A stretch of 64,000 bases of DNA from positions 2,944,001 through 3,008,000 of the forward strand of contig OZ242374.1 in the NCBI GenBank assembly GCA_965209055.1, given 5' to 3'. Positions 1-64,000 of the stretch are shown piece by piece. The stretch is from Acidobacteriota bacterium. GTDB taxonomy: Bacteria; Acidobacteriota; UBA6911; RPQK01; JAJDTT01. Position 1 is the stretch's first letter. Each line of letters begins with the position of its first letter. A program made the position numbers and the translations under genes. The notes under the pieces were generated by a model. That model made no database searches, was not told where the DNA came from, and saw only the letters and a program-made list of their open reading frames with translations.

Positions 1-407
1 CTTATCTGGGGCTGATCAAGAACACCTACGCCAGCGAGCTCTCCATCTTCTGCGGAGCCATGGTGGGAGCCAGCCTGGGGTTTCTCTGGTACAACTCCCA
101 CCCCGCCGAGATCTTCATGGGAGATGTCGGGTCCATGTCTCTGGGTGGCGCCATCGCCACCGTGGCGGTGCTCATCAAGCAGGAACTCCTGCTGTTGTCC
201 ATCGGGGGCATCTTCGTCCTGGAGGCCCTGTCGGTCATCTTCCAGGTCCTTTACTTCAAGGCCACCGGGAAGCGCATTCTGCTAATGGCCCCCCTGCACC
301 ACCACTTCGAGCTGCTGGGCTGGGACGAGCCCAAAGTGGTGGTGCGTTTCTGGGTGCTGGGCCTGCTGTTCGCACTCTTCAGCCTGACCACGCTGAAGAT
401 CAGGTAG
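1..407 (+). CDS. mraY: phospho-N-acetylmuramoyl-pentapeptide transferase, 3' part (truncated by window start)
   Basis: [18 protein letters not shown] and [10 protein letters not shown] motifs; directly upstream of murD. Confidence 0.97.
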
Positions 408-428
408 AAGGGGGGCGAGGGTTTGGCG

Positions 429-1787
429 ATGAAGTTGTCGGGGCGGAACATCCTGGTGGTCGGACTGGCCCGGACCGGTCTGGCCGCGGCCAACTTCCTG
501 GCTGCGAAGGGGGCCCGCGTCAGCGTCACGGATCTTCGCACGAGGAATGATCTGAGTGACCAGATCGCAAGGCTCCAGGGGAGGGTTCGGTTGGTGCTGG
601 GACGTCACCGGGAAGCGGATTTCACCGGAGCCGACATGATCGTATTGAGCCCCGGGGTGCCGTCGGGGATCCCTCCGCTGGTGCGGGCCCGGGAGCGGGG
701 AATACCGGTCTGGAGCGAGATCGAGCTGGCTTGCCGTTTCCTGAAGGGCACGCTCATCGGCGTCACGGGAACCAACGGCAAGACCACCACGACCACACTG
801 ATCGGCGAGATGCTGGCCGCGGGCCGGCGGCCCCACGTCGTGGCGGGCAACATCGGAGTCCCCCTGCTGGAGAAGCTGGAGGACGCCAATGACGAAACGG
901 TCTGGGTCGTGGAGCTCTCATCCTTTCAACTGGAGACGACCCGGACGCTGCACTGCCGGGTGGCCGTCGTCCTCAACGTAACTCCGGACCATCTGGATCG
1001 TCACGCGAGCTTCGAAGACTACTGGCAGGCGAAGCGCCGCATTCTGCTCAACCAGGAAGCGTCGGATTTCGCCGTGTTCAACCGGGACGAACCCAATTCC
1101 AGGCGCATGGCCGACGGTGCCGAGGCGCGTCCCCTCTTCTTCAGCCGGTTGGAACGGTGCGCGGGCGCTTTTTCCCGGGACGGAAAGATCTGGATTCAGG
1201 TGGACGGCGAGCCGCACCAGGTGATGGACAGGAGCCAGGTCCGGCTCAAAGGGGAACACAATCTGGAAAACGTTCTGGCCGGCGCGGCCGCCGGCTTCAT
1301 GGTGGGCGTCGGACCCGAAGCGATCGCCCGTGCCTGCCGCCGCTTCGCCGGCGTGGAGCACCGCCTGGAATGGATCCGGGACCTGGAGGGGGTCTCCTTC
1401 TACAACGATTCCAAAGCCACCAACGTGGAATCGGCCGCCAAAGCCATGGAAGCCCTGGAGCAGCCCCTGGTCGCCATCATGGGGGGGACCAACAAAGGGT
1501 CCGACTTCCGGGTGCTGAGGCCGCTGGTCAAGAGGAAGGTCCGGCACCTGGTCCTTTTGGGAGAGGCCAAGGACAGTCTCGTGGAGGGGCTGCGCGGAAC
1601 CGCCCCGGTGAGCGAGGTCGGAGGGTTTGAGGAAGCGGTTCGCCGGGCGTTCGTCGTGGCGGTGCCCGGAGACGCGGTGCTGCTGGCCCCGGCCTGCGCC
1701 AGTTTCGACATGTTCCGCAACTATGAGGAACGGGGCAGAGCCTTCAAGGATCTGGTTTCACGGTTGACCGGAGGTGAGTGGCAGTGA
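429..1787 (+). CDS. murD: UDP-N-acetylmuramoyl-L-alanine--D-glutamate ligase
   Basis: GLARTG, VLSPGVP, GVTGTNGKTTTT, YNDSKATN, LAPACASFDMFRNYEERG motifs. Confidence 0.97.
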   Translation: MKLSGRNILVVGLARTGLAAANFLAAKGARVSVTDLRTRNDLSDQIARLQGRVRLVLGRHREADFTGADMIVLSPGVPSGIPPLVRARERGIPVWSEIELACRFLKGTLIGVTGTNGKTTTTTLIGEMLAAGRRPHVVAGNIGVPLLEKLEDANDETVWVVELSSFQLETTRTLHCRVAVVLNVTPDHLDRHASFEDYWQAKRRILLNQEASDFAVFNRDEPNSRRMADGAEARPLFFSRLERCAGAFSRDGKIWIQVDGEPHQVMDRSQVRLKGEHNLENVLAGAAAGFMVGVGPEAIARACRRFAGVEHRLEWIRDLEGVSFYNDSKATNVESAAKAMEALEQPLVAIMGGTNKGSDFRVLRPLVKRKVRHLVLLGEAKDSLVEGLRGTAPVSEVGGFEEAVRRAFVVAVPGDAVLLAPACASFDMFRNYEERGRAFKDLVSRLTGGEWQ

Positions 1788-2914
1788 CCCGGAGAACGAC
1801 GTACGACCCTGTGATTCTGTTGGTCCTCCTGGTTCTGGTGGGCTTCGGCCTGGTCATGGCCTTCAGCGCCTCCGGAATGGTGTCGCTGGACCGGTACGGC
1901 GTTTCCACCCGTATTTTCCAAAGGCAGCTGGTGAGCGTCGGTATCGGCCTGGTGGTCTTCTGGATCGCGGCGCATTGGGACTATCGGCGCTATGCGACTC
2001 CCGCATTCATCTATCCGGCGCTGGCCGCCACCGTGATTCTCCTGGTTCTTCCCTTGGTGCTGCCCACTGGTCAGGATGTCCGGCGCTGGATTCCGGTCGG
2101 GCCTACGAGGTTCCAACCCTCGGAACTGGCCAAGCTCGGGGTCGTGGTTTTCGCGGCCTACTACCTCACCCGATACCGCTCGAGCCTCCAGTCGTTGGCC
2201 GTGTTGGCGCCGTTGCTGGGGATTGTGGGGCTGGTCCTGGCTCTGATCGTGGTCGAGCCCGATCTGGGTACCGCCTGCGCCATCGCGCTCACGGTGGGAA
2301 CGGTGCTCTTCCTGGCCGGCGTTCGCCTGATCTACCTGATCGGCCTCGCCGGCTTGAGTATTCCTGTCGTCCTGGCCCTCATTTTTAGCGCCTCCTACCG
2401 CAAGGACCGGATTCTGGCCTTCCTGAATCCGGACGTCGACCCCTCCGGCATCGGCTACCAGATTCGCCAGAGCCTCATCGCCGTGGGCTCCGGCGGATGG
2501 ACCGGACTGGGTCTGACCCAGAGCAAGCAGAAGCTCCATTTTCTGCCCGAGTCCCACACCGATTTCGTCTTCGCCGTCGTGGGGGAGGAGCTTGGATTGC
2601 TGGGTTCGCTCGTCATGGTGGCGCTCTTTGTTCTGCTCTTCTGGCGAGGAGTGCGGATCGCTTTCCGGGCCGACACCGATTTCGGCTCTCTGCTGGCCAT
2701 GGGGATCGTGTGCATGGTGGTCCTGCAAGGCATGTTCAACATGTGCGTCGTGGTCAGCCTGCTGCCCACCAAGGGAATTCCGCTCCCGTTCGTCTCGGTC
2801 GGCGGATCCTCCATGTTGGCCATGATGGCCGGCATGGGCATCCTGCTGAACATTTCCCGCCGCTGCCGGACCGACCGGGAGGAGGCCGTTCCCCGGGACC
2901 GGGGGGTCCAGTGA
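1778..2914 (+). CDS. ftsW: SEDS family peptidoglycan polymerase FtsW
   Basis: multi-TM protein with FQPSELAK, EPDLGT, LPESHTDF, PFVSVGGSS; dcw position. Confidence 0.96.
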   Translation: MAVTRRTTYDPVILLVLLVLVGFGLVMAFSASGMVSLDRYGVSTRIFQRQLVSVGIGLVVFWIAAHWDYRRYATPAFIYPALAATVILLVLPLVLPTGQDVRRWIPVGPTRFQPSELAKLGVVVFAAYYLTRYRSSLQSLAVLAPLLGIVGLVLALIVVEPDLGTACAIALTVGTVLFLAGVRLIYLIGLAGLSIPVVLALIFSASYRKDRILAFLNPDVDPSGIGYQIRQSLIAVGSGGWTGLGLTQSKQKLHFLPESHTDFVFAVVGEELGLLGSLVMVALFVLLFWRGVRIAFRADTDFGSLLAMGIVCMVVLQGMFNMCVVVSLLPTKGIPLPFVSVGGSSMLAMMAGMGILLNISRRCRTDREEAVPRDRGVQ

Positions 2915-4020
2915 TCGAGCGAGGGTTGCTTTTTGCCGGAGGAGGCACCGGAGGTCATGTCTACATGGCGGTGGCGGTCATCCAGCGCCTGCGGGAGTTG
3001 GGGTCGAGTCCTGAGATTCTCTTCGTGGGAACCCGCCGGGGAATCGAAAATCGAATTCTGCCGGATATGGACGTGACGGTGGAGAGGATTACCTTGGGAG
3101 GACTCAAACGAACCGGTCTCCTGAAGGCGTTTCAAACCTTGCTGCAACTTCCGGCGGCGCTGCTCCGGGCCGCGGGAATCCTCCGCCGCTTTCGGCCCGC
3201 GGCCGTGGTGGGGCTGGGAGGCTATTCCTCCGGGCCCGTGGTCCTGGTGGCGTCCTGGATGCGAATCCCGTGTCTCGTGATCGAACCCAACGTTCACCCG
3301 GGTCTCGCCAACCGGCTTTTGGCTCCCTGGGTGGACAGGGTTGCGGTGGCGTTCGAAGAAACAGCCGGACGCTTTGGACCGAAGGCCGAGTTGACCGGAA
3401 TCCCGGTTCGACCCCAATTCCACCGGGACCGTAAACGTCCGAACGCGGGTGGGCCCCTCAGGGTGCTGATCTTCGGAGGGAGTCAGGGAAGCGTCGCCAT
3501 CAATCGTCTGGTTTGCGAGGCACTGGAAGAGCTCTCGCCCGGCCGCATCCGGCTGATTCACCAGACGGGGCCCCGGGACCGCAGCCGGGTGGAAGAGCGT
3601 TACCGGAAGTTGGGCTTTTTCGGCGCGGTTCTGGAGTACATCCACGATATGCCGGATCGGCTGCACTGGGCCGATCTGGTGATCTGCCGGGCCGGAGCCT
3701 TGACCCTGGCCGAAGTCGCGGCGGCGGGAAAGGCCTCAATCCTGATTCCGTATCCCCATGCGGCCGATGACCACCAGCGGACCAACGCCCAAGCCCTGGT
3801 TCGCCGGGGCGCCGCCCTGATTCTGGAGGAAGGGGAGGGGGCGGGACCCGCACTTGCCCGGATGATTCGCGATTTGGACCGTGACCGTCTTCAACTCGGG
3901 GCTCTGGCCGAAGCCAGTGGAAATCTGGGCGCCCCCCGGAGTTGCGACCGGATCGTCCAGGTGCTCGCGAAACTGGTCGACATGGAGAGGAGTGGACCGG
4001 ATCGAAACCGGACACCGTAG
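2911..4020 (+). CDS. murG: undecaprenyl-PP-MurNAc-pentapeptide GlcNAc transferase
   Basis: AGGGTGGHV, GGYSSGP, FGGSQG, RAGALT, DDHQRTNA; GTG start overlaps the ftsW stop (GTGA). Confidence 0.96.
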   Translation: MIERGLLFAGGGTGGHVYMAVAVIQRLRELGSSPEILFVGTRRGIENRILPDMDVTVERITLGGLKRTGLLKAFQTLLQLPAALLRAAGILRRFRPAAVVGLGGYSSGPVVLVASWMRIPCLVIEPNVHPGLANRLLAPWVDRVAVAFEETAGRFGPKAELTGIPVRPQFHRDRKRPNAGGPLRVLIFGGSQGSVAINRLVCEALEELSPGRIRLIHQTGPRDRSRVEERYRKLGFFGAVLEYIHDMPDRLHWADLVICRAGALTLAEVAAAGKASILIPYPHAADDHQRTNAQALVRRGAALILEEGEGAGPALARMIRDLDRDRLQLGALAEASGNLGAPRSCDRIVQVLAKLVDMERSGPDRNRTP

Positions 4021-4047
4021 GGGCGCCCCTCGCAGGTGCGCTCCTGG
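4017..4047 (+). repeat. single GTAG-type REP-like palindrome
   Basis: GTAGGGGCGCCCCTCGCAGGTGCGCTC; related copy on the minus strand at about 34177-34203. Confidence 0.45.
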
Positions 4048-4068
4048 GGCCGAACGACGCCAGAGAAG

Positions 4069-5475
4069 ATGCGAATGGAGCAGGTGAAGGGAATGGGGTC
4101 CAACCGGACGGAAGGTCTCGATCAGTTCCGGAAGGTCCATTTCGTCGGCATCGGCGGGGTGGGGATGAGCGGAATCGCCCAGATTCTGGCCCAGAAGGGT
4201 TGGGAAGTCTCAGGTTCCGACCTGGTCTGTAGCGACGCCGTGTCCAGTCTCCGTTCGATCGGGGTCAGGGTCAGTATCGGACACAGCCCGGACCATCTGG
4301 GAGATGCTGAGATCGTGGCCTTTTCCAGTGCCGTCGGCAGGGACAATCCTGAACTCCAGGAGGCTCGCAGACGGGATATCCCGGTGGTGCACCGGGCGGA
4401 CCTGTTGGCCCGGATCATGGCCGGCGGCGAGGGGATCGCCATCTCGGGAACCCATGGCAAGACGACCACCACCTCCATGATCGGCGTGCTCATGGTCGAA
4501 GCCGGCCTGGACCCCACGATCCTGGTTGGAGCCCGGGCCGTGGACCTCGGCGGCAACGCACGTCTCGGAAAGGGGCCGTGGGTCGTAGCCGAAGCGGACG
4601 AGAGCGACGGCAGCTTCCTGAAGCTCCGGCCCAGGCACGCAGTGATCACCAACGTCGACCGCGATCATCTGGATTTCTACGGAGGACTCGAGGAAATCGG
4701 CGACGCCTTCGTCGCCTTCATGAACCTGCTCCCGGCAGACGGCCGTGCGGTCGTCTGTACCGACGATTCCAACCTCAGGCGGCTCCTGAAAAACGTTCAC
4801 CGGCCCGTGATAACGTACGGCACGGCGCCTGCTGCCGACGTCTGGGCCGAGGCGGTGGAGTGGACGTCCGGAGGTTCTTCCTTCGTGTGCGTCCATCGGG
4901 GCCGCCGTTTGGGGAGGCTCCGGCTGAATGTGGCGGGCCGGCACAACGTATTGAACTCTCTGGCCGCCGTTGTGGTGGGTCTTGAGTTGCAGGTGCCCTT
5001 TGACGTGATCCGGCGGGCGCTGGGAACGTTCTCCGGCGCACAACGTCGTCTGGAGTTCAAGGGCATGCGCGAGGGGGTCCGTGTGATGGACGATTACGGT
5101 CACCATCCGGTTGAGATCCGAACCACGTTGGACGCGTGCCGCCGAATGGGACGGAGAGTGGTCGTGGTGTTTCAGCCGCACCGTTACACGCGAACCCTCC
5201 ATTTGAGGTCGGAGTTGGCCGAGTGTTTCCAGGATGCGGATCTTCTTTACCTGATGGATGTCTATCCGGCAGGGGAGGCGCCTGTCGCCGGCGGGCTCGG
5301 CGAGGATCTGTACCGGGCCGTGGGCCGGCGCCGCCAGGTCTGCTATCAGCCGCAGCCCGGCGCCATGTTGCGGGCCCTGCGGGAAGACGTGATGCCGGGA
5401 GACCTGCTCCTGACGCTGGGAGCGGGCAACGTCTGGAAGATCGGAGAGGATTTTCTGAAAGGCCGGGCCGTTTGA
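4069..5475 (+). CDS. murC: UDP-N-acetylmuramate--L-alanine ligase (start uncertain: 4069/4075/4093)
   Basis: HFVGIGGVGMSGIA, SGTHGKTTTT, EADESDGSF, DDYGHHP, FQPHRY. Confidence 0.97.
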   Translation: MRMEQVKGMGSNRTEGLDQFRKVHFVGIGGVGMSGIAQILAQKGWEVSGSDLVCSDAVSSLRSIGVRVSIGHSPDHLGDAEIVAFSSAVGRDNPELQEARRRDIPVVHRADLLARIMAGGEGIAISGTHGKTTTTSMIGVLMVEAGLDPTILVGARAVDLGGNARLGKGPWVVAEADESDGSFLKLRPRHAVITNVDRDHLDFYGGLEEIGDAFVAFMNLLPADGRAVVCTDDSNLRRLLKNVHRPVITYGTAPAADVWAEAVEWTSGGSSFVCVHRGRRLGRLRLNVAGRHNVLNSLAAVVVGLELQVPFDVIRRALGTFSGAQRRLEFKGMREGVRVMDDYGHHPVEIRTTLDACRRMGRRVVVVFQPHRYTRTLHLRSELAECFQDADLLYLMDVYPAGEAPVAGGLGEDLYRAVGRRRQVCYQPQPGAMLRALREDVMPGDLLLTLGAGNVWKIGEDFLKGRAV

Positions 5476-5495
5476 AGGCGCCGGAGGTATAGAAG

Positions 5496-6308
5496 ATGCC
5501 AGTCCAACGCCCTAACAAGCTGCGTAAATTGCTGATCTTTGCCGGACGCCTTCTGGGGACGGGTCTCTTGATCCTGGGGCTGCTGACGGCGCTTCGACAT
5601 GCGGCTTACTCTTCCCAGGGTGGGGCGCTTTTCGGGATTCAGGATATTCGCTTCGAGGGGGCCCGGCATCTCTCCTGGCAGAAACTCAGGACGTTCATGC
5701 TCGAGACCTATTCGGGGAACATCCTGCGGGTCGACCTGGAACAGCTCAAGGATCTGGTGGAATCGGAGTCCTGGGTGAAGGCTGCGACCGTGCGCCGCCA
5801 GTTGCCCGGCCATCTCATCGTCAGTGTCCGGGAACGAGTTCCGGTGGCAGTCGCCGCAATCGACCAGGATCTCTACGTCGTCGACGAAGAGGGCGTCGTG
5901 CTGGACCGGTACGGATCCGGCCACCTGCAGTTGGATGGGCCGATTCTGAAAGGCCTGGGGAACATCGCCCGCGAGAACCCTTCCGCGACCCGGGAGAATC
6001 TCGAGAAGATGGGAATCTATTCCAGGTTGATGTCCGATCTCGGTTCTTCAGACGGGGACTATACCCTCTCCATTTCCGAGGTCCTGCTGGCGGACCCGGA
6101 GCGGATCGCCATCGTGAGGGAGGACGACCCGGTCCCCATCTACCTGGGAAGCGGCCGTTTCCGGGAGCGGTATGAGAACTTTCTGGCCCAGAAGGACATT
6201 TACCAGCAACTCAAGAAGGAGTACGGCCGCATCGAATATATCGATGTCTCCTTCGACAACAAGATCATTTTCCATACTCCGGGCGAGTCTCGTGAAAGGA
6301 GTACATAG
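5496..6308 (+). CDS. ftsQ: cell division protein FtsQ/DivIB
   Basis: N-terminal TM, POTRA-like segment (WVKAATVRRQLP...VRERVP), C-terminal YIDV; upstream of ftsA. Confidence 0.9.
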   Translation: MPVQRPNKLRKLLIFAGRLLGTGLLILGLLTALRHAAYSSQGGALFGIQDIRFEGARHLSWQKLRTFMLETYSGNILRVDLEQLKDLVESESWVKAATVRRQLPGHLIVSVRERVPVAVAAIDQDLYVVDEEGVVLDRYGSGHLQLDGPILKGLGNIARENPSATRENLEKMGIYSRLMSDLGSSDGDYTLSISEVLLADPERIAIVREDDPVPIYLGSGRFRERYENFLAQKDIYQQLKKEYGRIEYIDVSFDNKIIFHTPGESRERST

Positions 6309-6362
6309 GGGAACCGGACTGGACCGGAGATTCGCGGTCGCAAATTGGATGGAACCAGATCG

Positions 6363-7601
6363 ATGAGGAAGAAAACGCTGGCCGGAGTTGATGTCGGAAC
6401 CACCAAGATCTGTTCCGTCATCGCGCAAGTCGAGCGAGAGGTTTTTCGGGTTTCCGGGGTGGGGGTGACTCCGTCGGCCGGTCTCAAGAAGGGCGTGGTC
6501 GTCAATTTGACGGAGACCATCGAATGTGTGAAGAGATCGCTCGAACAGGCGGAGCGGGACGCGCGCGTCGGGGTCGATTCGGTTTTCGTGAGCGTGGGCG
6601 GGGTCCACGTGCAGGGCCTCAACCGGTCCGGCAAGACCGACATCAGGAGCAAGACGGGCGAGATCACCAAGGAGGACATCAGTCGGGCCCTCGCCGATGC
6701 CAAATCGATTCAACTCCCCCGGGGTTACGAGGTCATTCACATGCTGACCCAGGGCTTTAACGTGGATGGACAAGGACATACCAGGGATCCGCTCGGTCTG
6801 ATCGGTCGCCGTCTGTCCGTCAATCTTCATCTGGTGCTCAACGCCGCCGCCGCGCTTCAAAACGTCGTCAACGCAGTCAACAAAGTCGGCGTGGGAGTGA
6901 ACGGTGTGGTGATGCAACAGTTGGCATCCGCCGAGGCCGTGCTGACCGAAGACGAAAAGGAACTCGGTGTCATCCTCTTGGATATCGGCGGGGGAACGAC
7001 CGATTTCGCTTTCTACCGGCTGGGAAGCGTCTGGGAGTCGGCGGTCCTGCCCATAGGTGGAGATCTGGTCACCAAGGACATCGCCATCGGGCTCAAGGTG
7101 ACCCTGGAAGAGGCGGAGCGGCTCAAGAAGGATCAAGGAACGGTCTTTCCGGAGCGGGTGGATGAAGAAGCAGTGCTTGAGATCCGCGAGATCGGGACCG
7201 GCCGCCCCCGGAGTCTCCTCTACCGGGATCTGTGCCGAGTGATTCAGGCCCGCTGCCGGGAGATTCTGATGGAGGTGCGGAAGCTGGTGGACGGGATCCA
7301 CATGCGCAGGGAAATGCTGACCGGTGTGGTGCTCACGGGCGGGGGAGCACTTCTGGATGGCCTTGCGGAACAAGCCGAGGAGATTCTGGAGATTCCGGCA
7401 CGCATCGGCTATCCCATGCCCCTGGAATCGGACAAGGAATTGGCCTTCGATCCTTCCCACGCAACGGCTCTGGGCCTGGTGAGATACGCAAAGGACCTGC
7501 ATGGCCCGGGGTCCGGCAACGGCGCCGGGACGATGTTGCAGGAACCCCAACGGGGCACGCGGGGAGGCCTGATGAATTGGATCTTGAGCAAGATCACTTA
7601 G
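6363..7601 (+). CDS. ftsA: cell division protein FtsA
   Basis: [25 protein letters not shown]; amphipathic C-terminus. Confidence 0.97.
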
Positions 7602-7663
7602 CGTTTGGAGGGCGCCGCGGCCCTGAAGGCCGTTGGTGTGAAGATTCCTCTGGGAGGCAACTC

Positions 7664-8821
7664 ATGGACCATCCGGAACTGGAAGATAACGGCAGCATGA
7701 AATGGGTCTTTGAGGACGACTTGGGAAGTGAGGCCCGTATCAAGGTCATCGGTGTCGGCGGCGGGGGTGGAAACACCGTCAATCGCATGGTCCGGATGGG
7801 GGTCCAGGGCGTCGACTTCATAGCCGCCAACACGGACCTCCAGGCGCTCAGGCAGTCGAAAGCGGGGATCAGAATCCAACTCGGCAACAAGATCACGAAG
7901 GGGCTTGGAGCCGGCTCGAACCCTGATATCGGGCGGCAGGCCGCCTTGGAGGATACCGAGCGGATCATGGATCTGCTGGAGGGGTCGGACATGGTCTTCG
8001 TGACCGCGGGCCTGGGCGGCGGGACCGGAACCGGAGGCGGACCCCTGATCGCGGACCTGGCCCGTCAATTGGGAGCTCTCACCGTGGCCGTGGTGACGAC
8101 CCCTTTTGTCTTCGAGGGACAGCGGAGAACGCAGCAGGCGCAACGGGGTCTGGAAGAGTTGATGGAAAATGCGGACACGGTGGTCACGGTGCCCAACGAG
8201 CGGCTGTTGGATGCCTTGGCTCCCGGCACGCCGCTGGCCGATGCCTTCGCCTTTGCCGATGACATCCTCTGCCAGGCGGTTCAGGGTATCGCCGACCTCA
8301 TCAACGTGCCGGGGTTCATCAATCTGGACTTCGCCGATATCAAGACCATTATGAGCGGTACGGGATTGGCCCTGATGGGGACCGGCGTGGGAGAAGGAGA
8401 AGGACGGGCGTTGACGGCGGCCACCGATGCGGTGAGCAGTCCATTGTTGGACGACGCCACCATCCAGGGAGCCCGGGGCGTTCTCATCAACATTACCGCC
8501 AGCGACAGTCTCACTCTGCATGAGGTCAACGAAGCCAGCGGGCTGATTCAGAATGCCGCCGATCCCAACGCCAACATCATCTTCGGCTCGGTTCTGGATC
8601 AGCGCATGGGGGACCGAATCAAGATCACCGTGATCGCCACCGGGTTCACCGGCTCGAAAGGCGGGCGAAGACACCAGGCCGACCAGGCCGCCGGAGACAG
8701 CCCCGGAGAGGCCTCCTCTTTGGACCAGACCAATGGCAAGCCCATCGCCGTCCCCCCGATTCCGGTCATGAGCCGGGAAGTGGAAGTGCCGACCATTCTT
8801 CGTCAGGGCCGAAGGTACTAG
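7664..8821 (+). CDS. ftsZ: cell division protein FtsZ
   Basis: [27 protein letters not shown]-terminal EVPTILR; RBS GGAGG before ATG 7664. Confidence 0.98.
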
Positions 8822-8852
8822 GAGCTTCCCCACCGGCTTGGTCCGGCGGACC

Positions 8853-8958
8853 GGAGCGGCGACTTTCCTGTCGCCGGTGGAGCGGCGGTTTTCCTACCGC
8901 CGCACTCCGTTGTGACAGACTTGGCGACGAAGACCGGGCGATTGGAACTCGCCCCCCT
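8853..8958. repeat. cluster of three REP-like palindromes between convergent ftsZ and Nudix genes
   Basis: GGAGCGGCGACTTTCCTGTCGCC, GGAGCGGCGGTTTTCCTACCGCC and inverted GGGCGATTGGAACTCGCCCC; same family as 26826, 43822, 52069-52240 and 63236. Confidence 0.75.
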
Positions 8959-9378
8959 TTACGTGTTTTCCTTCATTTCCAAAAGTTTACGGACGATAGA
9001 CCTGTTCGCCGGAGGGAACCGGTAGGAAGCGAGGCGGGACAATTCGACCCATCTGCCGCGGCCCAGAGACGGGGGCGACGGCAACCTGCAGAGGAAGAAC
9101 CGGATGTCCACCGTCTGCTCCGGGTAACTGTAGTGGGCCCGCCCGTACAATTGCACCGGGCTATCAGACAGGTCCAGGCCCAACTCTTCCCGGACTTCCC
9201 GCGTCAGCCCGTCCCGAGCCGATTCCCCACGTTCCAGCTTTCCGCCCGGGAATTCCCAGCAGCCCCTGAGACTGTCCCGGGTCCGGCGCGGTTGGATCCA
9301 GACCCGGCCCTGGGACAGGAAGATGGCGACGGCCACCTCCACGCGGGGAGGCGCCGCCGCGCCGGCCGACCGGGTCAC
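8959..9378 (-). CDS. mutT: MutT-like Nudix hydrolase
   Basis: Nudix box WEFPGGKLERGESARDGLTREVREELG and FPPAN; GTG start overlaps the upstream stop. Confidence 0.85.
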   Translation of the reverse strand: MTRSAGAAAPPRVEVAVAIFLSQGRVWIQPRRTRDSLRGCWEFPGGKLERGESARDGLTREVREELGLDLSDSPVQLYGRAHYSYPEQTVDIRFFLCRLPSPPSLGRGRWVELSRLASYRFPPANRSIVRKLLEMKENT

Positions 9379-10460
9379 CTGATCCGGCCTCGAGCCTCTA
9401 CGGTCCACTCTCCAAGGACCTCCCGGCCCCGGTAGGGAAAGACGACGTCGTGGAGATTGACGGCGCCACAGACGTGGTTGGGGATGACCCGGAGCCGTTG
9501 TCCCACCTTCAGGCGCACGCCGGGCGGCAGTTCCATGAATCCGTGCTCCTCGTTCATGAAGAAAAGGGTCATCTCCGGGTAGCCCCTCACCAGACCATGG
9601 CCTTTGCGTGTGCCCGGACCCAACGGGTCGCTGGAAAAGGTCTTGGAACCGCCGTCGACGATGACTCGTCCGGGGACGGCATTGCTGATGACGGTGACCA
9701 GCAACGAGGCGGCGCACTGCTCCTCGGTACAGGTCTTCCACTCCAGCGTGTTGCGGTCGTTGAAGATGTAAGTGCCCGGCCGCATTTCGTCCAGGCCTGG
9801 GATCAGGTGGCAGTAGGGCGCGGACGGAGTGCTCCCGCCCGAGATCCGGGGGACGGGGAACTTCTCGGCCGCAAAGAGTTCCAGGAGCCGCTGCAGATCA
9901 TCGACCAGATTATTGAGGGTGTCGTTGTTGCCGTCGAAGTCCGGGTGGACATGGCCCGGATAGAACATGAGCCCTTCGAAGTCGAGGCCGGGCGTGGCTT
10001 CGATGAGACGGGCGAGACGGACCGCCTCCGGACCGGGCGGTACACCGCAGCGGCGGGCCCCCAGATCGATTTCCACGAAAACGGGGATCCGGGCGCCGTC
10101 CGCGGCGCGGCCGGCGGTGGCGACGGCCTCTTCCGAATCGAGGCTGACCGAGACTCGGGCCCGTTCCAGCACCGCCCGCAGGCGCCGGGCCTTGGCCTCG
10201 CCGAAGGGAGGATATGCCAGCATCAGGTCTTCCAGGCCGGCCTCGCTCATGACTTCGGCCTCGCCCAGCTTGGCGACGGTGATGCCTTGGGCTCCCAGCT
10301 CCAACTGCCGGCGGGCCAGGCGAGGCATCTTGTGAGTCTTGATGTGAGGACGCAGAGCGATGCCGTGCCGGCTGGAGTAATCCGCCATTCTCCGCAGGTT
10401 GTCCTCCATGACCTCCACGTCGATGATCATTGCCGGGGTTTCCAGGTCATCGAGTCTCAT
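9375..10460 (-). CDS. DSD1 / D-threonine aldolase family PLP-dependent enzyme (alanine racemase fold)
   Basis: LRPHIKTHK, SGGSTP, EMRPGTYIFND, EEHG, IPNHVC. Confidence 0.9.
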   Translation of the reverse strand: MRLDDLETPAMIIDVEVMEDNLRRMADYSSRHGIALRPHIKTHKMPRLARRQLELGAQGITVAKLGEAEVMSEAGLEDLMLAYPPFGEAKARRLRAVLERARVSVSLDSEEAVATAGRAADGARIPVFVEIDLGARRCGVPPGPEAVRLARLIEATPGLDFEGLMFYPGHVHPDFDGNNDTLNNLVDDLQRLLELFAAEKFPVPRISGGSTPSAPYCHLIPGLDEMRPGTYIFNDRNTLEWKTCTEEQCAASLLVTVISNAVPGRVIVDGGSKTFSSDPLGPGTRKGHGLVRGYPEMTLFFMNEEHGFMELPPGVRLKVGQRLRVIPNHVCGAVNLHDVVFPYRGREVLGEWTVEARGRIR

Positions 10461-10486
10461 GGCGGCGCCCTCCGCATGTGAAGTTT

Positions 10487-11104
10487 CTAAATCTGTGGAA
10501 CCTCGGGCAGGATCCGGACTCTTCGGCCTTCGACTCGGACCCGGCCCTGGCACAGCAGCTTCAGGGCCTCGGGGTAGATCTGGTGCTCGTGCACCAGGAT
10601 TCGAGCGGAGAGGCTCTCCTCGGTATCGTTCTCTTCAACGGGAACCGGGTGCTGGAGGATGATGGGGCCATGGTCCAGCTCTTCGTCCACGAAATGGACC
10701 GTGCAGCCGGTGACCCTGGCGCCCCACTCCAGGGCCTGACCCTGAGCGTGCAGTCCCGTGAAGGCCGGGAGGAGTGATGGATGGATGTTTAGAATCCGAA
10801 GCGGATACCGTTTCACCAGTTCCGGGCCGAGAATGCGCATGAACCCGGCCAGGCAGACCAGATCCACCCGGGCCGCTTTCAACTCGGAGGCCAGCAGCCG
10901 GCTGTAGGCGTCTCGACCCACGCCCTTGGAGGGGATGCAAACGGTGGGGTAGTTGCGTTCCCGCGCCAGTTCCAGACCCGCTGCCGACGCGCGGTTGGAG
11001 AGGACCAGGGAGATCCGGGCCGGTATTCGTCCCTCTTCAACGGCGTCGGACAGAGCCCGGAAGTTGGAGCCTCGGCCGCTGATGAGGATGCCGACGTTCT
11101 TCAT
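10487..11104 (-). CDS. purN: phosphoribosylglycinamide formyltransferase
   Basis: ISGRGSN, LAGFMRIL, NIHPSLLP, GCTVHFV, DHGPII. Confidence 0.98.
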   Translation of the reverse strand: MKNVGILISGRGSNFRALSDAVEEGRIPARISLVLSNRASAAGLELARERNYPTVCIPSKGVGRDAYSRLLASELKAARVDLVCLAGFMRILGPELVKRYPLRILNIHPSLLPAFTGLHAQGQALEWGARVTGCTVHFVDEELDHGPIILQHPVPVEENDTEESLSARILVHEHQIYPEALKLLCQGRVRVEGRRVRILPEVPQI

Positions 11105-12123
11105 GCGTATCGGACCTTGCCCTCTCCCTCCCCGATTTCCCCGGTCAGGACGTACTCTTCCCCGGTCCGCTCCAGCTCCGCCGCGACGGGGCCGAAACCG
11201 TCCCGGTCCACGACCAGGATCATGCCCAGACCCATGTTGAAGGTCCGGAACATTTCGGCCTCCTCCACCCGCCCCAGATCCTGAATGAGGTGAAAGACGG
11301 GGAGATTCTCCCAGCTTCCCCGGCGGACTCGAGCGTCCAGGTCCGGAGGAAGCACTCGAGCCAGATTGTCCGTGATCCCGCCGCCCGTGATGTGCGCCAC
11401 GGCGTGGAGCGCGTCCTTCCCCACGAGATTGCGGAGAGAGGGGAGATAATTGCGGTGCGGGATCAGCAATTCTTCCCCGAGGGTCTTTCCCAGGCTTTCG
11501 ACGTAGGTGTCGACACTCATCCGCTCCCGCTCGAAAAAGAGTTTCCGGACCAGGGAGTAGCCGTTGGTGTGAATCCCGGAAGAGGGAAGTCCCACCAGCA
11601 GGTCGCCGTTGCAGACACGGCCCGTGTTGGGGACCCTGGATTCGTCCGCCATCCCCACGATGAACCCGGCAAGGTCGTATTCTCCCTCCTGGTAGAAGTC
11701 GGGCATTTCGGCGGTCTCTCCGCCCAGCAGGACGCAGCCGGCCTCCCGGCAGCCTTCGACGAGTCCCCTCACCACCTCCCGGACCACCCGGGGTTCGAGC
11801 TTTCCGGTGGCGATGTAGTCGAGAAAGAAAAGGGGCCGGGCCCCATGAACCAGGATGTCGTTGGTGCAGTGAGCCACCAGGTCCATCCCCACCGTGTCGT
11901 GCACGCCGGTCAGGAAGGCGATCTTGAGCTTGGTACCCACTCCGTCGGCGCTGGAGACCAGGATCGGCCGCTCCATTTGGCCGAAGTCGGGGCGGTAGAG
12001 ACCCGAGAAGGTCCCGAAATCGGTCAGGACCCGGGAGTCGAAAGTGGATTGGACCAGACCCCGAATTCCGGCATAGGCGCGGTTGGCGGCATCCACGTCC
12101 ACCCCGGCGTCGCGATATCTCAT
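11101..12123 (-). CDS. purM: phosphoribosylformylglycinamidine cyclo-ligase
   Basis: YRDAGVD, DGVGTKL, GGETAEMP, SSGIHTNGYSLVRK, TFNMGLG. Confidence 0.98.
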   Translation of the reverse strand: MRYRDAGVDVDAANRAYAGIRGLVQSTFDSRVLTDFGTFSGLYRPDFGQMERPILVSSADGVGTKLKIAFLTGVHDTVGMDLVAHCTNDILVHGARPLFFLDYIATGKLEPRVVREVVRGLVEGCREAGCVLLGGETAEMPDFYQEGEYDLAGFIVGMADESRVPNTGRVCNGDLLVGLPSSGIHTNGYSLVRKLFFERERMSVDTYVESLGKTLGEELLIPHRNYLPSLRNLVGKDALHAVAHITGGGITDNLARVLPPDLDARVRRGSWENLPVFHLIQDLGRVEEAEMFRTFNMGLGMILVVDRDGFGPVAAELERTGEEYVLTGEIGEGEGKVRYA

Positions 12124-13550
12124 TTCACCGATGAGTTCCGGGCCGATCCGCGGCCGGCCAGCTCGAACAACTGTTTCTGGCCCGAATCCCGGGTCGGCGG
12201 GATGGGGTAGTCCTCGTCGAAGCAGGCCGCGCAGAAGTTCCCGCGATCGGATACGGCGTTCTTCATCCCCTCCAGGGAGAGGTAGGCAAGGCTGTCGGCG
12301 CCGACGTACTCCTGGATTTCACCGACGGTGTTGTTGGCGGCGATGAGCTCGGCGTGGGTCGGCGTGTCGATGCCGTAGTAGCAGGGCGAAACGGTTGGGG
12401 GAGAGCTGACGCGGAAGTGAACCTTGGTGGCTCCCGCCGAGCGGACCATTTCCACGATCTTGCGGCTCGTGGTCCCTCGAACCACCGAATCGTCGCAGAG
12501 GATGACCCTCTTCCCCGACAGCAGCTCCCGAATGGGGTTTAGCTTGACCTTGACCCCGAAATGCCGGATCGATTGCTTGGGCTCGATGAAGGTCCTTCCC
12601 ACGTAGTGGTTTCGGATCAGTCCGAATTGGAAGGGAATGCCCGACTCCTTGGCGTAGCCCAGGGCGGCCGTGACGCCGGAATCCGGAACCGGGACCACCA
12701 CGTCCGCGTCGGCCGGGGCTTCGCGGGCCAGCCGGCGGCCCATCCGGTAGCGGGCTCCGTGGACGCTTTGGCCGAAGACGCGACTGTCGGGCCGGCTGAA
12801 ATAAACCTGCTCGAAGATGCAGAAGGCGTGGCGCGGCGCGTCGGGTTGCCGAAAGGAATGGAGCGAACCGTCCTGGATTCGCAGGATCTCCCCCGGTTCG
12901 ACGTCCCGCAGATAGCGCGCCCCGATCAGGTCGAAGGCGCAGGTCTCGGAGGCGACCACGTAGGCGTCTTCCAACCGGCCCAGACAGAGCGGACGCACGC
13001 CCATGGGGTCCCGGATGGCGTAAATACAATCCGGACGCTGCAGCACCATGGAGTAGGCGCCCCGGACGACCCGGAGGATCTCCAGCAGGGCGTCGTCCAG
13101 ATCCTTCTGCGGACAATGGGCCAGAAGATGGAGAACGACTTCGGTGTCGCTGGTGGACTGGAAGATGGCCCCTTCCGCTTCCAGGCTCCGTCTCAACGAC
13201 CCGGTGTTGACGATGTTCCCGTTGTGGGCCAGGGCGACGGGTCCGCGCCAGGATTGCGTGACGATGGGCTGGGCGTTGGTCAGCAGGCTCTCACCCATGG
13301 TGGAGTATCGAACGTGGGCCGTGGCCGACAGGCCCGGCAGCCGTTCCAGCTTGTCGTCGCTGAAAACCTCGGCGACGTAGCCCATACCCCGTTCCTGGTG
13401 CAGGTTCGTTCCGTCGGACGAGACGATCCCGGCCGACTCCTGGCCTCGATGCTGGAGGGCGTAGAGTCCGAGGTAGGCGTGGCGGGCCGCCTCGGGGTGA
13501 GAGGCGATGCCGAAGATGCCGCACTCGTCGTGAAACTTGTCCTCGTGCAT
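12120..13550 (-). CDS. purF: amidophosphoribosyltransferase
   Basis: propeptide then CGIFG, LQHRGQESAG, HVRYST, DDSVVRGTT, Fe-S cysteines (FCAACF); start trimmed from the ORF track. Confidence 0.97.
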   Translation of the reverse strand: MHEDKFHDECGIFGIASHPEAARHAYLGLYALQHRGQESAGIVSSDGTNLHQERGMGYVAEVFSDDKLERLPGLSATAHVRYSTMGESLLTNAQPIVTQSWRGPVALAHNGNIVNTGSLRRSLEAEGAIFQSTSDTEVVLHLLAHCPQKDLDDALLEILRVVRGAYSMVLQRPDCIYAIRDPMGVRPLCLGRLEDAYVVASETCAFDLIGARYLRDVEPGEILRIQDGSLHSFRQPDAPRHAFCIFEQVYFSRPDSRVFGQSVHGARYRMGRRLAREAPADADVVVPVPDSGVTAALGYAKESGIPFQFGLIRNHYVGRTFIEPKQSIRHFGVKVKLNPIRELLSGKRVILCDDSVVRGTTSRKIVEMVRSAGATKVHFRVSSPPTVSPCYYGIDTPTHAELIAANNTVGEIQEYVGADSLAYLSLEGMKNAVSDRGNFCAACFDEDYPIPPTRDSGQKQLFELAGRGSARNSSVK

Positions 13551-13746
13551 GGACTGTTGCGTTTCGGAAGGGCCCGAAGGGAGGCTGGCCTCCACGGCGG
13601 CAATATATTCCCCTGCGGACGGCAAATCAATACGAAGATGAGGAGTGAGCAATGGGATAAGGAGGAGAGACACAGGGGCGCACCGGGGAGGGGCCCCTGT
13701 TCCATTGGGAAATGCGTCCGGTTCCCAAAATTTGACGGGTTCCGGG

Positions 13747-13775
13747 TTGACAGGGGTGTGGGATATCGTCAGAAT
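13747..13775 (+). promoter_or_regulatory. sigma70-like promoter of TBDR copy 1
   Basis: TTGACA-17 bp-CAGAAT, retained in copy 2. Confidence 0.7.
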
Positions 13776-13848
13776 GTTGACCGCCTCCCAGGCTCTTCGA
13801 CTGGATATGTGTATCCCAGGCTCAACTAACCTAACGTAGGGGGTCTTA

Positions 13849-16800
13849 ATGGACAGCAAACGATTGTGTCTCGCGCTGGTTCTGGTGGGACTGAGCTTCG
13901 GCTTGGCCCTGGGACAGGGAGACCGGGCTACGGTGGTGGGAACCGTCACCGACAGCACGGGCGCAGTGATTCCAGGCGCCGAGGTGTACATGACCCAGGT
14001 CGCCACCAACCAGGTCCACTCCTCGCTCTCCAGCGACACCGGCCAGTACGCCATGTCGGCGCTGCCGGCGGACGTGTACGAGATGAGGGTCACCATGCCC
14101 GGCTTCAAGACGGAGGTTCGCTCCGGTCTGAAGTTGGACGTGGGACAGAGCTACCGCATCGACATCGAGTTGAGCGTCGGTGAGGTGGCCGAGGTGGTGG
14201 AGGTCGCCTCCACTGCACCGATCCTGAAGACGGAAACGGCGGAGTTCGGACAGGTGATCGACAACAAGAAGATCATCAGCATCCCGCTGAACCAGAGAGA
14301 CGTCTTCGGCGTCTTGGGTGGTCTGACCCCCGGTGTCCAGCCGCTGCGCAACGTCGGCGGCGTCACCAGCGGTGTCGCGTTCAACGTCCGGGGCATGCGC
14401 CGGGCCGACAACAACGCCACGCTGGACGGCTCCCAGATGAGCGAGACCAACGGCTCGCTCCAGTTTTTCGCCAACCCCGACGCCATTCAGGAGTTCGAGG
14501 TCAAGAGCGGCCTCTACGGCGCCGAGTACGGCATCAAGCCGGGCGGCCAGTTCAGCGCCGTCACCAAGAGCGGCACCAACGAGCTGCACGGCACCATCTT
14601 CTGGTTCCACCGCAACGACAACCTGGATGCCCGGAACTTCTTCGACACCGGCCGCAAGAACGAGTTCAAGCGGAACCAGTTCGGTGCTGTTGCCGGTGGT
14701 CCGGTCATGTTTCCGGGCCTTTATGACGGCCGCGACCAGTCCTGGTGGTTTTTCGCCTACAGCGGGGAACGGATCCGCCAGTTCCGGTCGCTGACCGGCA
14801 TTATGCCCACGCCAGCGCAGCGGAGCGGCGTCTTTCCCAACACCATCATGGATCCCATGACGGGAGAACCCTTTCCCAACAACACCATCCCCGCCGATCG
14901 GATCGCTCCCCAGTCCAGGCTGCTGGGAGAACTCTGGCCGGCGCCCAACACCGACATCAGCCGGGGATTCAACTACACCAGCGCCTCCAATGCTCCGGGA
15001 CAACGGAACGAGTACATCGTCCGGATGGACATCAAGACGGGAGACGACAGCCGCTGGTTCGGCCGTTTCCTCTTCAATCAGCGGCCCATCACCTTCGTCA
15101 ACATCGTCGACGCCTTCACCGTCATCAACGGCTTGGACAACTGGGCCCAGAACATCGTCAACACCCGGAACTTCGGGACCAACGTGGTCAACGAGCTGGG
15201 TCTCCATTTTTACAGGCGCCCCTACAATCCGGGCTTTCCGCCTGGAGGCCCCGACCTGGCTAACCAGCTGAACTTTCCCAACTGGCCCAAGCGGGGTGTG
15301 GACCTCAGGGGAACGCCTCGAGTCTCGGTGACCGGCTACCCCACTCTCGGATCCCGCCCCAACCGCGGCCCCGTCCCCGAGGGACAGTGGGAGCTCAAGG
15401 AGAACGTCAGCTGGACCAAGGGCAATCACTACCTGAAGGCCGGTTACCACTACCGGTACCACTACGTCTTCTTCGGCTTGGAACGGCGCAGTGAACTCTA
15501 CTTCAACCAACCCAACTGGTACGCTGGAGACACCTTGGCCAACTTCTACCTGGGATACCTTTCCGGATCCCGGGAGGGAAGCGAGGCTCGTCTGAATCAC
15601 AACTTCCCGGGCCACTACATCTATCTGCAGGACAGTTGGAAGGCCACTCCCAAACTGACCTTGCAGCTCGGTCTCCGTTACGAGTTGCGTCAAGGCTGGG
15701 AGGACAAGCGGGGATTCTCCACCAACCTCAAGGCCGATTGTGCGCTACGCACCGAGAACCCGATTCCTGACTGCTATGATCCTCCTCTGCTCCCGCAGAC
15801 GCTCGTGTTTCCCGAGACCGGGCGGTTCCAGCCCCAGGTAAACGTCTTCACCTGGACCAAGAACGGGTTTCAGCCGCGCCTGGGTCTCTCCTACCGTTTG
15901 ACGGATCAGACGGTATTGCGCATTGGCGGCGGCATATACGGTAACGAGCCGCCGGGCGGCATGATGTACGGTGCGTCCGCTCTGGGCAATCCCCGGCCGA
16001 ACTCCGGCCAGAGGGACTTTGAGGCCCTTGCGGCGGCCCCGAACCTTTTCATCTCCAACCCCTACGATGAGTCGGTTCTGGTCGGCGCCGGCGCCGTCAC
16101 CAATGGGGGCGGATACGAAGACACCATGCCCCAGTGGTACGTGCCCAACTTCGGCTTGTCCCTCCAGCACCGCACCGGCCAGAACAACATGTTCGAAATC
16201 GGATACGAGGGCTCGCGCTCGGTGCACGAGATGCAGGTCTTCCGGTTCAACGACGCCCGTCCGGGTGCAGGGCCTCGTCAGGAACGGCGGCCCTGGCCCA
16301 ACATGACCCGGTACTACATGCTCCTGGGCAACGGCGACCAGACCTACCACGGCTTCAATTTCAAGTGGGAGAAGCGGCCGGGCCAGTATGGTCTGACGTC
16401 GCTCCTGGTCTTCAGTTGGGGCAAGAGCATCGACACCACCGGCGGGCGCCTCAGCGTCACCGGCGACCCGCGCGAAGTGAGCCGAAACCTCTGGGCCGAC
16501 GGCTTCACCTACAAGAACCGGGGCAGAGGCGAGGGCAACATCCCGATGCGGCTGGCCTGGTTGAAGGGTTGGGACATCCCCTTCGGACCTGGCCGCGCCT
16601 ACGGCTCGGACGGCTTCTTCAGCCAGATCTTCGGCGGTTGGAGTGTCTACGCCATCACCACGCTGCAGAAGGGGCACTGGTACACGGTGTCGACCGCGGA
16701 TCTGCTCGACGCGGGCAGCAACGCTTCCCAGCGGCCCGACCTGCTCCGGGATCCCAATTCCGGCAGCCGGCGGCCCGAGTCCTGGTTCCGGACGGACGCG

Positions 16801-17073
16801 TTCACAGCTCCGCCTCCAGGCCAGTACGGGAACGCGGGCCGCGGCATCGTGGAAGGTCCGGGCACCATCAACGTGGACTTCTCGCTATTGCGGGATTTCC
16901 ACCTGGGTGAGGAGACCCGGATCCAGTTCCGGTTCGAGGCCTTCAACCTGACCAATCACACCAACCTCAACTCGAACTGGAACACGTTCAACTTCAACCA
17001 CGGATCTTTCGGATCCATTGGTTCGGCGTTGACCGCAAGACAGTTGCAGTTCGGCCTGAAGATCTACTACTGA
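13849..17073 (+). CDS. TonB-dependent receptor with N-terminal carboxypeptidase-regulatory-like domain (copy 1)
   Basis: signal peptide, GTVTDSTGAVIPGA, VTKSGTNELHG, LDARNFF, C-terminal RQLQFGLKIYY. Confidence 0.93.
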   Translation: MDSKRLCLALVLVGLSFGLALGQGDRATVVGTVTDSTGAVIPGAEVYMTQVATNQVHSSLSSDTGQYAMSALPADVYEMRVTMPGFKTEVRSGLKLDVGQSYRIDIELSVGEVAEVVEVASTAPILKTETAEFGQVIDNKKIISIPLNQRDVFGVLGGLTPGVQPLRNVGGVTSGVAFNVRGMRRADNNATLDGSQMSETNGSLQFFANPDAIQEFEVKSGLYGAEYGIKPGGQFSAVTKSGTNELHGTIFWFHRNDNLDARNFFDTGRKNEFKRNQFGAVAGGPVMFPGLYDGRDQSWWFFAYSGERIRQFRSLTGIMPTPAQRSGVFPNTIMDPMTGEPFPNNTIPADRIAPQSRLLGELWPAPNTDISRGFNYTSASNAPGQRNEYIVRMDIKTGDDSRWFGRFLFNQRPITFVNIVDAFTVINGLDNWAQNIVNTRNFGTNVVNELGLHFYRRPYNPGFPPGGPDLANQLNFPNWPKRGVDLRGTPRVSVTGYPTLGSRPNRGPVPEGQWELKENVSWTKGNHYLKAGYHYRYHYVFFGLERRSELYFNQPNWYAGDTLANFYLGYLSGSREGSEARLNHNFPGHYIYLQDSWKATPKLTLQLGLRYELRQGWEDKRGFSTNLKADCALRTENPIPDCYDPPLLPQTLVFPETGRFQPQVNVFTWTKNGFQPRLGLSYRLTDQTVLRIGGGIYGNEPPGGMMYGASALGNPRPNSGQRDFEALAAAPNLFISNPYDESVLVGAGAVTNGGGYEDTMPQWYVPNFGLSLQHRTGQNNMFEIGYEGSRSVHEMQVFRFNDARPGAGPRQERRPWPNMTRYYMLLGNGDQTYHGFNFKWEKRPGQYGLTSLLVFSWGKSIDTTGGRLSVTGDPREVSRNLWADGFTYKNRGRGEGNIPMRLAWLKGWDIPFGPGRAYGSDGFFSQIFGGWSVYAITTLQKGHWYTVSTADLLDAGSNASQRPDLLRDPNSGSRRPESWFRTDAFTAPPPGQYGNAGRGIVEGPGTINVDFSLLRDFHLGEETRIQFRFEAFNLTNHTNLNSNWNTFNFNHGSFGSIGSALTARQLQFGLKIYY

Positions 17074-17095
17074 TCCGGGTTTCAGGCTTGATTCG

Positions 17096-17131
17096 AAAGC
17101 GCGCCTGCCATTGCGGCAGGCGCGCTTTTTT
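17096..17131 (+). terminator. intrinsic terminator (possibly bidirectional)
   Basis: AAAGCGCGCCTGCC-ATTGC-GGCAGGCGCGCTTT plus T-run after the TBDR1 stop. Confidence 0.9.
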
Positions 17132-17510
17132 GTGGTTGAAAGAGGGTGGGCGGTTCTGCTCAGGCGCAGTAGCCGCCGTTGTAGCACTTTGCCATGGACC
17201 GGAACCAAGCACTTCGCGCCCTCACCGAGTCGGGCTGACCCAGCCGTCGGCGCCGTCTCCTGTCCCCACTCCACGAACCGGCCATCGATCCGGGGATCCT
17301 CAGATTTGGTCTCGGTCGTTTCGGCCTCATTGGGGCCTCAAACCGGTCCCTTCTGGCCGGACTGACCTCCATGTCCATGCCCCGCCACCCCTGATCCCCC
17401 GTCCTCTTGGGCCAAGGACCCCGAAGAACCTGTCGCCCCTCTTCGCACGTCGTGGAGAGCACTCCACAATTGAACAGAGTGAGATCGCCCTCTAATTGGA
17501 CTAATCCAGG

Positions 17511-17539
17511 TTGACAGGGGTATGGGATACCGTCAGAAT
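17511..17539 (+). promoter_or_regulatory. sigma70-like promoter of TBDR copy 2
   Basis: TTGACA-17 bp-CAGAAT. Confidence 0.7.
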
Positions 17540-17613
17540 TTCGAACGCCTCCCAGGCTCTTCGAGTGACTGTGTGTATCCCAGGCTCAACTAACCTAACG
17601 TAGGGGGTTTTGA

Positions 17614-20600
17614 ATGGATAGCAAACGATTGTGTCTCGCGCTGGTTCTGGTGGGACTGAGCTTCGGCTTGGCCCTGGGACAGGGAGACCGGGCTACGGTG
17701 GTGGGAACCGTCACCGACAGCACGGGCGCAGTGATTCCAGGCGCCGAGGTTTACATGACTCAGATCGCCACCAACCAGGTCCACTCCTCGCTCTCCAGCG
17801 ACACCGGCCAGTACGCCATTTCGGCGCTGCCGGCGGACGTGTACGAGATGAGGGTCACCATGCCCGGCTTCAAGACGGAGGTCCGCTCCGGTCTGAAGAT
17901 GGACGTGGGACAGAGCTACCGCATCGACATCGAGTTGAGCGTCGGTGAGGTGGCCGAGGTGGTGGAGGTCGCCTCCACCGCACCCATCCTGAAGACGGAG
18001 ACGGCGGAGTTCGGACAGGTGATCGACAACAAGAAGATCATCAGCATCCCGCTGAACCAGAGAGATGTCTTCGGTGTTTTGGGCGGTCTGACGCCGGGCA
18101 TCCAGCCTCAGCGGAATGTCGGCGTCGTCACCAACGGTGTGGCCTTCAATGTACGGGGGCTTCGGCGAGGTGACAACAATGCCACGCTCGACGGTTCTCA
18201 GATGAGCGAGACCAACGGCTCGCTCCAGTTTTTCGCCAACCCCGACGCCATTCAGGAGTTCGAGGTCAAGAGCGGCCTCTACGGCGCCGAGTACGGCATC
18301 AAGCCGGGCGGGCAGTTCAGCGCCGTCACCAAGAGCGGCACCAACGAGCTGCACGGCACCATCTTCTGGTTCCACCGCAACGACAACCTGGATGCCCGGA
18401 ACTTCTTCGACACCGGCCGCAAGAACGAATTCAAGCGGAACCAGTTCGGCGCCGTTGCCGGCGGACCGGTCATGTTTCCGGGCCTCTATGACGGTCGCGA
18501 CCAGTCCTGGTGGTTCTTCGCCTACAGCGGTGAGCGGATCCGCCAGTTCCGTTCGTTGACGGGCACTGTGCCTACGGCGGCCGAGCGGGGTGGCGTGTTT
18601 TCCAGCGCCATCATGGATCCCATGACGGGTGAACCGTTTCCCAACAACACCATTCCCGCCAACCGGATCACTCCTCAGTCCAAGCTGCTGGGTGACCTCT
18701 GGCCTACCGCCAATACCCCCATCAGCCGGGGATTCAACTACACCAGCGCCTCCAATGCTCCGCAGGAGCGGAACGAGTACATCGTCCGGATGGACATCAA
18801 GACGGGCGACGACAGCCGCTGGTTCGGCCGTTTCCTCTTCAATCAGCGGCCCATAACGTTTGTCAACGTCGTTGACGCCTTCACCGTCATCAACGGCTTG
18901 GACAACTGGGCCCAGAACGTGGTCAACACCCGGAATTTCGGGACCAACATCGTCAACGAGTTGGGGCTTCACTTCTACCGTCGGCCCTACAATCCCGGCT
19001 TCCCGCCGGGCGGGCCCGATCTCGCCGACCAGTTGAATTTCCCCAACTGGCCAAAGCGGGGCGTGGATCTCTTTGGAACTCCTCGAGTCGCAGTGACCGG
19101 GTACCCGACAATCGGATCCCGCCCCAACCGTGGCCCCGTTCCCGAGGGTCAGTGGGAGATCAAGGAGAACGTCAGCTGGACCAAGGGCAATCACTACCTG
19201 AAGGCGGGTTACCACTACCGGTACCATTACATCTTCTTTGGCCTCGAGCGGCGTAGCGAACTCCACTTCAATACTCCGACGCGCTATACCGGAAACGCCT
19301 TGGCCAATTTCTACCTGGGCTATCTGAGTAACTCTCGAGAGGGAAGCGAAGCCCGCCTGAACCATAACTTTCCGGGTCACTACATCTACTTGCAGGACAG
19401 TTGGAAAGCCACTCCCAATCTGACCCTGCAACTGGGGCTCCGGTATGAGTTGCGCCAGGGTTGGGAAGATAAACGCGGGTTTTCCACCAACCTCAAGGCC
19501 GAATGTGCGATGCGTACGGAGAGTCCGATTCCAGATTGCTATTCGCCCCCTCTGCTCCAACAGACCCTCGTGTTTCCCGAGACCGGGCGGTTCGACCCAC
19601 AGGTGAACATCTTCACCTGGACCAAGAATGGCTTTCAGCCCCGCTTGGGTCTTTCCTATCGGTTGACAGACCGGACCGTGTTGCGTGCCGGCGGCGGAAT
19701 CTATGGGAACGAGCCTCCGGGCGGCATGCTGTACGGTGCCGCGGCGCTCGGAAATCCCAGGCCTAATTCGGGCCAGCGAGACTTCCCGGCCGATGCAAGC
19801 TCTCCGAATCTGTTCATCGACAACCCCTACGACGAGGCGGTCCTGAAAGGTACTAGTGGCCAGCTACTTCCGGGGGGTGGATATGAGGACGTGATGCCCC
19901 AATGGTATGTGCCCAACTGGGGAGTGTCGGTCCAGCATCGCGCTGGTGAAAACAACATGTTCGAGATTGGATACGAGGGTTCGCGCTCAGTGCACGAGAT
20001 GCAAATTTTCGAATTCAACGACGCGGTTCCCGGGACTGCTCCCCGTCAGGAAAGACGGCCTTGGCCCTCGATGACCCGGTATCACATGCTCTTCGGCAAT
20101 GGTGACCAGTCGTATCACGGCTTTAACTTCAAATGGGAAAAACGGCCAGGTCTGAATGGATTGACGTCACTCTTGGCCTTTAGTTGGGGCAAGAGTCTCG
20201 ACACGACTGGCGGACGTTTGGGAATCGTTGGCGACCCGCGTGGTGTGACCCGAAACCTCTACGCCAACGGATTCAGCACCAAGAACAAGGGGCTGGGCGA
20301 GGGCAATATCCCGCTTCGACTGGCTTGGTTGAAGGGTTGGGACATTCCATACGGCCCCGGTCGTGCCCATGGCAGCGATGGCTTCTTCGCCCAGATATTC
20401 GGTGGTTGGAGCCTGTATGCCATTACGACTCTCCAGAAGGGACAGTGGTATACGGTTTCGACCACAGATATGCTGGACGTGGGAAGTAACGCTTCTCAAC
20501 GACCGGATCTGGTGGGCGATCCCAATACCGGCAGCAGGCGTGCCGATTCCTGGTTCCGAACGAGTGCTTTCGCAGCGCCGCCTCCGGGACAGTACGGGAG

Positions 20601-20841
20601 CGCCGGGCGTGGCATAGTGGAAGGTCCCGGCACCATAAACGTGGATTTTTCGATGCTTCGAGATTTTCACTTGGGTGAAGAGACCCGGATCCAGTTCAGA
20701 ATGGAGGCGTTTAATCTGACCAACACCACGAATCTGAATCCGAACAACAATACCTGGAATTTTAACGCCGGACAATTCGGCTCCATCGGATCGGCCCTGA
20801 CCGGAAGGCAGTTGCAGTTCGGCCTGAAGATCTACTACTGA
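17614..20841 (+). CDS. TonB-dependent receptor (copy 2, close paralog)
   Basis: same architecture; near-identical N-terminus and identical last residues to 13849-17073. Confidence 0.93.
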   Translation: MDSKRLCLALVLVGLSFGLALGQGDRATVVGTVTDSTGAVIPGAEVYMTQIATNQVHSSLSSDTGQYAISALPADVYEMRVTMPGFKTEVRSGLKMDVGQSYRIDIELSVGEVAEVVEVASTAPILKTETAEFGQVIDNKKIISIPLNQRDVFGVLGGLTPGIQPQRNVGVVTNGVAFNVRGLRRGDNNATLDGSQMSETNGSLQFFANPDAIQEFEVKSGLYGAEYGIKPGGQFSAVTKSGTNELHGTIFWFHRNDNLDARNFFDTGRKNEFKRNQFGAVAGGPVMFPGLYDGRDQSWWFFAYSGERIRQFRSLTGTVPTAAERGGVFSSAIMDPMTGEPFPNNTIPANRITPQSKLLGDLWPTANTPISRGFNYTSASNAPQERNEYIVRMDIKTGDDSRWFGRFLFNQRPITFVNVVDAFTVINGLDNWAQNVVNTRNFGTNIVNELGLHFYRRPYNPGFPPGGPDLADQLNFPNWPKRGVDLFGTPRVAVTGYPTIGSRPNRGPVPEGQWEIKENVSWTKGNHYLKAGYHYRYHYIFFGLERRSELHFNTPTRYTGNALANFYLGYLSNSREGSEARLNHNFPGHYIYLQDSWKATPNLTLQLGLRYELRQGWEDKRGFSTNLKAECAMRTESPIPDCYSPPLLQQTLVFPETGRFDPQVNIFTWTKNGFQPRLGLSYRLTDRTVLRAGGGIYGNEPPGGMLYGAAALGNPRPNSGQRDFPADASSPNLFIDNPYDEAVLKGTSGQLLPGGGYEDVMPQWYVPNWGVSVQHRAGENNMFEIGYEGSRSVHEMQIFEFNDAVPGTAPRQERRPWPSMTRYHMLFGNGDQSYHGFNFKWEKRPGLNGLTSLLAFSWGKSLDTTGGRLGIVGDPRGVTRNLYANGFSTKNKGLGEGNIPLRLAWLKGWDIPYGPGRAHGSDGFFAQIFGGWSLYAITTLQKGQWYTVSTTDMLDVGSNASQRPDLVGDPNTGSRRADSWFRTSAFAAPPPGQYGSAGRGIVEGPGTINVDFSMLRDFHLGEETRIQFRMEAFNLTNTTNLNPNNNTWNFNAGQFGSIGSALTGRQLQFGLKIYY

Positions 20842-20863
20842 TCCGGGTTCCAGGCTAAATTCG

Positions 20864-20901
20864 AAAGCGCGCCTGCCATTGCGGCAGGCGCGCTTTTTTT
20901 T
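20864..20901 (+). terminator. intrinsic terminator between convergent TBDR2 and SDR genes
   Basis: same hairpin as 17096-17131 with a longer T-run. Confidence 0.9.
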
Positions 20902-20928
20902 GTGCTGAAAAGGGTTGTGCGATTCTGC

Positions 20929-21705
20929 TCAGGCGCAGTAGCCGCCGTCCAGCAGGATGGTGTGGCCGGTGACGTAGGCGGAAGCCTCGGAAGACAGGAA
21001 GACCACCGACCCCTTGATGTCGTCGTATTGGGCCATGCGGCCCAGGAAGGTGTTGCTGCAATATTGGGAGAGGAAGGGTTCCGTCTCGCCTCCGAGAGCC
21101 AAGCCTCCGGGGGCGATGGCGTTGACCCGGACCCCCTTGGGTCCCGCCCACGCGGCCAGGTACTTGGTCAGGCCGATCATGCCGTGCTTGTGGAAGTGGT
21201 AGTCGGGCGGCGTGGTCATGTCGGTGCCGGCGTAGTTTCCGAAGTTGGGCGCCACCACCGACTGGATGGAGCCGATGTTGACGACGGCGCCCTGTCCCCG
21301 CTCCATCATCCGGTCCACGAACGCCCGGGAGATGGCGAAGAAACCGGTGGAGTTGACCACCATGGATCGCTCCCAGGTTTCCAGCGGGTCGGTGTAGGCT
21401 CGCATGGTCCGGGCCACCGAGTTGTTGACCAGCACGTCGACGGCGCCGAACTGTTTCCAGACCCGATCACAGAACTCCAAGATTGACGACTCGCTCCCCT
21501 GGTCGAACCCGTCGCCGCTGGCCGAGAGCCCCCTCCCTTCCAGCTCAAGTGCCCAGTCCTCGCATCGCTGCCGGTTTCTGGAGGCGATAACAACGTGGGC
21601 TCCGGCCTCGGCCAGTCCCTCGGAAATGGGCATGCCGTAGAACCCGGTGCCGCCGGTGACGACCGATACCTTGCCGGTGAGATCCAGAAGCTGCTTGACG
21701 TTCAT
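20929..21705 (-). CDS. short-chain dehydrogenase/reductase
   Basis: TGGTGFYG, YxxxK (YHFHK), VRVNAIAPG, DGG. Confidence 0.93.
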   Translation of the reverse strand: MNVKQLLDLTGKVSVVTGGTGFYGMPISEGLAEAGAHVVIASRNRQRCEDWALELEGRGLSASGDGFDQGSESSILEFCDRVWKQFGAVDVLVNNSVARTMRAYTDPLETWERSMVVNSTGFFAISRAFVDRMMERGQGAVVNIGSIQSVVAPNFGNYAGTDMTTPPDYHFHKHGMIGLTKYLAAWAGPKGVRVNAIAPGGLALGGETEPFLSQYCSNTFLGRMAQYDDIKGSVVFLSSEASAYVTGHTILLDGGYCA

Positions 21706-21729
21706 GACAGCGCATACTTATATCACCTC

Positions 21730-23007
21730 ATGCCTTCGAAACGGAGATTGATCCCCATCGCCAAATCTACAAGCAGAGGAGCCGTAGCAGTGGTCCTGCT
21801 CCAGATATTGGTTGCCGCAGACGTCTCGGCCGAGGAGAAACAGGGCACTGAACCGGCGGAGTGGACGACTGCCCAGAAGCTGGCCGGAAAGTACGGTTGG
21901 CCCTATGTGGCGGGGCACAAGGGGCTCTCCCGCCAGGAGATCGTCTTTCCCCGGGTCCGGGGCCTGCAGGTGATCAAGGCGGACCTCCACATCCACACCA
22001 TCTACTCCGATGGCCAGGTCCTGCCCGAAACTCGTGTCTGGGAAGCCTGGCGGGACGGTCTGGATCTGATGGCCATCACCGATCATCCTGAGTACATGAG
22101 GCTGGCCCTGCCCCAGGACCGGGAACGAGCCTACGGCCGGGCCCTTCCGCTGGCCCGGGCCCTGGGTCTGATGCTGATTCGGGGTGCCGAGCTGACGACC
22201 CTTTCGGGACCGACATACAAGGATGAGGACTCGGATCACGTCGTCGCTTTCGTTCAGGACGAGAGTCCCTTTTTCGACGACTTCGACACGGCGGTCCGGT
22301 CGGCCCGCGACCAGGGAGCCGTCATCATCTGGGCCCATCCCGGCCCTCGATGGGTCCGGGACGCCACCCGCCTTCTGAAGTTGGGGTGGCTGGACGGGAT
22401 CGAATTGAGGAACGGCGGCCGAAAAGGGGGGAAGGGGATTGGATACCACCGGGGAGAACCGTACTTCTCCGAGGTGATGGACTGGTGCCTCGAACACGAC
22501 CTGGCCGTCATCGCCTCGTCGGATGCTCACTGGCCCATCGACCAGATGGTCGACCGGAGCCGGGGAGAACGCCGGGAAATGACCCTGGTCCTGGCTGAGC
22601 GCCGGGGCGAGACGTCGATCCGGGAAGCCATCAAGGCCCGGCGCACCCTGGCTTATTTCGGCGAGATGATCTGGGGGCGGGAAGAGTGGCTCCGCGCTCT
22701 GGCCGAGAGCTCACTCCGTTTTAGTGTCACTCCAAGCGTCCAAGAGAATCGGAAACGCCACTTCCTGTCCGTTGCAAACTCCTCCTCCTTCCCCTTTCGC
22801 ATGAAGGTCTTCAGGGCGGGAGATGAAATGGCCGCGGGTCTCCGGGAGGTGCGAATTGCGGAGCGGGGACGGACCGTGGCTCCCGTCAGCGTGAAAGAGG
22901 GGGAGACAGGCGTTCGGCTGGTCATCACGTTCACCAACCTTCTTTCCGGCGCGGACCGGCCGCTTGTCATGGAACGGCGACTGCAGGTTCCGGGAGGACC
23001 ACCATGA
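21730..23007 (+). CDS. PHP-domain metal-dependent phosphoesterase-like protein, probably exported
   Basis: DLHIHTIYSDG, AITDH, WAHP, SSDAH motifs. Confidence 0.85.
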   Translation: MPSKRRLIPIAKSTSRGAVAVVLLQILVAADVSAEEKQGTEPAEWTTAQKLAGKYGWPYVAGHKGLSRQEIVFPRVRGLQVIKADLHIHTIYSDGQVLPETRVWEAWRDGLDLMAITDHPEYMRLALPQDRERAYGRALPLARALGLMLIRGAELTTLSGPTYKDEDSDHVVAFVQDESPFFDDFDTAVRSARDQGAVIIWAHPGPRWVRDATRLLKLGWLDGIELRNGGRKGGKGIGYHRGEPYFSEVMDWCLEHDLAVIASSDAHWPIDQMVDRSRGERREMTLVLAERRGETSIREAIKARRTLAYFGEMIWGREEWLRALAESSLRFSVTPSVQENRKRHFLSVANSSSFPFRMKVFRAGDEMAAGLREVRIAERGRTVAPVSVKEGETGVRLVITFTNLLSGADRPLVMERRLQVPGGPP

Positions 23008-25871
23008 GTTCCGCGTACCCCGTCCCGGCCATCGCCGCTCTTGTGGGACTCCTGTTTGCATGTGCCCCTCCGGCAGAAACACTCCAGGCTCCTGTGCAGG
23101 AAGGCCGGGAGGTCTGGAGGGAGTCCAGCTTCGCCGATTTCGCCGACGGGACCCTGACCGACGGTGGGGCCAACACATACGTCGGGGCGGATGGGAGCGT
23201 CCGGCTCATCAACGAACTGGACCTGAACCAGGACGGGCTCATCGACCTGGTCCTTCCGGGAAGCCACGACAACAACTTCGACATGGAAGCCTGGATCTAC
23301 TGGGGACGGGACGATTTGGACGCCGGCAGCCGGACCGCGCTCCCGGGGGAGGGCGGCCAGGACGTGGCCATTGCGGACCTGAACCGGGACGGCCATCCGG
23401 ACCTGGTGGTGGCCAAGGGCTACAACGGCACCCGGACCGAGAACCGGTCGGCCCTCTATTGGGGAAGCGAATCCGGGTTCGACGCCGAGCGAAGGACCGA
23501 TCTGCCGACGGTTTCGGCCCAGGCCGTGGCCACTGGCGATCTGAACGGCGACGGTTACCCGGAAGTGGTCTTCGCCAGCAACGGCCTCTCCTACCAGTTC
23601 ACCCGGGAGGGGAACGACTTCAGCGTGGTGCGGCCGGTTTCAGACATCTACTGGGGCTCGGGGGACGGCTATTCTCCCCGCCGAACCACGCAGTTGCCCA
23701 CCCGTTTCGCCCGCGACGTGGCCATTGCCGATCTGAACCGGGACCGGGCGCCCGATCTGGTCTTCGCGGTTCAGGACTACAAGGGCGAACCGGGTGGAGT
23801 GCTGGTCTACTGGGGATCCGAATCCGGCTACTCGGCGGATGCCTCCCTTTGGCTGGAAGGGTTGGGAAGCGTGGCTTTGATCGCCGCCGACTTGAACGGC
23901 GACGGCTGGCCCGACCTGGCGGTGGCCAACGAGACGGCGCCCGGCTTCGACGCGGATGCCGGAGGGATCGCCGTCACCCCGATTCCCAGTTACGTCTACT
24001 GGGGGGCTTCCGGGGGGTTCGATCCGGAGCGGCGGACCGCGTTGCCCGGCTGGCGGGCCCGGGGCATCGAAGCCGCCGATCTCGACCGGGATGGGCATCC
24101 CGATCTGATCCTCTCCAACCAGGCGGGCCATGCGTCCTTCATCTACTGGGGGTCGGCAGACGGATTTCGGCCGGATCTCAGAACGGCCCTGCCCACGCTG
24201 GCCGCCGGCGCCAGCACGGCCGCGGATCTCAACGGGGACGGCTATCCGGACCTGGTCTTCGCCAACGAGAAGAGCGACGAGAGCTACGACGTCTCCTCCA
24301 CCGTCTACTGGAACGGACCAAGCGGATTCGATCCCTCCCGCCGGCTGGAATTGCCGACTCGAGGCGCGTTGTCGGTGGCAAGCGGCGACCTGGACGGCGA
24401 CGGCAAGGGCGATCTGGCGTTTGCGCAGAGCAAGGACGGCTATGCGTCCGACAAAGCCCCCAATGCCTACATCTACTGGGGCCGGACCGACGGGGACTAT
24501 TCTCCTGAGGACCGCTGGACCTTGCCCTACTCCGGCCTGAGCGCGGCCAACATCGCCGACCTCGACCGGGACGGCTGGACCGACCTGGTGCTGGCGGGGC
24601 AGATCGACATCTTGTGGGGGACGCCCGAAGGACTCTCCCGGACCGGGACCACCCATCTCCCCACGCGGAGGGGTTTCAGCGTGGTGGTGGCGGACTTCAA
24701 CCGGGACGGATACCTGGACCTGAGTCTCAGCGAGTGGACCCACGGCCGGGACGAGATGAGCCTCTTCTGGGGCGGTCCCGCAGGCTATCGGATGGACAAC
24801 CGCTTCATCCTCAAGTTTCCCGACGTGCGGCTCCACAAGGCGGCGGACCTGGACCGGAACGGCTATCTGGACCTGCTGTTTACCGGGACCAGCGACCGCG
24901 TGGCCATCTTCTGGAACGGACCCGGCGGATTCGACAACCGCAACGTCCAGCATCTTCCGTCCAAGATGGCCGTCGGAGCCGAGATCGGGGACCTCGATGG
25001 CGACGGATACCTGGACATCGTGATCTGCAATCTGTACGACCTGGAAAAGCTCCGGACCGACGAAGGCGAGCGCGCCATCGACGCGGAGCCCCAAGCGGCC
25101 CCGTTCGCTGCCGGCACCGCCGTTTACTGGGGAGGGGAAACGGGATTCTCGGAGAATCGCATGCTGCTCCTGGACACGGTCGGGAGCGAGGATGCCTCCA
25201 TCGCCGATTTGAACCGGGACGGCCGCCTGGACCTGGTGGTTTCCAGCTACCACGCCGGCGCCAATCGGCATCACCCGTCCTACGTCTTCTGGGGCGCCGA
25301 GTCGGGACTCGACCCGAAACCGGTCCTTTTGCCCACCGATTCCGCCTCCGGCGTGATGGTGGCGGATTACAACCGGGACGGGCACGACGACATCTTCTTC
25401 GTCTGCCACACCAAGGGAGGAAATCATCGCACCGACTCCTTCCTTTATTGGGGCTCGGAGGCGGGATTTTCCACCGGGAGGCGGCTCCTGGTTCCGACCC
25501 GCGGCGCGCACTGGGCGATTCATCACGACGTGGGAAACGTCTACGACCGCGCTCCCCGCTACGATTACATTTCCGCGCCGTTCCGTCTGCCTGAAAACGG
25601 CCAGGTCGAGAGCCTGAGCTGGAAGGCGCGGACTCCGCATGAGACCTCCGTTGATTTCCAGGTCCGGGGTTCGGAGACGCGGGAGGGTCTTGGTGCTTCC
25701 GAGTGGTCCGGTCCCGACGGACCGGGAAGCCGATACACTCGGCCGGGCGCCCGTTTGGATGGACTCGGCGGCAACACCCGCTGGATTCAATACAAGGCGT
25801 CACTGGTTTCGCCCGGAGGCGTCAACTCGCCGGTCTTGGAGCAGGTTGAGATAAGCTACCAGGGCGAATAG
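23004..25871 (+). CDS. FG-GAP/VCBS-repeat lipoprotein
   Basis: lipobox LFAC; many ADLNxDGxPDLV and IYWG repeats. Confidence 0.9.
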   Translation: MSSAYPVPAIAALVGLLFACAPPAETLQAPVQEGREVWRESSFADFADGTLTDGGANTYVGADGSVRLINELDLNQDGLIDLVLPGSHDNNFDMEAWIYWGRDDLDAGSRTALPGEGGQDVAIADLNRDGHPDLVVAKGYNGTRTENRSALYWGSESGFDAERRTDLPTVSAQAVATGDLNGDGYPEVVFASNGLSYQFTREGNDFSVVRPVSDIYWGSGDGYSPRRTTQLPTRFARDVAIADLNRDRAPDLVFAVQDYKGEPGGVLVYWGSESGYSADASLWLEGLGSVALIAADLNGDGWPDLAVANETAPGFDADAGGIAVTPIPSYVYWGASGGFDPERRTALPGWRARGIEAADLDRDGHPDLILSNQAGHASFIYWGSADGFRPDLRTALPTLAAGASTAADLNGDGYPDLVFANEKSDESYDVSSTVYWNGPSGFDPSRRLELPTRGALSVASGDLDGDGKGDLAFAQSKDGYASDKAPNAYIYWGRTDGDYSPEDRWTLPYSGLSAANIADLDRDGWTDLVLAGQIDILWGTPEGLSRTGTTHLPTRRGFSVVVADFNRDGYLDLSLSEWTHGRDEMSLFWGGPAGYRMDNRFILKFPDVRLHKAADLDRNGYLDLLFTGTSDRVAIFWNGPGGFDNRNVQHLPSKMAVGAEIGDLDGDGYLDIVICNLYDLEKLRTDEGERAIDAEPQAAPFAAGTAVYWGGETGFSENRMLLLDTVGSEDASIADLNRDGRLDLVVSSYHAGANRHHPSYVFWGAESGLDPKPVLLPTDSASGVMVADYNRDGHDDIFFVCHTKGGNHRTDSFLYWGSEAGFSTGRRLLVPTRGAHWAIHHDVGNVYDRAPRYDYISAPFRLPENGQVESLSWKARTPHETSVDFQVRGSETREGLGASEWSGPDGPGSRYTRPGARLDGLGGNTRWIQYKASLVSPGGVNSPVLEQVEISYQGE

Positions 25872-25909
25872 TCGGCTTTCTCCGCAATACTTTCGGGAGG
25901 AACATTCAT

Positions 25910-26842
25910 ATGGACAGGGAACTGCTGACCTGGTTCAACGGCCGGCTGGTTCCGGATTCCGAGGTCCGGATCCATCACACCGACTCCGGCCTCAGCTTCG
26001 GCCACAATGTGACCGACTCGGCGCGGACCTTCGGGTACCGCCCCTTCAAGCTGAAGGAGCACATCGGCAGGTTCTACCGCTCCATGTCGGTGGCCCGGAT
26101 CAATCCCGGCATGACTCCCGAGCGGATGGAAGAGATCGCACTGGAGGTGCTGGAGGCGAATCGTCCCGTCCTGGACCCGGACGGTGACGTGTGGGTCACC
26201 CAGACCGCCACCGGAGGCCGGATGCGCAGCACCATCGGACGTTTCGAGTTCGACCGTCCCGGGCTGCTCATCGCCACACTGCCGCTGGGCTTCGCCGATT
26301 ACGCTCACCTCTACGAGAAAGGGGCCCACGCCGTGACCCCCTCGACCCGGCATATCCCGCCCCAGTCGCTGGACGCCAAGCTCAAGCACCGGAACCGGAT
26401 CTTCTTCACCCTGGCTGAATTCGAGGTCAAGGAGGTGGACCCGGAGGGTTTCTCTCTCCTTCTGGACATCGACGGCAACGTGACGGAGAACAAGGGGGCC
26501 AACTTCTTCATCTACCGTGACGGACGCCTGAGGACGCCCACGACCCGGAACTGCCTGGAGGGAGTCAGCCGGGCCACGGTGCTGGAGCTGGCCCGGGAAG
26601 AAGGGATTCCCGCGGTGGAGGAGGACTTCCAGCCCTACCATGTGACCACCGCGGAGGAGGCCTTCTTCTGCAGCACCTCCTATTGCATGCTCCCGGTGAC
26701 CCGCTACAACGGCAATGTGCTGGGCGAGGGCCGGCCGGGACCCGTCTATCGCCGGCTGATCGGCGCCTGGAGTAGAAGAGTAGGAATGGATATTCCGGAA
26801 CAGGCGCTCCGAGGAGCGGCGACTTGGAGCGGCGGTTTCTAA
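25910..26842 (+). CDS. aminotransferase class IV (branched-chain/D-amino acid type)
   Basis: WFNG, GLSFG, KLK, ENKGANFF, CLEGVSR, EEAF. Confidence 0.9.
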   Translation: MDRELLTWFNGRLVPDSEVRIHHTDSGLSFGHNVTDSARTFGYRPFKLKEHIGRFYRSMSVARINPGMTPERMEEIALEVLEANRPVLDPDGDVWVTQTATGGRMRSTIGRFEFDRPGLLIATLPLGFADYAHLYEKGAHAVTPSTRHIPPQSLDAKLKHRNRIFFTLAEFEVKEVDPEGFSLLLDIDGNVTENKGANFFIYRDGRLRTPTTRNCLEGVSRATVLELAREEGIPAVEEDFQPYHVTTAEEAFFCSTSYCMLPVTRYNGNVLGEGRPGPVYRRLIGAWSRRVGMDIPEQALRGAATWSGGF

Positions 26843-26847
26843 CCGCC
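26826..26847 (+). repeat. REP-like palindrome containing the aminotransferase stop codon
   Basis: GGAGCGGCGGTTTCTAACCGCC. Confidence 0.75.
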
Positions 26848-27022
26848 GGCCAGGGGGGGGTAGGGGGGACGGCAACACACCCATTGAATCCAGCGATATC
26901 CCAAGAGATCCCGGAATATCTTTTAAGTGGTTGGTTTTCTTTAGTTTATACCTGTTCTCACCCCGTTTCTTCCTCCCCTGACGTCCCTTGATATCCATCT
27001 CTATCCCGTTTATTATGGTGTA

Positions 27023-28258
27023 ATGGGTGATGTAATCAGTGCTCCCCTTTTGCCCCGGAAGACCAAGCCGAAGGGCCGCCACCCCCACAAGGCGCTCTCC
27101 GCCGCTTTCGTGCGCTCCGCCCCACCGGGCAAACACTGCGACGGCAACGGACTCTACCTCTTCGTCAAGCCTAACGGAGCACGAAGCTGGATCCAACGCC
27201 TCGTCATCCGCGGCCGCCGCCGCGACTTCGGACTCGGCGGTGTGGCACTGGTGTCCCTGGCCGAGGCCCGCGAGAAGGCGCGGGCCAACCGCAAGCTGGC
27301 CCGCGAAGGTGGGGATCCCCTGACCGAGAGACGCCGCACGCACAACATGCCCACCTTCGCCGAAGCCGCCGAGCGGGTGGTGGAGCAGAAGCGGTCCGGC
27401 TGGCGCAATCAAAGGCAGGCCCACGACTGGATGGCGAGCTTTCGACGCTACGCCTTTCCTCACATCGGCCGGATGCCGGTCTCGGAGGTGACCAGCGGCG
27501 ACGTCCTGGAGATCCTCGTGCCCATCTGGCACGTGAAGTCGCGCACGGCCCGGACCGTGCGACAGCGCATCCGCACGGTCCTGGAGTGGGCCGTGGCGAT
27601 GGAATACCGGACCGACAACCCCTGCGACCGGGTCGTGTCGGTGCTCGGAGCACAGGACGACGTGGTGCGGCACATGCCGGCCTTGCCGCATCGCGAGGTG
27701 GGGGCGGCCCTCCGGAAGGTGCGGGCCTCCAACGCGATGCCCGTGTCCCTGCTGGCCTTCGAGTTCCTGGTGCTCACGGCGGCGAGGTGGGGCGAGGTGC
27801 GGTGGGCCGAGTGGCTGGAGATCGATCCGGCGCAAGGGATGTGGACGGTTCCCGGAATCCGCATGAAGACCAAACGGGCGCACCGGGTGCCTTTGTGCCG
27901 CCGGGCGAATGAGATCCTGGAGAAGGCACGCACGCTGGATCATGGAGCCACCCGGTTGATCTTCGCCCGAAGGGGCGGAAAGCCGCTCGGCTCCGGCCGG
28001 TTGCGCAAGCTGCTGCGCCGGAACGGGATCGCCGCCGTGCCGCACGGGTTCCGGTCGAGTTTCCGGGACTGGGCGGCCGAGGAGACGGATCATCCACGCG
28101 AGGTGGTCGAGGCGGCGCTGGCGCATGTGGTGAAGAACAAGGTCGAGGCGGCGTACCGGCGCACGGACCTGTTCGAGCGTCGGCGTCGGCTCATGGAGGA
28201 CTGGGCGAGCTATCTGGCTGGCGAGAGTCCGGAACGGGTGGCCGGCCGGCTCCGTTGA
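27023..28258 (+). CDS. P4-type tyrosine integrase with arm-binding domain (start may be TTG 27050)
   Basis: DGNGLYL..SW..GLG..VSLAEARE arm domain; catalytic R (TAARWGE), K, HGFR, LAH, Y all present. Confidence 0.93.
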   Translation: MGDVISAPLLPRKTKPKGRHPHKALSAAFVRSAPPGKHCDGNGLYLFVKPNGARSWIQRLVIRGRRRDFGLGGVALVSLAEAREKARANRKLAREGGDPLTERRRTHNMPTFAEAAERVVEQKRSGWRNQRQAHDWMASFRRYAFPHIGRMPVSEVTSGDVLEILVPIWHVKSRTARTVRQRIRTVLEWAVAMEYRTDNPCDRVVSVLGAQDDVVRHMPALPHREVGAALRKVRASNAMPVSLLAFEFLVLTAARWGEVRWAEWLEIDPAQGMWTVPGIRMKTKRAHRVPLCRRANEILEKARTLDHGATRLIFARRGGKPLGSGRLRKLLRRNGIAAVPHGFRSSFRDWAAEETDHPREVVEAALAHVVKNKVEAAYRRTDLFERRRRLMEDWASYLAGESPERVAGRLR

Positions 28259-28481
28259 TCCGCCGTGGTGGTTCTCCCGGCAGGCTTCGTGATCTGGGGT
28301 TCGAGCCGGATTCCGGGAGGTCGATCTTGACCGCTGAAAAGTGGGGTTCCGTGCCGCTCGGGGAGTGCACCTGAGACAATGGGGGGCATGTGCACCATGA
28401 GGGCTCTTCGATGTGCACGGCACCGTTCCTCTAACTTGCTGTCCCCATTCGGGTTACGGCTCGCCTCGCGGCTCGGCGGCA

Positions 28482-28623
28482 CCGCTCGGGGAAAGCGGAG
28501 GTGGACGGGAGCGACCCCCCTTTTTTGCCTCCCGGATCGGCAAAGCGGGGCAGGCTGATGCGCACTGACCGTGCCATCGCCTCGGGGGGTCGCTCCCGTC
28601 CCAATGATCCCTGCCGGGAAGGC
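28482..28623 (+). ncRNA. structured non-coding motif copy A (RNA or ssDNA structure, function unknown)
   Basis: 18-bp perfect inverted repeat 28503-28520 / 28584-28601 enclosing two hairpins; homologous flanks in three other copies. Confidence 0.45.
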
Positions 28624-29107
28624 CTCTGGATCGCCTGAGCGCGTGGCGGTGCGGCACGGAACGGCGCGGTGGGCAGGCCGCCGCGTGCCAGTGCTCGTAC
28701 AAGCGTCTGTGGACGGCCCCGATGGCTGGACGGAGTGATCTGGCGGATCGAACAGGCAATCTTCTTCCAGAAATGCGGAGTGTGCTGAAAGGGACGCGGG
28801 CCGATTCGACGGCTATGGCAGCGTCAGGGCCTCGCTGAGACCGGCCATCGAGTGGCGACCAGGGGCGGAAGATCGCGCCGCCGGCGTGGAGATCGACGAC
28901 GACGTTCGCGACGCTCTCGTGGCGGGCGACACGCTTGCCGGGGAGCTCATTTTGACGGGTACAGAGCGCCCCACCGTGTCGATCCGGGAGTGTAAGGGAG
29001 ACAACGGGGGCAACTTACATCATGGGAGTCTGCCAACTTACACACGCGATTTCTCCGATCTCTTTGTCGCTCATGCTGTTACGGCCACATTCCCGGCTCC
29101 GCCGTGC

Positions 29108-29248
29108 CCGCACGGGGAAAGCGGAGGTGGACGGGAGCGACCCCCCCCTTTTTCCTGCCCGGTGCGGGCGCGGGGGCGTGGCGCAACTTACATCTGCGCC
29201 ACACCCCCTGGGGGGGTCGCTCCCTTCCAAAATATCCCTGCGGGAAGC
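29108..29248 (+). ncRNA. structured non-coding motif copy B
   Basis: GGGAGCGACCCCCCC...GGGGGGGTCGCTCCC stem with two inner hairpins. Confidence 0.45.
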
Positions 29249-29789
29249 CCCGGAGAAGAATCCGGAAGACCTGTCAGGGCTCTGCCAGGCGTCCGTTCTC
29301 GACACGCGGTGCAGGATCCAGGCATGACCACAGGCGACACGTGCCAATGGGGTCCGCAGGTGCAGGTGGATTTTCGGCGTCCTCTTGGACGAGGAGGTGG
29401 ACCGAACCCCGGAAGGCCTGAACTCGGAACGGCAGGCGGAGGTTCGCGTCGGGGTCCGCTCCAGGCCCAGCCCCCGATCCAGGGCCTGGCCGACGAGGCG
29501 GCCGGTGCGGGTGGTGGTGGTCCGGCCGTCGAGAGCCGCCTCCACGCCGTGGTGGCACCGGAGCAAGCGGCGGTCGAAGCGCAGGGCGCGGTTTCTCCGG
29601 CAACCCGGAACGGATGACGGACCGGGGGAACCGATCCCCCCAGACCCCTCAGTGGCGCCAGAACCCCTGGCGGCTCACCTTGCCGCCAGTGAACCTGGCG
29701 CTTCTGTTCGTCGCGCGTCCCATGAGAATGGGACCCTCACGCGGTCTCCTCGGCCTTCCAGCCGGGAGTGAGACGTTCGCCCGTTTCCG

Positions 29790-29876
29790 GCAGTCCTGGC
29801 CAATCGGACCCGGTCAGCTCCGAATGTCCGCCCCCAATTCCCGGAGCGCGCAGGCGCTTGAAACCTGGGAGTCGAG
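29790..29876 (+). pseudogene. N-terminal remnant of the 362-aa tyrosine recombinase
   Basis: WPIGPGQLRMSAPNSRSAQALET versus intact WPHGSGRLRMYAPNYRSAQALQT. Confidence 0.8.
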
Positions 29877-30167
29877 GCGAGAAACTCGTCCATGGAGTCC
29901 ACGGACCTCCAATAGGGTCGAATGGAATCCCGTTTAGAAGGTGGGATGTAATGATGTAACCTGCTCGGGAGAATAGATCATAACTACTTTATTATCAGAT
30001 ACTTAAGAGATCGTTTCCGTAGAGGGGACGGCAGTCCCCCCTTTACGCTTATCCACCGCTGACTCGCACGGAAAAAGGAAGAATGGGGGACTAACAGTCC
30101 CGCGCTCTGTCCTGCTGAGCTTGGGGCGCTTGCTTTTATTTTCAAGGGGTTACGCCACTGCTCTCCT

Positions 30168-31256
30168 CTAGTCATTCCCCCTATTTCCTGCCTGTTGCCT
30201 GTTTGTTGCCGGGCGCATTTGTGAGTCTTCGGTAGCCTGTGCCTCCCGAATGCTGGCCAGCGCGTGGGAACTGACGTACCCGGCGTAGCGCATCGTCGTG
30301 CTGATTGCCGAGTGACCCATCAGCTTCTGCACCGTCCTCACGTCCACCCCCTGCATCAGCCAATGGCTGCACCGGAATCGTCTCAGGTCGTGAAATCCGA
30401 CCTTCAACCCCACCCGCTCGGCGGCCCGGCGCAACGGCTTGTCCGGATTCACCCATCTCGTCCCGGTCCGGGTGTTGACGAAGACGTAAGGGGTGTTCAG
30501 GTAGCGAACCAGCCCGGCCAGGTATCCAGCAGCGTACTTCGACAGCGGGATCTCCCTCGTCTCGTCGTTCTTGGTGAATTCCACCCATAGCAGCCTCCGG
30601 GATAGGTCCACCCGTTTCCAGGTGAGCGACAACGCTTCGCCTTTTCGAATCCCCGTCTCGCCGATCACCGCAACCATGGCTTGCAGGTATGGGTTGTCCA
30701 TTGCCCCGACCAGGTCGCGGAACTGTTGAACCGTCAAGGGCCGGAAGACCTTCTTGGGTTCTTTCAGTTTGGGGAATCTCACCAGCGGGTGCGTGTCCAC
30801 TTCCCCGCACTCCAGCGCGTAGGAAAACAGCTTGCTGATGGCGGCGATGTCGCGGTTCACCGTGGCCGGCTGCACTTGCTTCTTTCTCTTGGCGACGTAG
30901 CGGTACAGGTCCTTGCGTTGGAACTCCTTCAGGGGAATGTTCCCCAGCATGGCGTTGAGGCTCTTGAAGGAGAGCGCATAGCGACGCCGGGAGCGCATGC
31001 GAGGTTTGCAGTACTCCTCGAAGAAACGCTCGTAGAAGCTCCGGACCGTCCAGACGGTGCGGTTCCCGCCGGCGAGTTCCTCCTTGAGCTGCTTCCATGT
31101 GCCGTCCAGGATGCTGGACTCGATTCGTGTTTGAAGCGCCTGTGCGCTCCGGTAGTTGGGGGCGTACATTCTGAGCCGACCGGATCCGTGCGGCCAGTAC
31201 TTGCTGACGACATAGCGTCGTCTCCCCCGGCGATCCTTCACCTTGTAGATGCCCAT
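30168..31256 (-). CDS. tyrosine recombinase/integrase, 362 aa
   Basis: RBS AGGAG before MGIYKV; PATVNR, TGIRKGE, TKN, FHDLRR, MGHS, RY. Confidence 0.95.
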   Translation of the reverse strand: MGIYKVKDRRGRRRYVVSKYWPHGSGRLRMYAPNYRSAQALQTRIESSILDGTWKQLKEELAGGNRTVWTVRSFYERFFEEYCKPRMRSRRRYALSFKSLNAMLGNIPLKEFQRKDLYRYVAKRKKQVQPATVNRDIAAISKLFSYALECGEVDTHPLVRFPKLKEPKKVFRPLTVQQFRDLVGAMDNPYLQAMVAVIGETGIRKGEALSLTWKRVDLSRRLLWVEFTKNDETREIPLSKYAAGYLAGLVRYLNTPYVFVNTRTGTRWVNPDKPLRRAAERVGLKVGFHDLRRFRCSHWLMQGVDVRTVQKLMGHSAISTTMRYAGYVSSHALASIREAQATEDSQMRPATNRQQAGNRGND

Positions 31257-31916
31257 AGCATCTCCTCCTTTCTGGATCCGGGTTCTTCGCCGTGGGGCGA
31301 ATCCTACCACGGCGCCAGAGAATCGACGTCGGCGTTCAGGTCCTTCAGAGCGAGGACGCGGCGGCGGCTCCATCCAGATCACAACGGCGGGCCGATTTCG
31401 TCCTGGTCCGCGATTCCGGCAAGCCGGAACGGATGACGGACCGGGGGGAACTCTCCCCCCAGACCCCCCAGTGGCGCCCTCAAAGAGTCAGGCTCACCAT
31501 GCCGGACTCTTTTTCACGCGCTCCTGTTTGTCGCGTCCCATATGAATGGGTCCCTCGCGCGGTCTCGGACGGCTTCCAGCCGGGAGCAGGATTTCTTTCG
31601 TGGAAGGTGCTGATTGTGGGGTCAGCAAAACGACGCACCCTGTGGGAAATCTCTGATTTTCCACACGGTGGGGAGGCTCGAACCCAGGGCCTCGGCGCTC
31701 ACTGGAAGGGATTTTCAGTTGGTAGGTGTCTCTTCTTCTTGTCCGGTCAAAATCTTTCTCGTAGCTCTGACAGCCACAGCGCGGACAGCGGTAAGCGCGG
31801 CGGCCGCGGAGCTTCTCCACCGCCTGCTTCCTGAGGGCCTCCAGCCGTTCCTGGTTGTTGTGGATATCAGGGATGCTCCTGCATCCCATCTTGCCCGTCA
31901 GGGTGTCATCTCTTGC

Positions 31917-32058
31917 CTTCCCGCTAGGGATAATTTCGACGGGAGCGACCCCCCCAGGGGGTGCTGCGCAAATGTGAATTGCGCAACACCCCCGCGCCCG
32001 CACTGGGCGGCAAAAAGGGGGGGTCGCTCCCGTCCACCTCCATTTTCCCCGTGCGGCC
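31917..32058 (-). ncRNA. structured non-coding motif copy C
   Basis: near-identical reverse complement of copy D. Confidence 0.45.
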
Positions 32059-32790
32059 ACCCGGTGGCCGGAAATGGGGCCGCAACTGACTGAAAGGAAA
32101 AAAGATCGGGGAGAGTGCATTTGTGAGTCACCGGGACCGCTTTTTGTGAATCCACCCCCTTTGTCCCATTCACATCCCGGAGCGGGCGCGAGACCCTCTT
32201 GACGCACTGCCGAAACGAGCCTCCATTGGCCCTTGCGACTGCCAAGTGCGTTCACCGTCAATCACGACCTGGAAGGAGCGACTTTCCGCCGCTGGTTGCA
32301 ACTCGACCGCCCGCTTCAGTGCGGCCGTCACCCTGCCTTAGGAGTTGAGGCGGCCCTGGTCGGTCGAGTGCCCCGGAATCGACACGGACGACGACGGTCC
32401 GGTCGGCCTCGACGGCAATCGGCGGCTTGAGCGCGAAGTCGCATCGGGTCTTCCCCACCGTGCCGTAGTACAGTTGCCGGGGATGCCGATTCTTGGGAAT
32501 GCCCCGCCGTTCGAAGCCGGACACCTTCGGCCTCAGGCAGAGTCCTCCGGTGGGGCCAAACGGTCGGCAAAGCCAATCGGATAAGGTCTTTGAGCCAGGC
32601 AACGGAAGGGGAAAAAGGGCGCGTCGGCTTTCAGGAACCGATCCGGCTGCCTGTTTGTTGCCTGTTCAGTATGTCAAACATGGGGAGTCAATCACTTTTC
32701 CGATTCGGCGAAGAACCCGGTAAATGATTGAAAACGTTAACGTTCGGTAGTCTTTGACTGTGGGACAGTTGGGACTAACAGTCCCCCCTC

Positions 32791-34146
32791 CTAGACCTTC
32801 TCCGGAACCTCGAACGGCTTCCGGTACTCGCGCCGCAACAGCCGGCTCGCCTCCTCGTCTCCCGGGATGGTCTCGGTGACCGGATCGAACCGGACTTCCC
32901 GGCCCACCCGGTGGGAGATGTTGGCCAGCTCGCAGAAGATGCCCGACCGGTGAGTCACCTCGATGTCCGCCGTCAGGACGTCTCTGTCTCCGGCCCGCAG
33001 GGCGTTGACGAAGTTCTGGTAGTGGCCCCAACCTTCCAGATCCGGCGGGTTGGGCTCCGCCTTCTTGTTCCGTCCCAGAAAGACCTGGTAGTCGCACCCG
33101 GCGCCCCGCTTCTGGATCCTGTGTTTCATGTGGATGTAGCCTTCGGTGCCGTAGAGGTCCCAGGTGAATTCGGCCATCCATTGCAACCTGGGCTCGGGAT
33201 AGACGGCGCGCCGGGGTACGACGCGGCCATGATCCGAGTAGAGATTCCGCAGGTCGCAGGTGAGCAGGGAACCGTCCTGGAACTCGAAGGTGGCCCGGTG
33301 CGTGTTGGGGGTCTCGGCCTGGTCCTCCGCTCCGAAACGGCCACCTCCCGAATGGGCCCGGACCGGAACCTCCTGGCCCATGATCCAGCGGCAGACGTCG
33401 ATGATGTGGATCCCGTTGTTGCCCATCTCCCCGTTGCCGAAGTCCCAGAACCAGTGCCAGTTGTAGTGCACCAGGTTCCGGTGGAAGGCCTGGTCCGGCG
33501 CCGGTCCCAGCCAGAGGTTCCAATCCAGCCAGGAGGGAGGCGGTTCCGCAGGCTTGAAGCCCAACGGATCCCTGGGACGGGGGAACTCGCAGCGCGCCCA
33601 GTAGACCCGGCCGATCAGCCCGTCCCGGACCAGTTGGGCCACCCGGCGGAAGGAGCCGCTGGAGCGGCGGTTGGTTCCGCCCTGGACGATGCGGTCGTAC
33701 TTGCGGGCGGCCTCCACCAGCTTGCGGCCTTCCCAGACGTTGTGGGCGATGGGCTTTTCCACGTAGACGTGCTTGCCGGCCTGGCATGCCCAGATTCCGG
33801 CCAGGGCGTGCCAGTGGTTGCAGGTGGCGATGGTGACGGCGTCGATGGACGTATCGTCCATGATCCGTCTCAGGTCCTTCTCGATCCGGGGCCTCCTGCC
33901 GCTGATTTTCTGAGCCTGTTCCGCCTTCTCCAGGGCCCGCCGTTCGTCCACGTCGCAGACCACGGCCAGATCCACACCCTCGTTTTCCAGGATCTCTTCC
34001 ACCAGGCGGCGGCCGCGGCCGCCGGCCCCGATCAACGCCACCCGGATACGGTTGTTGGCGCCGGCCCAGGCCTTGGCGGTTCCGATCAGGGAGGCTCCCG
34101 CCCAGGTGGAGGACTTGAGGAATTGTCGACGCTTCACTTCTGCCAT
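32791..34146 (-). CDS. Gfo/Idh/MocA oxidoreductase with Tat signal
   Basis: KRRQFLK, IGAGGRG, VYVEKP, WLGPAP. Confidence 0.93.
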   Translation of the reverse strand: MAEVKRRQFLKSSTWAGASLIGTAKAWAGANNRIRVALIGAGGRGRRLVEEILENEGVDLAVVCDVDERRALEKAEQAQKISGRRPRIEKDLRRIMDDTSIDAVTIATCNHWHALAGIWACQAGKHVYVEKPIAHNVWEGRKLVEAARKYDRIVQGGTNRRSSGSFRRVAQLVRDGLIGRVYWARCEFPRPRDPLGFKPAEPPPSWLDWNLWLGPAPDQAFHRNLVHYNWHWFWDFGNGEMGNNGIHIIDVCRWIMGQEVPVRAHSGGGRFGAEDQAETPNTHRATFEFQDGSLLTCDLRNLYSDHGRVVPRRAVYPEPRLQWMAEFTWDLYGTEGYIHMKHRIQKRGAGCDYQVFLGRNKKAEPNPPDLEGWGHYQNFVNALRAGDRDVLTADIEVTHRSGIFCELANISHRVGREVRFDPVTETIPGDEEASRLLRREYRKPFEVPEKV

Positions 34147-34230
34147 GATCGTTCTCCCTGCGGACGCTGCTCAGACGGCGACCCGCAATGAGGGGGCCCC
34201 TACGGTCCCTATAATCCCCGGCGGAACGGT

Positions 34231-35346
34231 TCAGACCGGCTGGCTGACGCCGGTCTCCGCTGCCTTGTAGGCGCTGAAGACGACTTTCAGGACGTGGAGA
34301 GAATCCTCTCCCGTGAGCGGCGGATTCCCCATGCCGCGTCCCAGGTCCACCAGAGATTGGACCAGGGGGTAGTAGCTGCTGGGCCCGGTCTCGAAGTCGT
34401 GCACCTGGATTTTCCGAGGCGCGTCCGGGTGGGTCGAGTACCAATGCATGGGACCCTTCAGGAGGTTCATCCGGAGCCAACCCTTGGAGCCCCAGAGCTT
34501 GACGCCCAGGTGATATCCCCGGTCCAGGTAGTAGCCGCCATGGTAGGTTCCCACCATCCCTCCCTTGAACCGGAGGGCCAGGGCCACCGAATCCTCGATT
34601 TCCACCGGTTGGCCGCCCACGTTCCGGGTGACGGCGGAGACCTGCTCGATGCGGTCGCCGGTGAGGTATTGCACCAGGTCCAGGTAGTGGATCCCCAGCC
34701 AGATGAGCTGGCCTCCTCCGGCTTTGTCCTTGAACGCCAGCCAGGACTCCTGGTATCGGGGCCGGGTCAGACGGGTCTGGTCGGCGACGAAGACCAGGTG
34801 GGCGCCGAAGGGATCGCCCAGAAAACCGGACTGGATCAGTTCCCGGGCCTTGAGAACCGCCGGGTGAAGCCTCGACCCCAGGGCCAGCATCAGGTTCAGC
34901 TTCCTGGAATCGGCGAGCCGGACCAGTGGCTCGAAGTCCTCGGCCCGGACGCAGGCCGGTTTTTCGGCCAGGACGTGAGCGCCCGCCTCCAGGGACTCGC
35001 GGATCGGCGGGGGCGCCAAGTGGGCGGCCAGACTGACGAGGACCGCGCGCGGCTTCGCCTCCCGCAGCATCTTGCCGTGGTCCTGATACGTGGTGAGCTT
35101 CCCGCCCAGGACTTCACCGGCCCGGTCGAAGGTGGTTCCGCTCTCGTCCGAAAGGGCGACGGAGGCGACGCCCTGGGCCTGGGCCAAGGCTTTCAGGTAA
35201 ATACCCAGGTGAGGCCCTCTCTCCTGGGTGATGACGCCCACCGGGATGCCGTCACCGGCAGCGCCGATCCGGGTCGCCCGGGAGAAGGCCAGGGAAGAGA
35301 CCAGAGTTCCGCCGGCGGTCTTCTTGAGGAATGTTCTTCGTTTCAT
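34231..35346 (-). CDS. Gfo/Idh/MocA oxidoreductase with Tat signal
   Basis: KRRTFLK, HVLAEKP, GGGQLIWLGIHYLD. Confidence 0.92.
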   Translation of the reverse strand: MKRRTFLKKTAGGTLVSSLAFSRATRIGAAGDGIPVGVITQERGPHLGIYLKALAQAQGVASVALSDESGTTFDRAGEVLGGKLTTYQDHGKMLREAKPRAVLVSLAAHLAPPPIRESLEAGAHVLAEKPACVRAEDFEPLVRLADSRKLNLMLALGSRLHPAVLKARELIQSGFLGDPFGAHLVFVADQTRLTRPRYQESWLAFKDKAGGGQLIWLGIHYLDLVQYLTGDRIEQVSAVTRNVGGQPVEIEDSVALALRFKGGMVGTYHGGYYLDRGYHLGVKLWGSKGWLRMNLLKGPMHWYSTHPDAPRKIQVHDFETGPSSYYPLVQSLVDLGRGMGNPPLTGEDSLHVLKVVFSAYKAAETGVSQPV

Positions 35347-35409
35347 GGTGCGGGCCGTTCCGATGATTGTCGCTCAGTCTAGCACGGCCGGAGCGGACCG
35401 GCCGTACGG

Positions 35410-37437
35410 TTAGAGTCTCTCCAACCGCACATCTCCCGGCTCGGACTGCACGGTCCACAGGTCACGTCCCCGATCCATCCCCACGACGATCGACCGGGAC
35501 CCGTCGTTTTCGAGCGAACTGGTGGCGATTCCGACCGCTGGCTGCCTGTTCGCCCCGTAGGGAGCGAAGACCGCAACGAAGGTGGCTTCGGCGGCCCTGC
35601 GGCGCCGGATGCAGGTAGAGAGAGTTTCGGATGCCGGGTTGGACGGAGCCGTACCCAGAAACATCGGGCCGGAAGGCTCCAGAGGATGCAGATCCAGCAG
35701 TCCACCCTGATGCCGCCAACTGAGCCTCCTGGTGGCCGACTCCGGGACCTGGCCCTCGAGCCGCACGTGGACGTAACCACCGTCGCCGGCCAACATCGGG
35801 GCCGGAGTCAAGTCCACTGGCTCCCCGATCCGCTCCCCGCGCACCTGACAGACCCAGTCCAGGTCTCGAACCGTGGGACACCGCACCTGGAGCAGGTCCA
35901 CGAAGTAGTGCTCCCGCCAGAGCAGGATTCTCCGCATCTCGACTCCGGTGTAAGCCCCCTCGTCCCAAGAGACGGAGGCGTCGCACACCGAATACCGGTC
36001 GTCGGAATAGTAGTAGTTGATCATTCCCTCGGCCAGCGGCTGGGACAGGCCGTCCACCAGCGCCGTGGCGTGGCTGGCCGTCTGCTGATACCAGGTGTCA
36101 TTGAGCTCGATGCCGTATCCGGGGGTTCCCAGGTCGGGCAACCAGGGAGACCCGTGGGCGAAGAGCTGGATCCTGAGCTGGTCGTGGTGTCCGTGAACCC
36201 CTCCGTCCGGACCCGCCTTGAAGATCAGATGACTTCCGTTCTTGCGGTCCCCGCCGCGCAGCACGGCGAACCCCAGATCCTCCATGTGGAGGCTCTTCCA
36301 TTCCGGTTCCTCCCCGGATGGGATCTCCCGGGCGCCGTCCAGGAGAGCCTCGAAGCAGCTCCGGGGGCGGTCCTCATAGTTCTGCTGCAGGACCCAGGCG
36401 AAAACCGGGTCCCGCAACCAGCCGTAGGCGGTTTCGTAGAAGCCGTCCGCTTCCGGGATCCCGTGGCCGACCCGTTGCTGCAGGCCGATGAAATACCAGC
36501 AGTCGTTCACGGCCGGGAGCTTCAGGTCCGGGAAGGAGATGAGGATCGGCGCCAGGAACATCCGCTTGAGGATTCCGCCGTCGTCGAAGGAGCGGCCCGA
36601 AGCCCGCAGGACCCGGAGTGTCCAGACCACGGCGTCCAACATGTAGTAGTGATAGCTGAGGGAGCCCTCCCACCAGATGCCGTCGTGGGAGACTCCCTGG
36701 GTCAATTGAGGCTCCAGGCCCAGGTCGCCGCCCAGCGCCACCTCGAGCAGGTCCTCGTCCTCCAGCACCAGCGCCAGAGTGGCCAGCGCCGCATTGTTCC
36801 AATTCGTGGCGTTGTGGATCTCGGGCCATCGAACTCGCTGGATGTGCTCGGCGCCGGGCCGAAACATCTGTTGGGACAATCGGTCGGCCGACCCTTCAGG
36901 AAGCGTCTCCTCCAGGAGGGCAAAGGCCCAGCACATGCGAATCAGCCAGACCGACTCGTCCAGTCCCGACCAGGCGACGATCCCGGGATGGTTGGGGTGA
37001 TCCAGGGGAGGAGGCTCCATGTGCCGGTAGCGTTCGGCGTAGGTGAACAGGATCCGGCTGGACAGGTCGCGGTCCGCCCGGGCCTGTTCGCCTTGTCCGC
37101 CGGTGAGATGGCTCCGGAAGGCGAGCTTCAGGGCGGCGTCGCTGAGCATGTCGTTCACCGACCACCGCCAGGCGCTGTCGTACGGCTCGCCGCTGTAGAC
37201 GGCGCCGCACACAGGACAGAGGTGACGGTGCGGCTCCCGTGGGTCGTAAACGAATTGGGCGGCGCACTCGGGACAGAAAAATTCGTGGTAGTAGCCGGCC
37301 TGGTGCGTGGGGACCTGGGGCAGGAACCGGTGGTAATCGGCGAGTCGTTGGTCCAGCGCCTCCCGGGCGGCGGAGAAGGAGGGGTCCGAGGCGCGCCGGC
37401 GCAGGTCCCGGCTCCATTCCGGTGTCAGAAGAGTCAT
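35410..37437 (-). CDS. heparinase II/III-family (oligo-alginate-lyase-like) polysaccharide lyase
   Basis: IHNATNW, DGIWWEGSLSYHYY, GGVHGHHDQL, DLGTPGYG; ATG overlaps the upstream stop. Confidence 0.85.
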   Translation of the reverse strand: MTLLTPEWSRDLRRRASDPSFSAAREALDQRLADYHRFLPQVPTHQAGYYHEFFCPECAAQFVYDPREPHRHLCPVCGAVYSGEPYDSAWRWSVNDMLSDAALKLAFRSHLTGGQGEQARADRDLSSRILFTYAERYRHMEPPPLDHPNHPGIVAWSGLDESVWLIRMCWAFALLEETLPEGSADRLSQQMFRPGAEHIQRVRWPEIHNATNWNNAALATLALVLEDEDLLEVALGGDLGLEPQLTQGVSHDGIWWEGSLSYHYYMLDAVVWTLRVLRASGRSFDDGGILKRMFLAPILISFPDLKLPAVNDCWYFIGLQQRVGHGIPEADGFYETAYGWLRDPVFAWVLQQNYEDRPRSCFEALLDGAREIPSGEEPEWKSLHMEDLGFAVLRGGDRKNGSHLIFKAGPDGGVHGHHDQLRIQLFAHGSPWLPDLGTPGYGIELNDTWYQQTASHATALVDGLSQPLAEGMINYYYSDDRYSVCDASVSWDEGAYTGVEMRRILLWREHYFVDLLQVRCPTVRDLDWVCQVRGERIGEPVDLTPAPMLAGDGGYVHVRLEGQVPESATRRLSWRHQGGLLDLHPLEPSGPMFLGTAPSNPASETLSTCIRRRRAAEATFVAVFAPYGANRQPAVGIATSSLENDGSRSIVVGMDRGRDLWTVQSEPGDVRLERL

Positions 37438-38498
37438 CTTCGATAGGCCTCCAGGGTGATCTCGGCGATTCGGTCCCAGTCGTAACGTTGGATGCTCGCC
37501 AGTGCGGTCCGGTATGCCTCTTCCAGGTCCCAGCCGCGGATTCCCTGCATGGCATCCAGGAGCGCGCCCGGCCGATCCGGGTCGTAGAGCAGACCGCCTC
37601 CCGGAAGGATGACCTCCGGCAGGCAGCCCATGTTCGGCGCGATCACGGGGCGGGACTCGGAAAGGGCCAGGGTGACGGTCCCCGACGACATGGTGGCCAA
37701 AAACGGCAGCACGACGGCGTTGGTGGCGCGCAGCACCCGGATCATGTCCGGCGTCGGTACCCGCGGCTCGACGATCTTGTCCAGGATCCGCGGGTGTCCG
37801 GCGGCCAGCTTTCGAATCTTGTCCAGGTAGGGCCTGTAGCGTCCCCCGCCGGCCAGCAGGAGCCAGGAATCCTCTCCCGGCACCCTGCGGAAGGTCTCGA
37901 TCAGAGTCTCCAGACCCTTGTAGGGCAGGACTCCCCCGATGAAGCCATACGCGAAGTCCCTGGCCGGAATGCCCAAATCCCGGCGGGCCTCCCTCTGGGT
38001 GGCGATGTCCGGGTAGACCCCGATGAAATGACCGTGGGGCGCCAGGAAGATGTCGTGGGAACGTCCGAAAGTTGCCCGCACGCCCTCGGCGGACGCCGCG
38101 CAATGGGCGATGATGGCCGTGCAGAGCCGGCACATGTGGAGCCGGAACTCGTGATCGATGTATTGGTGGGTCCGGTTGTGCGGGTAGATGTTATGGGCGG
38201 TCCAGACCACCTTGTAACCCAGTTCCCGGGCCAGCTCCAGGGAGGCGGCCATTTCCTCCATCTGCCGCTGCATGATTCGCGCGTCGTCGTTGTAGTAGTC
38301 GTGATGGGGCCAGTGGAGATGCAGGACCTGGATCCTGCCCTGGTTCCTGCGGAGATACTCGAGACTGTAGTCCGTCTCGAAGACCATTTCCACGCCGCGC
38401 CGCTCCAGGGCTTCCGCCAGGAGCGCCCCGTAGGGGTTGTTCCCCTCGTGGTTGGCGGGGAGGCGTTTCTGCTGGTGGTAGTAGAAGGCGACGCGCAA
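37434..38498 (-). CDS. glycosyltransferase (GT-B, GT4-like)
   Basis: NPY, HLHWP, WTAHN, PYKG, SSG..LA, YDW. Confidence 0.85.
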   Translation of the reverse strand: MRVAFYYHQQKRLPANHEGNNPYGALLAEALERRGVEMVFETDYSLEYLRRNQGRIQVLHLHWPHHDYYNDDARIMQRQMEEMAASLELARELGYKVVWTAHNIYPHNRTHQYIDHEFRLHMCRLCTAIIAHCAASAEGVRATFGRSHDIFLAPHGHFIGVYPDIATQREARRDLGIPARDFAYGFIGGVLPYKGLETLIETFRRVPGEDSWLLLAGGGRYRPYLDKIRKLAAGHPRILDKIVEPRVPTPDMIRVLRATNAVVLPFLATMSSGTVTLALSESRPVIAPNMGCLPEVILPGGGLLYDPDRPGALLDAMQGIRGWDLEEAYRTALASIQRYDWDRIAEITLEAYRR

Positions 38499-38538
38499 GA
38501 TGAACCCGGGAGTCCGATCCGGCCGGCAAAAAGATGGC

Positions 38539-39693
38539 TCAGCGCGGGTCGGGCTCGATGAAGAAGACGTATTCGTTGGTGTCCCGTCCGTCGTAGATGA
38601 TGCTGTATTCCACCATCAATTTGAGCGGCTCCTCGTCGTTGTACCGGTTGATGATGCAATTGTGGCTGTAGCCGTCGGGGTGCCGGGTATCTCCGCTGAC
38701 GATGATCCCGCCGCCCCAGTCGATGCCGTCGTCGGACTGGTAGAGGACGAAACGGCGGCTGCCTTCCCCCTCCTGGCCTGACCGTCCGTGCAGGTAGTAC
38801 TTGCCCCCCAGATAGGCCAGCTCCGGATCGCGGATCATCTTGTCCACGTAGGTCTTCCGCTGCTCGCCCCAGGTATGCCCCTGATCCTGGCTGATGCAGT
38901 AGTAGAAGTGGTGCTCGTCCTTTTCCGTGTAGGCGCCGGCCAACAGGCGCCCGTCCGCCATAACGACCATGGTCCCGTACCACTTGTCGTCGTCGAGCGG
39001 CAGCGTGCTCCTCCGGGTCCAGCTCAGTCCGTCGTCGCTGCTCGAGTAGAGGACGTGGGGACCGCCGTCTTTGCTGTCATACAGGACGTAGTTGGTTTCG
39101 CCGGACACCGCCACGGCACAGGGATACCCGACGAAGTCGCCATCGATGGGCTGGTAGTCGCTCCAGGTGGCGCCGTGATCCAGGCTCCTCATGAATCCGC
39201 TGTCCCTTTTGCCCTCGCCGAACCTGAAATGGGTCAGGAACAGGACTGCGGTTCCCTTTTCGGTGACCAGACCCTCCTCGACCCAGACGGATCGCTTCCG
39301 CTCCGCGTCGTACTGGTCATAGGAGTATTGGAACTTGTTGTACCTCTTCCAGGTCCGGCCGCCGTCGGAGCTCTCGGCGTATTCGGTCCAACCGTCCACG
39401 TTGTGGTCGGTGGTGTTGGTATGGAAGGCCACGATCCGGCCGTCGGCATACTCCATGCAGACGGGCCCGCCGTGGGTGCAGCGTCCGGGAGCGTCGTTCT
39501 CGAGATCGGCAATGATGTCCCCGAAGATGTCATCGCCAAGCTCAGTGGACGGATCGTAGTCGTAGATTCGCGCGCCGTCGATTCGCCCCGGATCGACAGC
39601 CTCATCGGGGGATGCGTCCTGGACCACGTCGCCGGTTCCGCAACCGAAGACGATCATGACTGCGATCACGGAGACTGTTGCTCTGATGATCAT
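38539..39693 (-). CDS. BNR/Asp-box sialidase-like lipoprotein
   Basis: lipobox VFGC; repeated SxDxGxTW boxes. Confidence 0.8.
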   Translation of the reverse strand: MIIRATVSVIAVMIVFGCGTGDVVQDASPDEAVDPGRIDGARIYDYDPSTELGDDIFGDIIADLENDAPGRCTHGGPVCMEYADGRIVAFHTNTTDHNVDGWTEYAESSDGGRTWKRYNKFQYSYDQYDAERKRSVWVEEGLVTEKGTAVLFLTHFRFGEGKRDSGFMRSLDHGATWSDYQPIDGDFVGYPCAVAVSGETNYVLYDSKDGGPHVLYSSSDDGLSWTRRSTLPLDDDKWYGTMVVMADGRLLAGAYTEKDEHHFYYCISQDQGHTWGEQRKTYVDKMIRDPELAYLGGKYYLHGRSGQEGEGSRRFVLYQSDDGIDWGGGIIVSGDTRHPDGYSHNCIINRYNDEEPLKLMVEYSIIYDGRDTNEYVFFIEPDPR

Positions 39694-39829
39694 CCTGCTC
39701 CCCGTCCTCTCGGGCGTCCGCATCGGTTCGCGAGATACTACCACTTCGGAAGGGAAGTGAGGAGTCGTTTCTCGCCGCTCATCTTCCGTGTAGACTTGGC
39801 CCGCAACGTCAAGTCGAGGCCGGAAAACC

Positions 39830-41104
39830 ATGATGCATCGGCGTGATTTCTTGAGACCGTTGGGAGTGGGGGCGATGGTTGCGGCGGGAAAGGTCCGGCG
39901 CCTGTTCCCGGGAACGCTGCCGGCCGGATCGGGCCAACCGTTTTTCGAGAAGACGACCGTCTTCTATCCGGGCAAGGGTTTCGGAGTCCGGCTTCCCGGA
40001 CTGTTGGCGACGAGCCGAGGCTTCGTGGTCGCCATTTGCCAACGGCGGTGGGACAACATGCTCGACTTCGGCCACGACACCGACGTCCTGGTGCAGCGGA
40101 GCACGGACGGGGGGCGGACTTGGGGGAAGCAGCGAGTCCTCTTTCGGGAGCGGGGGACCTTCTGCCTCGTCGGTCCGCTGTTCGAGGAACGGTTCAGCGG
40201 GACGATCTTCTCCGCCTTCTGGAAGCTTCCGACGACGGCTCCTCACGACTTGCGGTATTTCCCCACCTACGCCAGGACCGATGGGCGCTTCTGGCTGGCC
40301 AAGAGCACCGACCAGGGCCAGACCTGGTCTGAGCCCACTCCCCACAAGGCTCGGACCAGCGCGGACGGTTGGGACGGTTGGACCAACAACTCGGTCCACG
40401 GCATCCAACTGACCCGGGGTCCGCACAAGGGCCGGCTGGTGATCCCTGGATTCCTCTACAAGGAGGGAGAAGAAGGCCAGATCCCAGGAGTCCGGGGAGG
40501 CGTCCTCTACAGCGACGACCATGGATCGAGCTGGCAGGTGGGGGGCGTCCTGCCGGTGGGTTCGGACGAGGTCACCGTGGTGGAGACGGCGGACGGGGGC
40601 GTTTACGCCAATTTCCGCAAGAACCGGCCCTTTCACAATGAATGGCGGTGGCACGCCTGGAGCCGGGACGGAGGCGAGAGTTTCGAGCCTCAGGAGACGC
40701 AGCCCAACGATCTCACGACTGTCATCTGTCACGCTGGGCTGACCCGCTACCCCACCGGGAAGAACGGGGGGAAGGACATCTTCCTCTTCTCCAATCCGGC
40801 GGGTCCCGACCCCTCCAATCCGACCAAAGGACAAAGGCAGCGGCTCACGGTTCGGGCCAGCTACGACGAAGGCCGGACCTGGCCGTTGTCGAAGCTGTTG
40901 GATGACGGTCCGTCCGCCTACTCCGACCTGGCGGTGCTGGAGGACAAGACGATTCTCTGTCTTCACGAAGACAGCCTCGACTGGCCCGAGCCGAAGCTCG
41001 CTGAGTGGTACGGCAGCTTTTCGAGCCTGGACCATCGCCGGCGCTGGTGCGAGCGGATCAGCATCGCCCGTTTCAACCTGGAATGGCTTAACAGCCCGTG
41101 GTAA
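39830..41104 (+). CDS. exo-alpha-sialidase-like (GH33) protein with Tat signal
   Basis: HRRDFL; RLP (RIP-like); several Asp boxes; SAYSDL. Confidence 0.87.
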   Translation: MMHRRDFLRPLGVGAMVAAGKVRRLFPGTLPAGSGQPFFEKTTVFYPGKGFGVRLPGLLATSRGFVVAICQRRWDNMLDFGHDTDVLVQRSTDGGRTWGKQRVLFRERGTFCLVGPLFEERFSGTIFSAFWKLPTTAPHDLRYFPTYARTDGRFWLAKSTDQGQTWSEPTPHKARTSADGWDGWTNNSVHGIQLTRGPHKGRLVIPGFLYKEGEEGQIPGVRGGVLYSDDHGSSWQVGGVLPVGSDEVTVVETADGGVYANFRKNRPFHNEWRWHAWSRDGGESFEPQETQPNDLTTVICHAGLTRYPTGKNGGKDIFLFSNPAGPDPSNPTKGQRQRLTVRASYDEGRTWPLSKLLDDGPSAYSDLAVLEDKTILCLHEDSLDWPEPKLAEWYGSFSSLDHRRRWCERISIARFNLEWLNSPW

Positions 41105-41253
41105 AAGTCCTCACGGCATTCGACCGTCCCTGCATCCCGGCGGACTGCGTTGCGATTCGCTCACATACTCCCGGTATGCTCACGAATCGCGCCTTGTCCG
41201 GCGGGCGCAGGAACGGTCTCGGTGCTCGCGGGACTTTCACCACGGACTGTTAA
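41088..41253. mobile_element. MITE-like element (158 bp core flanked by TTAA)
   Basis: TTAACAGCCCGTGGTAAAAGTCC ... GGACTTTCACCACGGACTGTTAA (21/23 inverted match); internal hairpin; non-coding. Confidence 0.75.
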
Positions 41254-41278
41254 AGAATGACGCGGAGGAAGACGTAGC

Positions 41279-42271
41279 ATGTACAGGATGGCCATCATCG
41301 GCGTGGGGATGATATCCACCAAGGCCATGATCCCGGGGATCAACCAAGCCAAGACGGCCGAGCTGACGGCTCTGGGGACCAGCTCCCCGGAGAAGGCGGA
41401 AGCGCTCTCCGCCAAGCACGGCGTCGCCCGCTGCTATCCCAACTACCAGGAGCTTCTGGAGGACCCCGGCATCGACGGTGTCTACATCGGTCTCCCCAAC
41501 CATCTCCACAAGGAGTGGACCCTGAAGGCGTTGGCGCACGGAAAGCATGTCCTTTGCGACAAGCCTCTGGGGATGGACCTGGCGGAAGCGCGGGAGATGG
41601 AGGCGGCCGCCCGAGCGGCGGGCCGGGTGCTGATGGAGGGGTTCATGTACCGCTTCCATCCGCAGCATGCCCTGGTGAAGAAGCTGATCCAGAAGGGTTC
41701 CATCGGGCGCGTGTTCCTTTTCGAAGCCCACTTCCACTACTTCATGGAAGATCCGGACAACATTCGCCTGAAACGAGAGACCGGCGGGGGAGGCCTCTAC
41801 GACGTGGGTTGCTACGGGATCAACAGCGCCCGGTACATCCTTGGCGCCGAACCCCGATCCGTTTCCGGCACCTGGCGGTTGGGGGCCGACACCGGAGTCG
41901 ACGAGTTCTGTCACTTCACCCTGCGGTTCGACGGCGGCCCGGTGGCCACCGTTACCTGCGGGACCCATCTTCCCCGGGAGCAGGGGTACAGCGTCTACGG
42001 TGACCGGGGAATCATCAAGGCGCCCCAGGGCTACGTACCCGCGCCTCACAAGCGGGTCCACGTGACGGTCATCGACCAGGATGGCAAACACGAGGTGCAC
42101 CGGGTCCGTGGCGTCAACCAGTATGCCGACGAGGTCGACGCCTTCGTCGCCGCCTGCGGCGGCATGGCGGACGACAGGATCGAGGCGGGCGTCGAGAACA
42201 TGGCCGTACTGGACGCGGTGCGGAAGGCTTGCCAATCGGGGGCCGTCGAGAGTTGCAGCGCATCCTCCTGA
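41279..42271 (+). CDS. Gfo/Idh/MocA oxidoreductase
   Basis: IIGVGMIS, GKHVLCDKP, FMYRFHPQ, GGGGLYDVGCY. Confidence 0.93.
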   Translation: MYRMAIIGVGMISTKAMIPGINQAKTAELTALGTSSPEKAEALSAKHGVARCYPNYQELLEDPGIDGVYIGLPNHLHKEWTLKALAHGKHVLCDKPLGMDLAEAREMEAAARAAGRVLMEGFMYRFHPQHALVKKLIQKGSIGRVFLFEAHFHYFMEDPDNIRLKRETGGGGLYDVGCYGINSARYILGAEPRSVSGTWRLGADTGVDEFCHFTLRFDGGPVATVTCGTHLPREQGYSVYGDRGIIKAPQGYVPAPHKRVHVTVIDQDGKHEVHRVRGVNQYADEVDAFVAACGGMADDRIEAGVENMAVLDAVRKACQSGAVESCSASS

Positions 42272-42279
42272 GAAAACAG

Positions 42280-43824
42280 ATGGGGGCATCCTGGGTGGGG
42301 AGACAGTCTTGTCTCCGTCTTCAACACCTGATCATTCTCGTCGCCGCTATGGGAGCCTCCGCCCCGGGCGCTTCCGCGGAAACCGTCGACGTGGGCTCCC
42401 GTCTCGAGCTCATGGTGGATGAACATCTCATCGACCGCATGTCGGGAGGAGCCCGGTTGCAGGTCCACCGGCCGGTCCGGCGGAACGTGGCCCTGGAGAC
42501 CGGTGAGCCCTGGGAGGGAAACGCCTCCTTCTACCGGACGGTGTTCCAGGACGGAAGCGTCTACCGGATGTACTACGGCGCCTGGCACTACGAGACGACG
42601 GAGACGGGAATGACCTACCCCCACCGTCCGTACCTCTGCTATGCGGAGAGCAGCGACGGTATCCACTTCCGGAAGCCGAAGCTGGGGCTGGTGGAGTTCC
42701 GGGGCAGCACGGACAACAACATCGTCCTCTCCGAGACCACGCTCAACTCGGTCGAAGCCGACCCCGGCCACGCCGCCGTCTTCATTGACGACAATCCCGA
42801 CTGTCCCGAAGACGCCCGCTACAAGATGATCATCCGGTCCCGGGGCGAAAAGGGTCTCTTGGCGCTCAAGTCGCCGGACGGATTCCGCTTCACCCCCATG
42901 TCGGACCGCGTTGTGATTTCGGAAGGGGCCTTCGATTCCCAGAACCTGGCCTTCTGGGACCCCGTGCGGCGAGAGTACCGGGCCTATTTTCGAGGATTCC
43001 GGGAGGGGATCAGGGACATTCTGACCGCCACCTCGGCCGATCTCCTGAACTGGACGAAACCGGTCTGGTGCGAGTATCCGGGGGCTCCGTCGGAACATCT
43101 CTACACCAACCAATTGCGGCCCTACTACCGGGCGCCCCACATCCTGGTGGGCTTTCCCATGCGCTACAAGGACCGGGGACCCACCGAAGCGACTTGGCGG
43201 CTACCGGGGCGTGAAGCCCGGGAGCACAGATCCTCCGTCAACCAACGCTATGGAACAGCCGTGTCCGACGCCCTCCTGATGACGGGCCGGGACCGGCATG
43301 ACTTCAAGCGTTGGGGAGAGGCCTTCATTCGACCCGGGCCCGCCCGGACCGACAGTTGGGTCTATGGAGACAACATGATCGCCTGGGGAATCGTCCAGAC
43401 CCGATCGGATCGTGTCGGTTCTCCCGACGAACTCTCCATCTACGTGGTGGAAGGGTACTGGGTGGGGCGAGGCATCAACGTTCGGCGTTACTCCCTCCGG
43501 ATGGACGGATTCGTATCCGTGCGGGCGCCGTTGGCCGGTGGGGAGATCGTGACCCGTCCTCTCCGATTCGACGGCAATCGGCTACGCCTCAACTATTCCA
43601 CCTCCGGCAGCGGCGGAATCTGGGTCGAACTCCAGGACGCGGACGGCAGGCCCCTGGAGGGTTTCAGCCAGGCGGATGCGGATGAGGTCTTCGGAGACCA
43701 GATCGAAGGCGTCGTGACCTGGAAGGGGAACCGTGACGTCAGGTCGCTCGCCGGCCAACCGGTCCGGATCCGGTTCGTTCTCAAGGACGCCGACCTGTAC
43801 GCTTTTCACTTTGCCGCCGACTAG
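42280..43824 (+). CDS. exported glycoside-hydrolase-like (probable beta-propeller) protein, paralog 1
   Basis: YAESSDGIHFRKPKLG, FDSQN, LRMDGFVS, DADLYAF; signal-like N-terminus. Confidence 0.75.
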   Translation: MGASWVGRQSCLRLQHLIILVAAMGASAPGASAETVDVGSRLELMVDEHLIDRMSGGARLQVHRPVRRNVALETGEPWEGNASFYRTVFQDGSVYRMYYGAWHYETTETGMTYPHRPYLCYAESSDGIHFRKPKLGLVEFRGSTDNNIVLSETTLNSVEADPGHAAVFIDDNPDCPEDARYKMIIRSRGEKGLLALKSPDGFRFTPMSDRVVISEGAFDSQNLAFWDPVRREYRAYFRGFREGIRDILTATSADLLNWTKPVWCEYPGAPSEHLYTNQLRPYYRAPHILVGFPMRYKDRGPTEATWRLPGREAREHRSSVNQRYGTAVSDALLMTGRDRHDFKRWGEAFIRPGPARTDSWVYGDNMIAWGIVQTRSDRVGSPDELSIYVVEGYWVGRGINVRRYSLRMDGFVSVRAPLAGGEIVTRPLRFDGNRLRLNYSTSGSGGIWVELQDADGRPLEGFSQADADEVFGDQIEGVVTWKGNRDVRSLAGQPVRIRFVLKDADLYAFHFAAD

Positions 43825-43847
43825 GAGGGGCGACTTTCAGTCGCCCT
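43822..43847 (+). repeat. REP-like palindrome at the stop codon
   Basis: TAGGAG, then G-run/CGACT-TTC-AGTCGCCC hairpin. Confidence 0.7.
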
Positions 43848-43916
43848 GTGCGGGGAGTAGGGGAGACGGTAGTCCTTCCACTGCAGTTGATGCACAATCG
43901 ATTAGAGGGACGAGCC

Positions 43917-44093
43917 ATGGAGAACGAGCCGATCATGAATGACCAAGGCTATCGCCGCACACTCAAGGCGATTGAAGGCCTGATGACTGCCAAGCGCGGC
44001 ACTCCTGAAGGCGACCGGCTGGATGTTCCAGTAACGTCGGTCGAGGCTTGGGAGGCGCTAGATTTTCCTGCGGACACCGGGATCGAGACGTGA
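43917..44093 (+). pseudogene. truncated HigA-type antitoxin (N-terminal half, HTH missing)
   Basis: PIMNDQGYRRTLKAIEGLM...GTPEGDRLDV..VEAWE pattern; only 58 aa. Confidence 0.7.
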
Positions 44094-44221
44094 TTAGAGA
44101 ACCTGGCCGCGATGGACGCAGTGCGGAGGGCTTGCCACTCGGGGGCTATCGAGAGTTGATGTGCATTCTCCTGTGGGAATGCCGGCATTAGAACCAGGGA
44201 ATTCAGGGAGGAATCCGAAAA

Positions 44222-45742
44222 ATGCCGCTATTCGTGATCTTGCTCGTACTCGTCACCGGAACCGCCGTCATGGGCGCCTCCGACGGGGTCGCCGACGTGG
44301 GTTCGCGTCTTGAACTCATGGTGGATGAACATCTCATCGACCGCATGTCGGGAGGAGCCCGGCTGCAGCTCCACCATCCGGTCCGGCGGAACGTGGCTCT
44401 GGTGACCGATGCGCCCTGGGAAGGGAACGCCTGCCATTACCGCTCGGTGTTCCAGGACGGAAGCGGCCACCGGATGCGCTACCGGATGTACTACGGCGCC
44501 TATCAGTACGAGGTGACGGAGACGGGCCAGACCTATCCTCACCGCCCGTACCTCTGTTACGCCGAGAGCAGCGACGGCATCCACTTCCAGAAACCGAAGC
44601 TGGGACTGGTGGAGTTCCAAGGCAGCACGGACAACAACATCATCCTCTCCCAGACGACGCTGAGCTCGGTCGAGGCGGACCCCGGCCACGCCGCCATCTT
44701 CAAGGACGACAATCCCGACTGCCCCGAAGACGCCCGCTACAAGATGATCATCCGGTCCAGGGGCGAGAAGGGCCTGTTGGCGCTCAAGTCGCCGGACGGA
44801 CTCCGGTTCACCCCCATGTCGGACCGGGTGGTGATCTCCGAAGGGGCCTTCGATTCGCAGAACCTGGCTTTCTGGGACCCGGTGCGGGGAGAGTACCGGG
44901 CCTACTTCCGCGGGTTCCAGAACAAGGTCAGGGACATCCTGACGGCCACCTCTCCCGATTTCCTGAACTGGACGGACCCGGTCTGGTGCGAGTATCCGGG
45001 GGCGCCCCGGGAGCATCTCTACACCAACCAGTTGCGGCCCTACTACCGGGCGCCCCACATCCTGGTCGGTTTCCCCATGCGCTACAAGGACCGGGGCTCC
45101 ACCGAAGCGACCTGGCGCCTGCCGGGCCGGGAAGCCCGGGAGAACAGGTCGAAGGTATCCCAGCGCTACGGCACGGCCGTGACCGACTCGCTTTTGATGA
45201 CGGGCCGCGACCGGCTCCACTTCAAACGCTGGGGAGAGGCCTTCCTTCGACCCGGTCCTGCCCGAATCGACAGTTGGGTCTACGGAGACAACAGCATCGC
45301 CTGGGGAATCGTCCAGACCCGCTCCGACCGCGCCGGTTCTCCGGAAGAACTTTCCATCTACGTGGTGGAAGGGTACTGGATGGGCCGGAGCCTGAACGTG
45401 CGCCGCTACTCCCTGCGGATGGACGGTTTCGTCTCCGTGCAGGCGCCGTTGGCCGGTGGCGAGATGGTGACCCGGCCTCTTCGCTTCGAAGGCAATCGGC
45501 TTCGCCTCAACTATTCCACCTCGGGAAGCGGCGGGATCTGGGTCGAGCTCCAGGACGCGGACGGCAATTCGCTGGAGGGCTTCAGCCAGGCGGATGCGGA
45601 TGAGGTCTTCGGAGACCAGATTGAGGGCGTGGTGACCTGGAAGGGGAACCGGGACGTCAGCTCACTGGCCGGCAAGCCGGTCCGGATTCGGTTCGTCCTC
45701 AAGGACGCGGACCTGTACGCGTTTCGCTTTGCTTCCGATTGA
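44222..45742 (+). CDS. exported glycoside-hydrolase-like protein, paralog 2
   Basis: highly similar to 42280-43824; signal peptide. Confidence 0.78.
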   Translation: MPLFVILLVLVTGTAVMGASDGVADVGSRLELMVDEHLIDRMSGGARLQLHHPVRRNVALVTDAPWEGNACHYRSVFQDGSGHRMRYRMYYGAYQYEVTETGQTYPHRPYLCYAESSDGIHFQKPKLGLVEFQGSTDNNIILSQTTLSSVEADPGHAAIFKDDNPDCPEDARYKMIIRSRGEKGLLALKSPDGLRFTPMSDRVVISEGAFDSQNLAFWDPVRGEYRAYFRGFQNKVRDILTATSPDFLNWTDPVWCEYPGAPREHLYTNQLRPYYRAPHILVGFPMRYKDRGSTEATWRLPGREARENRSKVSQRYGTAVTDSLLMTGRDRLHFKRWGEAFLRPGPARIDSWVYGDNSIAWGIVQTRSDRAGSPEELSIYVVEGYWMGRSLNVRRYSLRMDGFVSVQAPLAGGEMVTRPLRFEGNRLRLNYSTSGSGGIWVELQDADGNSLEGFSQADADEVFGDQIEGVVTWKGNRDVSSLAGKPVRIRFVLKDADLYAFRFASD

Positions 45743-45790
45743 GCGGAGAATCGGGCTCGACGGGGGCTATCTTAAAGGAACGAGGGGGCG

Positions 45791-46165
45791 ATGCAGGAGA
45801 GAGACAAGAGCTTGACGCCCATCCATCCCGGGGAAATTCTACGTAGCGAGTTCATGGAGCCGATGGGCGTCACTCAGTACCGGCTGGCCAAGGACCTCTC
45901 CGTGCAACCGCTGAGGGTCAGTGAAATCGTCCGGGGCAAGCGAGGAATCACGGCCGACACGGCCCTGCGCCTGGGTCGGTACTTTGGTCTGTCCGCCGCC
46001 TACTGGATGAATCTACAGGCGCTTTACGAGATTGAAGTCGCCGAAGATCGACTTCAGGATCGCCTGGAAAAAGAAGTGACCCCGCGTTGCGACGTCGCAG
46101 CCTGCTGCACATCGAGCGAGAAGCGATCAGTCGTTGGCGGTGCCGGCCTGCCTATTTCCGTTTAG
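45791..46165 (+). CDS. higA: HigA family addiction module antitoxin (no adjacent toxin)
   Basis: PIHPGEIL, RVSEIVRGKRGITADTALRL, YWMNLQ. Confidence 0.92.
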   Translation: MQERDKSLTPIHPGEILRSEFMEPMGVTQYRLAKDLSVQPLRVSEIVRGKRGITADTALRLGRYFGLSAAYWMNLQALYEIEVAEDRLQDRLEKEVTPRCDVAACCTSSEKRSVVGGAGLPISV

Positions 46166-46651
46166 GCTCTTGGAGTTGGGAGCAGCTTGGTAAATTTTGC
46201 ACATCCGCACTTGCCCCCAAGCTTCGGCGCCGAGAATCCCCCCAGCAATTCCAAGAAGGGAATATCCGGTAGGTACATCTCCCCAAAGATAGGCACCTCC
46301 GACATATCCGGCCGTAATGGACAGGGTCCCCCAAAGCAGCTCCCATCTCCAGAACGGCTTACGGATGCCCACCCGATGCACGTCTTGCTTACGGATGGTG
46401 CGTTGCTGGCCGTCCTTGAGCCGGAGCGTTAGGGAATCGTCGCTGACCCCGAGGAGGCGCCCTTTGATTTTCCGGTTCTCCTGGATTGCCGCGTCCTCGT
46501 GAAGTTGTACCTCGGTCCGGGTTTCAGCCTTCAACGATTGCACCTTGGCCCAATCGGACCAGTTCCTGTTGGCACAGCCCATCGCGCCGAATAGCAGGAG
46601 TCCTCCTGTCAGAAAAGTCGTGACTTTTTCCGGTGACGTGGCCCTGAGCAT
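46127..46651 (-). CDS. hypothetical membrane/lipoprotein
   Basis: lipobox-like AMGC, Sm-like IKGRLLGVSDDSLTL segment, C-terminal hydrophobic helices. Confidence 0.55.
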   Translation of the reverse strand: MLRATSPEKVTTFLTGGLLLFGAMGCANRNWSDWAKVQSLKAETRTEVQLHEDAAIQENRKIKGRLLGVSDDSLTLRLKDGQQRTIRKQDVHRVGIRKPFWRWELLWGTLSITAGYVGGAYLWGDVPTGYSLLGIAGGILGAEAWGQVRMCKIYQAAPNSKSLNGNRQAGTAND

Positions 46652-46813
46652 TTCTCAAGATCTCCTGATGCAGAGCAAAGACGGTTCTCGTCCCAATAGT
46701 TTGATGACTGTTTCTTGAAGATCGTTCATTTATCCGACGACCCCAGCTTGTCCTGCGGGGTGACTTGCCAAGAGTCTCGACGGCATGCATCCTGCCTGCG
46801 GGAGGTCTATCGT

Positions 46814-48358
46814 ATGAGATCAAAACGTTTCCTGGGATTCATCCTGTTGTTGCTCATTCTGCCGGCGCCGGGTCCGGCCTGGGCGGGGTCGAGCCACGAT
46901 TCCGATACCCGGGAGATCGGCTCCCGCCGGGAGCTTTTCGTCGACCACTATCTCATCGACCGGCTTCGGGGTGTCCACCTGCAACTGCACGAGCCGCGAC
47001 CCGCGGAGCAGGTGATCCGCATCGACCGTCCCTGGGAAAACGAGTTCAACTACGGGTACAAGGTCTTTCAGGAGGGGGGGCTTTACCACCTCTTCTACCT
47101 GGCCCGGACCACACTGCCGGCGGAGCAGAGGTTCCGCCGCGCCATCAGCTACGCCCGGAGCCGGGACGGGATCCACTGGGAGAAGCCGAACCTGGGACTG
47201 GTGGAGGTGGACGGCAGCCGGGAGAACAACGTGGTCATGCTGGGACGGCTGGTCCCCTTCGTGGACAACCGGCCGGGCGTACCGGCCAACCGGCGCATCA
47301 AGGCCACCAGCTCCCATTACCGGGACCGGCCCGATTGGAAGAACGAGCATCCCCTGGACGGAAGGAGGTACGTGGACCTGTTCCTCTACGAGTCCTCCGA
47401 CGGGTTGGATTTCCGCAAGGTGCAGGAAGATCCGGTCTTCATCACCACGCTCCCCAACGGCTTCGACGGCATCCAATCCATCTTCTGGTCCGAATCCGAG
47501 GGGAAGTATGTTCTCTACTTCCGATTCATGACCTCCAACCAAGGCCCCCGAAAACGCTCCGTGGCCCGGAGCACATCCCCGGATCTTCTGAGTTGGACCG
47601 ATCCCGTCCCCATGGAGTACACCACGGGAGGCATCGTCCCGCCCGAACATCTCTATGAGCACCAGACGGTCCAGTATTTCCGCGCTCCCCATATCTACGT
47701 CGCCTTCCCGCCGCGGTTCATGTATGGCCGCTCCGCGCTCACCAGGGAACAGGGCGAGGCCGCCGGCATCGTCTCGGACGCCACCCAACCGAACAATCCG
47801 AACTGGCTGACCCAGGACTGCGCGGACGCCGCCTTCATGACCTCCCGGGGGGGCACGCTCTACGACCGCACCTTCATGGGGGTCTTCGTCCGTCCGGGTC
47901 CGGACACCCTCAACTGGGTGTCCCGCACCAACTATCCGCTTCAGGGTGTGGTCCGGACGGGGCCGGCCGAGATGTCCATCTACGTGGGCCGGCACTATGG
48001 GCATCCCACGTGGCACATCCAGCGGTTGACCCTGCGGCTGGACGGATTCGCCTCCGTCAACGCGCCCTACGCCGGCGGCGAGATGATCACGAAGCCCCTG
48101 AAGTTTTCGGGGAGCCGTCTGGAGATCAACTACTCCACTTCGGCCGCTGGCGGATTGAGGGTGGAGATTCAAGACGGCGAGGGGAAGCCGATACCCGGAT
48201 TTTCACTTGCGGAGTGTCCCGAGATCATCGGAGACGAGATCGCCCGGGACGTGTCCTGGGAGAGTGGCGGGGACGTGGGCCGTCTTGCGGGGACCGCCGT
48301 GCGGCTCCGTTTCGTGATGAAGGACGCGGACCTCTACTCCATCCGGTTTCACGACTGA
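46814..48358 (+). CDS. exported glycoside-hydrolase-like protein, paralog 3 (divergent)
   Basis: RBS GGAGG; IGSRRELFVD, SRDGIHWEKPNLG, LRLDGFAS, DADLYSIRF. Confidence 0.78.
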   Translation: MRSKRFLGFILLLLILPAPGPAWAGSSHDSDTREIGSRRELFVDHYLIDRLRGVHLQLHEPRPAEQVIRIDRPWENEFNYGYKVFQEGGLYHLFYLARTTLPAEQRFRRAISYARSRDGIHWEKPNLGLVEVDGSRENNVVMLGRLVPFVDNRPGVPANRRIKATSSHYRDRPDWKNEHPLDGRRYVDLFLYESSDGLDFRKVQEDPVFITTLPNGFDGIQSIFWSESEGKYVLYFRFMTSNQGPRKRSVARSTSPDLLSWTDPVPMEYTTGGIVPPEHLYEHQTVQYFRAPHIYVAFPPRFMYGRSALTREQGEAAGIVSDATQPNNPNWLTQDCADAAFMTSRGGTLYDRTFMGVFVRPGPDTLNWVSRTNYPLQGVVRTGPAEMSIYVGRHYGHPTWHIQRLTLRLDGFASVNAPYAGGEMITKPLKFSGSRLEINYSTSAAGGLRVEIQDGEGKPIPGFSLAECPEIIGDEIARDVSWESGGDVGRLAGTAVRLRFVMKDADLYSIRFHD

Positions 48359-48395
48359 CGCCGGAACCCGAATCCCGGGGGGAAGGGGACGTCGG

Positions 48396-51300
48396 TCAGT
48401 CCTCCAGCATGTCTCCGGCCTGGATGTAGGCGATGAGGTCCGCCATCTCCTGCAGGTCGATGTTCTCTTCCAGGCCCTCAGGCATGAGGGAGACCCGGGA
48501 CGCGCGGATTTCGGCGATGCGGGCCCTGAGAATCGTCTCCTCCTCCCCGGGACCGCTGCGCAGGGTCAGGCTGCCGGGACCCTCCGCCGCCAGGACGCCG
48601 CCGTAGACCAGACCCTCGCGAGTGGTCACGATGTAGTTCTGGAACAGGCCCAGAATCTGGGCGTTGGGGTTCAGAATGGCCTGGAGCAACTCCTCCCGGG
48701 TGTGTCCCTGCACCCCGACGCGTAGATCCGGGCCCACCGCGTCCCCTTCCTGGGGTTGGTGACAACGCGCGCACTCCCGTTCGAAGATCTGCTCTCCCCG
48801 CGATGAGTCGGCAGCCAGGTCCAGAACCATTTGGTAGTGCCGAACCACGCGGTCCCTCTCGTCCGGCGTGTCGGGCCGGTACAAGTTCAGAGCCCGGTTC
48901 CGAATCGTTTCATCCGGATGCTGGGTGAGCAGGACCCGGTGGTCCTGCTCCAGGGCAGCCGTCTCCACGGTCCCCCGTTCCAGCGCGTCCAGCAGACGGG
49001 ACGCACGTCCGCGGTGGGCGATCAGGGAGTGAAGGGCAGGTCTCCGCTCCCGGGGAGAGAGGGTGCTCCAACGGGGGAGGATCAGGCCGGCAACCTCCAC
49101 GTCGTCGTATCCTCCCACGACCTTGAGAACCTCGGAACGCAGGGTGGAGTCGGAAACGGAATCCAGAAAGCGTCCGAAAATGGGACGCGCGTCCCGAAAT
49201 CGGACAGTTGCCAGGGTGCGGACCGCCCCCATCCGGTGTTGGAGCGGAAGGCCGGGGTCCAGGGCCTGACGGCGCGCCTGTGCCGTCAGCCTCGGCATCC
49301 GGAAATACCGGGCCACGCGGGCCGCCGCCGTTCGGAGACGTTCGGAATCACTTGCCAGGAGTTTACGGAACATGGCACGGGCGCCTGCCGGATCCAGACC
49401 GGCGGCCTTTCCCATTTCCAGACCTCGAGCCAATCCGTCGAGTCCGGCTCGCTGCCAGGCCTCGTTCTCCAGACCGGATGATCGGAAAACCAGTTCCAGG
49501 ATTCGCCTGATCTCCGCCGGCCGTCGACGGGCGCCGGCCACGGCCGCGAGTTCCTCCAGGAATTCTCCCCTCTGTTTCTGATTCTCTGCGCCGAAGAAGT
49601 CCAGCGTCAGGAGGTGCTCCAGAAGATCCGGCTCAGAACCGGCCTCCGAGCTCAGGATGGCCGCGCGAAGACCGGGCGTCAGGCTCTGGCGCAGAGCCAG
49701 ATGTGACAGGGCCCGGGTGGCGGCCTCGCCCTGGAACCGGCCGAGACTCAAGGCCAGTTGGAACCCGACCCGCGGCTCCTCTCCCGCCGCCATGCCGACG
49801 AGTCCCGGAAGCAGCTCGGGAAACTCCTCGGCCATCCGGACGGCATGTTCCCGGACCCCGGGACTCGAGTCCCGCAGGGCTGGGCCCAGGATTTCGGGAT
49901 CGAGGGCGCAGAGCCCTTCCAACGTGTTCAGCGCGTGCAGGCGGCCTTTGGCCGACTCCCCCCGGCGGACGACGTCCTTGAGCCCGGCGACAATCGACAT
50001 CTCCTGGCGCTGGACCAGAAGGCGCTGAGCCGTGAGTCGCCACCAGCGGTTGGGATGGGAGAGAAGCCGAACCAGGCTTTGGGGGTCCGTTCCCTTCAGG
50101 GCGGGTTTCCGGGGAGCCGGACCCGGCTCTCTTGCGGGGACGACCCGATAGATTCGGCCCCGGTCCGTTCCCGCATAGAAATCCAGATCCCGCTTGATGG
50201 GCTCCGGAATCGACTCGGGGTCCTCCACCAGCTTGCGGTAGATGTCCACGATGTAGAGATTTCCGTCCCAGCCGGTGGTGAACTGAACCGGCCGGAACCA
50301 GGGATCGGTGGAGGCCAGGAACTCCCGCTGCTGCTCCTCCGGCGCCCGGCTGGCCACGAAGCTGATGCCGCTCGGCGCCAGCAGATCCCGGTGAACCAGG
50401 TTCCCGGCGACTCCTCCGGTGAAGAGATTCCCCCGGTACGGCGGAGGAAGCCGGTCGCCCGAGTAGACGGTGCCTCCGGTGGCTCCGGTGAAGAAGCCTT
50501 GAACCTGCCGGGTGCGCCCCAGGCCCATCTCGTCGGAGCGCTCCTGTCTCACCCGGGTACGGAGTTCGCGCCACTTCTCGGGGGCCGTGCGGGAATAGAT
50601 GCGTCCGTCGTGGTCCGAGACGTCGCGGATGATGTCCCCGGGCGCCGCCAGATAGGGATTTCTCTCCAGGTAGCGGCGGGGCAGGAGCACGTGCAGGACG
50701 TGGGTCCCGGTGCGGGTGACGAAGCGATGGCCCCAGTCGTCGAAGGTCTGTCCGAATCGGGCCGCTCCCGAAGCCGATTCGAAGATGCCCCGGCCGGGGC
50801 GGAACCGGAAATCGGTTCCCAGGACCGAGACCGGGCCGGCCCCCGGCCGGTCCGGCGACCGGACGATTCCCGGGTGTCCGTCGTTGGAGACGTAGATCCA
50901 GTTGTCCAGGGAGTAGCGGAGGTTGCTGACCCGGCCCTGAGGCTGACCCACCTCGAAACCGGTAAACAGGACTCGCCGTTCATCCGCTCGGAGGTCGCCG
51001 TCCGTGTCCTTGAAGAAGAGGATGTCCGGCGCCGCCGAGGCGATCACGCCTCCGTCCCACAAGGCCAACCCCTTGAGTTGGAGAATTCCGTCGGCGAAGA
51101 CCACCGAGTGGTCCACTCTCCCGTCGCCGTCCCGGTCCTCCAGGACCCGGATCCGGCTCCTGGGCGGTTCGCCCGGCGGCGGATCGTAGGGGTAGTCCAG
51201 CATCTCGGCGACAAAGGCCCGCCCTTCCTCGTCGAAGACCAGGTCGACCGGGTCCCGCACGTACGGTTCGGCGGCGAAGATCTCGACCCGCACGTCTCCG

Positions 51301-51410
51301 GGGTGCAGAAAACTGGCCAGCGACTCCTCCGGCGAGAGGGGACCGGTGTCAGCGCGCTCGCCGCAGCCGGAGAGCAGCAACAGGCCGGGCAGGAGACGGT
51401 GCCATCGCAT
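48396..51410 (-). CDS. PVC-type membrane-bound dehydrogenase-like lipoprotein with HEAT repeats and C-terminal cytochrome c
   Basis: lipobox LSGC; FAAEP, DRDGDG, WFRPV; CARCH; SLMPEGLE. Confidence 0.9.
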   Translation of the reverse strand: MRWHRLLPGLLLLSGCGERADTGPLSPEESLASFLHPGDVRVEIFAAEPYVRDPVDLVFDEEGRAFVAEMLDYPYDPPPGEPPRSRIRVLEDRDGDGRVDHSVVFADGILQLKGLALWDGGVIASAAPDILFFKDTDGDLRADERRVLFTGFEVGQPQGRVSNLRYSLDNWIYVSNDGHPGIVRSPDRPGAGPVSVLGTDFRFRPGRGIFESASGAARFGQTFDDWGHRFVTRTGTHVLHVLLPRRYLERNPYLAAPGDIIRDVSDHDGRIYSRTAPEKWRELRTRVRQERSDEMGLGRTRQVQGFFTGATGGTVYSGDRLPPPYRGNLFTGGVAGNLVHRDLLAPSGISFVASRAPEEQQREFLASTDPWFRPVQFTTGWDGNLYIVDIYRKLVEDPESIPEPIKRDLDFYAGTDRGRIYRVVPAREPGPAPRKPALKGTDPQSLVRLLSHPNRWWRLTAQRLLVQRQEMSIVAGLKDVVRRGESAKGRLHALNTLEGLCALDPEILGPALRDSSPGVREHAVRMAEEFPELLPGLVGMAAGEEPRVGFQLALSLGRFQGEAATRALSHLALRQSLTPGLRAAILSSEAGSEPDLLEHLLTLDFFGAENQKQRGEFLEELAAVAGARRRPAEIRRILELVFRSSGLENEAWQRAGLDGLARGLEMGKAAGLDPAGARAMFRKLLASDSERLRTAAARVARYFRMPRLTAQARRQALDPGLPLQHRMGAVRTLATVRFRDARPIFGRFLDSVSDSTLRSEVLKVVGGYDDVEVAGLILPRWSTLSPRERRPALHSLIAHRGRASRLLDALERGTVETAALEQDHRVLLTQHPDETIRNRALNLYRPDTPDERDRVVRHYQMVLDLAADSSRGEQIFERECARCHQPQEGDAVGPDLRVGVQGHTREELLQAILNPNAQILGLFQNYIVTTREGLVYGGVLAAEGPGSLTLRSGPGEEETILRARIAEIRASRVSLMPEGLEENIDLQEMADLIAYIQAGDMLED

Positions 51411-51508
51411 GGGCGCTGATTTTCTCCCGTGGGAGTCGGCTTCGGCAACAGACGGGCCGTCACGAAATTCCTGGGATGCCCGCTATTCGATTCTGATAGG
51501 GTGACCCC

Positions 51509-51955
51509 ATGGTCAGAAGCGCTGCCGCCACCGTTGAGGAATATCTGCTGGAGCTCTCCCCGGACCGCAGGGAGGGCATTCAGGCCGTGAGGCAGGTGTT
51601 CCTGGACAACCTGCCGCCGGGTTACGTCGAGACCATGAATTGGGGGATGATCACCTATGAGATCCCCTTGGACCGCTATCCCAAGACCTACAACAGCCAA
51701 CCCCTCATGTACGCCGCGCTGGCTTCGCAGAAGCGGCACATGGCTGTCTACCTGATGTGCGTCTACAGCCACGCCGAATCCAGGACCCGGTTTGTGGAGC
51801 GCTTCAAGGCGAGCGGGAAGAAGCTCGACATGGGAAAGTCGTGCGTCCGCTTCCGGAGGGTGGAAGACCTGCCGCTGGATCTCATCGCCGAGACCGTCGC
51901 CGGCACCTCGGTGGAGGACTACATCAAGTTCTACGAGGCGTCCCGCAAGCGGTAG
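51509..51955 (+). CDS. DUF1801-domain protein
   Basis: TVEEYL, WGMITYEIP, LASQK, LDMGKSCVRF. Confidence 0.85.
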   Translation: MVRSAAATVEEYLLELSPDRREGIQAVRQVFLDNLPPGYVETMNWGMITYEIPLDRYPKTYNSQPLMYAALASQKRHMAVYLMCVYSHAESRTRFVERFKASGKKLDMGKSCVRFRRVEDLPLDLIAETVAGTSVEDYIKFYEASRKR

Positions 51956-52068
51956 AAGGACGCTCCCTGCATTCCATCCGCTGAACCTCGGACGGCTCCG
52001 TTTGGCCGACTTTCTGCTATCCTAACAACCCTTGGGAAGGGGTCGTCGCGTCCTGGAGACCGGACGCC

Positions 52069-52240
52069 AGGAGCGGCGGTTGCCAAGCGCCGAACTCTGG
52101 AGCGAACGTGTGGAGCATGGAGGAGAGGGCGATTGGAAATCGCCCCTCCTTTTTCGAGGAATGGAGCGGCGGTTTCCAACCGCCGGATCCCCGTGGAGCA
52201 TGGAGGAATGGGCGGTTGGAAATCGCCCCTCCTTTTTCGT
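52069..52240. repeat. BIME-like tandem of two REP doublets upstream of ahcY
   Basis: unit GGAGCGGCGGTT(G/T)CCAA(G/C)CGCC...GTGGAGCATGGAGGA...GGGCG(A/G)TTGGAAATCGCCCCTCCTTTTTCG occurs twice. Confidence 0.85.
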
Positions 52241-52258
52241 AGAAGGGAAACCAGACTC

Positions 52259-53692
<1,434 letters not shown>

Positions 53693-53804
53693 GACCGACC
53701 CGCTGCTGCGGCTTCATTCCCAATGGCTTGTCGACCTTGATGTCAGGCATAGGTCTTGGCATTTCTTTGCCTCATATATTATGAGTCATATATACTAATA
53801 GGAT

Positions 53805-54050
53805 ATGACCAAAAGGATGCAGGTGTTGTTCGCCGATGATGAGTATGAAGAGATTCAGGCTGCGGCCCAACGGCAACGAATGACTGTCGCCGAGTGGGTC
53901 CGGCAGTCGCTTCGGAAAGCACGGTACGATCAAGCCCGTGACGTTGACCTCAAGTTAAGAGCCATCGCCGAAGCAGTGCGATACGAGCATCCCACTGCCG
54001 ACATCGATGTCATGCTTGAAGAGATCGACGCCGGGCGAGGTCTTGAGTGA
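53805..54050 (+). CDS. putative type II antitoxin (ribbon-helix-helix-like)
   Basis: 81 aa, MTKRMQVL..., overlaps the PIN gene by GTGA. Confidence 0.8.
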   Translation: MTKRMQVLFADDEYEEIQAAAQRQRMTVAEWVRQSLRKARYDQARDVDLKLRAIAEAVRYEHPTADIDVMLEEIDAGRGLE

Positions 54051-54442
54051 TCTTCATCGACTCGAATGTGCCCATGTATCTGGTCGGCGCTTCGCATCCA
54101 AACCGGGAACGCGCAATCGAGATCGTGACCAGGCTCGTCCGTGAGAGGGAGCGCCTGATTACGGACGTGGAGGTCTATCAGGAGATTCTTCACCGATACA
54201 CGGCGATCAATAGACACGATGCTATTGACGCCGCCTTCCGGACATTGGACGCTATTGCCGACGAGGTTCTCAGTTTCGGCCTGGCCGAGGTGAGGGCCGC
54301 CCGACGGCTGATCAGCCTTGTTCCAAGGGTTTCATCGCGGGATGCGTTGCACGTTGCAGTGATGCGTCAGGCTGGCGCCAGCCGCATCCTCAGCTTCGAT
54401 CGCGGTTTCGACTCCTGCCCCGGGATTGAGCGCTTATGTTGA
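54047..54442 (+). CDS. vapC: VapC-type PIN-domain toxin
   Basis: IFIDSNV, EVYQE, RDALH, SFDRGFD. Confidence 0.9.
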   Translation: MIFIDSNVPMYLVGASHPNRERAIEIVTRLVRERERLITDVEVYQEILHRYTAINRHDAIDAAFRTLDAIADEVLSFGLAEVRAARRLISLVPRVSSRDALHVAVMRQAGASRILSFDRGFDSCPGIERLC

Positions 54443-54480
54443 TTCTCAACGGCGACCGATACGGTTGAGAGCGCAGATTT

Positions 54481-55815
54481 TCAAATTAGTTCTGTCACCG
54501 GCTGCCCGGTTTCGTCGTCGATGGAGTTGGCGATCTTCACGGGGCGTCCGATGGGGCTCATGTATTCCTTGTGCCAGTCGATGCCGAAGGCCTTGTAGAG
54601 GGTTGCGAACAGGTCTCCGATGGTGACCCTTCGCTCCGCCACGTAGGCTCCCCGGTCGTCGCTGGCGCCCACCACCTTGCCCCCTTCGATTCCGCCGCCC
54701 CCCAGCAGCAGGGACCAGCAGTGGGGCCAGTGGTCTCGTCCCGCCTTGGAGTTGTGGTGGGGGCTGCGTCCGAACTCGCCCATGACGACGACGATGGTGG
54801 ACTCCAACAGGCCGCGCTGGTGGAGGTCCTCCAGCAGGACCGGCAGGGATTCGTCCAACTTTGCGGTCTGCTTGATGTTGCGGCTGTCGTTGTTCGAGTG
54901 GGTGTCCCAGCCGTTGAGATCGTGGCCGGCGGCGGTGATGAACCGGCTTCCCGACTCCACCAGGCGCCGGGCCAGAAGCAGGCTCTGTCCGAAGCTGGTC
55001 CGTCCGTAGGCGTCCCGGGTCTTTTCCGATTCCTGGCTCAGATCGAAGGCTTGCCGCACCTCCGGCGCCGTGATCATTTCCAGGGCCTGTTGGCTGAAAC
55101 GGTCCATCTTGACGTGCTCGGCGGTCCGGACCTTCTTCCGGTAGTAGCTGTCCACCAGGTTCAGAAAGGTCTGCCGTTCCTCCAAGTGTTCCCGGGTGAG
55201 GGTCTTGGGAAGGCTGAGATCGGGGACCTGGAAGTCCTTCTCATTGGGGTTCCCCACCAGCATGGGATCGAATTCGGGTCCCAGGTACTGCCCCTTCTGG
55301 TAGAGGTAGTGCTGTTTGCCCGCTTTGGCCGGGACCACGACGTTGGGCGGCACGTGGTTGATCCGTCCCAGTTCACGGCAGACGATGGACCCGACGCCGG
55401 GAAAGTCCATGGCCGGCGTGGGCCGGTGGCCGGTGAGGCCGTAGTAGACCGCCTTTTCGTGGTTGGGCTCCAGGGACTGCATGGAGCGGATGATGGAGAC
55501 CTTGTCCATGTGCCGGGCCAGGTTGGGAAGCAGTTCCGAGATCCGGATGCCGGGCACATTGGTGGATATGGACCGGAAGCTGCTGTTGGGCTTGGGGTCC
55601 CAGGTGTCCATCTGGGCGGGTCCCCCCTCCAGCCAGATCAGGATGCACGAGCTCGCCTTGGCCGAATCGATGTCCTTTCCCGCCTTGGCCATGAGGTGGG
55701 CGGCTTCCAGGTAACGGCTCAGGGACATCCCCAGGAGGCTCAGCGAACCCACTTTGAGGAAGGATCGCCTCGCCAGGACCTCCGGAGTCGGCAACAGGCA
55801 CCCGGTGTATTTCAT
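54481..55815 (-). CDS. DUF1501 protein with Tat signal
   Basis: RRSFLK, GGPAQMDTWDPKP, WDTH, GEFGRSP, GRDHWP. Confidence 0.92.
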   Translation of the reverse strand: MKYTGCLLPTPEVLARRSFLKVGSLSLLGMSLSRYLEAAHLMAKAGKDIDSAKASSCILIWLEGGPAQMDTWDPKPNSSFRSISTNVPGIRISELLPNLARHMDKVSIIRSMQSLEPNHEKAVYYGLTGHRPTPAMDFPGVGSIVCRELGRINHVPPNVVVPAKAGKQHYLYQKGQYLGPEFDPMLVGNPNEKDFQVPDLSLPKTLTREHLEERQTFLNLVDSYYRKKVRTAEHVKMDRFSQQALEMITAPEVRQAFDLSQESEKTRDAYGRTSFGQSLLLARRLVESGSRFITAAGHDLNGWDTHSNNDSRNIKQTAKLDESLPVLLEDLHQRGLLESTIVVVMGEFGRSPHHNSKAGRDHWPHCWSLLLGGGGIEGGKVVGASDDRGAYVAERRVTIGDLFATLYKAFGIDWHKEYMSPIGRPVKIANSIDDETGQPVTELI

Positions 55816-55838
55816 TTCGCTTCCCTCAGTCCGTTCAC

Positions 55839-58376
55839 TCAGTGGTTGTGGGCGAATTCCCGCGAGGCCAGGAGCGCCCAGACCAGGTTCTTCAGACCCT
55901 CGCTTCGGGAGGAACTCCGCCGGACCAGTTGGGCCAGCCCGTCCCGCTCTTCCGGACGGGGATAGCGGGACAGGCCCGCGAGATAGAGCTCCTCGATGAT
56001 TTCCCCGTCGGACGCGCCCGCATCCAGCAGGCGCGCCAAGCGGCTCCCCTCACCGGCCAACCGCTCCGTGTAGGTTGATCCCACCAGGAGGTGGAGCGCC
56101 TGGTTGAGACTGGGCTCGACGGTCCGCTCCGGGACCTGCTGGCGATTGGTTCTCCCGTACATGTCCAGAAAGGCCGACGGGTAGAGGTCCGGCATGGTCA
56201 GCTCGATGGCCCGGGTGCCCGGGGGCGCCAGTCCCTTGTCGGTGGTCTCGAAGGTCTGGGCCACCGCCGTCACCGAGGTCATGGCGTCCAGGAGGACCTC
56301 GGCGTCCAGCGGCTGGGGCAGGGAGTGGGAGTAGTTGATTCGGTCCCCTTCCGAGCCGGGATGGGGCGTGGAGGAGAGCTGGTAGGTCTCCGACAGGACC
56401 ATTCGCCGGAGCAGTCGCTTCAGGTCGTATCCCTGCTCCCGGAAATCACGGGCCAACGCCTTCAGGAGGCGCGGATGCGTCGGAGGGTTGGACGATCGGA
56501 AGTCGTCCACCGGTTCCACCAGTCCTCGCCCGAAGAGTTGGCCCCAGAACCGGTTGACCGCGGCCTCGGCGAACCAGGGGTGATTGGTCACCCAGCGGGC
56601 GAAGGTCTGGCGGGGGCTGGTGTGGGTGTGAGCCGGCACCGGTGAACCGTCGGGCAAAGCCGGATCCGCTTCCTGGCCCGTCCGTGGATGGATGGTCTTC
56701 TTGCTGTCGGGACCGGCTCCGAAATCCGGATCGGGCCCTTCCGGGTCGTCGTAGATCAGGGCGGTGCCGAAGCCGGCCCACTCGGACCGCGTGACCCGCT
56801 TGAAGAAGGCGGCCAAACCCCAGAATTCGTCCTGACTCCACGACTCGTAGGGATGGTTGTGGCACTGGGCGCAGTCCAGGCGCCGTCCCAGGAAGACCCG
56901 GAACTGTTCGGCCATGGAGTTCTCGGCCCGGGAGATGACACCGTTTTGCAGGAAATGGCGCGAGGCGCCGTCGTAGCCCTGAGCCGTGATCCGTTCCCGG
57001 GCCATTCGGTCATAGGGCTTGTTGGCCGCCACCGAGTCCCGGACCCATTGCCAGTAGACGTGGCCGTGCTCGGCCATTCCGGTGGAGATGTGACCGACTC
57101 GGAACAGGTCGGCCAGCCGGAAGGTCCAATAATCGGTGAACTCCAACGACTCCAGAAGGACGTCCACCAACTTCTCCCGCTTGTCCGGGTCCCGGCTGTT
57201 CAGAAACTCCCGGACCCGATGGGGAGGGGGCAAGGTTCCGGTCAGATCCAGGCAAATGCGCCGGATAAACTCGGAGTCGGTGGAGCGGCGCGCCGGCCGG
57301 AGGTGGAACTTCCGCAGTTTGGCCAGGATGTAGTCGTCGATGTAGTTGCGCGGGACGTAGGAGGCAGAGTCGGTCACGGCATCGGCGATGACGCCGATCC
57401 GGGCACTCACCACGTGACCCGGAGCCCGCACCAGGATAGTGGTTTCCCCCGCGTTGACGGCCCGAACCGTTCCTTCGGAATCCACCTTCACGGTCTCCAG
57501 GTTCGAGGATTCATAGCGGACCTGGTCCGTCACGTCTTCACGGGTGCCGTCCGGAAGATCCGCTAACACCAGCAACCCGTGGCGGCCTCCGGATTCCAGG
57601 ACCACTTCCGAAGGGAGGACCTCCAATCGACGGATCTTCCGCGCCGCCTCGGCCGTTTCGTCGCCGTAGCGGGCGCCCTGCCGGATCCAGTCCAGCAGCG
57701 TCCCGTAGTCCGTGGAGTCCGCGGTCATGCGTTCCCCGCCGCCGTGGGGGACCTGGAGCGACGGTTTCTGCAACAGGAGGCTCCGGTCCGGGGCACTCAT
57801 GTCCACCCGGGGCTCAATGGCGCCGCCCGCCTCCATGCTCATGACCTGATAGTCTCCGCCCTGGACGATCCACCGGTAGTCCTCGCGGGGATGAAGGGCG
57901 TCGATGGAGAGCTTGAATCCGGCTCGGCCCTTGACTCCGCCGTGGCAGTCGCTGGAATTGCATCCTCGTTTGGTGAGGATGGTTCCGATGTCCCGGGAGA
58001 AGCTGAAGGGTCTTTCCACCCCGTCATTGGAGACACGAACGGGAACCTGGCCAGTCAGGCCGCCCAGGTGAGCCCTTAGGGTCGTCTCTCCATCCGTCAG
58101 GGAAGTCACTCGTCCCGCCGGGTCCACCTGGGCAATTCCGCCTGAAGCCAGGGAGAATCGGCTCTGGGAGGTGACGTCCCGCTCCAGACCGTCGGCTCCC
58201 CGTCCCAGGACCAGGACGCGTTGAGTCGCTCCGGGACCTGAGAGAACCACCTCTTCCGGCAACAGACGCAGCGACAGGAAGGTCGATGAGCCGGCCGCCG
58301 CCGGCGTCGAAGCGCCCACGAGAACGACCGCCGTCACGCAGGAGCACAGAATTCGGACCACGCTCGGAGATTTCAT
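55839..58376 (-). CDS. DUF1549/DUF1553 protein with Ig-like (Big_2) domains
   Basis: GCNSSDCHG, RRICLDLTGTLP, CAQCHNHP, VNRFW..FGRGLVEPVDD. Confidence 0.92.
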   Translation of the reverse strand: MKSPSVVRILCSCVTAVVLVGASTPAAAGSSTFLSLRLLPEEVVLSGPGATQRVLVLGRGADGLERDVTSQSRFSLASGGIAQVDPAGRVTSLTDGETTLRAHLGGLTGQVPVRVSNDGVERPFSFSRDIGTILTKRGCNSSDCHGGVKGRAGFKLSIDALHPREDYRWIVQGGDYQVMSMEAGGAIEPRVDMSAPDRSLLLQKPSLQVPHGGGERMTADSTDYGTLLDWIRQGARYGDETAEAARKIRRLEVLPSEVVLESGGRHGLLVLADLPDGTREDVTDQVRYESSNLETVKVDSEGTVRAVNAGETTILVRAPGHVVSARIGVIADAVTDSASYVPRNYIDDYILAKLRKFHLRPARRSTDSEFIRRICLDLTGTLPPPHRVREFLNSRDPDKREKLVDVLLESLEFTDYWTFRLADLFRVGHISTGMAEHGHVYWQWVRDSVAANKPYDRMARERITAQGYDGASRHFLQNGVISRAENSMAEQFRVFLGRRLDCAQCHNHPYESWSQDEFWGLAAFFKRVTRSEWAGFGTALIYDDPEGPDPDFGAGPDSKKTIHPRTGQEADPALPDGSPVPAHTHTSPRQTFARWVTNHPWFAEAAVNRFWGQLFGRGLVEPVDDFRSSNPPTHPRLLKALARDFREQGYDLKRLLRRMVLSETYQLSSTPHPGSEGDRINYSHSLPQPLDAEVLLDAMTSVTAVAQTFETTDKGLAPPGTRAIELTMPDLYPSAFLDMYGRTNRQQVPERTVEPSLNQALHLLVGSTYTERLAGEGSRLARLLDAGASDGEIIEELYLAGLSRYPRPEERDGLAQLVRRSSSRSEGLKNLVWALLASREFAHNH

Positions 58377-60379
58377 GGCGCCAATGCCACCTCCTGCTGG
58401 CCGGTGCCGGTTTCCGCGATCTCAGGAGAATCCAGGATCAGTAGGGGAATCCTGCCCGCCATGAGCGGGGGGCCGGTCCGGTTCGCCGACATGGGCCGGG
58501 CCCGAATCCTCAGGAACCGGGGCAGGGGAGTGGGTTGAACCTGGGGGTCTGCTTGCAAAACCAACGTGACCGCCTTCCGCTTGGGACGATGGCTCTTGGG
58601 GTCGACGATGTGTTCGCCCGGCGGCCGGTATTGGATTCCCTGAACCAACAGCCCGCTCCAACTGGCGGGAGTGGAGGCCTGGACCCGCATACCGGCGGGA
58701 AGGCCGTCGACTTCCACCAGGACCTCTCCGTCGAATCCTTCCTCCAGATCAGCCACCAGTGTCAGGCGCCTGGATTCCCCCGGCTTCAGGTTGAGGCGGT
58801 CCGTCATTTCGATAAGTTGGGAGGACACCGAGAAGACGCCTAACGACACCTCCATTCGACCCAGATGAGGAACCTGCGGCCGGATCAGAACCCGGTATTG
58901 GTATTCGTCTCCCCAGGCATGGTCGGTCACGTCCCGGACCAGCAGCCAGTAATCCCCTTCCTTGTCAAAGGTGTGCAGTGTCTTCCGCTCGATGGTCTTG
59001 TTGGGGTCGATGCCGTTGCCCCCGTATTCCCGGTAGATGTTGTGGGTCACCACCTCCCCCTTGGCGTCCAGCACCTTGAGCCAGGGGCTGAAGTGGGGGG
59101 GAGCGAGCCGGGGCGTCTCGACCTCTATTGCCACGGATTGACCCGCGCCGACCCGGAATCGGAAACGGTCCACGTCGCCGGGAAAGTCGATGCGCCCTTC
59201 GGCGAAGCTGGGAAGGGGCAGCTCCTGGGCGGCCTCCGCCGAGTCGTTGGGTTCTTGGTCCCGAGTGGAGGCCATGGTGGGGGAGGCATCGCTTCCGGAC
59301 GAGGAGGCGGTCACCGAACGGGTTTTCAATTCGGCCAGCCGATCGTCCCCGAGTCTCCGGTAAAAGCTTCCGAACTGACGCAGGGTCGTGGAGTCCCTTT
59401 CCAGCCAGTCGGCCGGGTCGGCGTGGGCCGGCTGGCCGAAGGCCCCGATCACACGGCGCGAGACAGTCTCGTTCCGGGCCGGTCCGACCCGCAACTGATA
59501 ACTGTTGTCCGAACTCCGGCCCAGAAACGTGCCCACGGAAAGCAGATAACGTCCAGCCTTCTCGAAACGATGCTCCAACAGAGGGTAGAGGACGAACTGG
59601 GCCACGAAGTCACGCCGGTCGAACGAGGTGCTCCGAACCCGGATCGGTTCCCAGGAAAGCCGAGGGCCTTTCAGGACCAGAGGACGAGCCCGATCGGTCC
59701 CGAACCAGCTCTGATGAGGTTCGTAGAGCCGGATCTCGGTCTGGGCCCAATAACTGACGCCCAGCTCGAAGCCGGACAACACCTGGAAGGCCAGCGTCTC
59801 GCCTGCTTCCACCTCGAAGGAGTAGTAATCCAGTTCTCCCTTCTTTTCGATGGTGCCGTTGACGACGGCCGGGAGGCTGATTTCCTGAGCTTGGGAAGGT
59901 CGCTGGTGAGGCGATTCGACTTCATCCTGGAGTTTCTGATTCACCAGGTGGAGGCTCAGGGAGTTGGAGACGCCGGTGGGACCCACGAGCCGGAAGTGGT
60001 GAAGTCCGGGACGAGTTTCGGACGAGGTCGCCACTTCGAGCACGGCCAGGAACTCCGGTTCTTTCGCGTCCTGGCCCAGGAGTTTCAACGCCCTCCTCCT
60101 GTAGTATTCGTCCTCGTCGTTTGCCTCGTTCTCCGTGACCTCGCTCACGGTAAGGAGACGGGCGCGCACGTCGTCACACTCAAACCAGACGGCGTGAGTC
60201 CCCTGCAGGCGTTTCCCGCGCACCTGGATTTTGAACGGAGATCCGATGAGCCCGCCGATTGGATGGTGCGAACGCATCTCAGGGTCCCGGGGCTGGGGCT
60301 TGTCATTGGCGTGGACGCCTTGAGGGCTCCACAAGGCGAAGCATAGAACGGCGCAAGCTGGAAGAAGTTTCCGTTTCAT
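58373..60379 (-). CDS. exported PPC (pre-peptidase C-terminal)-domain protein
   Basis: signal peptide; GVSN, VVNGTI..GELDYY, EPND, GRIDFPGDVDRF; usual partner of DUF1553/DUF1501. Confidence 0.78.
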   Translation of the reverse strand: MKRKLLPACAVLCFALWSPQGVHANDKPQPRDPEMRSHHPIGGLIGSPFKIQVRGKRLQGTHAVWFECDDVRARLLTVSEVTENEANDEDEYYRRRALKLLGQDAKEPEFLAVLEVATSSETRPGLHHFRLVGPTGVSNSLSLHLVNQKLQDEVESPHQRPSQAQEISLPAVVNGTIEKKGELDYYSFEVEAGETLAFQVLSGFELGVSYWAQTEIRLYEPHQSWFGTDRARPLVLKGPRLSWEPIRVRSTSFDRRDFVAQFVLYPLLEHRFEKAGRYLLSVGTFLGRSSDNSYQLRVGPARNETVSRRVIGAFGQPAHADPADWLERDSTTLRQFGSFYRRLGDDRLAELKTRSVTASSSGSDASPTMASTRDQEPNDSAEAAQELPLPSFAEGRIDFPGDVDRFRFRVGAGQSVAIEVETPRLAPPHFSPWLKVLDAKGEVVTHNIYREYGGNGIDPNKTIERKTLHTFDKEGDYWLLVRDVTDHAWGDEYQYRVLIRPQVPHLGRMEVSLGVFSVSSQLIEMTDRLNLKPGESRRLTLVADLEEGFDGEVLVEVDGLPAGMRVQASTPASWSGLLVQGIQYRPPGEHIVDPKSHRPKRKAVTLVLQADPQVQPTPLPRFLRIRARPMSANRTGPPLMAGRIPLLILDSPEIAETGTGQQEVALAP

Positions 60380-60716
60380 TCGTACGAAACACTCCCGTTG
60401 GAAAAGCCTTGCACGATTATATCCCGCCACCGCGACTTCCTTCCACCTGGGCCGGGGACTGTTAGTCCCAACTGTCCCACAGTCAAAGACTACCGAACGT
60501 TAACGTTTTCAATTATTTACCGGGTTCTTCGCCGAATCGGTAAAGTGGTTGACTCTCCATGTTTGACATGCTGAACAGGCAACAAACAGGCAGCCGAATC
60601 GGTTCCTGAAAGCCGACGCGCCCCTTATCCCCCTTCCGTTGCCTGGCTCAGAGACCTTATCAGATAGGCTTTGCCGACCGTTTGGCTCCACCGGAGGACT
60701 CTGCCTGAGGCCGAAG

Positions 60717-61070
60717 ATGTCCGGCTTCAAGCGGCAGGGCATTCCCAAGGATCAGCATCCCCAGCAAGTGTACTACGGCGCGGTGGGGAAGACCCGCCGC
60801 GACTTGGCGTTCAAACTGCCGATTGCCGTCAAGGCGGACCGGACCGTCTTCGTCCGTGTCGATCCGGAGCACTCGACCGACCAGGGCCGGCTCAACTCCT
60901 AAGGCAGGGTGACGGCCGCCCTGAAGCGGGCGGTCGAGTTGCAACCAGCGGCAGAAGTTCGCTCCTTCCAGGTCGGGATTGACGGTGAACGCACTTGGCC
61001 GTCGCAAGGGCCAATGGAGGCTCGTTTCGGCAGTGCGTCAAGAGGGTCTCGCGCCCGATCCGGGATGTGA
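60717..61070 (+). pseudogene. degenerate hypothetical gene fragment inside the element
   Basis: protein-like frame YYGAVGKTRRDLAFKLPIAVKADRTVFVRVDP with in-frame TAA at 60900; frameshifted in copy 1. Confidence 0.45.
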
Positions 61071-61183
61071 ATGGGACAAAGGGGGTGGATTCACAAAAAG
61101 AGGTCCCGGTGACTCACAAATGCACTCTCCCGGATCTTGTTTCCTTTCAGTCAGTTGCGGCCCTATTTCCGGCCACCGGGTGG

Positions 61184-61325
61184 CCGCACGGGGAAAGTGG
61201 AGGTGGACGGGAGCGACCCCCCCTTTTTGCCGCCCAGTGCGGGCGCGGGGGTGTTGCGCAATTCACATTTGCGCAGCACCCCCTGGGGGGGTCGCTCCCG
61301 TCGAAATTATCCCTAGCGGGAAGGC
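61184..61325 (+). ncRNA. structured non-coding motif copy D
   Basis: 18-bp stem 61206-61223 / 61285-61302 enclosing CGCCC/GGGCG and GGGGGTGTTGCGCAA/TTGCGCAGCACCCCC hairpins. Confidence 0.45.
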
Positions 61326-62030
61326 AAGAGATGACACCCTGACGGGCAAGATGGGATGCAGGAGCATCCCTGATATCCACAACAATAAGGAACGGCTGGA
61401 GGCCCTCAGGAAGCAGGCGGTGGAGAAGCTCCGCGGCCGCCGCGCTTACCGCTGTCCGCGCTGTGGCTGTCAGAGCTACGAGAAAGATTTTGACCGGACA
61501 AGAAGAAGAGACACCTACCAACTGAAAAGCCCTTCCAGTGAGCGCCGAGGCCCTGTGTTCGAGCCTCCCCACCGTGTGGAAAATCAGAGATTTCCCACAG
61601 GGTGCGTCGTTTTGCTGACCCCACAATCAGCGCCGCCCACGAAAGAAAGCCGGCTCCCGGCTGGAAGCCGTCCGAGACCGCGCGAGGGACCCGTTCTTAT
61701 GGGACGCGACAAACAGGAGCGCGTGAAAAAGAGTCCGGCATGGTGAGCCTGACTCTTTGAGGGCGCAACTGGGGGGTCTGGGGGGATAGTTCCCCCCGGT
61801 CCGTCATCCGTTCCGGCTTGCCGGCCTCGCGGACCAGGACGAAATCGGCCCGCCGTTGGAGGACCTCGACCACGGTCGCGGTCCAGGCCTCTCCGGCCCG
61901 CGTTGTGATCTGGATGGAGCCGCCGCCGCGTCCTCGCTCTGAAGGACCTGAACGCCGACGTCGATTCTCTGGCGCCGTGGTAGGATTCGCCCCATGGCGA
62001 AGAACCCGGATCCGGAAAGGAGGAGATGCT

Positions 62031-63119
62031 ATGGGCATCTACAAGGTGAAGGATCGCCGGGGGAGAAGACGCTATGTCGTCAGCAAGTACTGGCCGCACG
62101 GATCCGGTCGGCTTCGAATGTACGCCCCCAACTACCGGAGCGCACAGGCGCTTCAAACACGAATCGAGTCCAGCATCCTGGACGGCACATGGAAGCAGCT
62201 CAAGGAGGAACTCGCCGGCGGGAACCGCACCGTCTGGACGGTCCGGAGCTTCTACGAGCGTTTCTTCGAGGAGTACTGCAAACCTCGCATGCGCTCCCGG
62301 CGTCGCTATGCGCTCTCGTTCAAGAGCCTCAACGCCATGCTGGGAAACATTCCCCTGAAGGAGTTCCGACGCAAGGACCTGTACCGCTATGTCGCCAAAA
62401 GGAAGAAGCAAGTGCAGCCGGCCACGGTGAACCGGGACATTGCCGCCATCAGCAAGCTGTTTTCCTACGCGCTTGAGTGCGGAGAAGTGGACACGCACCC
62501 GCTGGTGAGATTCCCCAAACTCAAAGAACCCAAGAAGGTCTTCCGGCCCTTGACGGTTCAACAGTTCCGCGACCTGGTCGAGGCGATGGACAACCCCTGC
62601 CTGCAAGCCATGGTTGCGGTGATCGGCGAGACGGGGATACGGAAAGGCGAAGCGTTGTCGCTCACCTGGAAACGGGTGGACCTATCCCGGAGTCTGCTAT
62701 GGGTGGAGTTCACCAAGAACGACGAGCCGAGGGAGATTCCGCTCTCGAAGTATGCTGCTGGATACCTGACCGGGCTGGTTCGCTACCTGAACACGCCATA
62801 CGTTTTCGTCAACAGCCGGACTGGCACGAGATGGGTGAATCCGGACAAGCCGTTGCGCCGGGCCGCCGAGCGGGTGGGGTTGAAGGTCGGATTTCACGAC
62901 CTGAGACGATTCCGGTGCAGCCATTGGCTGATGCAGGGGGTGGACGTGAGAACGGTGCAGAAGCTGATGGGTCACTCGGCGATCAGCACGACCATGCGCT
63001 ACGCCGGGTACGTCAGTTCCCATGCGCTTGCCAGCATACGGGAGGCACAGGCTACCGAAGACTCACAAATGCGCCCGGCAACAAACAGGCAACAGGCAGG
63101 AAATAGGGGGAATGACTAG
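62031..63119 (+). CDS. tyrosine recombinase/integrase, 362 aa
   Basis: nearly identical to 30168-31256; full R-K-HxxR-H-Y set. Confidence 0.95.
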   Translation: MGIYKVKDRRGRRRYVVSKYWPHGSGRLRMYAPNYRSAQALQTRIESSILDGTWKQLKEELAGGNRTVWTVRSFYERFFEEYCKPRMRSRRRYALSFKSLNAMLGNIPLKEFRRKDLYRYVAKRKKQVQPATVNRDIAAISKLFSYALECGEVDTHPLVRFPKLKEPKKVFRPLTVQQFRDLVEAMDNPCLQAMVAVIGETGIRKGEALSLTWKRVDLSRSLLWVEFTKNDEPREIPLSKYAAGYLTGLVRYLNTPYVFVNSRTGTRWVNPDKPLRRAAERVGLKVGFHDLRRFRCSHWLMQGVDVRTVQKLMGHSAISTTMRYAGYVSSHALASIREAQATEDSQMRPATNRQQAGNRGND

Positions 63120-63192
63120 AGGAGAGCAGTGGCGTAACCCCTTGAAAATAAAAGCAAGCGCCCCAAGCTCAGCAGGACAGAGCGCGGGACTG

Positions 63193-63714
63193 TTAGTCCC
63201 CCCGTCCCCTTTGCGCCAATCCTCCAATTGAAGTTCGGCGGTTGAAAACCCCCGTTCCTTCTCCACGGTCCCACTCCCGGGCCATTTGCTTCAAATCCGC
63301 CACAATACTGCTGTAGGCGGGGTCGCCGTACAGGTTGCGCTGCTCCCAGGGGTCGTTCAGGAGATGGTAGAGGGACCCGTCCTCGTCGGGTACCCGCTCG
63401 TCCATGAAGAAGACCAGCTTCCATTCCCGGGTCCGGACCATGACCCGCCGTCCCCCGCTGCGGCGAAGTTCCTCGTAGGCATCTTCGCTGTGATCGTGCT
63501 CCGAGAAACAGGCCCGGCGCCACTCCCGGACCTCGCCCCGGATCAAGGGCAGCAGGCTCCGGCCCCGAATCCCGGAGGGCGGGTCGAAACCGGACAGCTC
63601 CAGCAGCGTCGGCAGGAAGTCCACCATCTCCACCGGCTCCGTCACCACCTTGCCCTGAGGCAGCAGCCCTGGAGCCCGAAGGATGAACGGGACCTTGACG
63701 TTGGTGTCGTAGAA
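63193..63714 (-). pseudogene. C-terminal part of a sulfatase, apparently interrupted upstream
   Basis: FYDTNVKVPFILRAPG, VEMVDFLPT, GRSLLP, MVRTREWKL, LYHLLNDPWEQRNL; similarity is lost beyond ~63715. Confidence 0.75.
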
Positions 63715-63759
63715 ATCCCGATTGTCGGGTGTCCTGGTCTGGAAACCAACGGCCGAACG

Positions 63760-63775
63760 TATAATAAACCGGAGG
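63760..63775 (+). promoter_or_regulatory. -10 box and RBS of the terminal ORF
   Basis: TATAAT 63760-63765, GGAGG 63771-63775, ATG 63781. Confidence 0.6.
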
Positions 63776-63780
63776 TTGTA

Positions 63781-64000
63781 ATGGGAAAAGTCATCAACTT
63801 CAGACCGAGACGAGCCTGTCTGTTCAATGTGGAGACCATGGCCCGGATCAACACCAAAACCGAGTCGCCACGACTCACCCGAGCCCTGGAGAGCAAATCG
63901 GAGACCACGGCCAGAACCTACAGGAACGCCATAAACGGATTTGACCGGTGGGCCAACGGCCGCCCCGTCTCGGATGAGACTTTGGCCGAATATGTCACTC
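63781..64000 (+). CDS. probable tyrosine recombinase N-terminal (core-binding) region, truncated by window end
   Basis: SETTARTYRNAINGFDRWANGRPVSDETLAEYV resembles integrase SAM-like helices; catalytic domain not in the window. Confidence 0.6.
   Translation, partial: MGKVINFRPRRACLFNVETMARINTKTESPRLTRALESKSETTARTYRNAINGFDRWANGRPVSDETLAEYVT

Follow-up and report, generated by a model that had tools for sequence, protein, structure and literature searches.

P4-type tyrosine integrases are known from textbooks as enzymes that act at a single site and are linked to tRNA genes, and the 3′ end of a tRNA or tmRNA gene is their common, though not universal, attachment site (attB). The 64-kb window analysed here, from the genome of a sponge-associated Acidobacteriota bacterium, holds an integrase of this type, and ARAGORN called no tRNA anywhere in it, as an earlier note on this DNA had stated; the nearest tRNA call in the genome lies 47.7 kb from the integrase start. 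Into what, then, has the element inserted? Window positions 26860–30033 form an integrative element of 3.16 kb, very probably a small site-specific element for whose P4-type integrase attB is the hairpin at the centre of a REP-like repeat present in many copies. All features are given on the plus strand.

Integrase, arms and junctions of the element

The integrase gene (27023–28258) is intact and encodes 411 amino acids with the Pfam domains of the P4 family, to which the earlier note had assigned it: an N-terminal arm-type DNA-binding domain (PF13356, DUF4102/Arm-DNA-bind_3; residues 25–105, E 7.5e-18), followed by core-binding and catalytic domains (Phage_int_M, PF22022, E 1.6e-25; Phage_integrase, PF00589, E 1.6e-12). 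The N-terminal domain matches PDB 3jtz, a CP4-like integrase N-domain (E 6e-8), and residues 24–398 match NCBIfam PRK09692 (E 6e-40) at 137 bits, below the 434-bit cut-off of that model. Visual inspection of the translation places candidate catalytic residues (R, K, HxxR, W and Y) in LTAARW, MKTKRAH, HGFR, FRDW and EAAYRR. The best-matching phage integrases are 34–40% identical to this protein.

The element shows the features of site-specific integrative elements, with the same core at both junctions, the integrase adjoining one end, and ends that are conserved among copies. The direct repeats GTAGGGGGGACGGCA at attL (26860–26874) and GTAGAGGGGACGGCA at attR (30019–30033) are identical at 14 of 15 positions, and both contain the 10-bp core GGGGACGGCA (26865–26874 and 30024–30033), which at attL corresponds to the left arm of the target hairpin together with its loop. 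When the left repeat copy is joined to the bases after 30033, a perfect 9-bp stem with the loop GGCA results (GGGGGGAC-GGCA-GTCCCCCC), and the same hairpin is found naturally, uninterrupted, elsewhere in the genome; both the direct repeat and the hairpin restored by deletion of the island, as read earlier from this stretch, were thus confirmed. At attR as a whole (30019–30042), the core and the host right arm (30034–30042) re-form the hairpin with one stem mismatch, folding as DNA at −7.3 kcal/mol (z −1.97).

Both ends carry candidate arm-type sites. The left (P) arm (26875–27022) is AT-richer than its surroundings, shows conserved blocks when 8 left ends, taken from 4 genomes, are aligned, and contains ATCCCGTTTA at 27003–27012, while GATGTAAT lies just downstream of the integrase ORF start (27029–27036). 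The right (P′) arm (29792–30018), conserved across all copies notwithstanding their cargo, contains ATCCCGTTTA (29927–29936), GATGTAAT (29945–29952) and GATGTAAC (29953–29960). The earlier observation of arm-like repeats near both ends held up against shuffled sequence: ATCCCGTTTA occurs exactly twice in the window, both times within the element (expected 0.04; two or more in 0 of 100 shuffles), and GATGTAAY occurs four times (expected 0.81; reached in 0 of 100 shuffles), three of these at the element ends (27029, 29945 and 29953).

Besides the integrase, the 3.16-kb form holds only non-coding hairpin modules. The full module of about 275 bp (28976–29250; stem arms 29128–29147 and 29210–29229) has 63 blastn matches in the genome, 60 of them spanning 29110–29240, and double-sided change was seen in 8 of its 32 predicted pairs. 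A partial module (28453–28625), defined from repeat families D1, D3 and D7 and inverted repeat I5, has an 18-bp perfect stem (arms 28503–28520 and 28584–28601). An Rfam search of 26000–32500 returned no family at gathering score and two sub-threshold chance matches. Similarly, no excisionase or protein cargo was recognised among the eight non-integrase ORFs of the 3.16-kb form, none of which had a Pfam match at E up to 0.01. Cargo varies among the copies and reaches 16 kb in larger forms, which carry defence-type or other genes; as a vehicle for defence genes, copy C holds a Dcm, HATPase, Z1, DUF4420 and AIPR cluster.

The REP-like repeat and its central hairpin

The hairpin targeted lies at the centre of a composite REP-like repeat, the left part of which (26812–26859) comprises small hairpins, including CGGCGG-TTTCTAA-CCGCCG at 26830–26848, and a G-run, and overlaps the stop codon (26840–26842) of a class IV aminotransferase gene (25910–26842). 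The right part (30034–30050) reads GTCCCCCCT followed by TTACGCTT, as given by the consensus of 10 intact sites. The repeat arrays consist of 1–3 small hairpins plus the central one, and the folding energies of two intact sites are −26.5 and −25.2 kcal/mol (z −3.5 and −4.2). As a short, GC-rich, imperfect palindrome present in many copies and in composite arrays, the repeat has the properties of REP or BIME-like sequences, and at the four independent insertion loci it starts at or just past the apparent stop codon of the upstream reading frame.

Strict matching counted 243 copies of the small-hairpin family genome-wide (180 + 63; reversed control 0). GGCA-loop hairpins in REP context number 13 free and 5 occupied in a by-eye count, and a relaxed pattern for the central hairpin gave 46 matches, about 28 of them judged by eye to lie in REP context. 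In the same genus, five further genomes hold 16, 12, 13, 11 and 5 hairpin matches with at most one mismatch (reversed control 0), so that the palindrome is multicopy, as had been supposed. One candidate Y1 transposase, encoded by an ORF of 252 aa that matches Y1_Tnp weakly (29.7 bits against a cut-off of 23), is flanked left and right by small hairpins; a second Y1-transposase (RAYT) candidate has none within its locus.

Copies, empty sites and competing explanations

Five copies of the element are present in the genome (A–E; 91–100% amino acid identity), all with an open, full-length integrase gene, and all five split the hairpin at the same 10-bp core. The junction structure recurs in each: attL consists of the left REP part, GGGGACGGCA and a common element left end, and attR of a common right end, GGGGACGGCA and GTCCCCCCT.TAC. 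The bases before and after the core differ between attL and attR in five of five copies, with the host-side bases varying among copies and the element-side bases common to them. Four of the five represent independent insertions: the flanks of B, D and E resemble neither one another nor those of A and C, whereas A and C have common flanks, 96–97.5% identical over 1.5 kb on each side, which indicates that one of this pair arose by duplication of a larger segment. The predicted spread of the element within one genome is therefore borne out by five copies at four unrelated settings with a single core.

Close homologues with the same boundaries occur in three other genomes (G008, G006 and G001, the last with the loop ACCA), which is the outcome that the proposed comparison of homologue flanks had anticipated. 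In a sister lineage (81% amino acid identity) the right arm is kept up to CCGTAGA, but the core is CCCTGCGG and lies in another palindrome. At least 581 relatives were found in all. The junction motif tracks clade on the tree, with 19 changes against a mean of 47.6 in shuffled data (as low in 0 of 200 shuffles). Because all of these genomes were assembled from metagenomes, some repeats may be joined wrongly; one contig from run X15, which may derive from the source sample, confirms the attL junction.

Empty alleles were sought in relatives, as the earlier note had suggested, and an uninterrupted hairpin in the same REP context was found at orthologous sites for three of the four insertion loci. 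The D locus is empty in G001, G004 and the closest relative, G008 (flank 96% identical), the B locus in G003, G004 and G005, and the A/C locus in G001, G003 and G006 (three of seven loci read in each case), while G008 is occupied at both B and A/C. The same prediction failed at the window's own locus, where none of the six readable same-genus loci (seven fetched, one without an anchor) had the empty allele; all six carry other REP-type hairpins, not the GGCA hairpin, downstream of the aminotransferase gene. Among contigs of four public runs compared with the locus, two were set aside and not counted as evidence: one from run X1 joins 26857 to 30024 with six other letters between and could come from any REP copy, because REP sequence lies on both sides, and one from run X7 tracks the left flank and diverges at 26858.

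Several other explanations could account for parts of this pattern. The copies might have spread by homologous recombination or segmental duplication through flanking REP sequence, with the hairpin context incidental; the duplicated segment around A and C, together with the 30–50 bp or so of homology that REP repeats offer per side, agrees with such a route. However, similarity among the flanks of B, D and E stops at the repeat, and D and E, 98.8% identical over 3182 bp, begin to match exactly at the core, with different REP bases immediately to its left (GGGGGGGT versus GGGGGGGGTAGG), and cease to match 12 bp past the core. The base before the core at attR is of the element type and unlike that at the paired attL in all five copies, and an identical, precise break is seen for the homologues in other genomes, making this explanation very improbable. 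Scarcely more credible is the proposal that the hairpin halves belong to the element, which would have made its own multicopy site, the free hairpins being excision scars or miniature derivatives. An excised scar would be indistinguishable from a never-occupied site, since site-specific excision restores attB, and attP does hold a left-arm look-alike, GTAGAGGGGAC. Against this, the hairpin always lies within a larger repeat with small hairpins of a family of at least 243 copies, which also flank one Y1-transposase ORF on both sides. G002, G003 and G005 also carry the hairpin in several copies; in these genomes the integrase query returned no complete close homologue, only fragments, interrupted frames or matches of at most 51% identity. 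The loop variants GTCA, GACA, GATA, GGTA and GTTA of the hairpin are occupied by no element in the genome studied here.

A third possibility, that the anatomy is read correctly but the element is a fixed relic that has lost mobility, deserves more weight, though it too seems unlikely. The insertions at A/C and B are common to G008 and hence old, and an excisionase, polymorphism at the window locus and a circle junction were all looked for and not found. Neither an attP circle nor a tandem junction was present in the genome or the loci examined, and the attP junction pattern in metagenome (23 matches) and viral (4) collections gave 27 matches of 27 attributable to chance, about the number estimated for chance and none resembling the element by blastn. 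On the other hand, every one of the five integrase genes is open and full length, only 1.2% separates D from E, G008 has the D site unoccupied, and a further contig from run X1 links the element left end, with 4 differences over 238 bases, to DNA that does not resemble the window flank.

If the central hairpin is indeed attB, as we favour, insertion can be pictured as follows. The N-terminal domain of the integrase would bind the arm-type repeats in both attP arms, and the inverted G-rich and C-rich stem arms of the hairpin would be bound as core-type sites, presumably in double-stranded form. Strand exchange would then occur inside the 10-bp GGGGACGGCA, which spans the loop and the 3′ portion of the left stem arm, leaving half a hairpin at attL, while attR would regain a near-perfect hairpin using an element-borne left arm, much as tRNA-targeting islands restore the tRNA end. 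Incoming or re-integrating copies may have raised the copy number by settling at several places with genes left unbroken, because many equivalent sites lie just past genes, and such an abundance of sites at gene ends would account for four independent insertions in one chromosome.

The tRNA question and comparison with known systems

The earlier note had proposed retargeting from tRNA genes to a multicopy palindrome. The palindrome as target is well supported, and attB here does not lie in the 3′ part of a tRNA or tmRNA gene: a genuine tRNA adjoins none of 16 family copies, and a tRNA lies within 1.5 kb at 1 of 80 public homologue loci. As a control, four distant P4-type integrases in the same genome (about 30% identity) were all tRNA- or tmRNA-adjacent, 160–169 bp from tRNA-Ala, tRNA-Ile, tmRNA and tRNA-Phe. 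That the family once used tRNA genes is an extrapolation from the general habit of P4-type integrases, because the element arms retain no tRNA vestige beyond matches of 10–12 nt (E 0.065–0.64).

The element resembles P4 and CP4-57-type islands in its three integrase domains, its CP4-like N-domain match and sub-cut-off PRK09692 match, the integrase gene adjoining attL, the short end repeats, the arm-type repeats in both arms and the target rebuilt at one junction. Unlike those islands, it has as its target a multicopy extragenic palindrome, not a tRNA or tmRNA 3′ end, and it occurs in several copies per chromosome, with smallest forms that lack protein cargo or a recognisable excisionase. Use of a repeated hairpin in place of a tRNA gene would place the element at several positions in one chromosome, and the same P4 machinery thus appears to be coupled to a repeated host palindrome, giving insertion that is site-specific yet multi-site. 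A shift of target across a whole clade away from tRNA genes has been described for the dusA-targeting family of P4-like integrases (PMC4482086). The target of that family is a single-copy protein-coding gene, whereas the site used here is present many times per genome.

Insertion into repetitive extragenic palindromes is otherwise shared with insertion sequences such as IS1397 of the IS3 family and IS621, ISPa11, ISPpu9/10 and IS1594 of the IS110 family, which are described as reaching many copies by REP-specific insertion with genes unbroken (PMC3184786, PMC1525189), IS110 elements using a bridge RNA (PMC11208160). These use DDE or DEDD transposases, in contrast to the tyrosine recombinase, att arms and variable cargo of the present element. 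A full-text search of papers available without subscription found REP targeting for IS3 and IS110 transposases only and for no tyrosine integrase; the element would therefore extend it to a third class of recombinase. Tyrosine recombinases also act on hairpin-forming sites in other systems, namely integron IntI with attC and XerCD with folded phage sites, which likewise combine this enzyme type with a palindromic site. Unlike these, the present element gives no sign of a single-stranded folded substrate; its long arms and the arm-binding domain of its enzyme recall the lambda and P4 systems.

Acidobacteria have been described as carrying many near-identical 'phage integrase' genes without prophages (PMC3469429), for which an element of this kind offers a concrete explanation. 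In addition, the related integrases (81–100% identity) with differing cores form a natural series for change in core specificity, and an integrase that recognises a short multicopy hairpin could serve for multi-copy insertion. A broader and more speculative scenario, which we consider possible but doubtful, is that P4-like integrases of an entire clade found in symbionts of sponges and corals (Acidobacteriota, Gemmatimonadota and others) have become IS-like, with every subclade taking up a different repeat of its host as attB: REP hairpins in this case, and in others recurrent motifs such as GTCACCGTCACTGTAG or GCTGCCGCCGCCGCAAC. Such a clade might have left tRNA genes by way of repeats mimicking tRNA stem-loops, and the 275-bp module might be a transfer or replication signal for cargo-less hitch-hiking.

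Two sequence matches may serve as leads on a tRNA-mimic route. The hairpin right arm and its flank match the T-arm/acceptor end of the genome's tRNA-Leu(TAG) at 12 of 12 bases, which is at chance level (E 0.065), and a neighbouring integrase family has a tRNA-Arg 5′ half in its arm, yet adjoins REP hairpin arms.

The element and its copies in the genome

In the source Acidobacteriota genome (G000; single contig, 6.08 Mb, 62.8% GC; window at C1:2944001-3008000), the element is bounded, as the earlier note described, by a direct repeat (26860-26874 and 30019-30033, 14/15 identical), and its removal joins the left repeat copy to the bases after 30033 in a hairpin whose loop is GGCA and whose 9-bp stem is perfect. 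The arm-like repeats reported near its ends were recovered, with ATCCCGTTTA occurring just twice in 64 kb, both times within the element, and three of the four GATGTAAY sites of the window falling at element ends, where GC is lower (0.54-0.59) than in the integrase gene (0.66-0.70). The integrase ORF (27023-28258, + strand, 411 aa) lies between the direct repeats and is, judged by its domain architecture (Pfam Arm-DNA-bind_3, Phage_int_M, Phage_integrase), of the P4/CP4-57 kind. Its catalytic residues are recognisable by eye in the translation, its match to NCBIfam PRK09692 falls below the model cut-off, and its best matches among phage integrases are 34-40% identical. No excisionase was found in the element.

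A tblastn search places five integrases of the genome in the 91-100% identity range and a sixth at 81%; ten more match at 63-65%, and several others share about 30% identity. The five close copies are A (2495 bp), B (6736 bp), C (16386 bp), D (3159 bp) and E, the window copy (3159 bp). In all five, the left junction (attL) consists of REP-left, the 10-bp block GGGGACGGCA and a common left end, and the right junction (attR) of a common right end, GGGGACGGCA and GTCCCCCCT; the left and right arms are conserved across these copies and in the same-genus genomes G001, G006 and G008. Because the bases preceding and following the block both differ between attL and attR in every pair, strand exchange must, by this comparison, have occurred inside it. 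Copies D and E share 98.8% identity over 3182 bp, with homology running from the core to 12 bp past the core. The flanks of A and C are 96-97.5% identical, and this pair counts as one insertion later duplicated together with its surroundings; since B, D and E have mutually unrelated flanks, there are therefore four independent insertions. The proposed spread within the genome is supported by five copies, all in the target hairpin.

The target repeat and its uninterrupted sites

The target is a genuine multicopy repeat, as the note had supposed. Intact sites in the source genome comprise 1-3 small hairpins, then a G-run, then TTAGGGGGGAC-GGCA-GTCCCCCCT.TACGCTT. The small hairpin, in which the arms GGAGCGGCGG and CCGCCG enclose a loop such as TTTCCAA, has 243 strict copies (180 + 63) versus 0 in the reversed genome, while a relaxed search for the central hairpin (any 4-nt loop, up to two stem mismatches) gave 46 positions, about 28 of them judged by eye to have REP context (23 free and 5 attR); the loop is GGCA in 13 of the 23 free hairpins. 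Two intact sites are each predicted to fold into two hairpins (-26.5 and -25.2 kcal/mol; z -3.5 and -4.2). The palindrome is also multicopy in five other same-genus genomes (16, 12, 13, 11 and 5 matches with at most one mismatch; reversed control 0). A candidate RAYT for the repeat family is a 252-aa ORF (locus L001, G000:C1:1141470-1144703, ORF 1336-2094, - strand) that weakly matches Y1 (IS200-like) transposases and has small REP-type hairpins on both sides, an arrangement that fits a REP/RAYT system, short of proof.

Uninterrupted sites were sought in the eight other same-genus genomes with 1.5 kb of outer flank from each of D, B and C, and seven loci were read per insertion. At the D locus, an uninterrupted hairpin without the element was present in G008 (flank 96% identical; loop GGAA), G001 and G004; there was no such repeat in G003, G005, G006 and G007, and none was occupied or lacked an anchor. 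At the B locus, the hairpin was uninterrupted in G005, G004 and G003 and occupied in G008, with no such repeat in G001, G002 and G007 and no anchor missing. At the A/C locus, it was uninterrupted in G001 (a perfect hairpin), G003 and G006 and occupied in G008, with no such repeat in G004 and G007 and no anchor in G005. After the aminotransferase gene at the window's own locus, the target hairpin was absent in 6/6 readable relatives, which carry other REP-type hairpins instead. The earlier prediction that the empty allele is this hairpin therefore stands at three of four insertion loci (D, B, A/C), the window's own being uninformative.

The best reading of the element is plain double-stranded recombination between attP and attB, carried out by a P4-type integrase for which a repeated palindrome serves as attB. 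The two stem arms would act as inverted core-type sites and crossover would fall within the left stem arm and loop; the hairpin is formed anew at attR. Copy number could then rise through repeated entry or re-integration after replication. Spread of the copies by homologous recombination through REP repeats is highly improbable, as it accounts for A/C only. It is also unlikely that the free hairpins are scars left by the element, since they belong to a larger repeat context and are present where a complete close integrase was not found; in G002, G003 and G005, the hairpin is multicopy and the integrase query returned just fragments, interrupted frames or matches at up to 51% identity. There is a modest chance that the element is a relic, no longer mobile; no circular form was found, nor any present-day polymorphism at the window's locus.

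By its architecture the enzyme is of the known P4/CP4-57 kind, with a repeated palindrome as target in place of a tRNA. Passages of two papers document REP targeting by IS3 and IS110 family elements (PMC3184786, PMC1525189), whereas the element here uses a tyrosine integrase, for which no case of REP targeting was found in the full-text literature searched.

The 12 bases at 30033-30044 (hairpin right arm and 3' flank) are all shared with the T-arm/acceptor 3' end of tRNA-Leu(TAG) (G000 2260840), in G/C-run-rich sequence and at chance level (E 0.065); a tRNA-mimic origin of the hairpin is a lead from this match, not something for which it is evidence. Upstream of the aminotransferase gene, a 955-aa protein (23004-25871, + strand) has ten FG-GAP/VCBS-type repeat matches; the NNGDGTF-coding motif includes GGGGACGGCA by chance in many such paralogues genome-wide, which explains most non-REP matches to the 10-mer.

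Integrase relatives and tRNA genes

Targeting of tRNA genes is habitual among P4/CP4-57 integrases, and the element's integrase departs from that habit. For four of the genome's integrases with about 30% identity, a tRNA or tmRNA gene is 160-169 bp away (tRNA-Ala, tRNA-Ile, tmRNA and tRNA-Phe), whereas the nearest ARAGORN calls to the 16 family copies are 2.5-146 kb away (the 2.5-kb call is false, inside a repeat module). The 64-kb window is without a tRNA (ARAGORN), as the note had held, and among the best 80 of 581 homologue loci one has a tRNA within 1.5 kb, downstream of the integrase. The ten 63-65% integrases form two subgroups, each with its own left-junction sequence, one including CCTTCCCGCAAGGAA (G000 68120, 580087, 2485194, 3838719 and 4968589, and 1599043, 1610484, 3143647, 3383889 and 3920035); 0/10 adjoin a tRNA.

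The best 80 of the 581 relatives, often with many copies per genome, come from MAGs that bear the labels Acidobacteriota (Ca. Versatilivorator and Vicinamibacterales among them) and Gemmatimonadota, and from a single Gammaproteobacteria bin. More distant subclades have other recurrent junction motifs, while their outer flanks differ. Homologues at 70-77% aa occur in Gemmatimonadota (loci L038-L057, L098) and Ca. Versatilivorator (L059-L092) MAGs, in many copies per genome, with the recurrent junction motifs GTCACCGTCACTGTAG, GCTGCCGCCGCCGCAAC and AGTCAGCTTCCTGTGCAGCAAC, again next to outer flanks that differ. Such motifs suggest multicopy targets in other phyla as well, and the 73-77% identity between phyla may point to horizontal exchange among the symbionts of sponges. 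Window DNA is present in sponge and coral-reef metagenome runs from several studies. None of the conclusions drawn here depends on the unpublished genome G016.

In a quick maximum-likelihood tree (86 rows), which excludes sequences with internal stops (L035, L037, L041, L054-L056, L094, L095 and one G000 copy) and lacks irregular matches (L058, L061, L068, L103, L110), the REP-hairpin integrases form one group (SH-aLRT 90). Its neighbours are a homologue from G004 and the 81% copy; the latter has its core, CCCTGCGG, within another palindrome (GAGCGCTG...CAGCGCTC), and its right arm is unchanged up to CCGTAGA. Junction labels, set by regular expression (copy D was wrongly scored 'other'), cluster on the tree with 19 changes versus a shuffled mean of 47.6, a figure inflated by near-copies.

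Neighbouring recombinases, cargo and a hairpin module

Located 45 bp to the right of attR is a second tyrosine recombinase (30085-31382, - strand, 404 aa; Phage_integrase, Int_N and SAM_1; Xer-like by NCBIfam). Its family has another copy at 61905-63119 (+ strand) and about 26 copies genome-wide, with roughly 85 bp past the stop codon conserved; this stretch matches tRNA-Arg genes of the genome over their positions 4-34 or 4-41 (87-93%, E 5e-7 to 8e-6), and beyond it the similarity between copies ends inside REP-type hairpins of several kinds. The target of this family looks to have moved from the tRNA anticodon arm to REP hairpins.

Copy C (L115, G000:C1:801650-818350) carries a C-5 cytosine methylase (Dcm-type), HATPase_c_3, Z1, DUF4420 (PD-(D/E)XK) and an AIPR split into two ORFs, by annotation a defence-type cluster, and also the truncated 3' part of a second integrase. 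The cargo of copy B includes split trypsin-like ORFs, and D and E have no Pfam match outside the integrase; each of the latter has one partial and one full hairpin module of about 275 bp. The module (28976-29250, 28453-28625 and about 31917-32128 in the window; 63 matches in the genome) is non-coding, with nested hairpins and an outer stem of 18-20 bp, and has no Rfam family; two copies called as tRNA-Val are ARAGORN miscalls. Double-sided changes occur in 8/32 predicted pairs. Genome-wide, it is placed downstream of int1-type genes (apparently the element's integrase family) and upstream of int2-type genes (apparently the second family), and may act as a signal for transfer, replication or regulation.

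Follow-up and report, generated by a model that had tools for sequence, protein, structure and literature searches.

The closest described counterpart of the locus treated here is the oriT2/TraX/TraW region of the Enterococcus faecalis plasmid pAD1. Francia and Clewell in 2002 and Francia et al. in 2013 reportedly found a large inverted repeat in oriT2, placed beside a set of repeats and between the genes of the relaxase and the coupling protein, and relatives of oriT2 are said to retain the inverted repeat and to vary the repeats. TraX belongs to the MOBC relaxases, which are related to PD-(D/E)XK enzymes; its N-terminus is a winged HTH, its catalytic domain is of the PD-(D/E)XK type, and it binds five direct repeats 70-120 bp from nic (PMC12857230). 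A second relevant case is that of the iOriTs, integrative elements carrying only an oriT; that study deals with six nosocomial species and states that hitchers and helpers have no relationship other than through the oriT (Ares-Arroyo et al., bioRxiv 10.64898/2026.01.13.699239).

The folded motif studied here was noticed in a 64-kb stretch of an Acidobacteriota genome, hereafter the window, and it is most likely the inverted-repeat core of a predicted oriT from a family of integrative conjugative elements. As in pAD1, there is a conserved large inverted repeat with class-specific short repeats 70-140 nt away, a gene for a predicted wHTH and nuclease-fold protein, here called P0001, on one side and a coupling-protein gene on the other. 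The differences are also clear. The hosts here are MAGs of Acidobacteriota and Gemmatimonadota, and a search of the PLSDB plasmids with the module and with P0001 gave no match. By sequence, P0001 shows no detectable likeness to Pfam Replic_Relax. Furthermore, one copy of the repeats is inverted and another is found at a hairpin tip within the large inverted repeat, which itself has the form of a three-way junction. We consider it fairly probable that the motif is the oriT of a pAD1/TraX-like (MOBC-like) system, amplified in this genome in oriT-only hitchhiker elements. A literature search, with supplements outside its scope, found no prior description of the module.

All four copies located by an earlier note on this DNA were recovered: copy A (GTGCAC class) at 28482-28623 (+), copy B at 29108-29248 (+), copy C at 31917-32058 (-) and copy D, to which copy C is 99% identical, at 61184-61325 (+). 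The four are real, but the whole 6.08 Mb genome holds 63 places by blastn, three of them shortened to less than 125 nt. From 5' to 3' the motif consists of P1, GGAGG, P2 around a T-run, P3 and P4, a linker, P5 and AGG. P1 is a hairpin with a stem of 4-6 bp, next to which stands the conserved GGAGG; P2 is a 19-bp stem that encloses the T-run, a 5-bp hairpin (P3) and a 14-bp hairpin (P4, or inner hairpin 2). A linker of 6-8 nt separates the P2 stem from P5, a TCCC/GGGA stem with a 3-4 nt loop and AGG directly 3' of it. The outer stem of 19 bp, the T-run at the junction and the two inner hairpins are as the earlier note had quoted them, and the G-T pair of copy D and the replaced inner hairpins of copy A were seen as well. 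The pieces CCGC..GCGG (5') and TCCC..GGGA (3') that it listed are also present, but we prefer to read them as two local hairpins, P1 and P5. An outer closing stem, 5' GGGGA with 3' TCCCT, came out of single-sequence fold prediction and is disfavoured as compared to local P1 and P5; the TCCC/GGGA of P5 becomes TCCT/AGGA in several copies, and CCGATC/GATCGG variants occur. The motif as a coding sequence was ruled out by inspection, the ORFs that cross it being broken by C-run/G-run indels in other copies. The extent first proposed was ~140 nt; the conserved unit extends ~190 nt farther upstream. The motif is the conserved core of a non-coding module of ~330 nt, which begins in the final codons of the P0001-like gene and stops shortly before the coupling-protein gene.

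The motif is a real, strongly conserved folded element. The folding energy of copy D is -98.7 kcal/mol, while 200 shuffled versions average -62.65 and none of them folds as well (z = -8.95); the opposite strand of copy D gives the weaker fold, -89.6 kcal/mol (z = -7.96). An alignment of 54 distinct motif sequences (A1) was the source of a covariance model, R1. Of 61 genomes from the order to which this genome belongs, itself counted, 23 contain R1 matches at E up to 0.001; the positive genomes include all eight other members of the genus and several other families, with scores of 30-110 bits. For the covariation we used 83 distinct sequences from many genomes. Paired cells made up 87.1% as compared to 73.6% after shuffling, two-sided changes were found in 37 of the 46 pairs, and there were 444 double-change cells as compared to 143 in the shuffled alignments, a number reached by none of 500 shuffles, with slid controls giving 50-100; the alignment had been fitted to the model, and kin among the sequences inflate shuffle tests of this type. 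P2 alone gives GGGAGC/GCTCCC, GATAGC/GCTATC and GAGAGC/GCTCTC. Compensatory change, which the earlier note proposed to look for with a covariance model and collected homologs, is far above chance by these double-change counts, and the fold is under selection.

A strand test that compared G-U with A-C cells gave a mixed result, the G-U excess being found only in some helices (40 vs 9 in P3, 67 vs 27 in P4) and P2 showing no strand bias (24 vs 32). The compensatory changes and the G-U excess of P3 and P4 would fit a structured RNA, which could be the leader at the 5' end of the coupling-protein operon or a processing product of that leader, and it speaks for this that the motif is always sense relative to the downstream gene. 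In Gemmatimonadota a Shine-Dalgarno-like GGAAGG at the 3' end lies 10-15 nt before the ATG of the coupling protein and is overlapped by P5, which could there be a ribosome-site hairpin, a hint of RNA. Still, we find the RNA unlikely. P2 lacks the bias, no promoter-like or terminator-like site flanks the motif within the window, and Rfam gave 0 matches at the gathering score in the 64-kb window. At E up to 10 there were eight weak matches, none credible and the C4 antisense family not among them; the best, a plastid 3'UTR hairpin on the opposite strand, had 27.4 bits against a gathering score of 53.1, in agreement with the earlier remark that the motif stands outside the known Rfam families. 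A tRNA/tmRNA scan of the window found none. Frpo is a leading-region single-strand promoter, and an Frpo-like function was rejected by reasoning; the better-folding strand is the sense of the downstream genes and cannot be the template.

In intact elements the gene order is P0001 gene, boxes, motif and type IV coupling protein gene. The single complete conjugative cluster of this genome, at 1.826-1.846 Mb, has the order primase-helicase, VirB4, TrbI, TrbL, VirB8, P0001, module, coupling protein, VirB11 and ArdC. In another genome (G020) the gene directly behind the motif codes for a coupling protein of 763 aa (TraG-D_C and TrwB_AAD_bind domains), and a VirB11-type ATPase comes next. When species genomes were scanned with the P0001 alignment, 554 loci were confirmed, and the best 80 of the 554 were analysed. 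They belong to Acidobacteriota, to Gemmatimonadota, mostly Longimicrobiales, and in a few cases to contigs that had been binned as Gammaproteobacteria or Chloroflexi. A same-strand R1 match stood ~150 nt past the stop of the P0001 homologue at 73 of the 80 loci (71 full, 2 partial). The remaining ones comprise six without an R1 match and one with an opposite-strand copy alone, farther on. Where the downstream side was examined, at L081 and in the cluster of this genome, the next gene after the motif is the coupling protein and not a recombinase.

This location, next to the genes with which a conjugative element processes its DNA and makes its coupling protein, is that of a generic oriT, and it is because the motif is sited between a nuclease-like DNA-binding gene and a coupling-protein gene that it is likely to be the start site of transfer. 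The earlier note had offered two guesses. An integrase-associated ncRNA does not agree with the constant neighbours, which are the P0001-like gene and, where examined, the coupling protein gene, the integrase side being the one that varies. The other guess, an ssDNA origin (oriT or sso), is the one that the evidence favours, and the interpretation given in the note is thus supported in part. In three Longimicrobiales loci, L155 (3581-4024), L161 (3582-4021) and L178 (3579-4018), two complete modules of different box classes are placed tail to tail, ~147 nt apart and without a coupling-protein gene in between.

Inside the window the motif is carried by small integrase elements. Copy D belongs to a D-type integrative element of 2.75 kb at 60454-63202 (+), and copy C to an inverted copy of it at 30085-32786 (-), the arms being 90-97% identical. 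The longest ORF of the tyrosine recombinase of the D-type element is 61818-63119 (+), with an internal ATG near 62031 as the likelier start. The right end, 63158-63202 (+), resembles the 5' half of a tRNA through the anticodon stem-loop, the likeness covering the acceptor stem, the D arm and the anticodon stem-loop; the left end, 60454-60469, repeats the core GGGACTGTTAGTCCC, and this 15-nt core is thus found at both ends, with variant cores in other copies. A second type of element, 3.2 kb at 26826-30062 (+), has a P4-type tyrosine integrase (27023-28258, +; Arm-DNA-bind_3, Phage_int_M and Phage_integrase domains), and behind it stand modules A and B, arranged in tandem. In the whole genome there are ~27-30 copies of the D-type ends with integrase, and 16-19 copies of the integrase part of the second type.

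Directly upstream of module D, between it and the left end, are P0001-like pseudogene pieces at 60711-61028 (+; 3004711-3005028 in genome coordinates), corresponding to about aa 126-184 and 256-307 and with an in-frame stop, and two sister copies of the D-type element elsewhere in the genome keep a fragment of a coupling protein after the motif. The small elements are decayed derivatives of conjugative elements, left with integrase, ends and module. A module that survives together with the integrase and the element ends is what a cis-acting transfer site predicts, and retention in derivatives without transfer genes is required of a cis-acting oriT; the cis activity itself is predicted. The numbers in this genome go in the same direction, 63 motif places as compared to six full-length P0001 homologues and one full coupling protein gene. 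For the RNA leader discussed above, it is a difficulty that the module is kept in elements without the gene to be regulated and that it lies downstream of the integrase in one type of element.

The tyrosine recombinase is the only intact gene in both types of small element, and it is conceivable that the recombinase uses the motif, either as an integration guide RNA or as an oriT on which it would act like the recombinase-like relaxases TcpM and MpsA. Relaxases resembling tyrosine recombinases exist (PMC8152469, PMC12857230). We regard this explanation as extremely unlikely, since the partner of the motif at the 73 loci is a P0001-like gene, the gene that follows at L081 and in the complete cluster is the coupling protein, and the two integrases of the window are of unrelated types, the P4 type and another, one upstream and the other downstream of the motif. 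The loop words (ATTCACA etc.) also have no match to the end cores ACTGTTAGT, ACTAACAGT, ATTTCCAAT and TTTTCCTAT. In an IS110 bridge RNA the loops are complementary to the ends or the target; inspection of the loop words against end cores and flanks showed no common word, and the earlier observation that the loops do not match the att cores stands.

The small elements, predicted to be oriT-only hitchhikers, can be compared with the iOriTs. Like these, they consist of an integrase and the module and have no relaxase or mating-pore genes. Here they outnumber the one complete conjugative cluster of the genome; unlike the iOriT hitchers they are decayed copies of the helper type, with P0001 pseudogene pieces, and they are very small (2.75-3.2 kb) and occur in tens per genome.

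The surroundings of the elements gave some further observations. Of 31 left flanks 16 end in GGAGG by our count, and right flanks often start with CTCCT or are T-rich; the D-type elements look inserted into the loop of terminator-like hairpins. Two hairpin copies of the form GGAGG..GGCGATTGGAAATCGCC..CCTCC, followed by a T-run, are found at 52110-52165 and 52193-52248, with a loop region that is the reverse complement of the end-core variant ATTTCCAAT, and these may be empty target sites. The inverted element copies at 30085-32786 and 60454-63202 flank 27.6 kb (32787-60453). Recombination between the two may have inverted this segment, because the left flank is the usual GGAGG in copy C but not in copy D. 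Elsewhere in the genome, five motif copies (at 1583389, 3374862, 3165149, 4508757 and 1608715) depart from the consensus at one point, after ATCC(C/T)T..GCGG in P5, and continue in a common AT-rich tail with a GGACT..AGTCC hairpin. These could represent a third type of element, or a junction made at the nick site. Two other repeats of the window are a tandem duplication of ~3.77 kb (13741-17179 and 17505-20948; 78-97% identical in pieces, with a ~1075-aa ORF per copy) and five diverged 77-nt repeats at 23356-25262, within a 955-aa ORF (23004-25871) whose repeated peptide we take to be of FG-GAP/VCBS type.

The upstream part of the module contains short boxes, 70-140 nt from the inverted repeat of the motif. 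Box1, often preceded by box0, has one orientation and is followed by a conserved spacer resembling GGGACAAAGGGGG, and box2 and box3 have the opposite orientation; box1 and box2 form an inverted pair, and box2 and box3 are direct repeats ~23 nt apart. In copy D the box region is 61066-61118 (+), with box1 TGTGAAT at 61066-61072, the spacer GGGACAAAGGGGG at 61073-61085, box2 ATTCACA at 61089-61095 and box3 ACTCACA at 61112-61118. The apical loop of P4 displays the word once more, ATTCACA at 61261-61267 (+; box4), the word of boxes 2 and 3 and the reverse complement of box1. Copy C has its boxes at 32168-32174, 32145-32151 and 32122-32128 (-) and the same loop word, ATTCACA, at 31973-31979 (-). 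In copy B the boxes are TGTAAGG at 28991-28997, ACTTACA at 29013-29019 and ACTTACAC at 29036-29043 (+), and the tip of P4 shows ACTTACA at 29186-29192 (+). The boxes of copy A are at 28364-28372, 28387-28395 and 28410-28418 (+); its related word, GATGCGCAC at 28557-28565 (+), is ATGTGCAC-like and located in the stem of inner hairpin 2, outside any loop.

That the word in the P4 loop repeats the upstream boxes had been missed in the earlier note. The word is 7-9 nt long and differs by class, with GGGGCA, GGGACA, GTACCA, GCGGCA, GCGCAC, GGACAC, GTACAC and GTGCGC among those in other genomes and more than 12 classes overall; the TTCACA class looks commonest in the motif listings of this genome. 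Of 190 distinct modules, 96 have a word of at least 7 nt that occurs both in the P4 tip and in the box region; when the pairings were permuted 300 times, the number was 35 on average and 48 at most. In several lineages loop and box1 are exact reverse complements of each other along 9-10 nt, e.g. ATTCACATC, CCATTCACA, ATGTGCACTC and TTTGCGCAC. Loop and box do not match in L155, L130, L192, L106, L107, L109, L066, L063 and ~12 copies from the same genus, and in such discordant modules the loop word is often the box word of another element.

The complementarity of loop and box1 is also what the structured RNA would make use of. The apical loop would pair with box0 or box1 of its own or related transcripts, a cis-encoded antisense control giving class-specific 'immunity', for which P4 CI RNA and P1 c4 RNA are the systems to be likened. 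Against this, the word of the GTGCAC class is in a stem and not in a loop, and the box class tracks the DNA-binding helix of P0001. It is also conceivable, but in our opinion quite improbable, that the word at the P4 tip is a single-stranded nucleic-acid address that pairs with box1/box0 ~200 nt upstream, a base-pairing lock separating self from non-self among conjugative elements. A kissing contact on the transferred strand or on a transcript would then, besides the winged helix, decide nicking, termination or silencing. If this were true, the common words and the matches of loops to foreign boxes (L106, L107, L109, L104, L072) would mean cross-targeting and not decay.

P0001 is a protein of 310 aa with 3520 homologues at E up to 0.001. 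Pfam gave no family for it, one chance-level match alone appearing at E up to 10, and no match for three other unknown proteins of the conjugative cluster in this genome. The ESM Atlas returned unnamed clusters only, and Foldseek with the whole model nothing at E up to 0.001. The relaxase families PF03432, PF03389 and PF13814 had 0 matches in this genome; the last of these is Replic_Relax, the MOBC criterion, which P0001 did not match at E up to 10 either. The AlphaFold model of P0001 has a pLDDT of 86, and the C-terminal 216 residues modelled alone 84. The N-terminus resembles a MarR-type winged helix (Z 7.1, rmsd 4.2, 87 aligned residues), and the top structural matches of the C-terminal part are mostly PD-(D/E)XK nucleases, NucS (2vld, Z 7.5, 103 aligned) and SdaI (Z 7.2, 120 aligned), followed by AF1548 (Z 6.8), CdiA-CT (Z 6.7) and N.BspD6I (Z 6.3), and lower down BstEII, Can2, McrC, FokI, AgeI and SgrAI; all Z scores are below 8, where the tool warns of a possible merely common arrangement. 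A MarR-like winged helix joined to a PD-(D/E)XK-like nuclease fold is therefore a consistent lead, short of proof.

Residues of the HTH region sort into signatures that are paired with box classes (70 loci). HPEQ occurs with TTCAC boxes in 19 of 19 cases, HH(E/D)(R/Q) with GCGCA boxes in 22 of 24, (D/N/S)R(W/F)(Q/K/R)A with GTGCAC boxes in 15 of 19, two of the four exceptions being GTGCGC variants by our reading, and H(R/S)xTA with GGACAC boxes in 3 of 4. The correlation overstates co-evolution, and shared descent explains much of it, because the P0001 gene and the boxes are adjacent and inherited together. More informative cases on the specificity of protein, loop and box are the hybrid modules L152, L161 and L180, which have one common box region that combines a GCGCA-class box1 with TTCAC-class boxes 2 and 3. 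Their P4 loop tracks the class of the protein, TTTGCGCAC with the GCGCA-type protein (L152) and TTTTCACAC with the TTCAC type (L161, L180); L155 is a counter-example. The HPEQ signature is found in none of the six full-length P0001 homologues of this genome, and the TTCACA-class copies are therefore without a resident partner.

The winged helix allows for yet another explanation, that the module is a double-stranded regulatory region where P0001 acts as a MarR-type repressor or activator on the boxes as operators, with no nicking, and where the inverted repeats of the motif are a further operator or cruciform DNA governing the transfer operon. The MarR-like N-terminus, the inverted pair of box1 and box2, the ~23-nt spacing of the direct repeats and the recognition-helix signature that follows the box class all agree with it. 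It leaves the 46 covarying base pairs unexplained, operators conserving sequence and not pairing, and it accounts neither for the nuclease-like C-terminal domain nor for the retention of the module in elements without regulator or operon. We hold it to be very unlikely.

For the origin of transfer that we favour, the following course can be proposed. The winged helix of the P0001-like protein would read the short boxes, each class of element having its own 7-9 nt word, in one orientation as box0/box1 and in the other as box2/box3, with the same word displayed at the P4 tip within the large inverted repeat. With the protein held in this way, its PD-(D/E)XK-like domain would be placed to cut a single strand within or next to the conserved stem and 3' tail (ATCCCT.GCGGGAAGG), and the T4SS would receive the nicked strand from the coupling protein. 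As nic, the conserved 3' tail together with P5 is no more than a candidate. Having lost the conjugation genes and kept integrase, ends and module, the small elements of the window would have to be mobilised in trans, by a conjugative element whose specificity fits. An oriT whose DNA is also transcribed as a leader would reconcile the evidence on the RNA side with that on the DNA side. What would be unusual is that a hairpin within the inverted repeat carries the specificity word on its tip.

The module and P0001 constitute a candidate transfer origin and a candidate non-canonical relaxase for a large family of conjugative elements in two poorly studied phyla, Acidobacteriota and Gemmatimonadota; in this genome the standard relaxase models find nothing. 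The match between recognition helix, box and hairpin tip would provide a natural swap table for how oriT specificity is coded. If the prediction of the oriT is right, this is also an example of how one genome has been filled with tens of minimal hitchhikers consisting of an oriT and an integrase.

Follow-up and report, generated by a model that had tools for sequence, protein, structure and literature searches.

The two near-identical copies found in the window (i.e., the whole 64-kb stretch of DNA analysed) very probably belong, as members without cargo, to a family of small genomic islands that integrate site-specifically. Their integrase would descend from one that inserted in the anticodon loop of a tRNA-Arg gene, and REP hairpins of the host now serve them as attB. 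What is new is a tRNA-type integrative island that has been retargeted to REPs and is multicopy, which points to a natural route from a single-site tRNA integrase to a multicopy, IS-like vehicle.

Two copies in the window and their family

Copy 1 (30087-32785, 2699 bp) and copy 2 (60455-63200, 2746 bp) are inverted relative to each other and 96.2% identical with 100% coverage, the pair being made up of four collinear blocks with 90-97% complementarity. Each copy is bounded by the palindrome GGGACTGTTAGTCCC; the window holds exactly four of these (30087, 32771, 60455, and 63186), where 0 are expected from 100 shuffles. A previous sequence-only reading, which had described a near-identical pair of 2699 and 2746 bp with this palindrome at all four ends, is thus confirmed. 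The extra symmetry that it had proposed around the core (GGACAG on one side and CTGTCC on the other) is legible directly at both ends. The features of the two copies are as follows (no strand is given for core sites).

30087-30101: copy 1 integrase-side core site, 15-bp palindrome (exact match); its central 7 bp are the putative crossover region
30102-30126, minus: copy 1 relic tRNA 5' half (D-arm-like), in the P arm of attP (blastn of element right ends to tRNA-Arg(TCT))
30168-31256, minus: copy 1 tyrosine integrase, 362 aa, intact (PF00589, catalytic motifs, codon-position bias)
30196-30210, minus: copy 1 arm motif GGCAACAAACAGGCA, P arm, within the int 3' end; candidate arm-type integrase site (conservation)
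31560-31889, minus: copy 1 small zinc-ribbon frame relic, truncated or fused (~60-aa forms in E06, E17, and E12)
31915-32250, minus: copy 1 conserved structured non-coding module, a long GC-rich three-part hairpin (fold, conservation)
32378-32524, minus: copy 1 "sm" open frame, C terminus frameshifted relative to copy 2; probably non-coding (tblastn, substitutions)
32648-32662, minus: copy 1 arm motif GGCAACAAACAGGCA, P' arm (exact match)
32771-32785: copy 1 far-end core site (exact palindrome match)
60455-60469: copy 2 far-end core site (exact palindrome; empty equivalent in G008 and a run X6 contig)
60578-60592, plus: copy 2 arm motif, P' arm (exact match)
60717-60902, plus: copy 2 "sm" open frame, 61 codons, without coding signature (tblastn, substitutions)
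60990-61325, plus: copy 2 structured module (mapped from inverted-repeat block I2)
62031-63119, plus: copy 2 integrase, 362 aa, 98% identical to copy 1 (G000:C1:3006031-3007116, no internal stops)
63077-63091, plus: copy 2 arm motif, P arm (exact match)
63161-63185, plus: copy 2 relic tRNA 5' half (sequence match)
63186-63200: copy 2 integrase-side core site (exact palindrome match)

The integrase frame of copy 1 matches PF00589 with 94.1 bits (cut-off 27.1, E 1.1e-26). N-terminal integrase domains were also detected, Int_N (PF24624) scoring 27.1 vs 27 bits, and an alignment places the catalytic motifs (..GIRKGE.., HDLRR, SHW, and GHS..TTMRY) in register with those of the solved integrase 5c6k_A. 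Substitutions in the integrase show a clear third-position bias (1967/1098/4299 by codon position), while those in the other two conserved open frames are distributed about 1:1:1. As had been suggested, the 362-aa recombinase is therefore the sole convincing gene, the only frame with a coding signature, in an interior that is otherwise mostly non-coding and structured. Scores were far under the cut-off for integron-integrase models (TIGR02249, 60.6 vs 265 bits; NF011946, 28.7 vs 435) and below it for XerC (95 vs 335 bits) and XerD (85 vs 330). A phage or plasmid origin was not apparent, the best tblastn identities being <30% in both collections.

When copy 1 was compared with the 6.08-Mb genome by blastn, 152 HSPs were obtained, and we could delimit 26 elements of 2.7-25 kb, of which the window copies are the smallest and carry no cargo. 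The 28 integrase matches in this genome correspond to these 26 elements plus two pieces of one pseudogene. The left arm is homologous in 26/26 elements and the right arm in 25/26 (i.e., in all those with that end present), and the family has in common both arms, the arm motif, a structured 330-nt module, and one integrase per element. Each of the two window copies holds the arm motif GGCAACAAACAGGCA twice without mismatch, making four in the window, where none is expected. In the right (P) arm it is exact in 22 of 25 complete arms and one base off in the other 3, while in the left arm it is exact in 21/26 and one base off in 5. Its pattern of occurrence makes it a candidate integrase-binding arm site, with the P-arm copy lying inside coding sequence, so that its conservation could also come from int coding. 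Motifs on both sides of the core, along with the N-terminal domain, would fit a putative integrase of the lambda type.

Many of the larger members carry anti-phage defence genes (E01, E06-E08, E12-E15, E17, E19, E20, E23, and E25), typically an integrase plus one defence system, including type I, III, ISP, and IIL restriction-modification, GmrSD, Cas3, and Abi. The window copies have zero cargo, so neither of them shows this feature of mobile defence elements. A 539-aa frame in a 1.9-kb insert, without Pfam match, turned out to run antisense to a group II intron. Together, these findings confirm a multicopy element, driven by a tyrosine recombinase and inserted precisely at a REP-type palindrome, as the sequence-only reading had it. 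They do not sustain the separate, minimal IS-like class proposed there, since all 26 elements, from 2.7 to 25 kb and mostly with defence cargo, have these ends, motif, module, and integrase in common; the check named in it, whether other copies reach into larger elements, shows that they do, with cargo and up to 25 kb. No description of such a REP-inserting integrase family was found in the literature searched, in agreement with its view of the system as a candidate for an undescribed one.

REP targets, crossover region, and tRNA ancestry

The targets are genuine host REP families, for which we describe a new role as landing pads. In this genome (G000), the T1 palindrome occurs exactly at 37 places, 12 of which are free. 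It has 18 exact copies in the congener G001, in which there is no integrase match, and 17 in the sister genome G008. The T3 site is present in G000 in 80 exact copies (138 within one mismatch) and is found in 9/9 genomes of the genus. Since hundreds of REPs exist, many copies of the element can coexist.

The ends of the elements are direct copies of an att core, and hybrid attL/attR ends fit a reciprocal site-specific exchange. In T4 elements, attL is GGGT-TTTCCTA-TCCC and attR is CGGA-TTTCCTA-CCCC, with only the central 7 nt in common, and a free T4 site (GGGTTTTCCTACCCC) is present in the genome; the ends of T3 elements have 11 nt in common. Because the T4 hybrid ends share just those 7 nt, crossover would be confined to 7 bp, the equivalent of the anticodon loop.

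Insertion follows an orientation rule. In T1 elements (overlap CTGTTAG), the AGGAGGG-type REP side is at the far end in 9/9 cases, counting E11, whose REP side has diverged (flank ..GGGCCG). In T2 elements (overlap CTAACAG), it is at the integrase end in 7/7. The T2 heptamer is the T1 heptamer inverted, and T2 insertions are always the opposite way round. In the tree, the integrases of the two groups do not separate: E18_T1 pairs with E09_T2 (100/94), and E06_T2 groups with E16/E24_T1 (98/97). There are five heptamers in this genome, and further ones in 8 of the 14 G004 copies read. The heptamer would thus serve as an address that also sets orientation. Family integrases that are 89-100% identical, yet go with heptamers that differ and in one case are inverted, amount to a natural experiment on how the overlap sets target and orientation, which bears on the retargeting of integrases for genome engineering.

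Several lines of evidence link the family to tRNA-Arg. The right ends of the elements match by blastn the genuine tRNA-Arg(TCT) gene of this genome, the integrase-side end being what is left of a tRNA 5' half, its acceptor strand degenerate. G003 has an 83%-identical integrase and, after it, first this arm motif and box and next an intact tRNA-Arg(TCT), an arrangement collinear with the element right ends. In a tree rooted at midpoint only, the 29 rows of REP-associated integrases group together (97/90), and their successive sisters, G003 (98/93) and then G010, both adjoin tRNA-Arg genes. More generally, tRNA genes were found in 12/20 integrase loci, 11 of these being among the 12 loci outside the genus. 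Homologues in G003, G010, and G012 are integrated in a tRNA gene, while none of the 26 elements is. Accordingly, ARAGORN detects no tRNA at any end of the 26 elements, the 69 tRNA/tmRNA genes lying elsewhere in the genome, save for cargo or tRNA-like calls inside elements. A single substitution separates the REP loop TTTCTAA from CTTCTAA, the anticodon loop of tRNA-Arg. The relic tRNA end, together with closest integrase relatives that flank real tRNA-Arg genes, shows that these are retargeted tRNA-type integrative islands.

The structured module and the small frames

One copy of the module is found in integrase orientation in 26/26 elements. Its fold is strong (z = -6.26), with 97.2% of cells paired and compensatory change in 7/31 pairs, and its reading frame is not conserved. 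Searching Rfam with window positions 28000-33500 returned nothing meaningful, the best match being a plastid 3' UTR family (27 vs 53 bits). A sigma-70 promoter scan gave 0 sites, and terminator-like sites number 4 vs 3.3 expected. We rejected a guide-RNA function, like that of the IS110 bridge RNAs: 0 columns discriminate T1 from any of the other groups (T2, T3, and T4), and 0/26 modules contain the overlap heptamer, in either sense or complement.

The module had been viewed as the element's own part, which is contradicted by its distribution (30 of the 61 copies in the genome lie outside elements, upstream of unrelated accessory genes) and by the fact that it holds no target information. These findings weigh on the idea that the copies are a distinct minimal IS-like tyrosine-recombinase transposon, in which the 1.5-kb structured part works in transposition, for example as an RNA or DNA cofactor for target choice. 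Such a transposon would account for the integrase alone having a coding signature, for a module that is universal, uniformly oriented, strongly structured, and partly compensated, and for identical short copies at different sites. It is nevertheless very improbable, since the same ends and integrase bound cargo elements of up to 25 kb, half or nearly so (30/61) of the modules sit elsewhere, the module has no columns that separate the target groups and never contains the overlap heptamer, and the ancestry is that of a tRNA-type island.

Alternatively, the elements might be integrative mobilizable elements, in which the module is an oriT or another cis site for a resident conjugative element or phage, and both spread and copy gain come from cell-to-cell transfer instead of the integrase alone. 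This would add to the preferred reading of retargeted islands rather than exclude it, and we consider it rather unlikely. The universal presence and fixed orientation of the module in the family are compatible with it, as are the size of its hairpin, whose structure is conserved in the DNA itself, and the position of one copy immediately before a type IV coupling-protein-like gene (TrwB and TraG domains). Moreover, identical copies at several sites require a source of extra copies. However, some module copies are tandem or in composite repeats, which is unusual for oriT, and in at least nine elements the largest cargo gene begins 250-580 nt downstream of the module on the same strand, as would be expected just as well if the module were a promoter or leader.

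As for the small frames, no excisionase was identified, the two conserved ones being without coding signature. The "sm" frame was found in 18 places by tblastn. Its flat substitutions by codon position (507/517/502), the lack of any Pfam family reaching threshold, and the small number of database relatives (only seven, all close, one being the window's own protein) speak against an excisionase or regulator, and it is probably non-coding. The zinc-ribbon frame, which has no Pfam match, bears two CPxCG motifs in its ~60-aa forms (E06, E17, and E12) and is truncated or fused in copy 1. With substitutions of 297/240/267 by codon position (nine copies), one copy frameshifted, and one with a stop, it is probably decaying.

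Mobility and comparison with known systems

The predicted empty sites were recovered in part. The site of copy 2 is empty in sister genome G008, exactly as predicted (..CCACCTGGGAGGGGACTGTTAGTCCCCCATTCCCC..), and in run X6, an independent DNA run, one contig joins 60450 to 63182 through 18 shared nt, which is again the empty copy 2 site. For copy 1, the identical empty site was not found in the seven relatives examined. At that spot, they have a REP hairpin with other loops directly after the stop codon of the neighbouring gene. The family has spread recently, since E11 (copy 2) is 100% identical to E26, E16 to E24, and E08 to E14, with different flanks in each case. No attP-like joint is present in the assembly, and no circle junction was found among the contigs of four runs; because all four runs consist of contigs, which cannot reveal rare forms, the missing junction is uninformative. 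The contigs of run X1 break at element ends.

These data also speak to whether the short copies could be dead remnants of larger islands after cargo deletion, their multiplicity being due to segmental duplication or to insertions made long ago. Truncated relics (the zinc-ribbon frame, which ends after its first CPxCG, and in copy 1 an "sm" frame with a frameshift) and the presence in the window copies of pieces common to larger elements could be explained in this way. Intact integrases, the identical pairs E11/E26 and E16/E24 with unrelated flanks at different REPs, and the empty copy 2 site in both G008 and the run X6 contig leave this explanation hardly credible.

We therefore retain the reading as retargeted islands, for which the following mechanism is proposed. 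The element would excise as a circle. Its attP would consist of a P arm formed by the int 3' end with GGCAACAAACAGGCA and the relic tRNA 5' half, then a core in which 4-bp inverted arms, (C/G)GGA and TCCC, surround the 7-bp overlap, and then a P' arm with CTGTCC.. and the second GGCAACAAACAGGCA ~120 bp away. The N-terminal domain of the integrase may bind the arm motifs and its central domain the core arms, and the strands would be exchanged, inside the 7-bp overlap, with those of a REP hairpin of the same heptamer. Insertion would leave the core at both element ends, with no gene broken. The rise in copy number is not explained by conservative recombination by itself. Short copies would move autonomously or in trans, and may depend on the integrases of larger relatives.

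A broader scheme is possible, and we offer it tentatively, as somewhat less than an even chance. A single integrase scaffold whose arm sites and attP core arms stay constant could have been re-addressed by changes in the 7-bp overlap, leading from a tRNA-Arg island to REP families with anticodon-like loops and on to at least 10 addresses, including an inverted, polarity-flipping one. The outcome would be a self-multiplying platform for defence genes, the 330-nt hairpin being a new cis part (cargo leader/switch or transfer origin).

Among known systems, REP/RAYT systems (REPtrons) mobilise REPs by means of a Y1 HUH transposase, while the integrase here (PF00589) is of an unrelated fold family. 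Unlike Xer/IMEX elements, which use host XerC/D at dif, the elements have their own integrase with arm motifs and many targets. They resemble integrons in having a tyrosine recombinase that acts on hairpin-forming imperfect palindromes and in their modular defence or accessory cargo. However, while IntI acts on folded attC sites, each element here has its own integrase and both arms, with neither attI nor a cassette array.

Mobile phage-defence elements and defence islands occur on integrase-bearing elements, as in Vibrio and P2/P4-like hotspots. The larger family members are similar in combining an integrase with one defence system, but here there are many paralogous elements per genome, at REP sites, and the window copies are cargo-free. 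The family offers a mechanism for the fast turnover of defence systems within a genome.

Some IS3- and IS110-family insertion sequences target REPs, and for these as for our elements REP hairpins are safe multicopy landing sites between genes. In contrast to them, the family uses a tyrosine integrase rather than a DDE/DEDD transposase, with candidate arm sites and a presumed conservative crossover inside the hairpin, has no terminal inverted repeats, and carries cargo of up to 25 kb. Accordingly, the features of an insertion sequence (a DDE, DEDD, HUH, or serine transposase, terminal inverted repeats, and staggered-cut duplication) were not found in the window copies, the only gene being a PF00589 integrase.

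The closest likeness is to tRNA-gene islands, in which the integrase also lies beside one end, attP bears a copy of part of the tRNA, and the 7-bp overlap is the anticodon loop, with the stem as inverted core arms; moreover, homologues of this integrase adjoin intact tRNA-Arg genes in relatives. The islands in question are those of class A in Islander, in which crossover is centred on the anticodon, and among them a rare sub-class with a 5' tDNA fragment, to which 159 of 3919 islands belong, against 3760 with a 3' fragment (PMC4383910). Unlike tRNA-gene islands, 0/26 elements here occupy a tRNA gene; they retain a mere relic of the tRNA, their overlap has become diverse, and the use of REP hairpins as targets allows 26 copies in one genome.

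The two window copies and the family to which they belong

The 15-bp palindrome GGGACTGTTAGTCCC has four exact sites in the window (30087, 32771, 60455 and 63186), with 0 expected from 100 shuffles. These enclose two inverted copies, which are 96.2% identical over their full length except for a 47-bp indel and a more diverged stretch of ~240 bp.

Window 30087-32785: copy 1 (element E10), 2,699 bp
Window 60455-63200: copy 2 (element E11), 2,746 bp, inverted relative to copy 1

Each copy contains a single family-assigned frame, a 362-aa tyrosine recombinase (PF00589) with N-terminal integrase domains, whose catalytic Arg, His-x-x-Arg and His..Tyr motifs align in register with those of a solved integrase. 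Substitutions among the integrase genes are biased to third positions (1967/1098/4299 by codon position). The sequence-only reading, which described two near-identical palindrome-bounded copies with a 362-aa tyrosine recombinase, is thus borne out.

That reading saw a pair, a picture that does not hold. The search for further copies that it called for was run by blastn on the host DNA, a single contig of 6.08 Mb (62.8% G+C), where copy 1 gives 152 HSPs. Once left-arm and right-arm matches are paired, 26 elements (E01-E26) emerge, 2.7 to 25 kb long and including the window copies. Common to 26/26 are a ~170-bp arm at the far end (opposite the integrase gene), a structured ~330-nt module, the region upstream of the integrase gene and that gene itself; the right arm is common to all 25 elements having a complete end, and cargo lies between the conserved blocks. 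The exception, E26 (G000:C1:6074465-6077182), is cut by the contig end 28 nt short of the element end; apparently this repeat is where the assembly was broken or closed. Integrase matches number 28 in this genome (the 26 elements and two fragments of a single pseudogene), 14 in the congeneric genome G004 and 0 to 3 in each of the other seven genomes of the genus, with none in G001.

Three pairs of elements are 100% identical at different REPs (repeated extragenic palindromes) with unrelated flanks (E11/E26, E16/E24 and, intron aside, E08/E14), while E09 and E02 are 99.2% identical. These show recent spread within the host lineage, cargo-less forms included. Empty sites, also proposed as a check, were recovered for copy 2 and not for copy 1, where the REP loops of seven relatives differ. 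G008 has the copy 2 site without an insertion, between flanks 93-96% identical, and in DNA run X6, which comes from another study, a single 205-nt contig links 60450 to 63182 (shorter side 64 nt, 18 nt in common between sides). The predicted circle junction was found neither in the assembly nor in the run contigs, which cannot show rare forms. No excisionase was found in the family. Conservative recombination alone does not account for copy gain, which may involve transfer from one sister chromosome, or one cell, to another. Phage and plasmid collections yielded no close integrase relatives (identity <30%). Separately, DNA runs X5 and X8, labeled as sponge and coral-reef metagenomes, contain many diverged element pieces as well as contigs that match the unique flank of copy 2 at 98-100% identity.

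REP targets, core sites and insertion polarity

The elements fall into four types by terminal core sequence.

T1: GGGACTGTTAGTCCC at each end; nine elements, both window copies among them
T2: ends GGGACTAACAGTCCC and CGGACTAACAGTCCC; seven elements
T3: ends GCGATTTCCAATCCC and CGGATTTCCAATCGC; five elements, TTTCTAA in one
T4: ends GGGTTTTCCTATCCC and CGGATTTCCTACCCC, plus variants; five elements

The host genome carries 37 exact copies of the T1 palindrome, 25 at element ends and 12 free. There are also 18 in G001, a complete genome without a match to the window integrase, 17 in G008, and 0 or 1 in the other six. As for the T3 site, it has 80 exact host copies (138 at ≤1 mismatch), often tandem or in inverted pairs, and is present in 9/9 genomes of the genus. 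At the copy 1 locus, a T-rich tract follows the hairpin, which begins at the stop codon of a Gfo/Idh/MocA-like gene; each of the seven relatives examined carries a REP hairpin in the corresponding position, with a loop other than that of copy 1. Since the repeated copies occur independently of elements (e.g., in G001), the palindromes are genuine, terminator-like host REPs. Two tandem T3-type REPs (..GGGCGATTGGAAATCGCCCC..) lie 83 bp apart in the window at 52110-52248 and offer the T3 subfamily unoccupied attB-like sites.

The T4 ends have only the central 7 nt in common, with mismatches at positions 1, 4 and 12, and their reciprocal combination, GGGTTTTCCTACCCC, is found as a free site. This is the pattern that would be expected of attL/attR hybrids after reciprocal exchange confined to 7 bp. 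The T3 ends have 11 nt in common. Reconstructed attP cores are near-constant, (C/G)GGA-7 nt-TCCC; chromosomal arms are variable (GGGA/TCCC, GCGA/TCGC, GGGT/(A/C)CCC). In each arm, ~120 bp from the core, lies the 15-mer GGCAACAAACAGGCA in direct orientation, exact in 21/26 left arms and 22/25 complete right arms, with a single mismatch in the remaining eight; the window has four such sites and no others. Together with the N-terminal protein domain, these candidate arm sites, to which binding is predicted, would give the architecture of arm-site integrases.

The target hairpin is itself polar (AGGAGGG-hairpin-CC(G/A)T(C/T)TTC). The far end adjoins the AGGAGGG-type side in all nine T1 elements (diverged in E11, flank ..GGGCCG), and the integrase end does so in all seven T2 elements. 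The sole difference between the two types is the inverted central triplet (GTT vs. AAC) of an otherwise palindromic heptamer, and their integrases are interleaved in the tree, E18 (T1) grouping with E09 (T2) at branch supports of 100/94 and E06 (T2) with E16/E24 (T1) at 98/97. Insertion polarity is therefore set by the overlap rather than by the protein, a role of the overlap that is established for tyrosine recombinases.

The hairpin module, small frames and cargo

The module is present in 61 genome copies: one in integrase orientation in each of the 26 elements, five more within three large elements, where they face the other way, and 30 outside elements. Across 55 distinct copies, the long hairpin is 97.2% paired and shows double-sided changes in 7/31 pairs; the fold is much stronger than that of shuffled sequences (z = -6.26). 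The reading frame changes from copy to copy, so the module is non-coding; no Rfam family matches it. Two conserved small open frames show no codon-position bias, a 61-codon frame termed sm (507/517/502) and a zinc-ribbon frame (297/240/267), and neither has a Pfam family. The former has only seven database relatives, the window's own protein included; the latter is intact (~60 aa) in three larger elements and a truncated fusion in the window copies.

The start of the largest cargo gene lies 250-580 nt downstream of the module, on the same strand, in at least nine elements. Copies outside elements, at G000:C1:1830009-1832060, 4882198-4884447, 71250-74552 and 2480008-2482353, precede genes for a TrwB/TraG-like type IV coupling protein, Cas3, an 1100-aa LRR protein and a kinase-TPR protein. 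The module is a marker of accessory-gene units in general. Having neither type-specific columns nor the overlap heptamer, the module is not what specifies the target; its candidate roles are cargo leader, cargo promoter and transfer origin.

Directly beside copy 1 (window 28482-29768) is a ~1.3-kb composite repeat with no convincing gene, made of two module copies, inverted relative to the element, and the upstream-of-integrase block. It recurs at about four other loci (near 183.7, 1066 and 2678 kb and, in a looser version with three module copies and without the block, at 815 kb), and may be a non-autonomous relative.

Cargo was assigned by Pfam from 40 of the larger frames.

Cargo and nested elements
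Type III restriction-modification: E01
Type I restriction-modification: E07, E13, E19, E23
Type ISP: E25
MmeI-like: E20
GmrSD and NucS-like nuclease: E08, E14
GmrSD alone: E12
NucS-like nuclease alone: E17
Cas3 and GSU0054-family Cas protein: E15
Abi_alpha, AbiTii, FRG: E06
LRR and fn3 repeat proteins: E04, E21, E05
Nested DDE insertion sequences/transposases: E08, E14, E12, E05
Second, unrelated integrase with Arm-DNA-bind_3 domain: G000:C1:3382675-3384042, nested in the 20.6-kb E13

A 1.9-kb group II intron sits in the sense strand after integrase codon 3 in E02, E14 and E22 (G000:C1:3708107-3710022, 784166-786077 and 5306071-5307983; outside the window, partly in fetched locus L044). The three copies are 99.9-100% identical, start with GTGCG and match RF00029 at domain V (41 bits); the intron has a specific homing site within the window integrase family. 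Tandem duplicated gene blocks in the window (13741-20172 and 42329-48084; periods 3.77 kb and 1.9 kb, identity 78-97%) are unrelated to the integrase elements.

tRNA-Arg ancestry and comparison with known elements

Inside the integrase-side core, 25 nt resemble a tRNA 5' half, and the right-end query matches by blastn the true tRNA-Arg(TCT) gene of the host. In G003, from the same genus, the same arm motif and GTTGAAAAGAAA.. box recur after the gene for an 83% identical integrase, and an intact tRNA-Arg(TCT) comes next; similar arrangements exist in G010 (Arg-TCG) and G012 (Arg-TCT), integrase-tRNA junctions having been read for loci L006, L007 and L010. ARAGORN finds tRNA genes in 12/20 fetched integrase loci (Arg in seven), comprising 11/12 loci from outside the genus and 1/8 from within. 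In a midpoint-rooted tree of 33 integrases, from which G020 was left out because its match is shorter than 300 aa, the 29 REP-associated proteins form one clade (97/90), with G003 (98/93) and then G010 as successive sisters. The tRNA-Arg loop CTTCTAA is one base from the REP loop TTTCTAA (E05) and two from TTTCCAA. T3-type ends are present also in G005, G007 and G008, and further heptamers (CTTCCAG, TTTCTAG, CTTTTAG and the CTTTCCTG form) stand beside the constant CGGA arm in 8/14 G004 copies. These sequence comparisons indicate that the family descended from a tRNA-Arg island. In the Islander statistics (PMC4383910), anticodon-centered attP sites are common (2083/3919 islands) and islands with a 5' tDNA fragment, which the elements here resemble in carrying one too, are rare (159/3919).

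Elsewhere, the host genome has six tRNA-Leu(TAA) genes (477237, 1381642, 1991443, 2104898, 2524782 and 3018716). One sits within E06, another is close to an orphan element end (484.6 kb), and sm-like frames lie ~1.6 kb away from two of them. This context suggests a second family of tRNA-associated elements.

Domain and model profile searches rejected an IS, an integron and a Xer-dependent element as identities for the family. No tyrosine integrase described as targeting REPs was found in the open-access literature, covered largely at abstract level, and the family is of real interest for research on mobile elements and integrase retargeting. It works like a tRNA-type integrative island and phylogenetically is one; however, having moved to REPs, it no longer resides in a tRNA gene, which is the defining feature of such islands.
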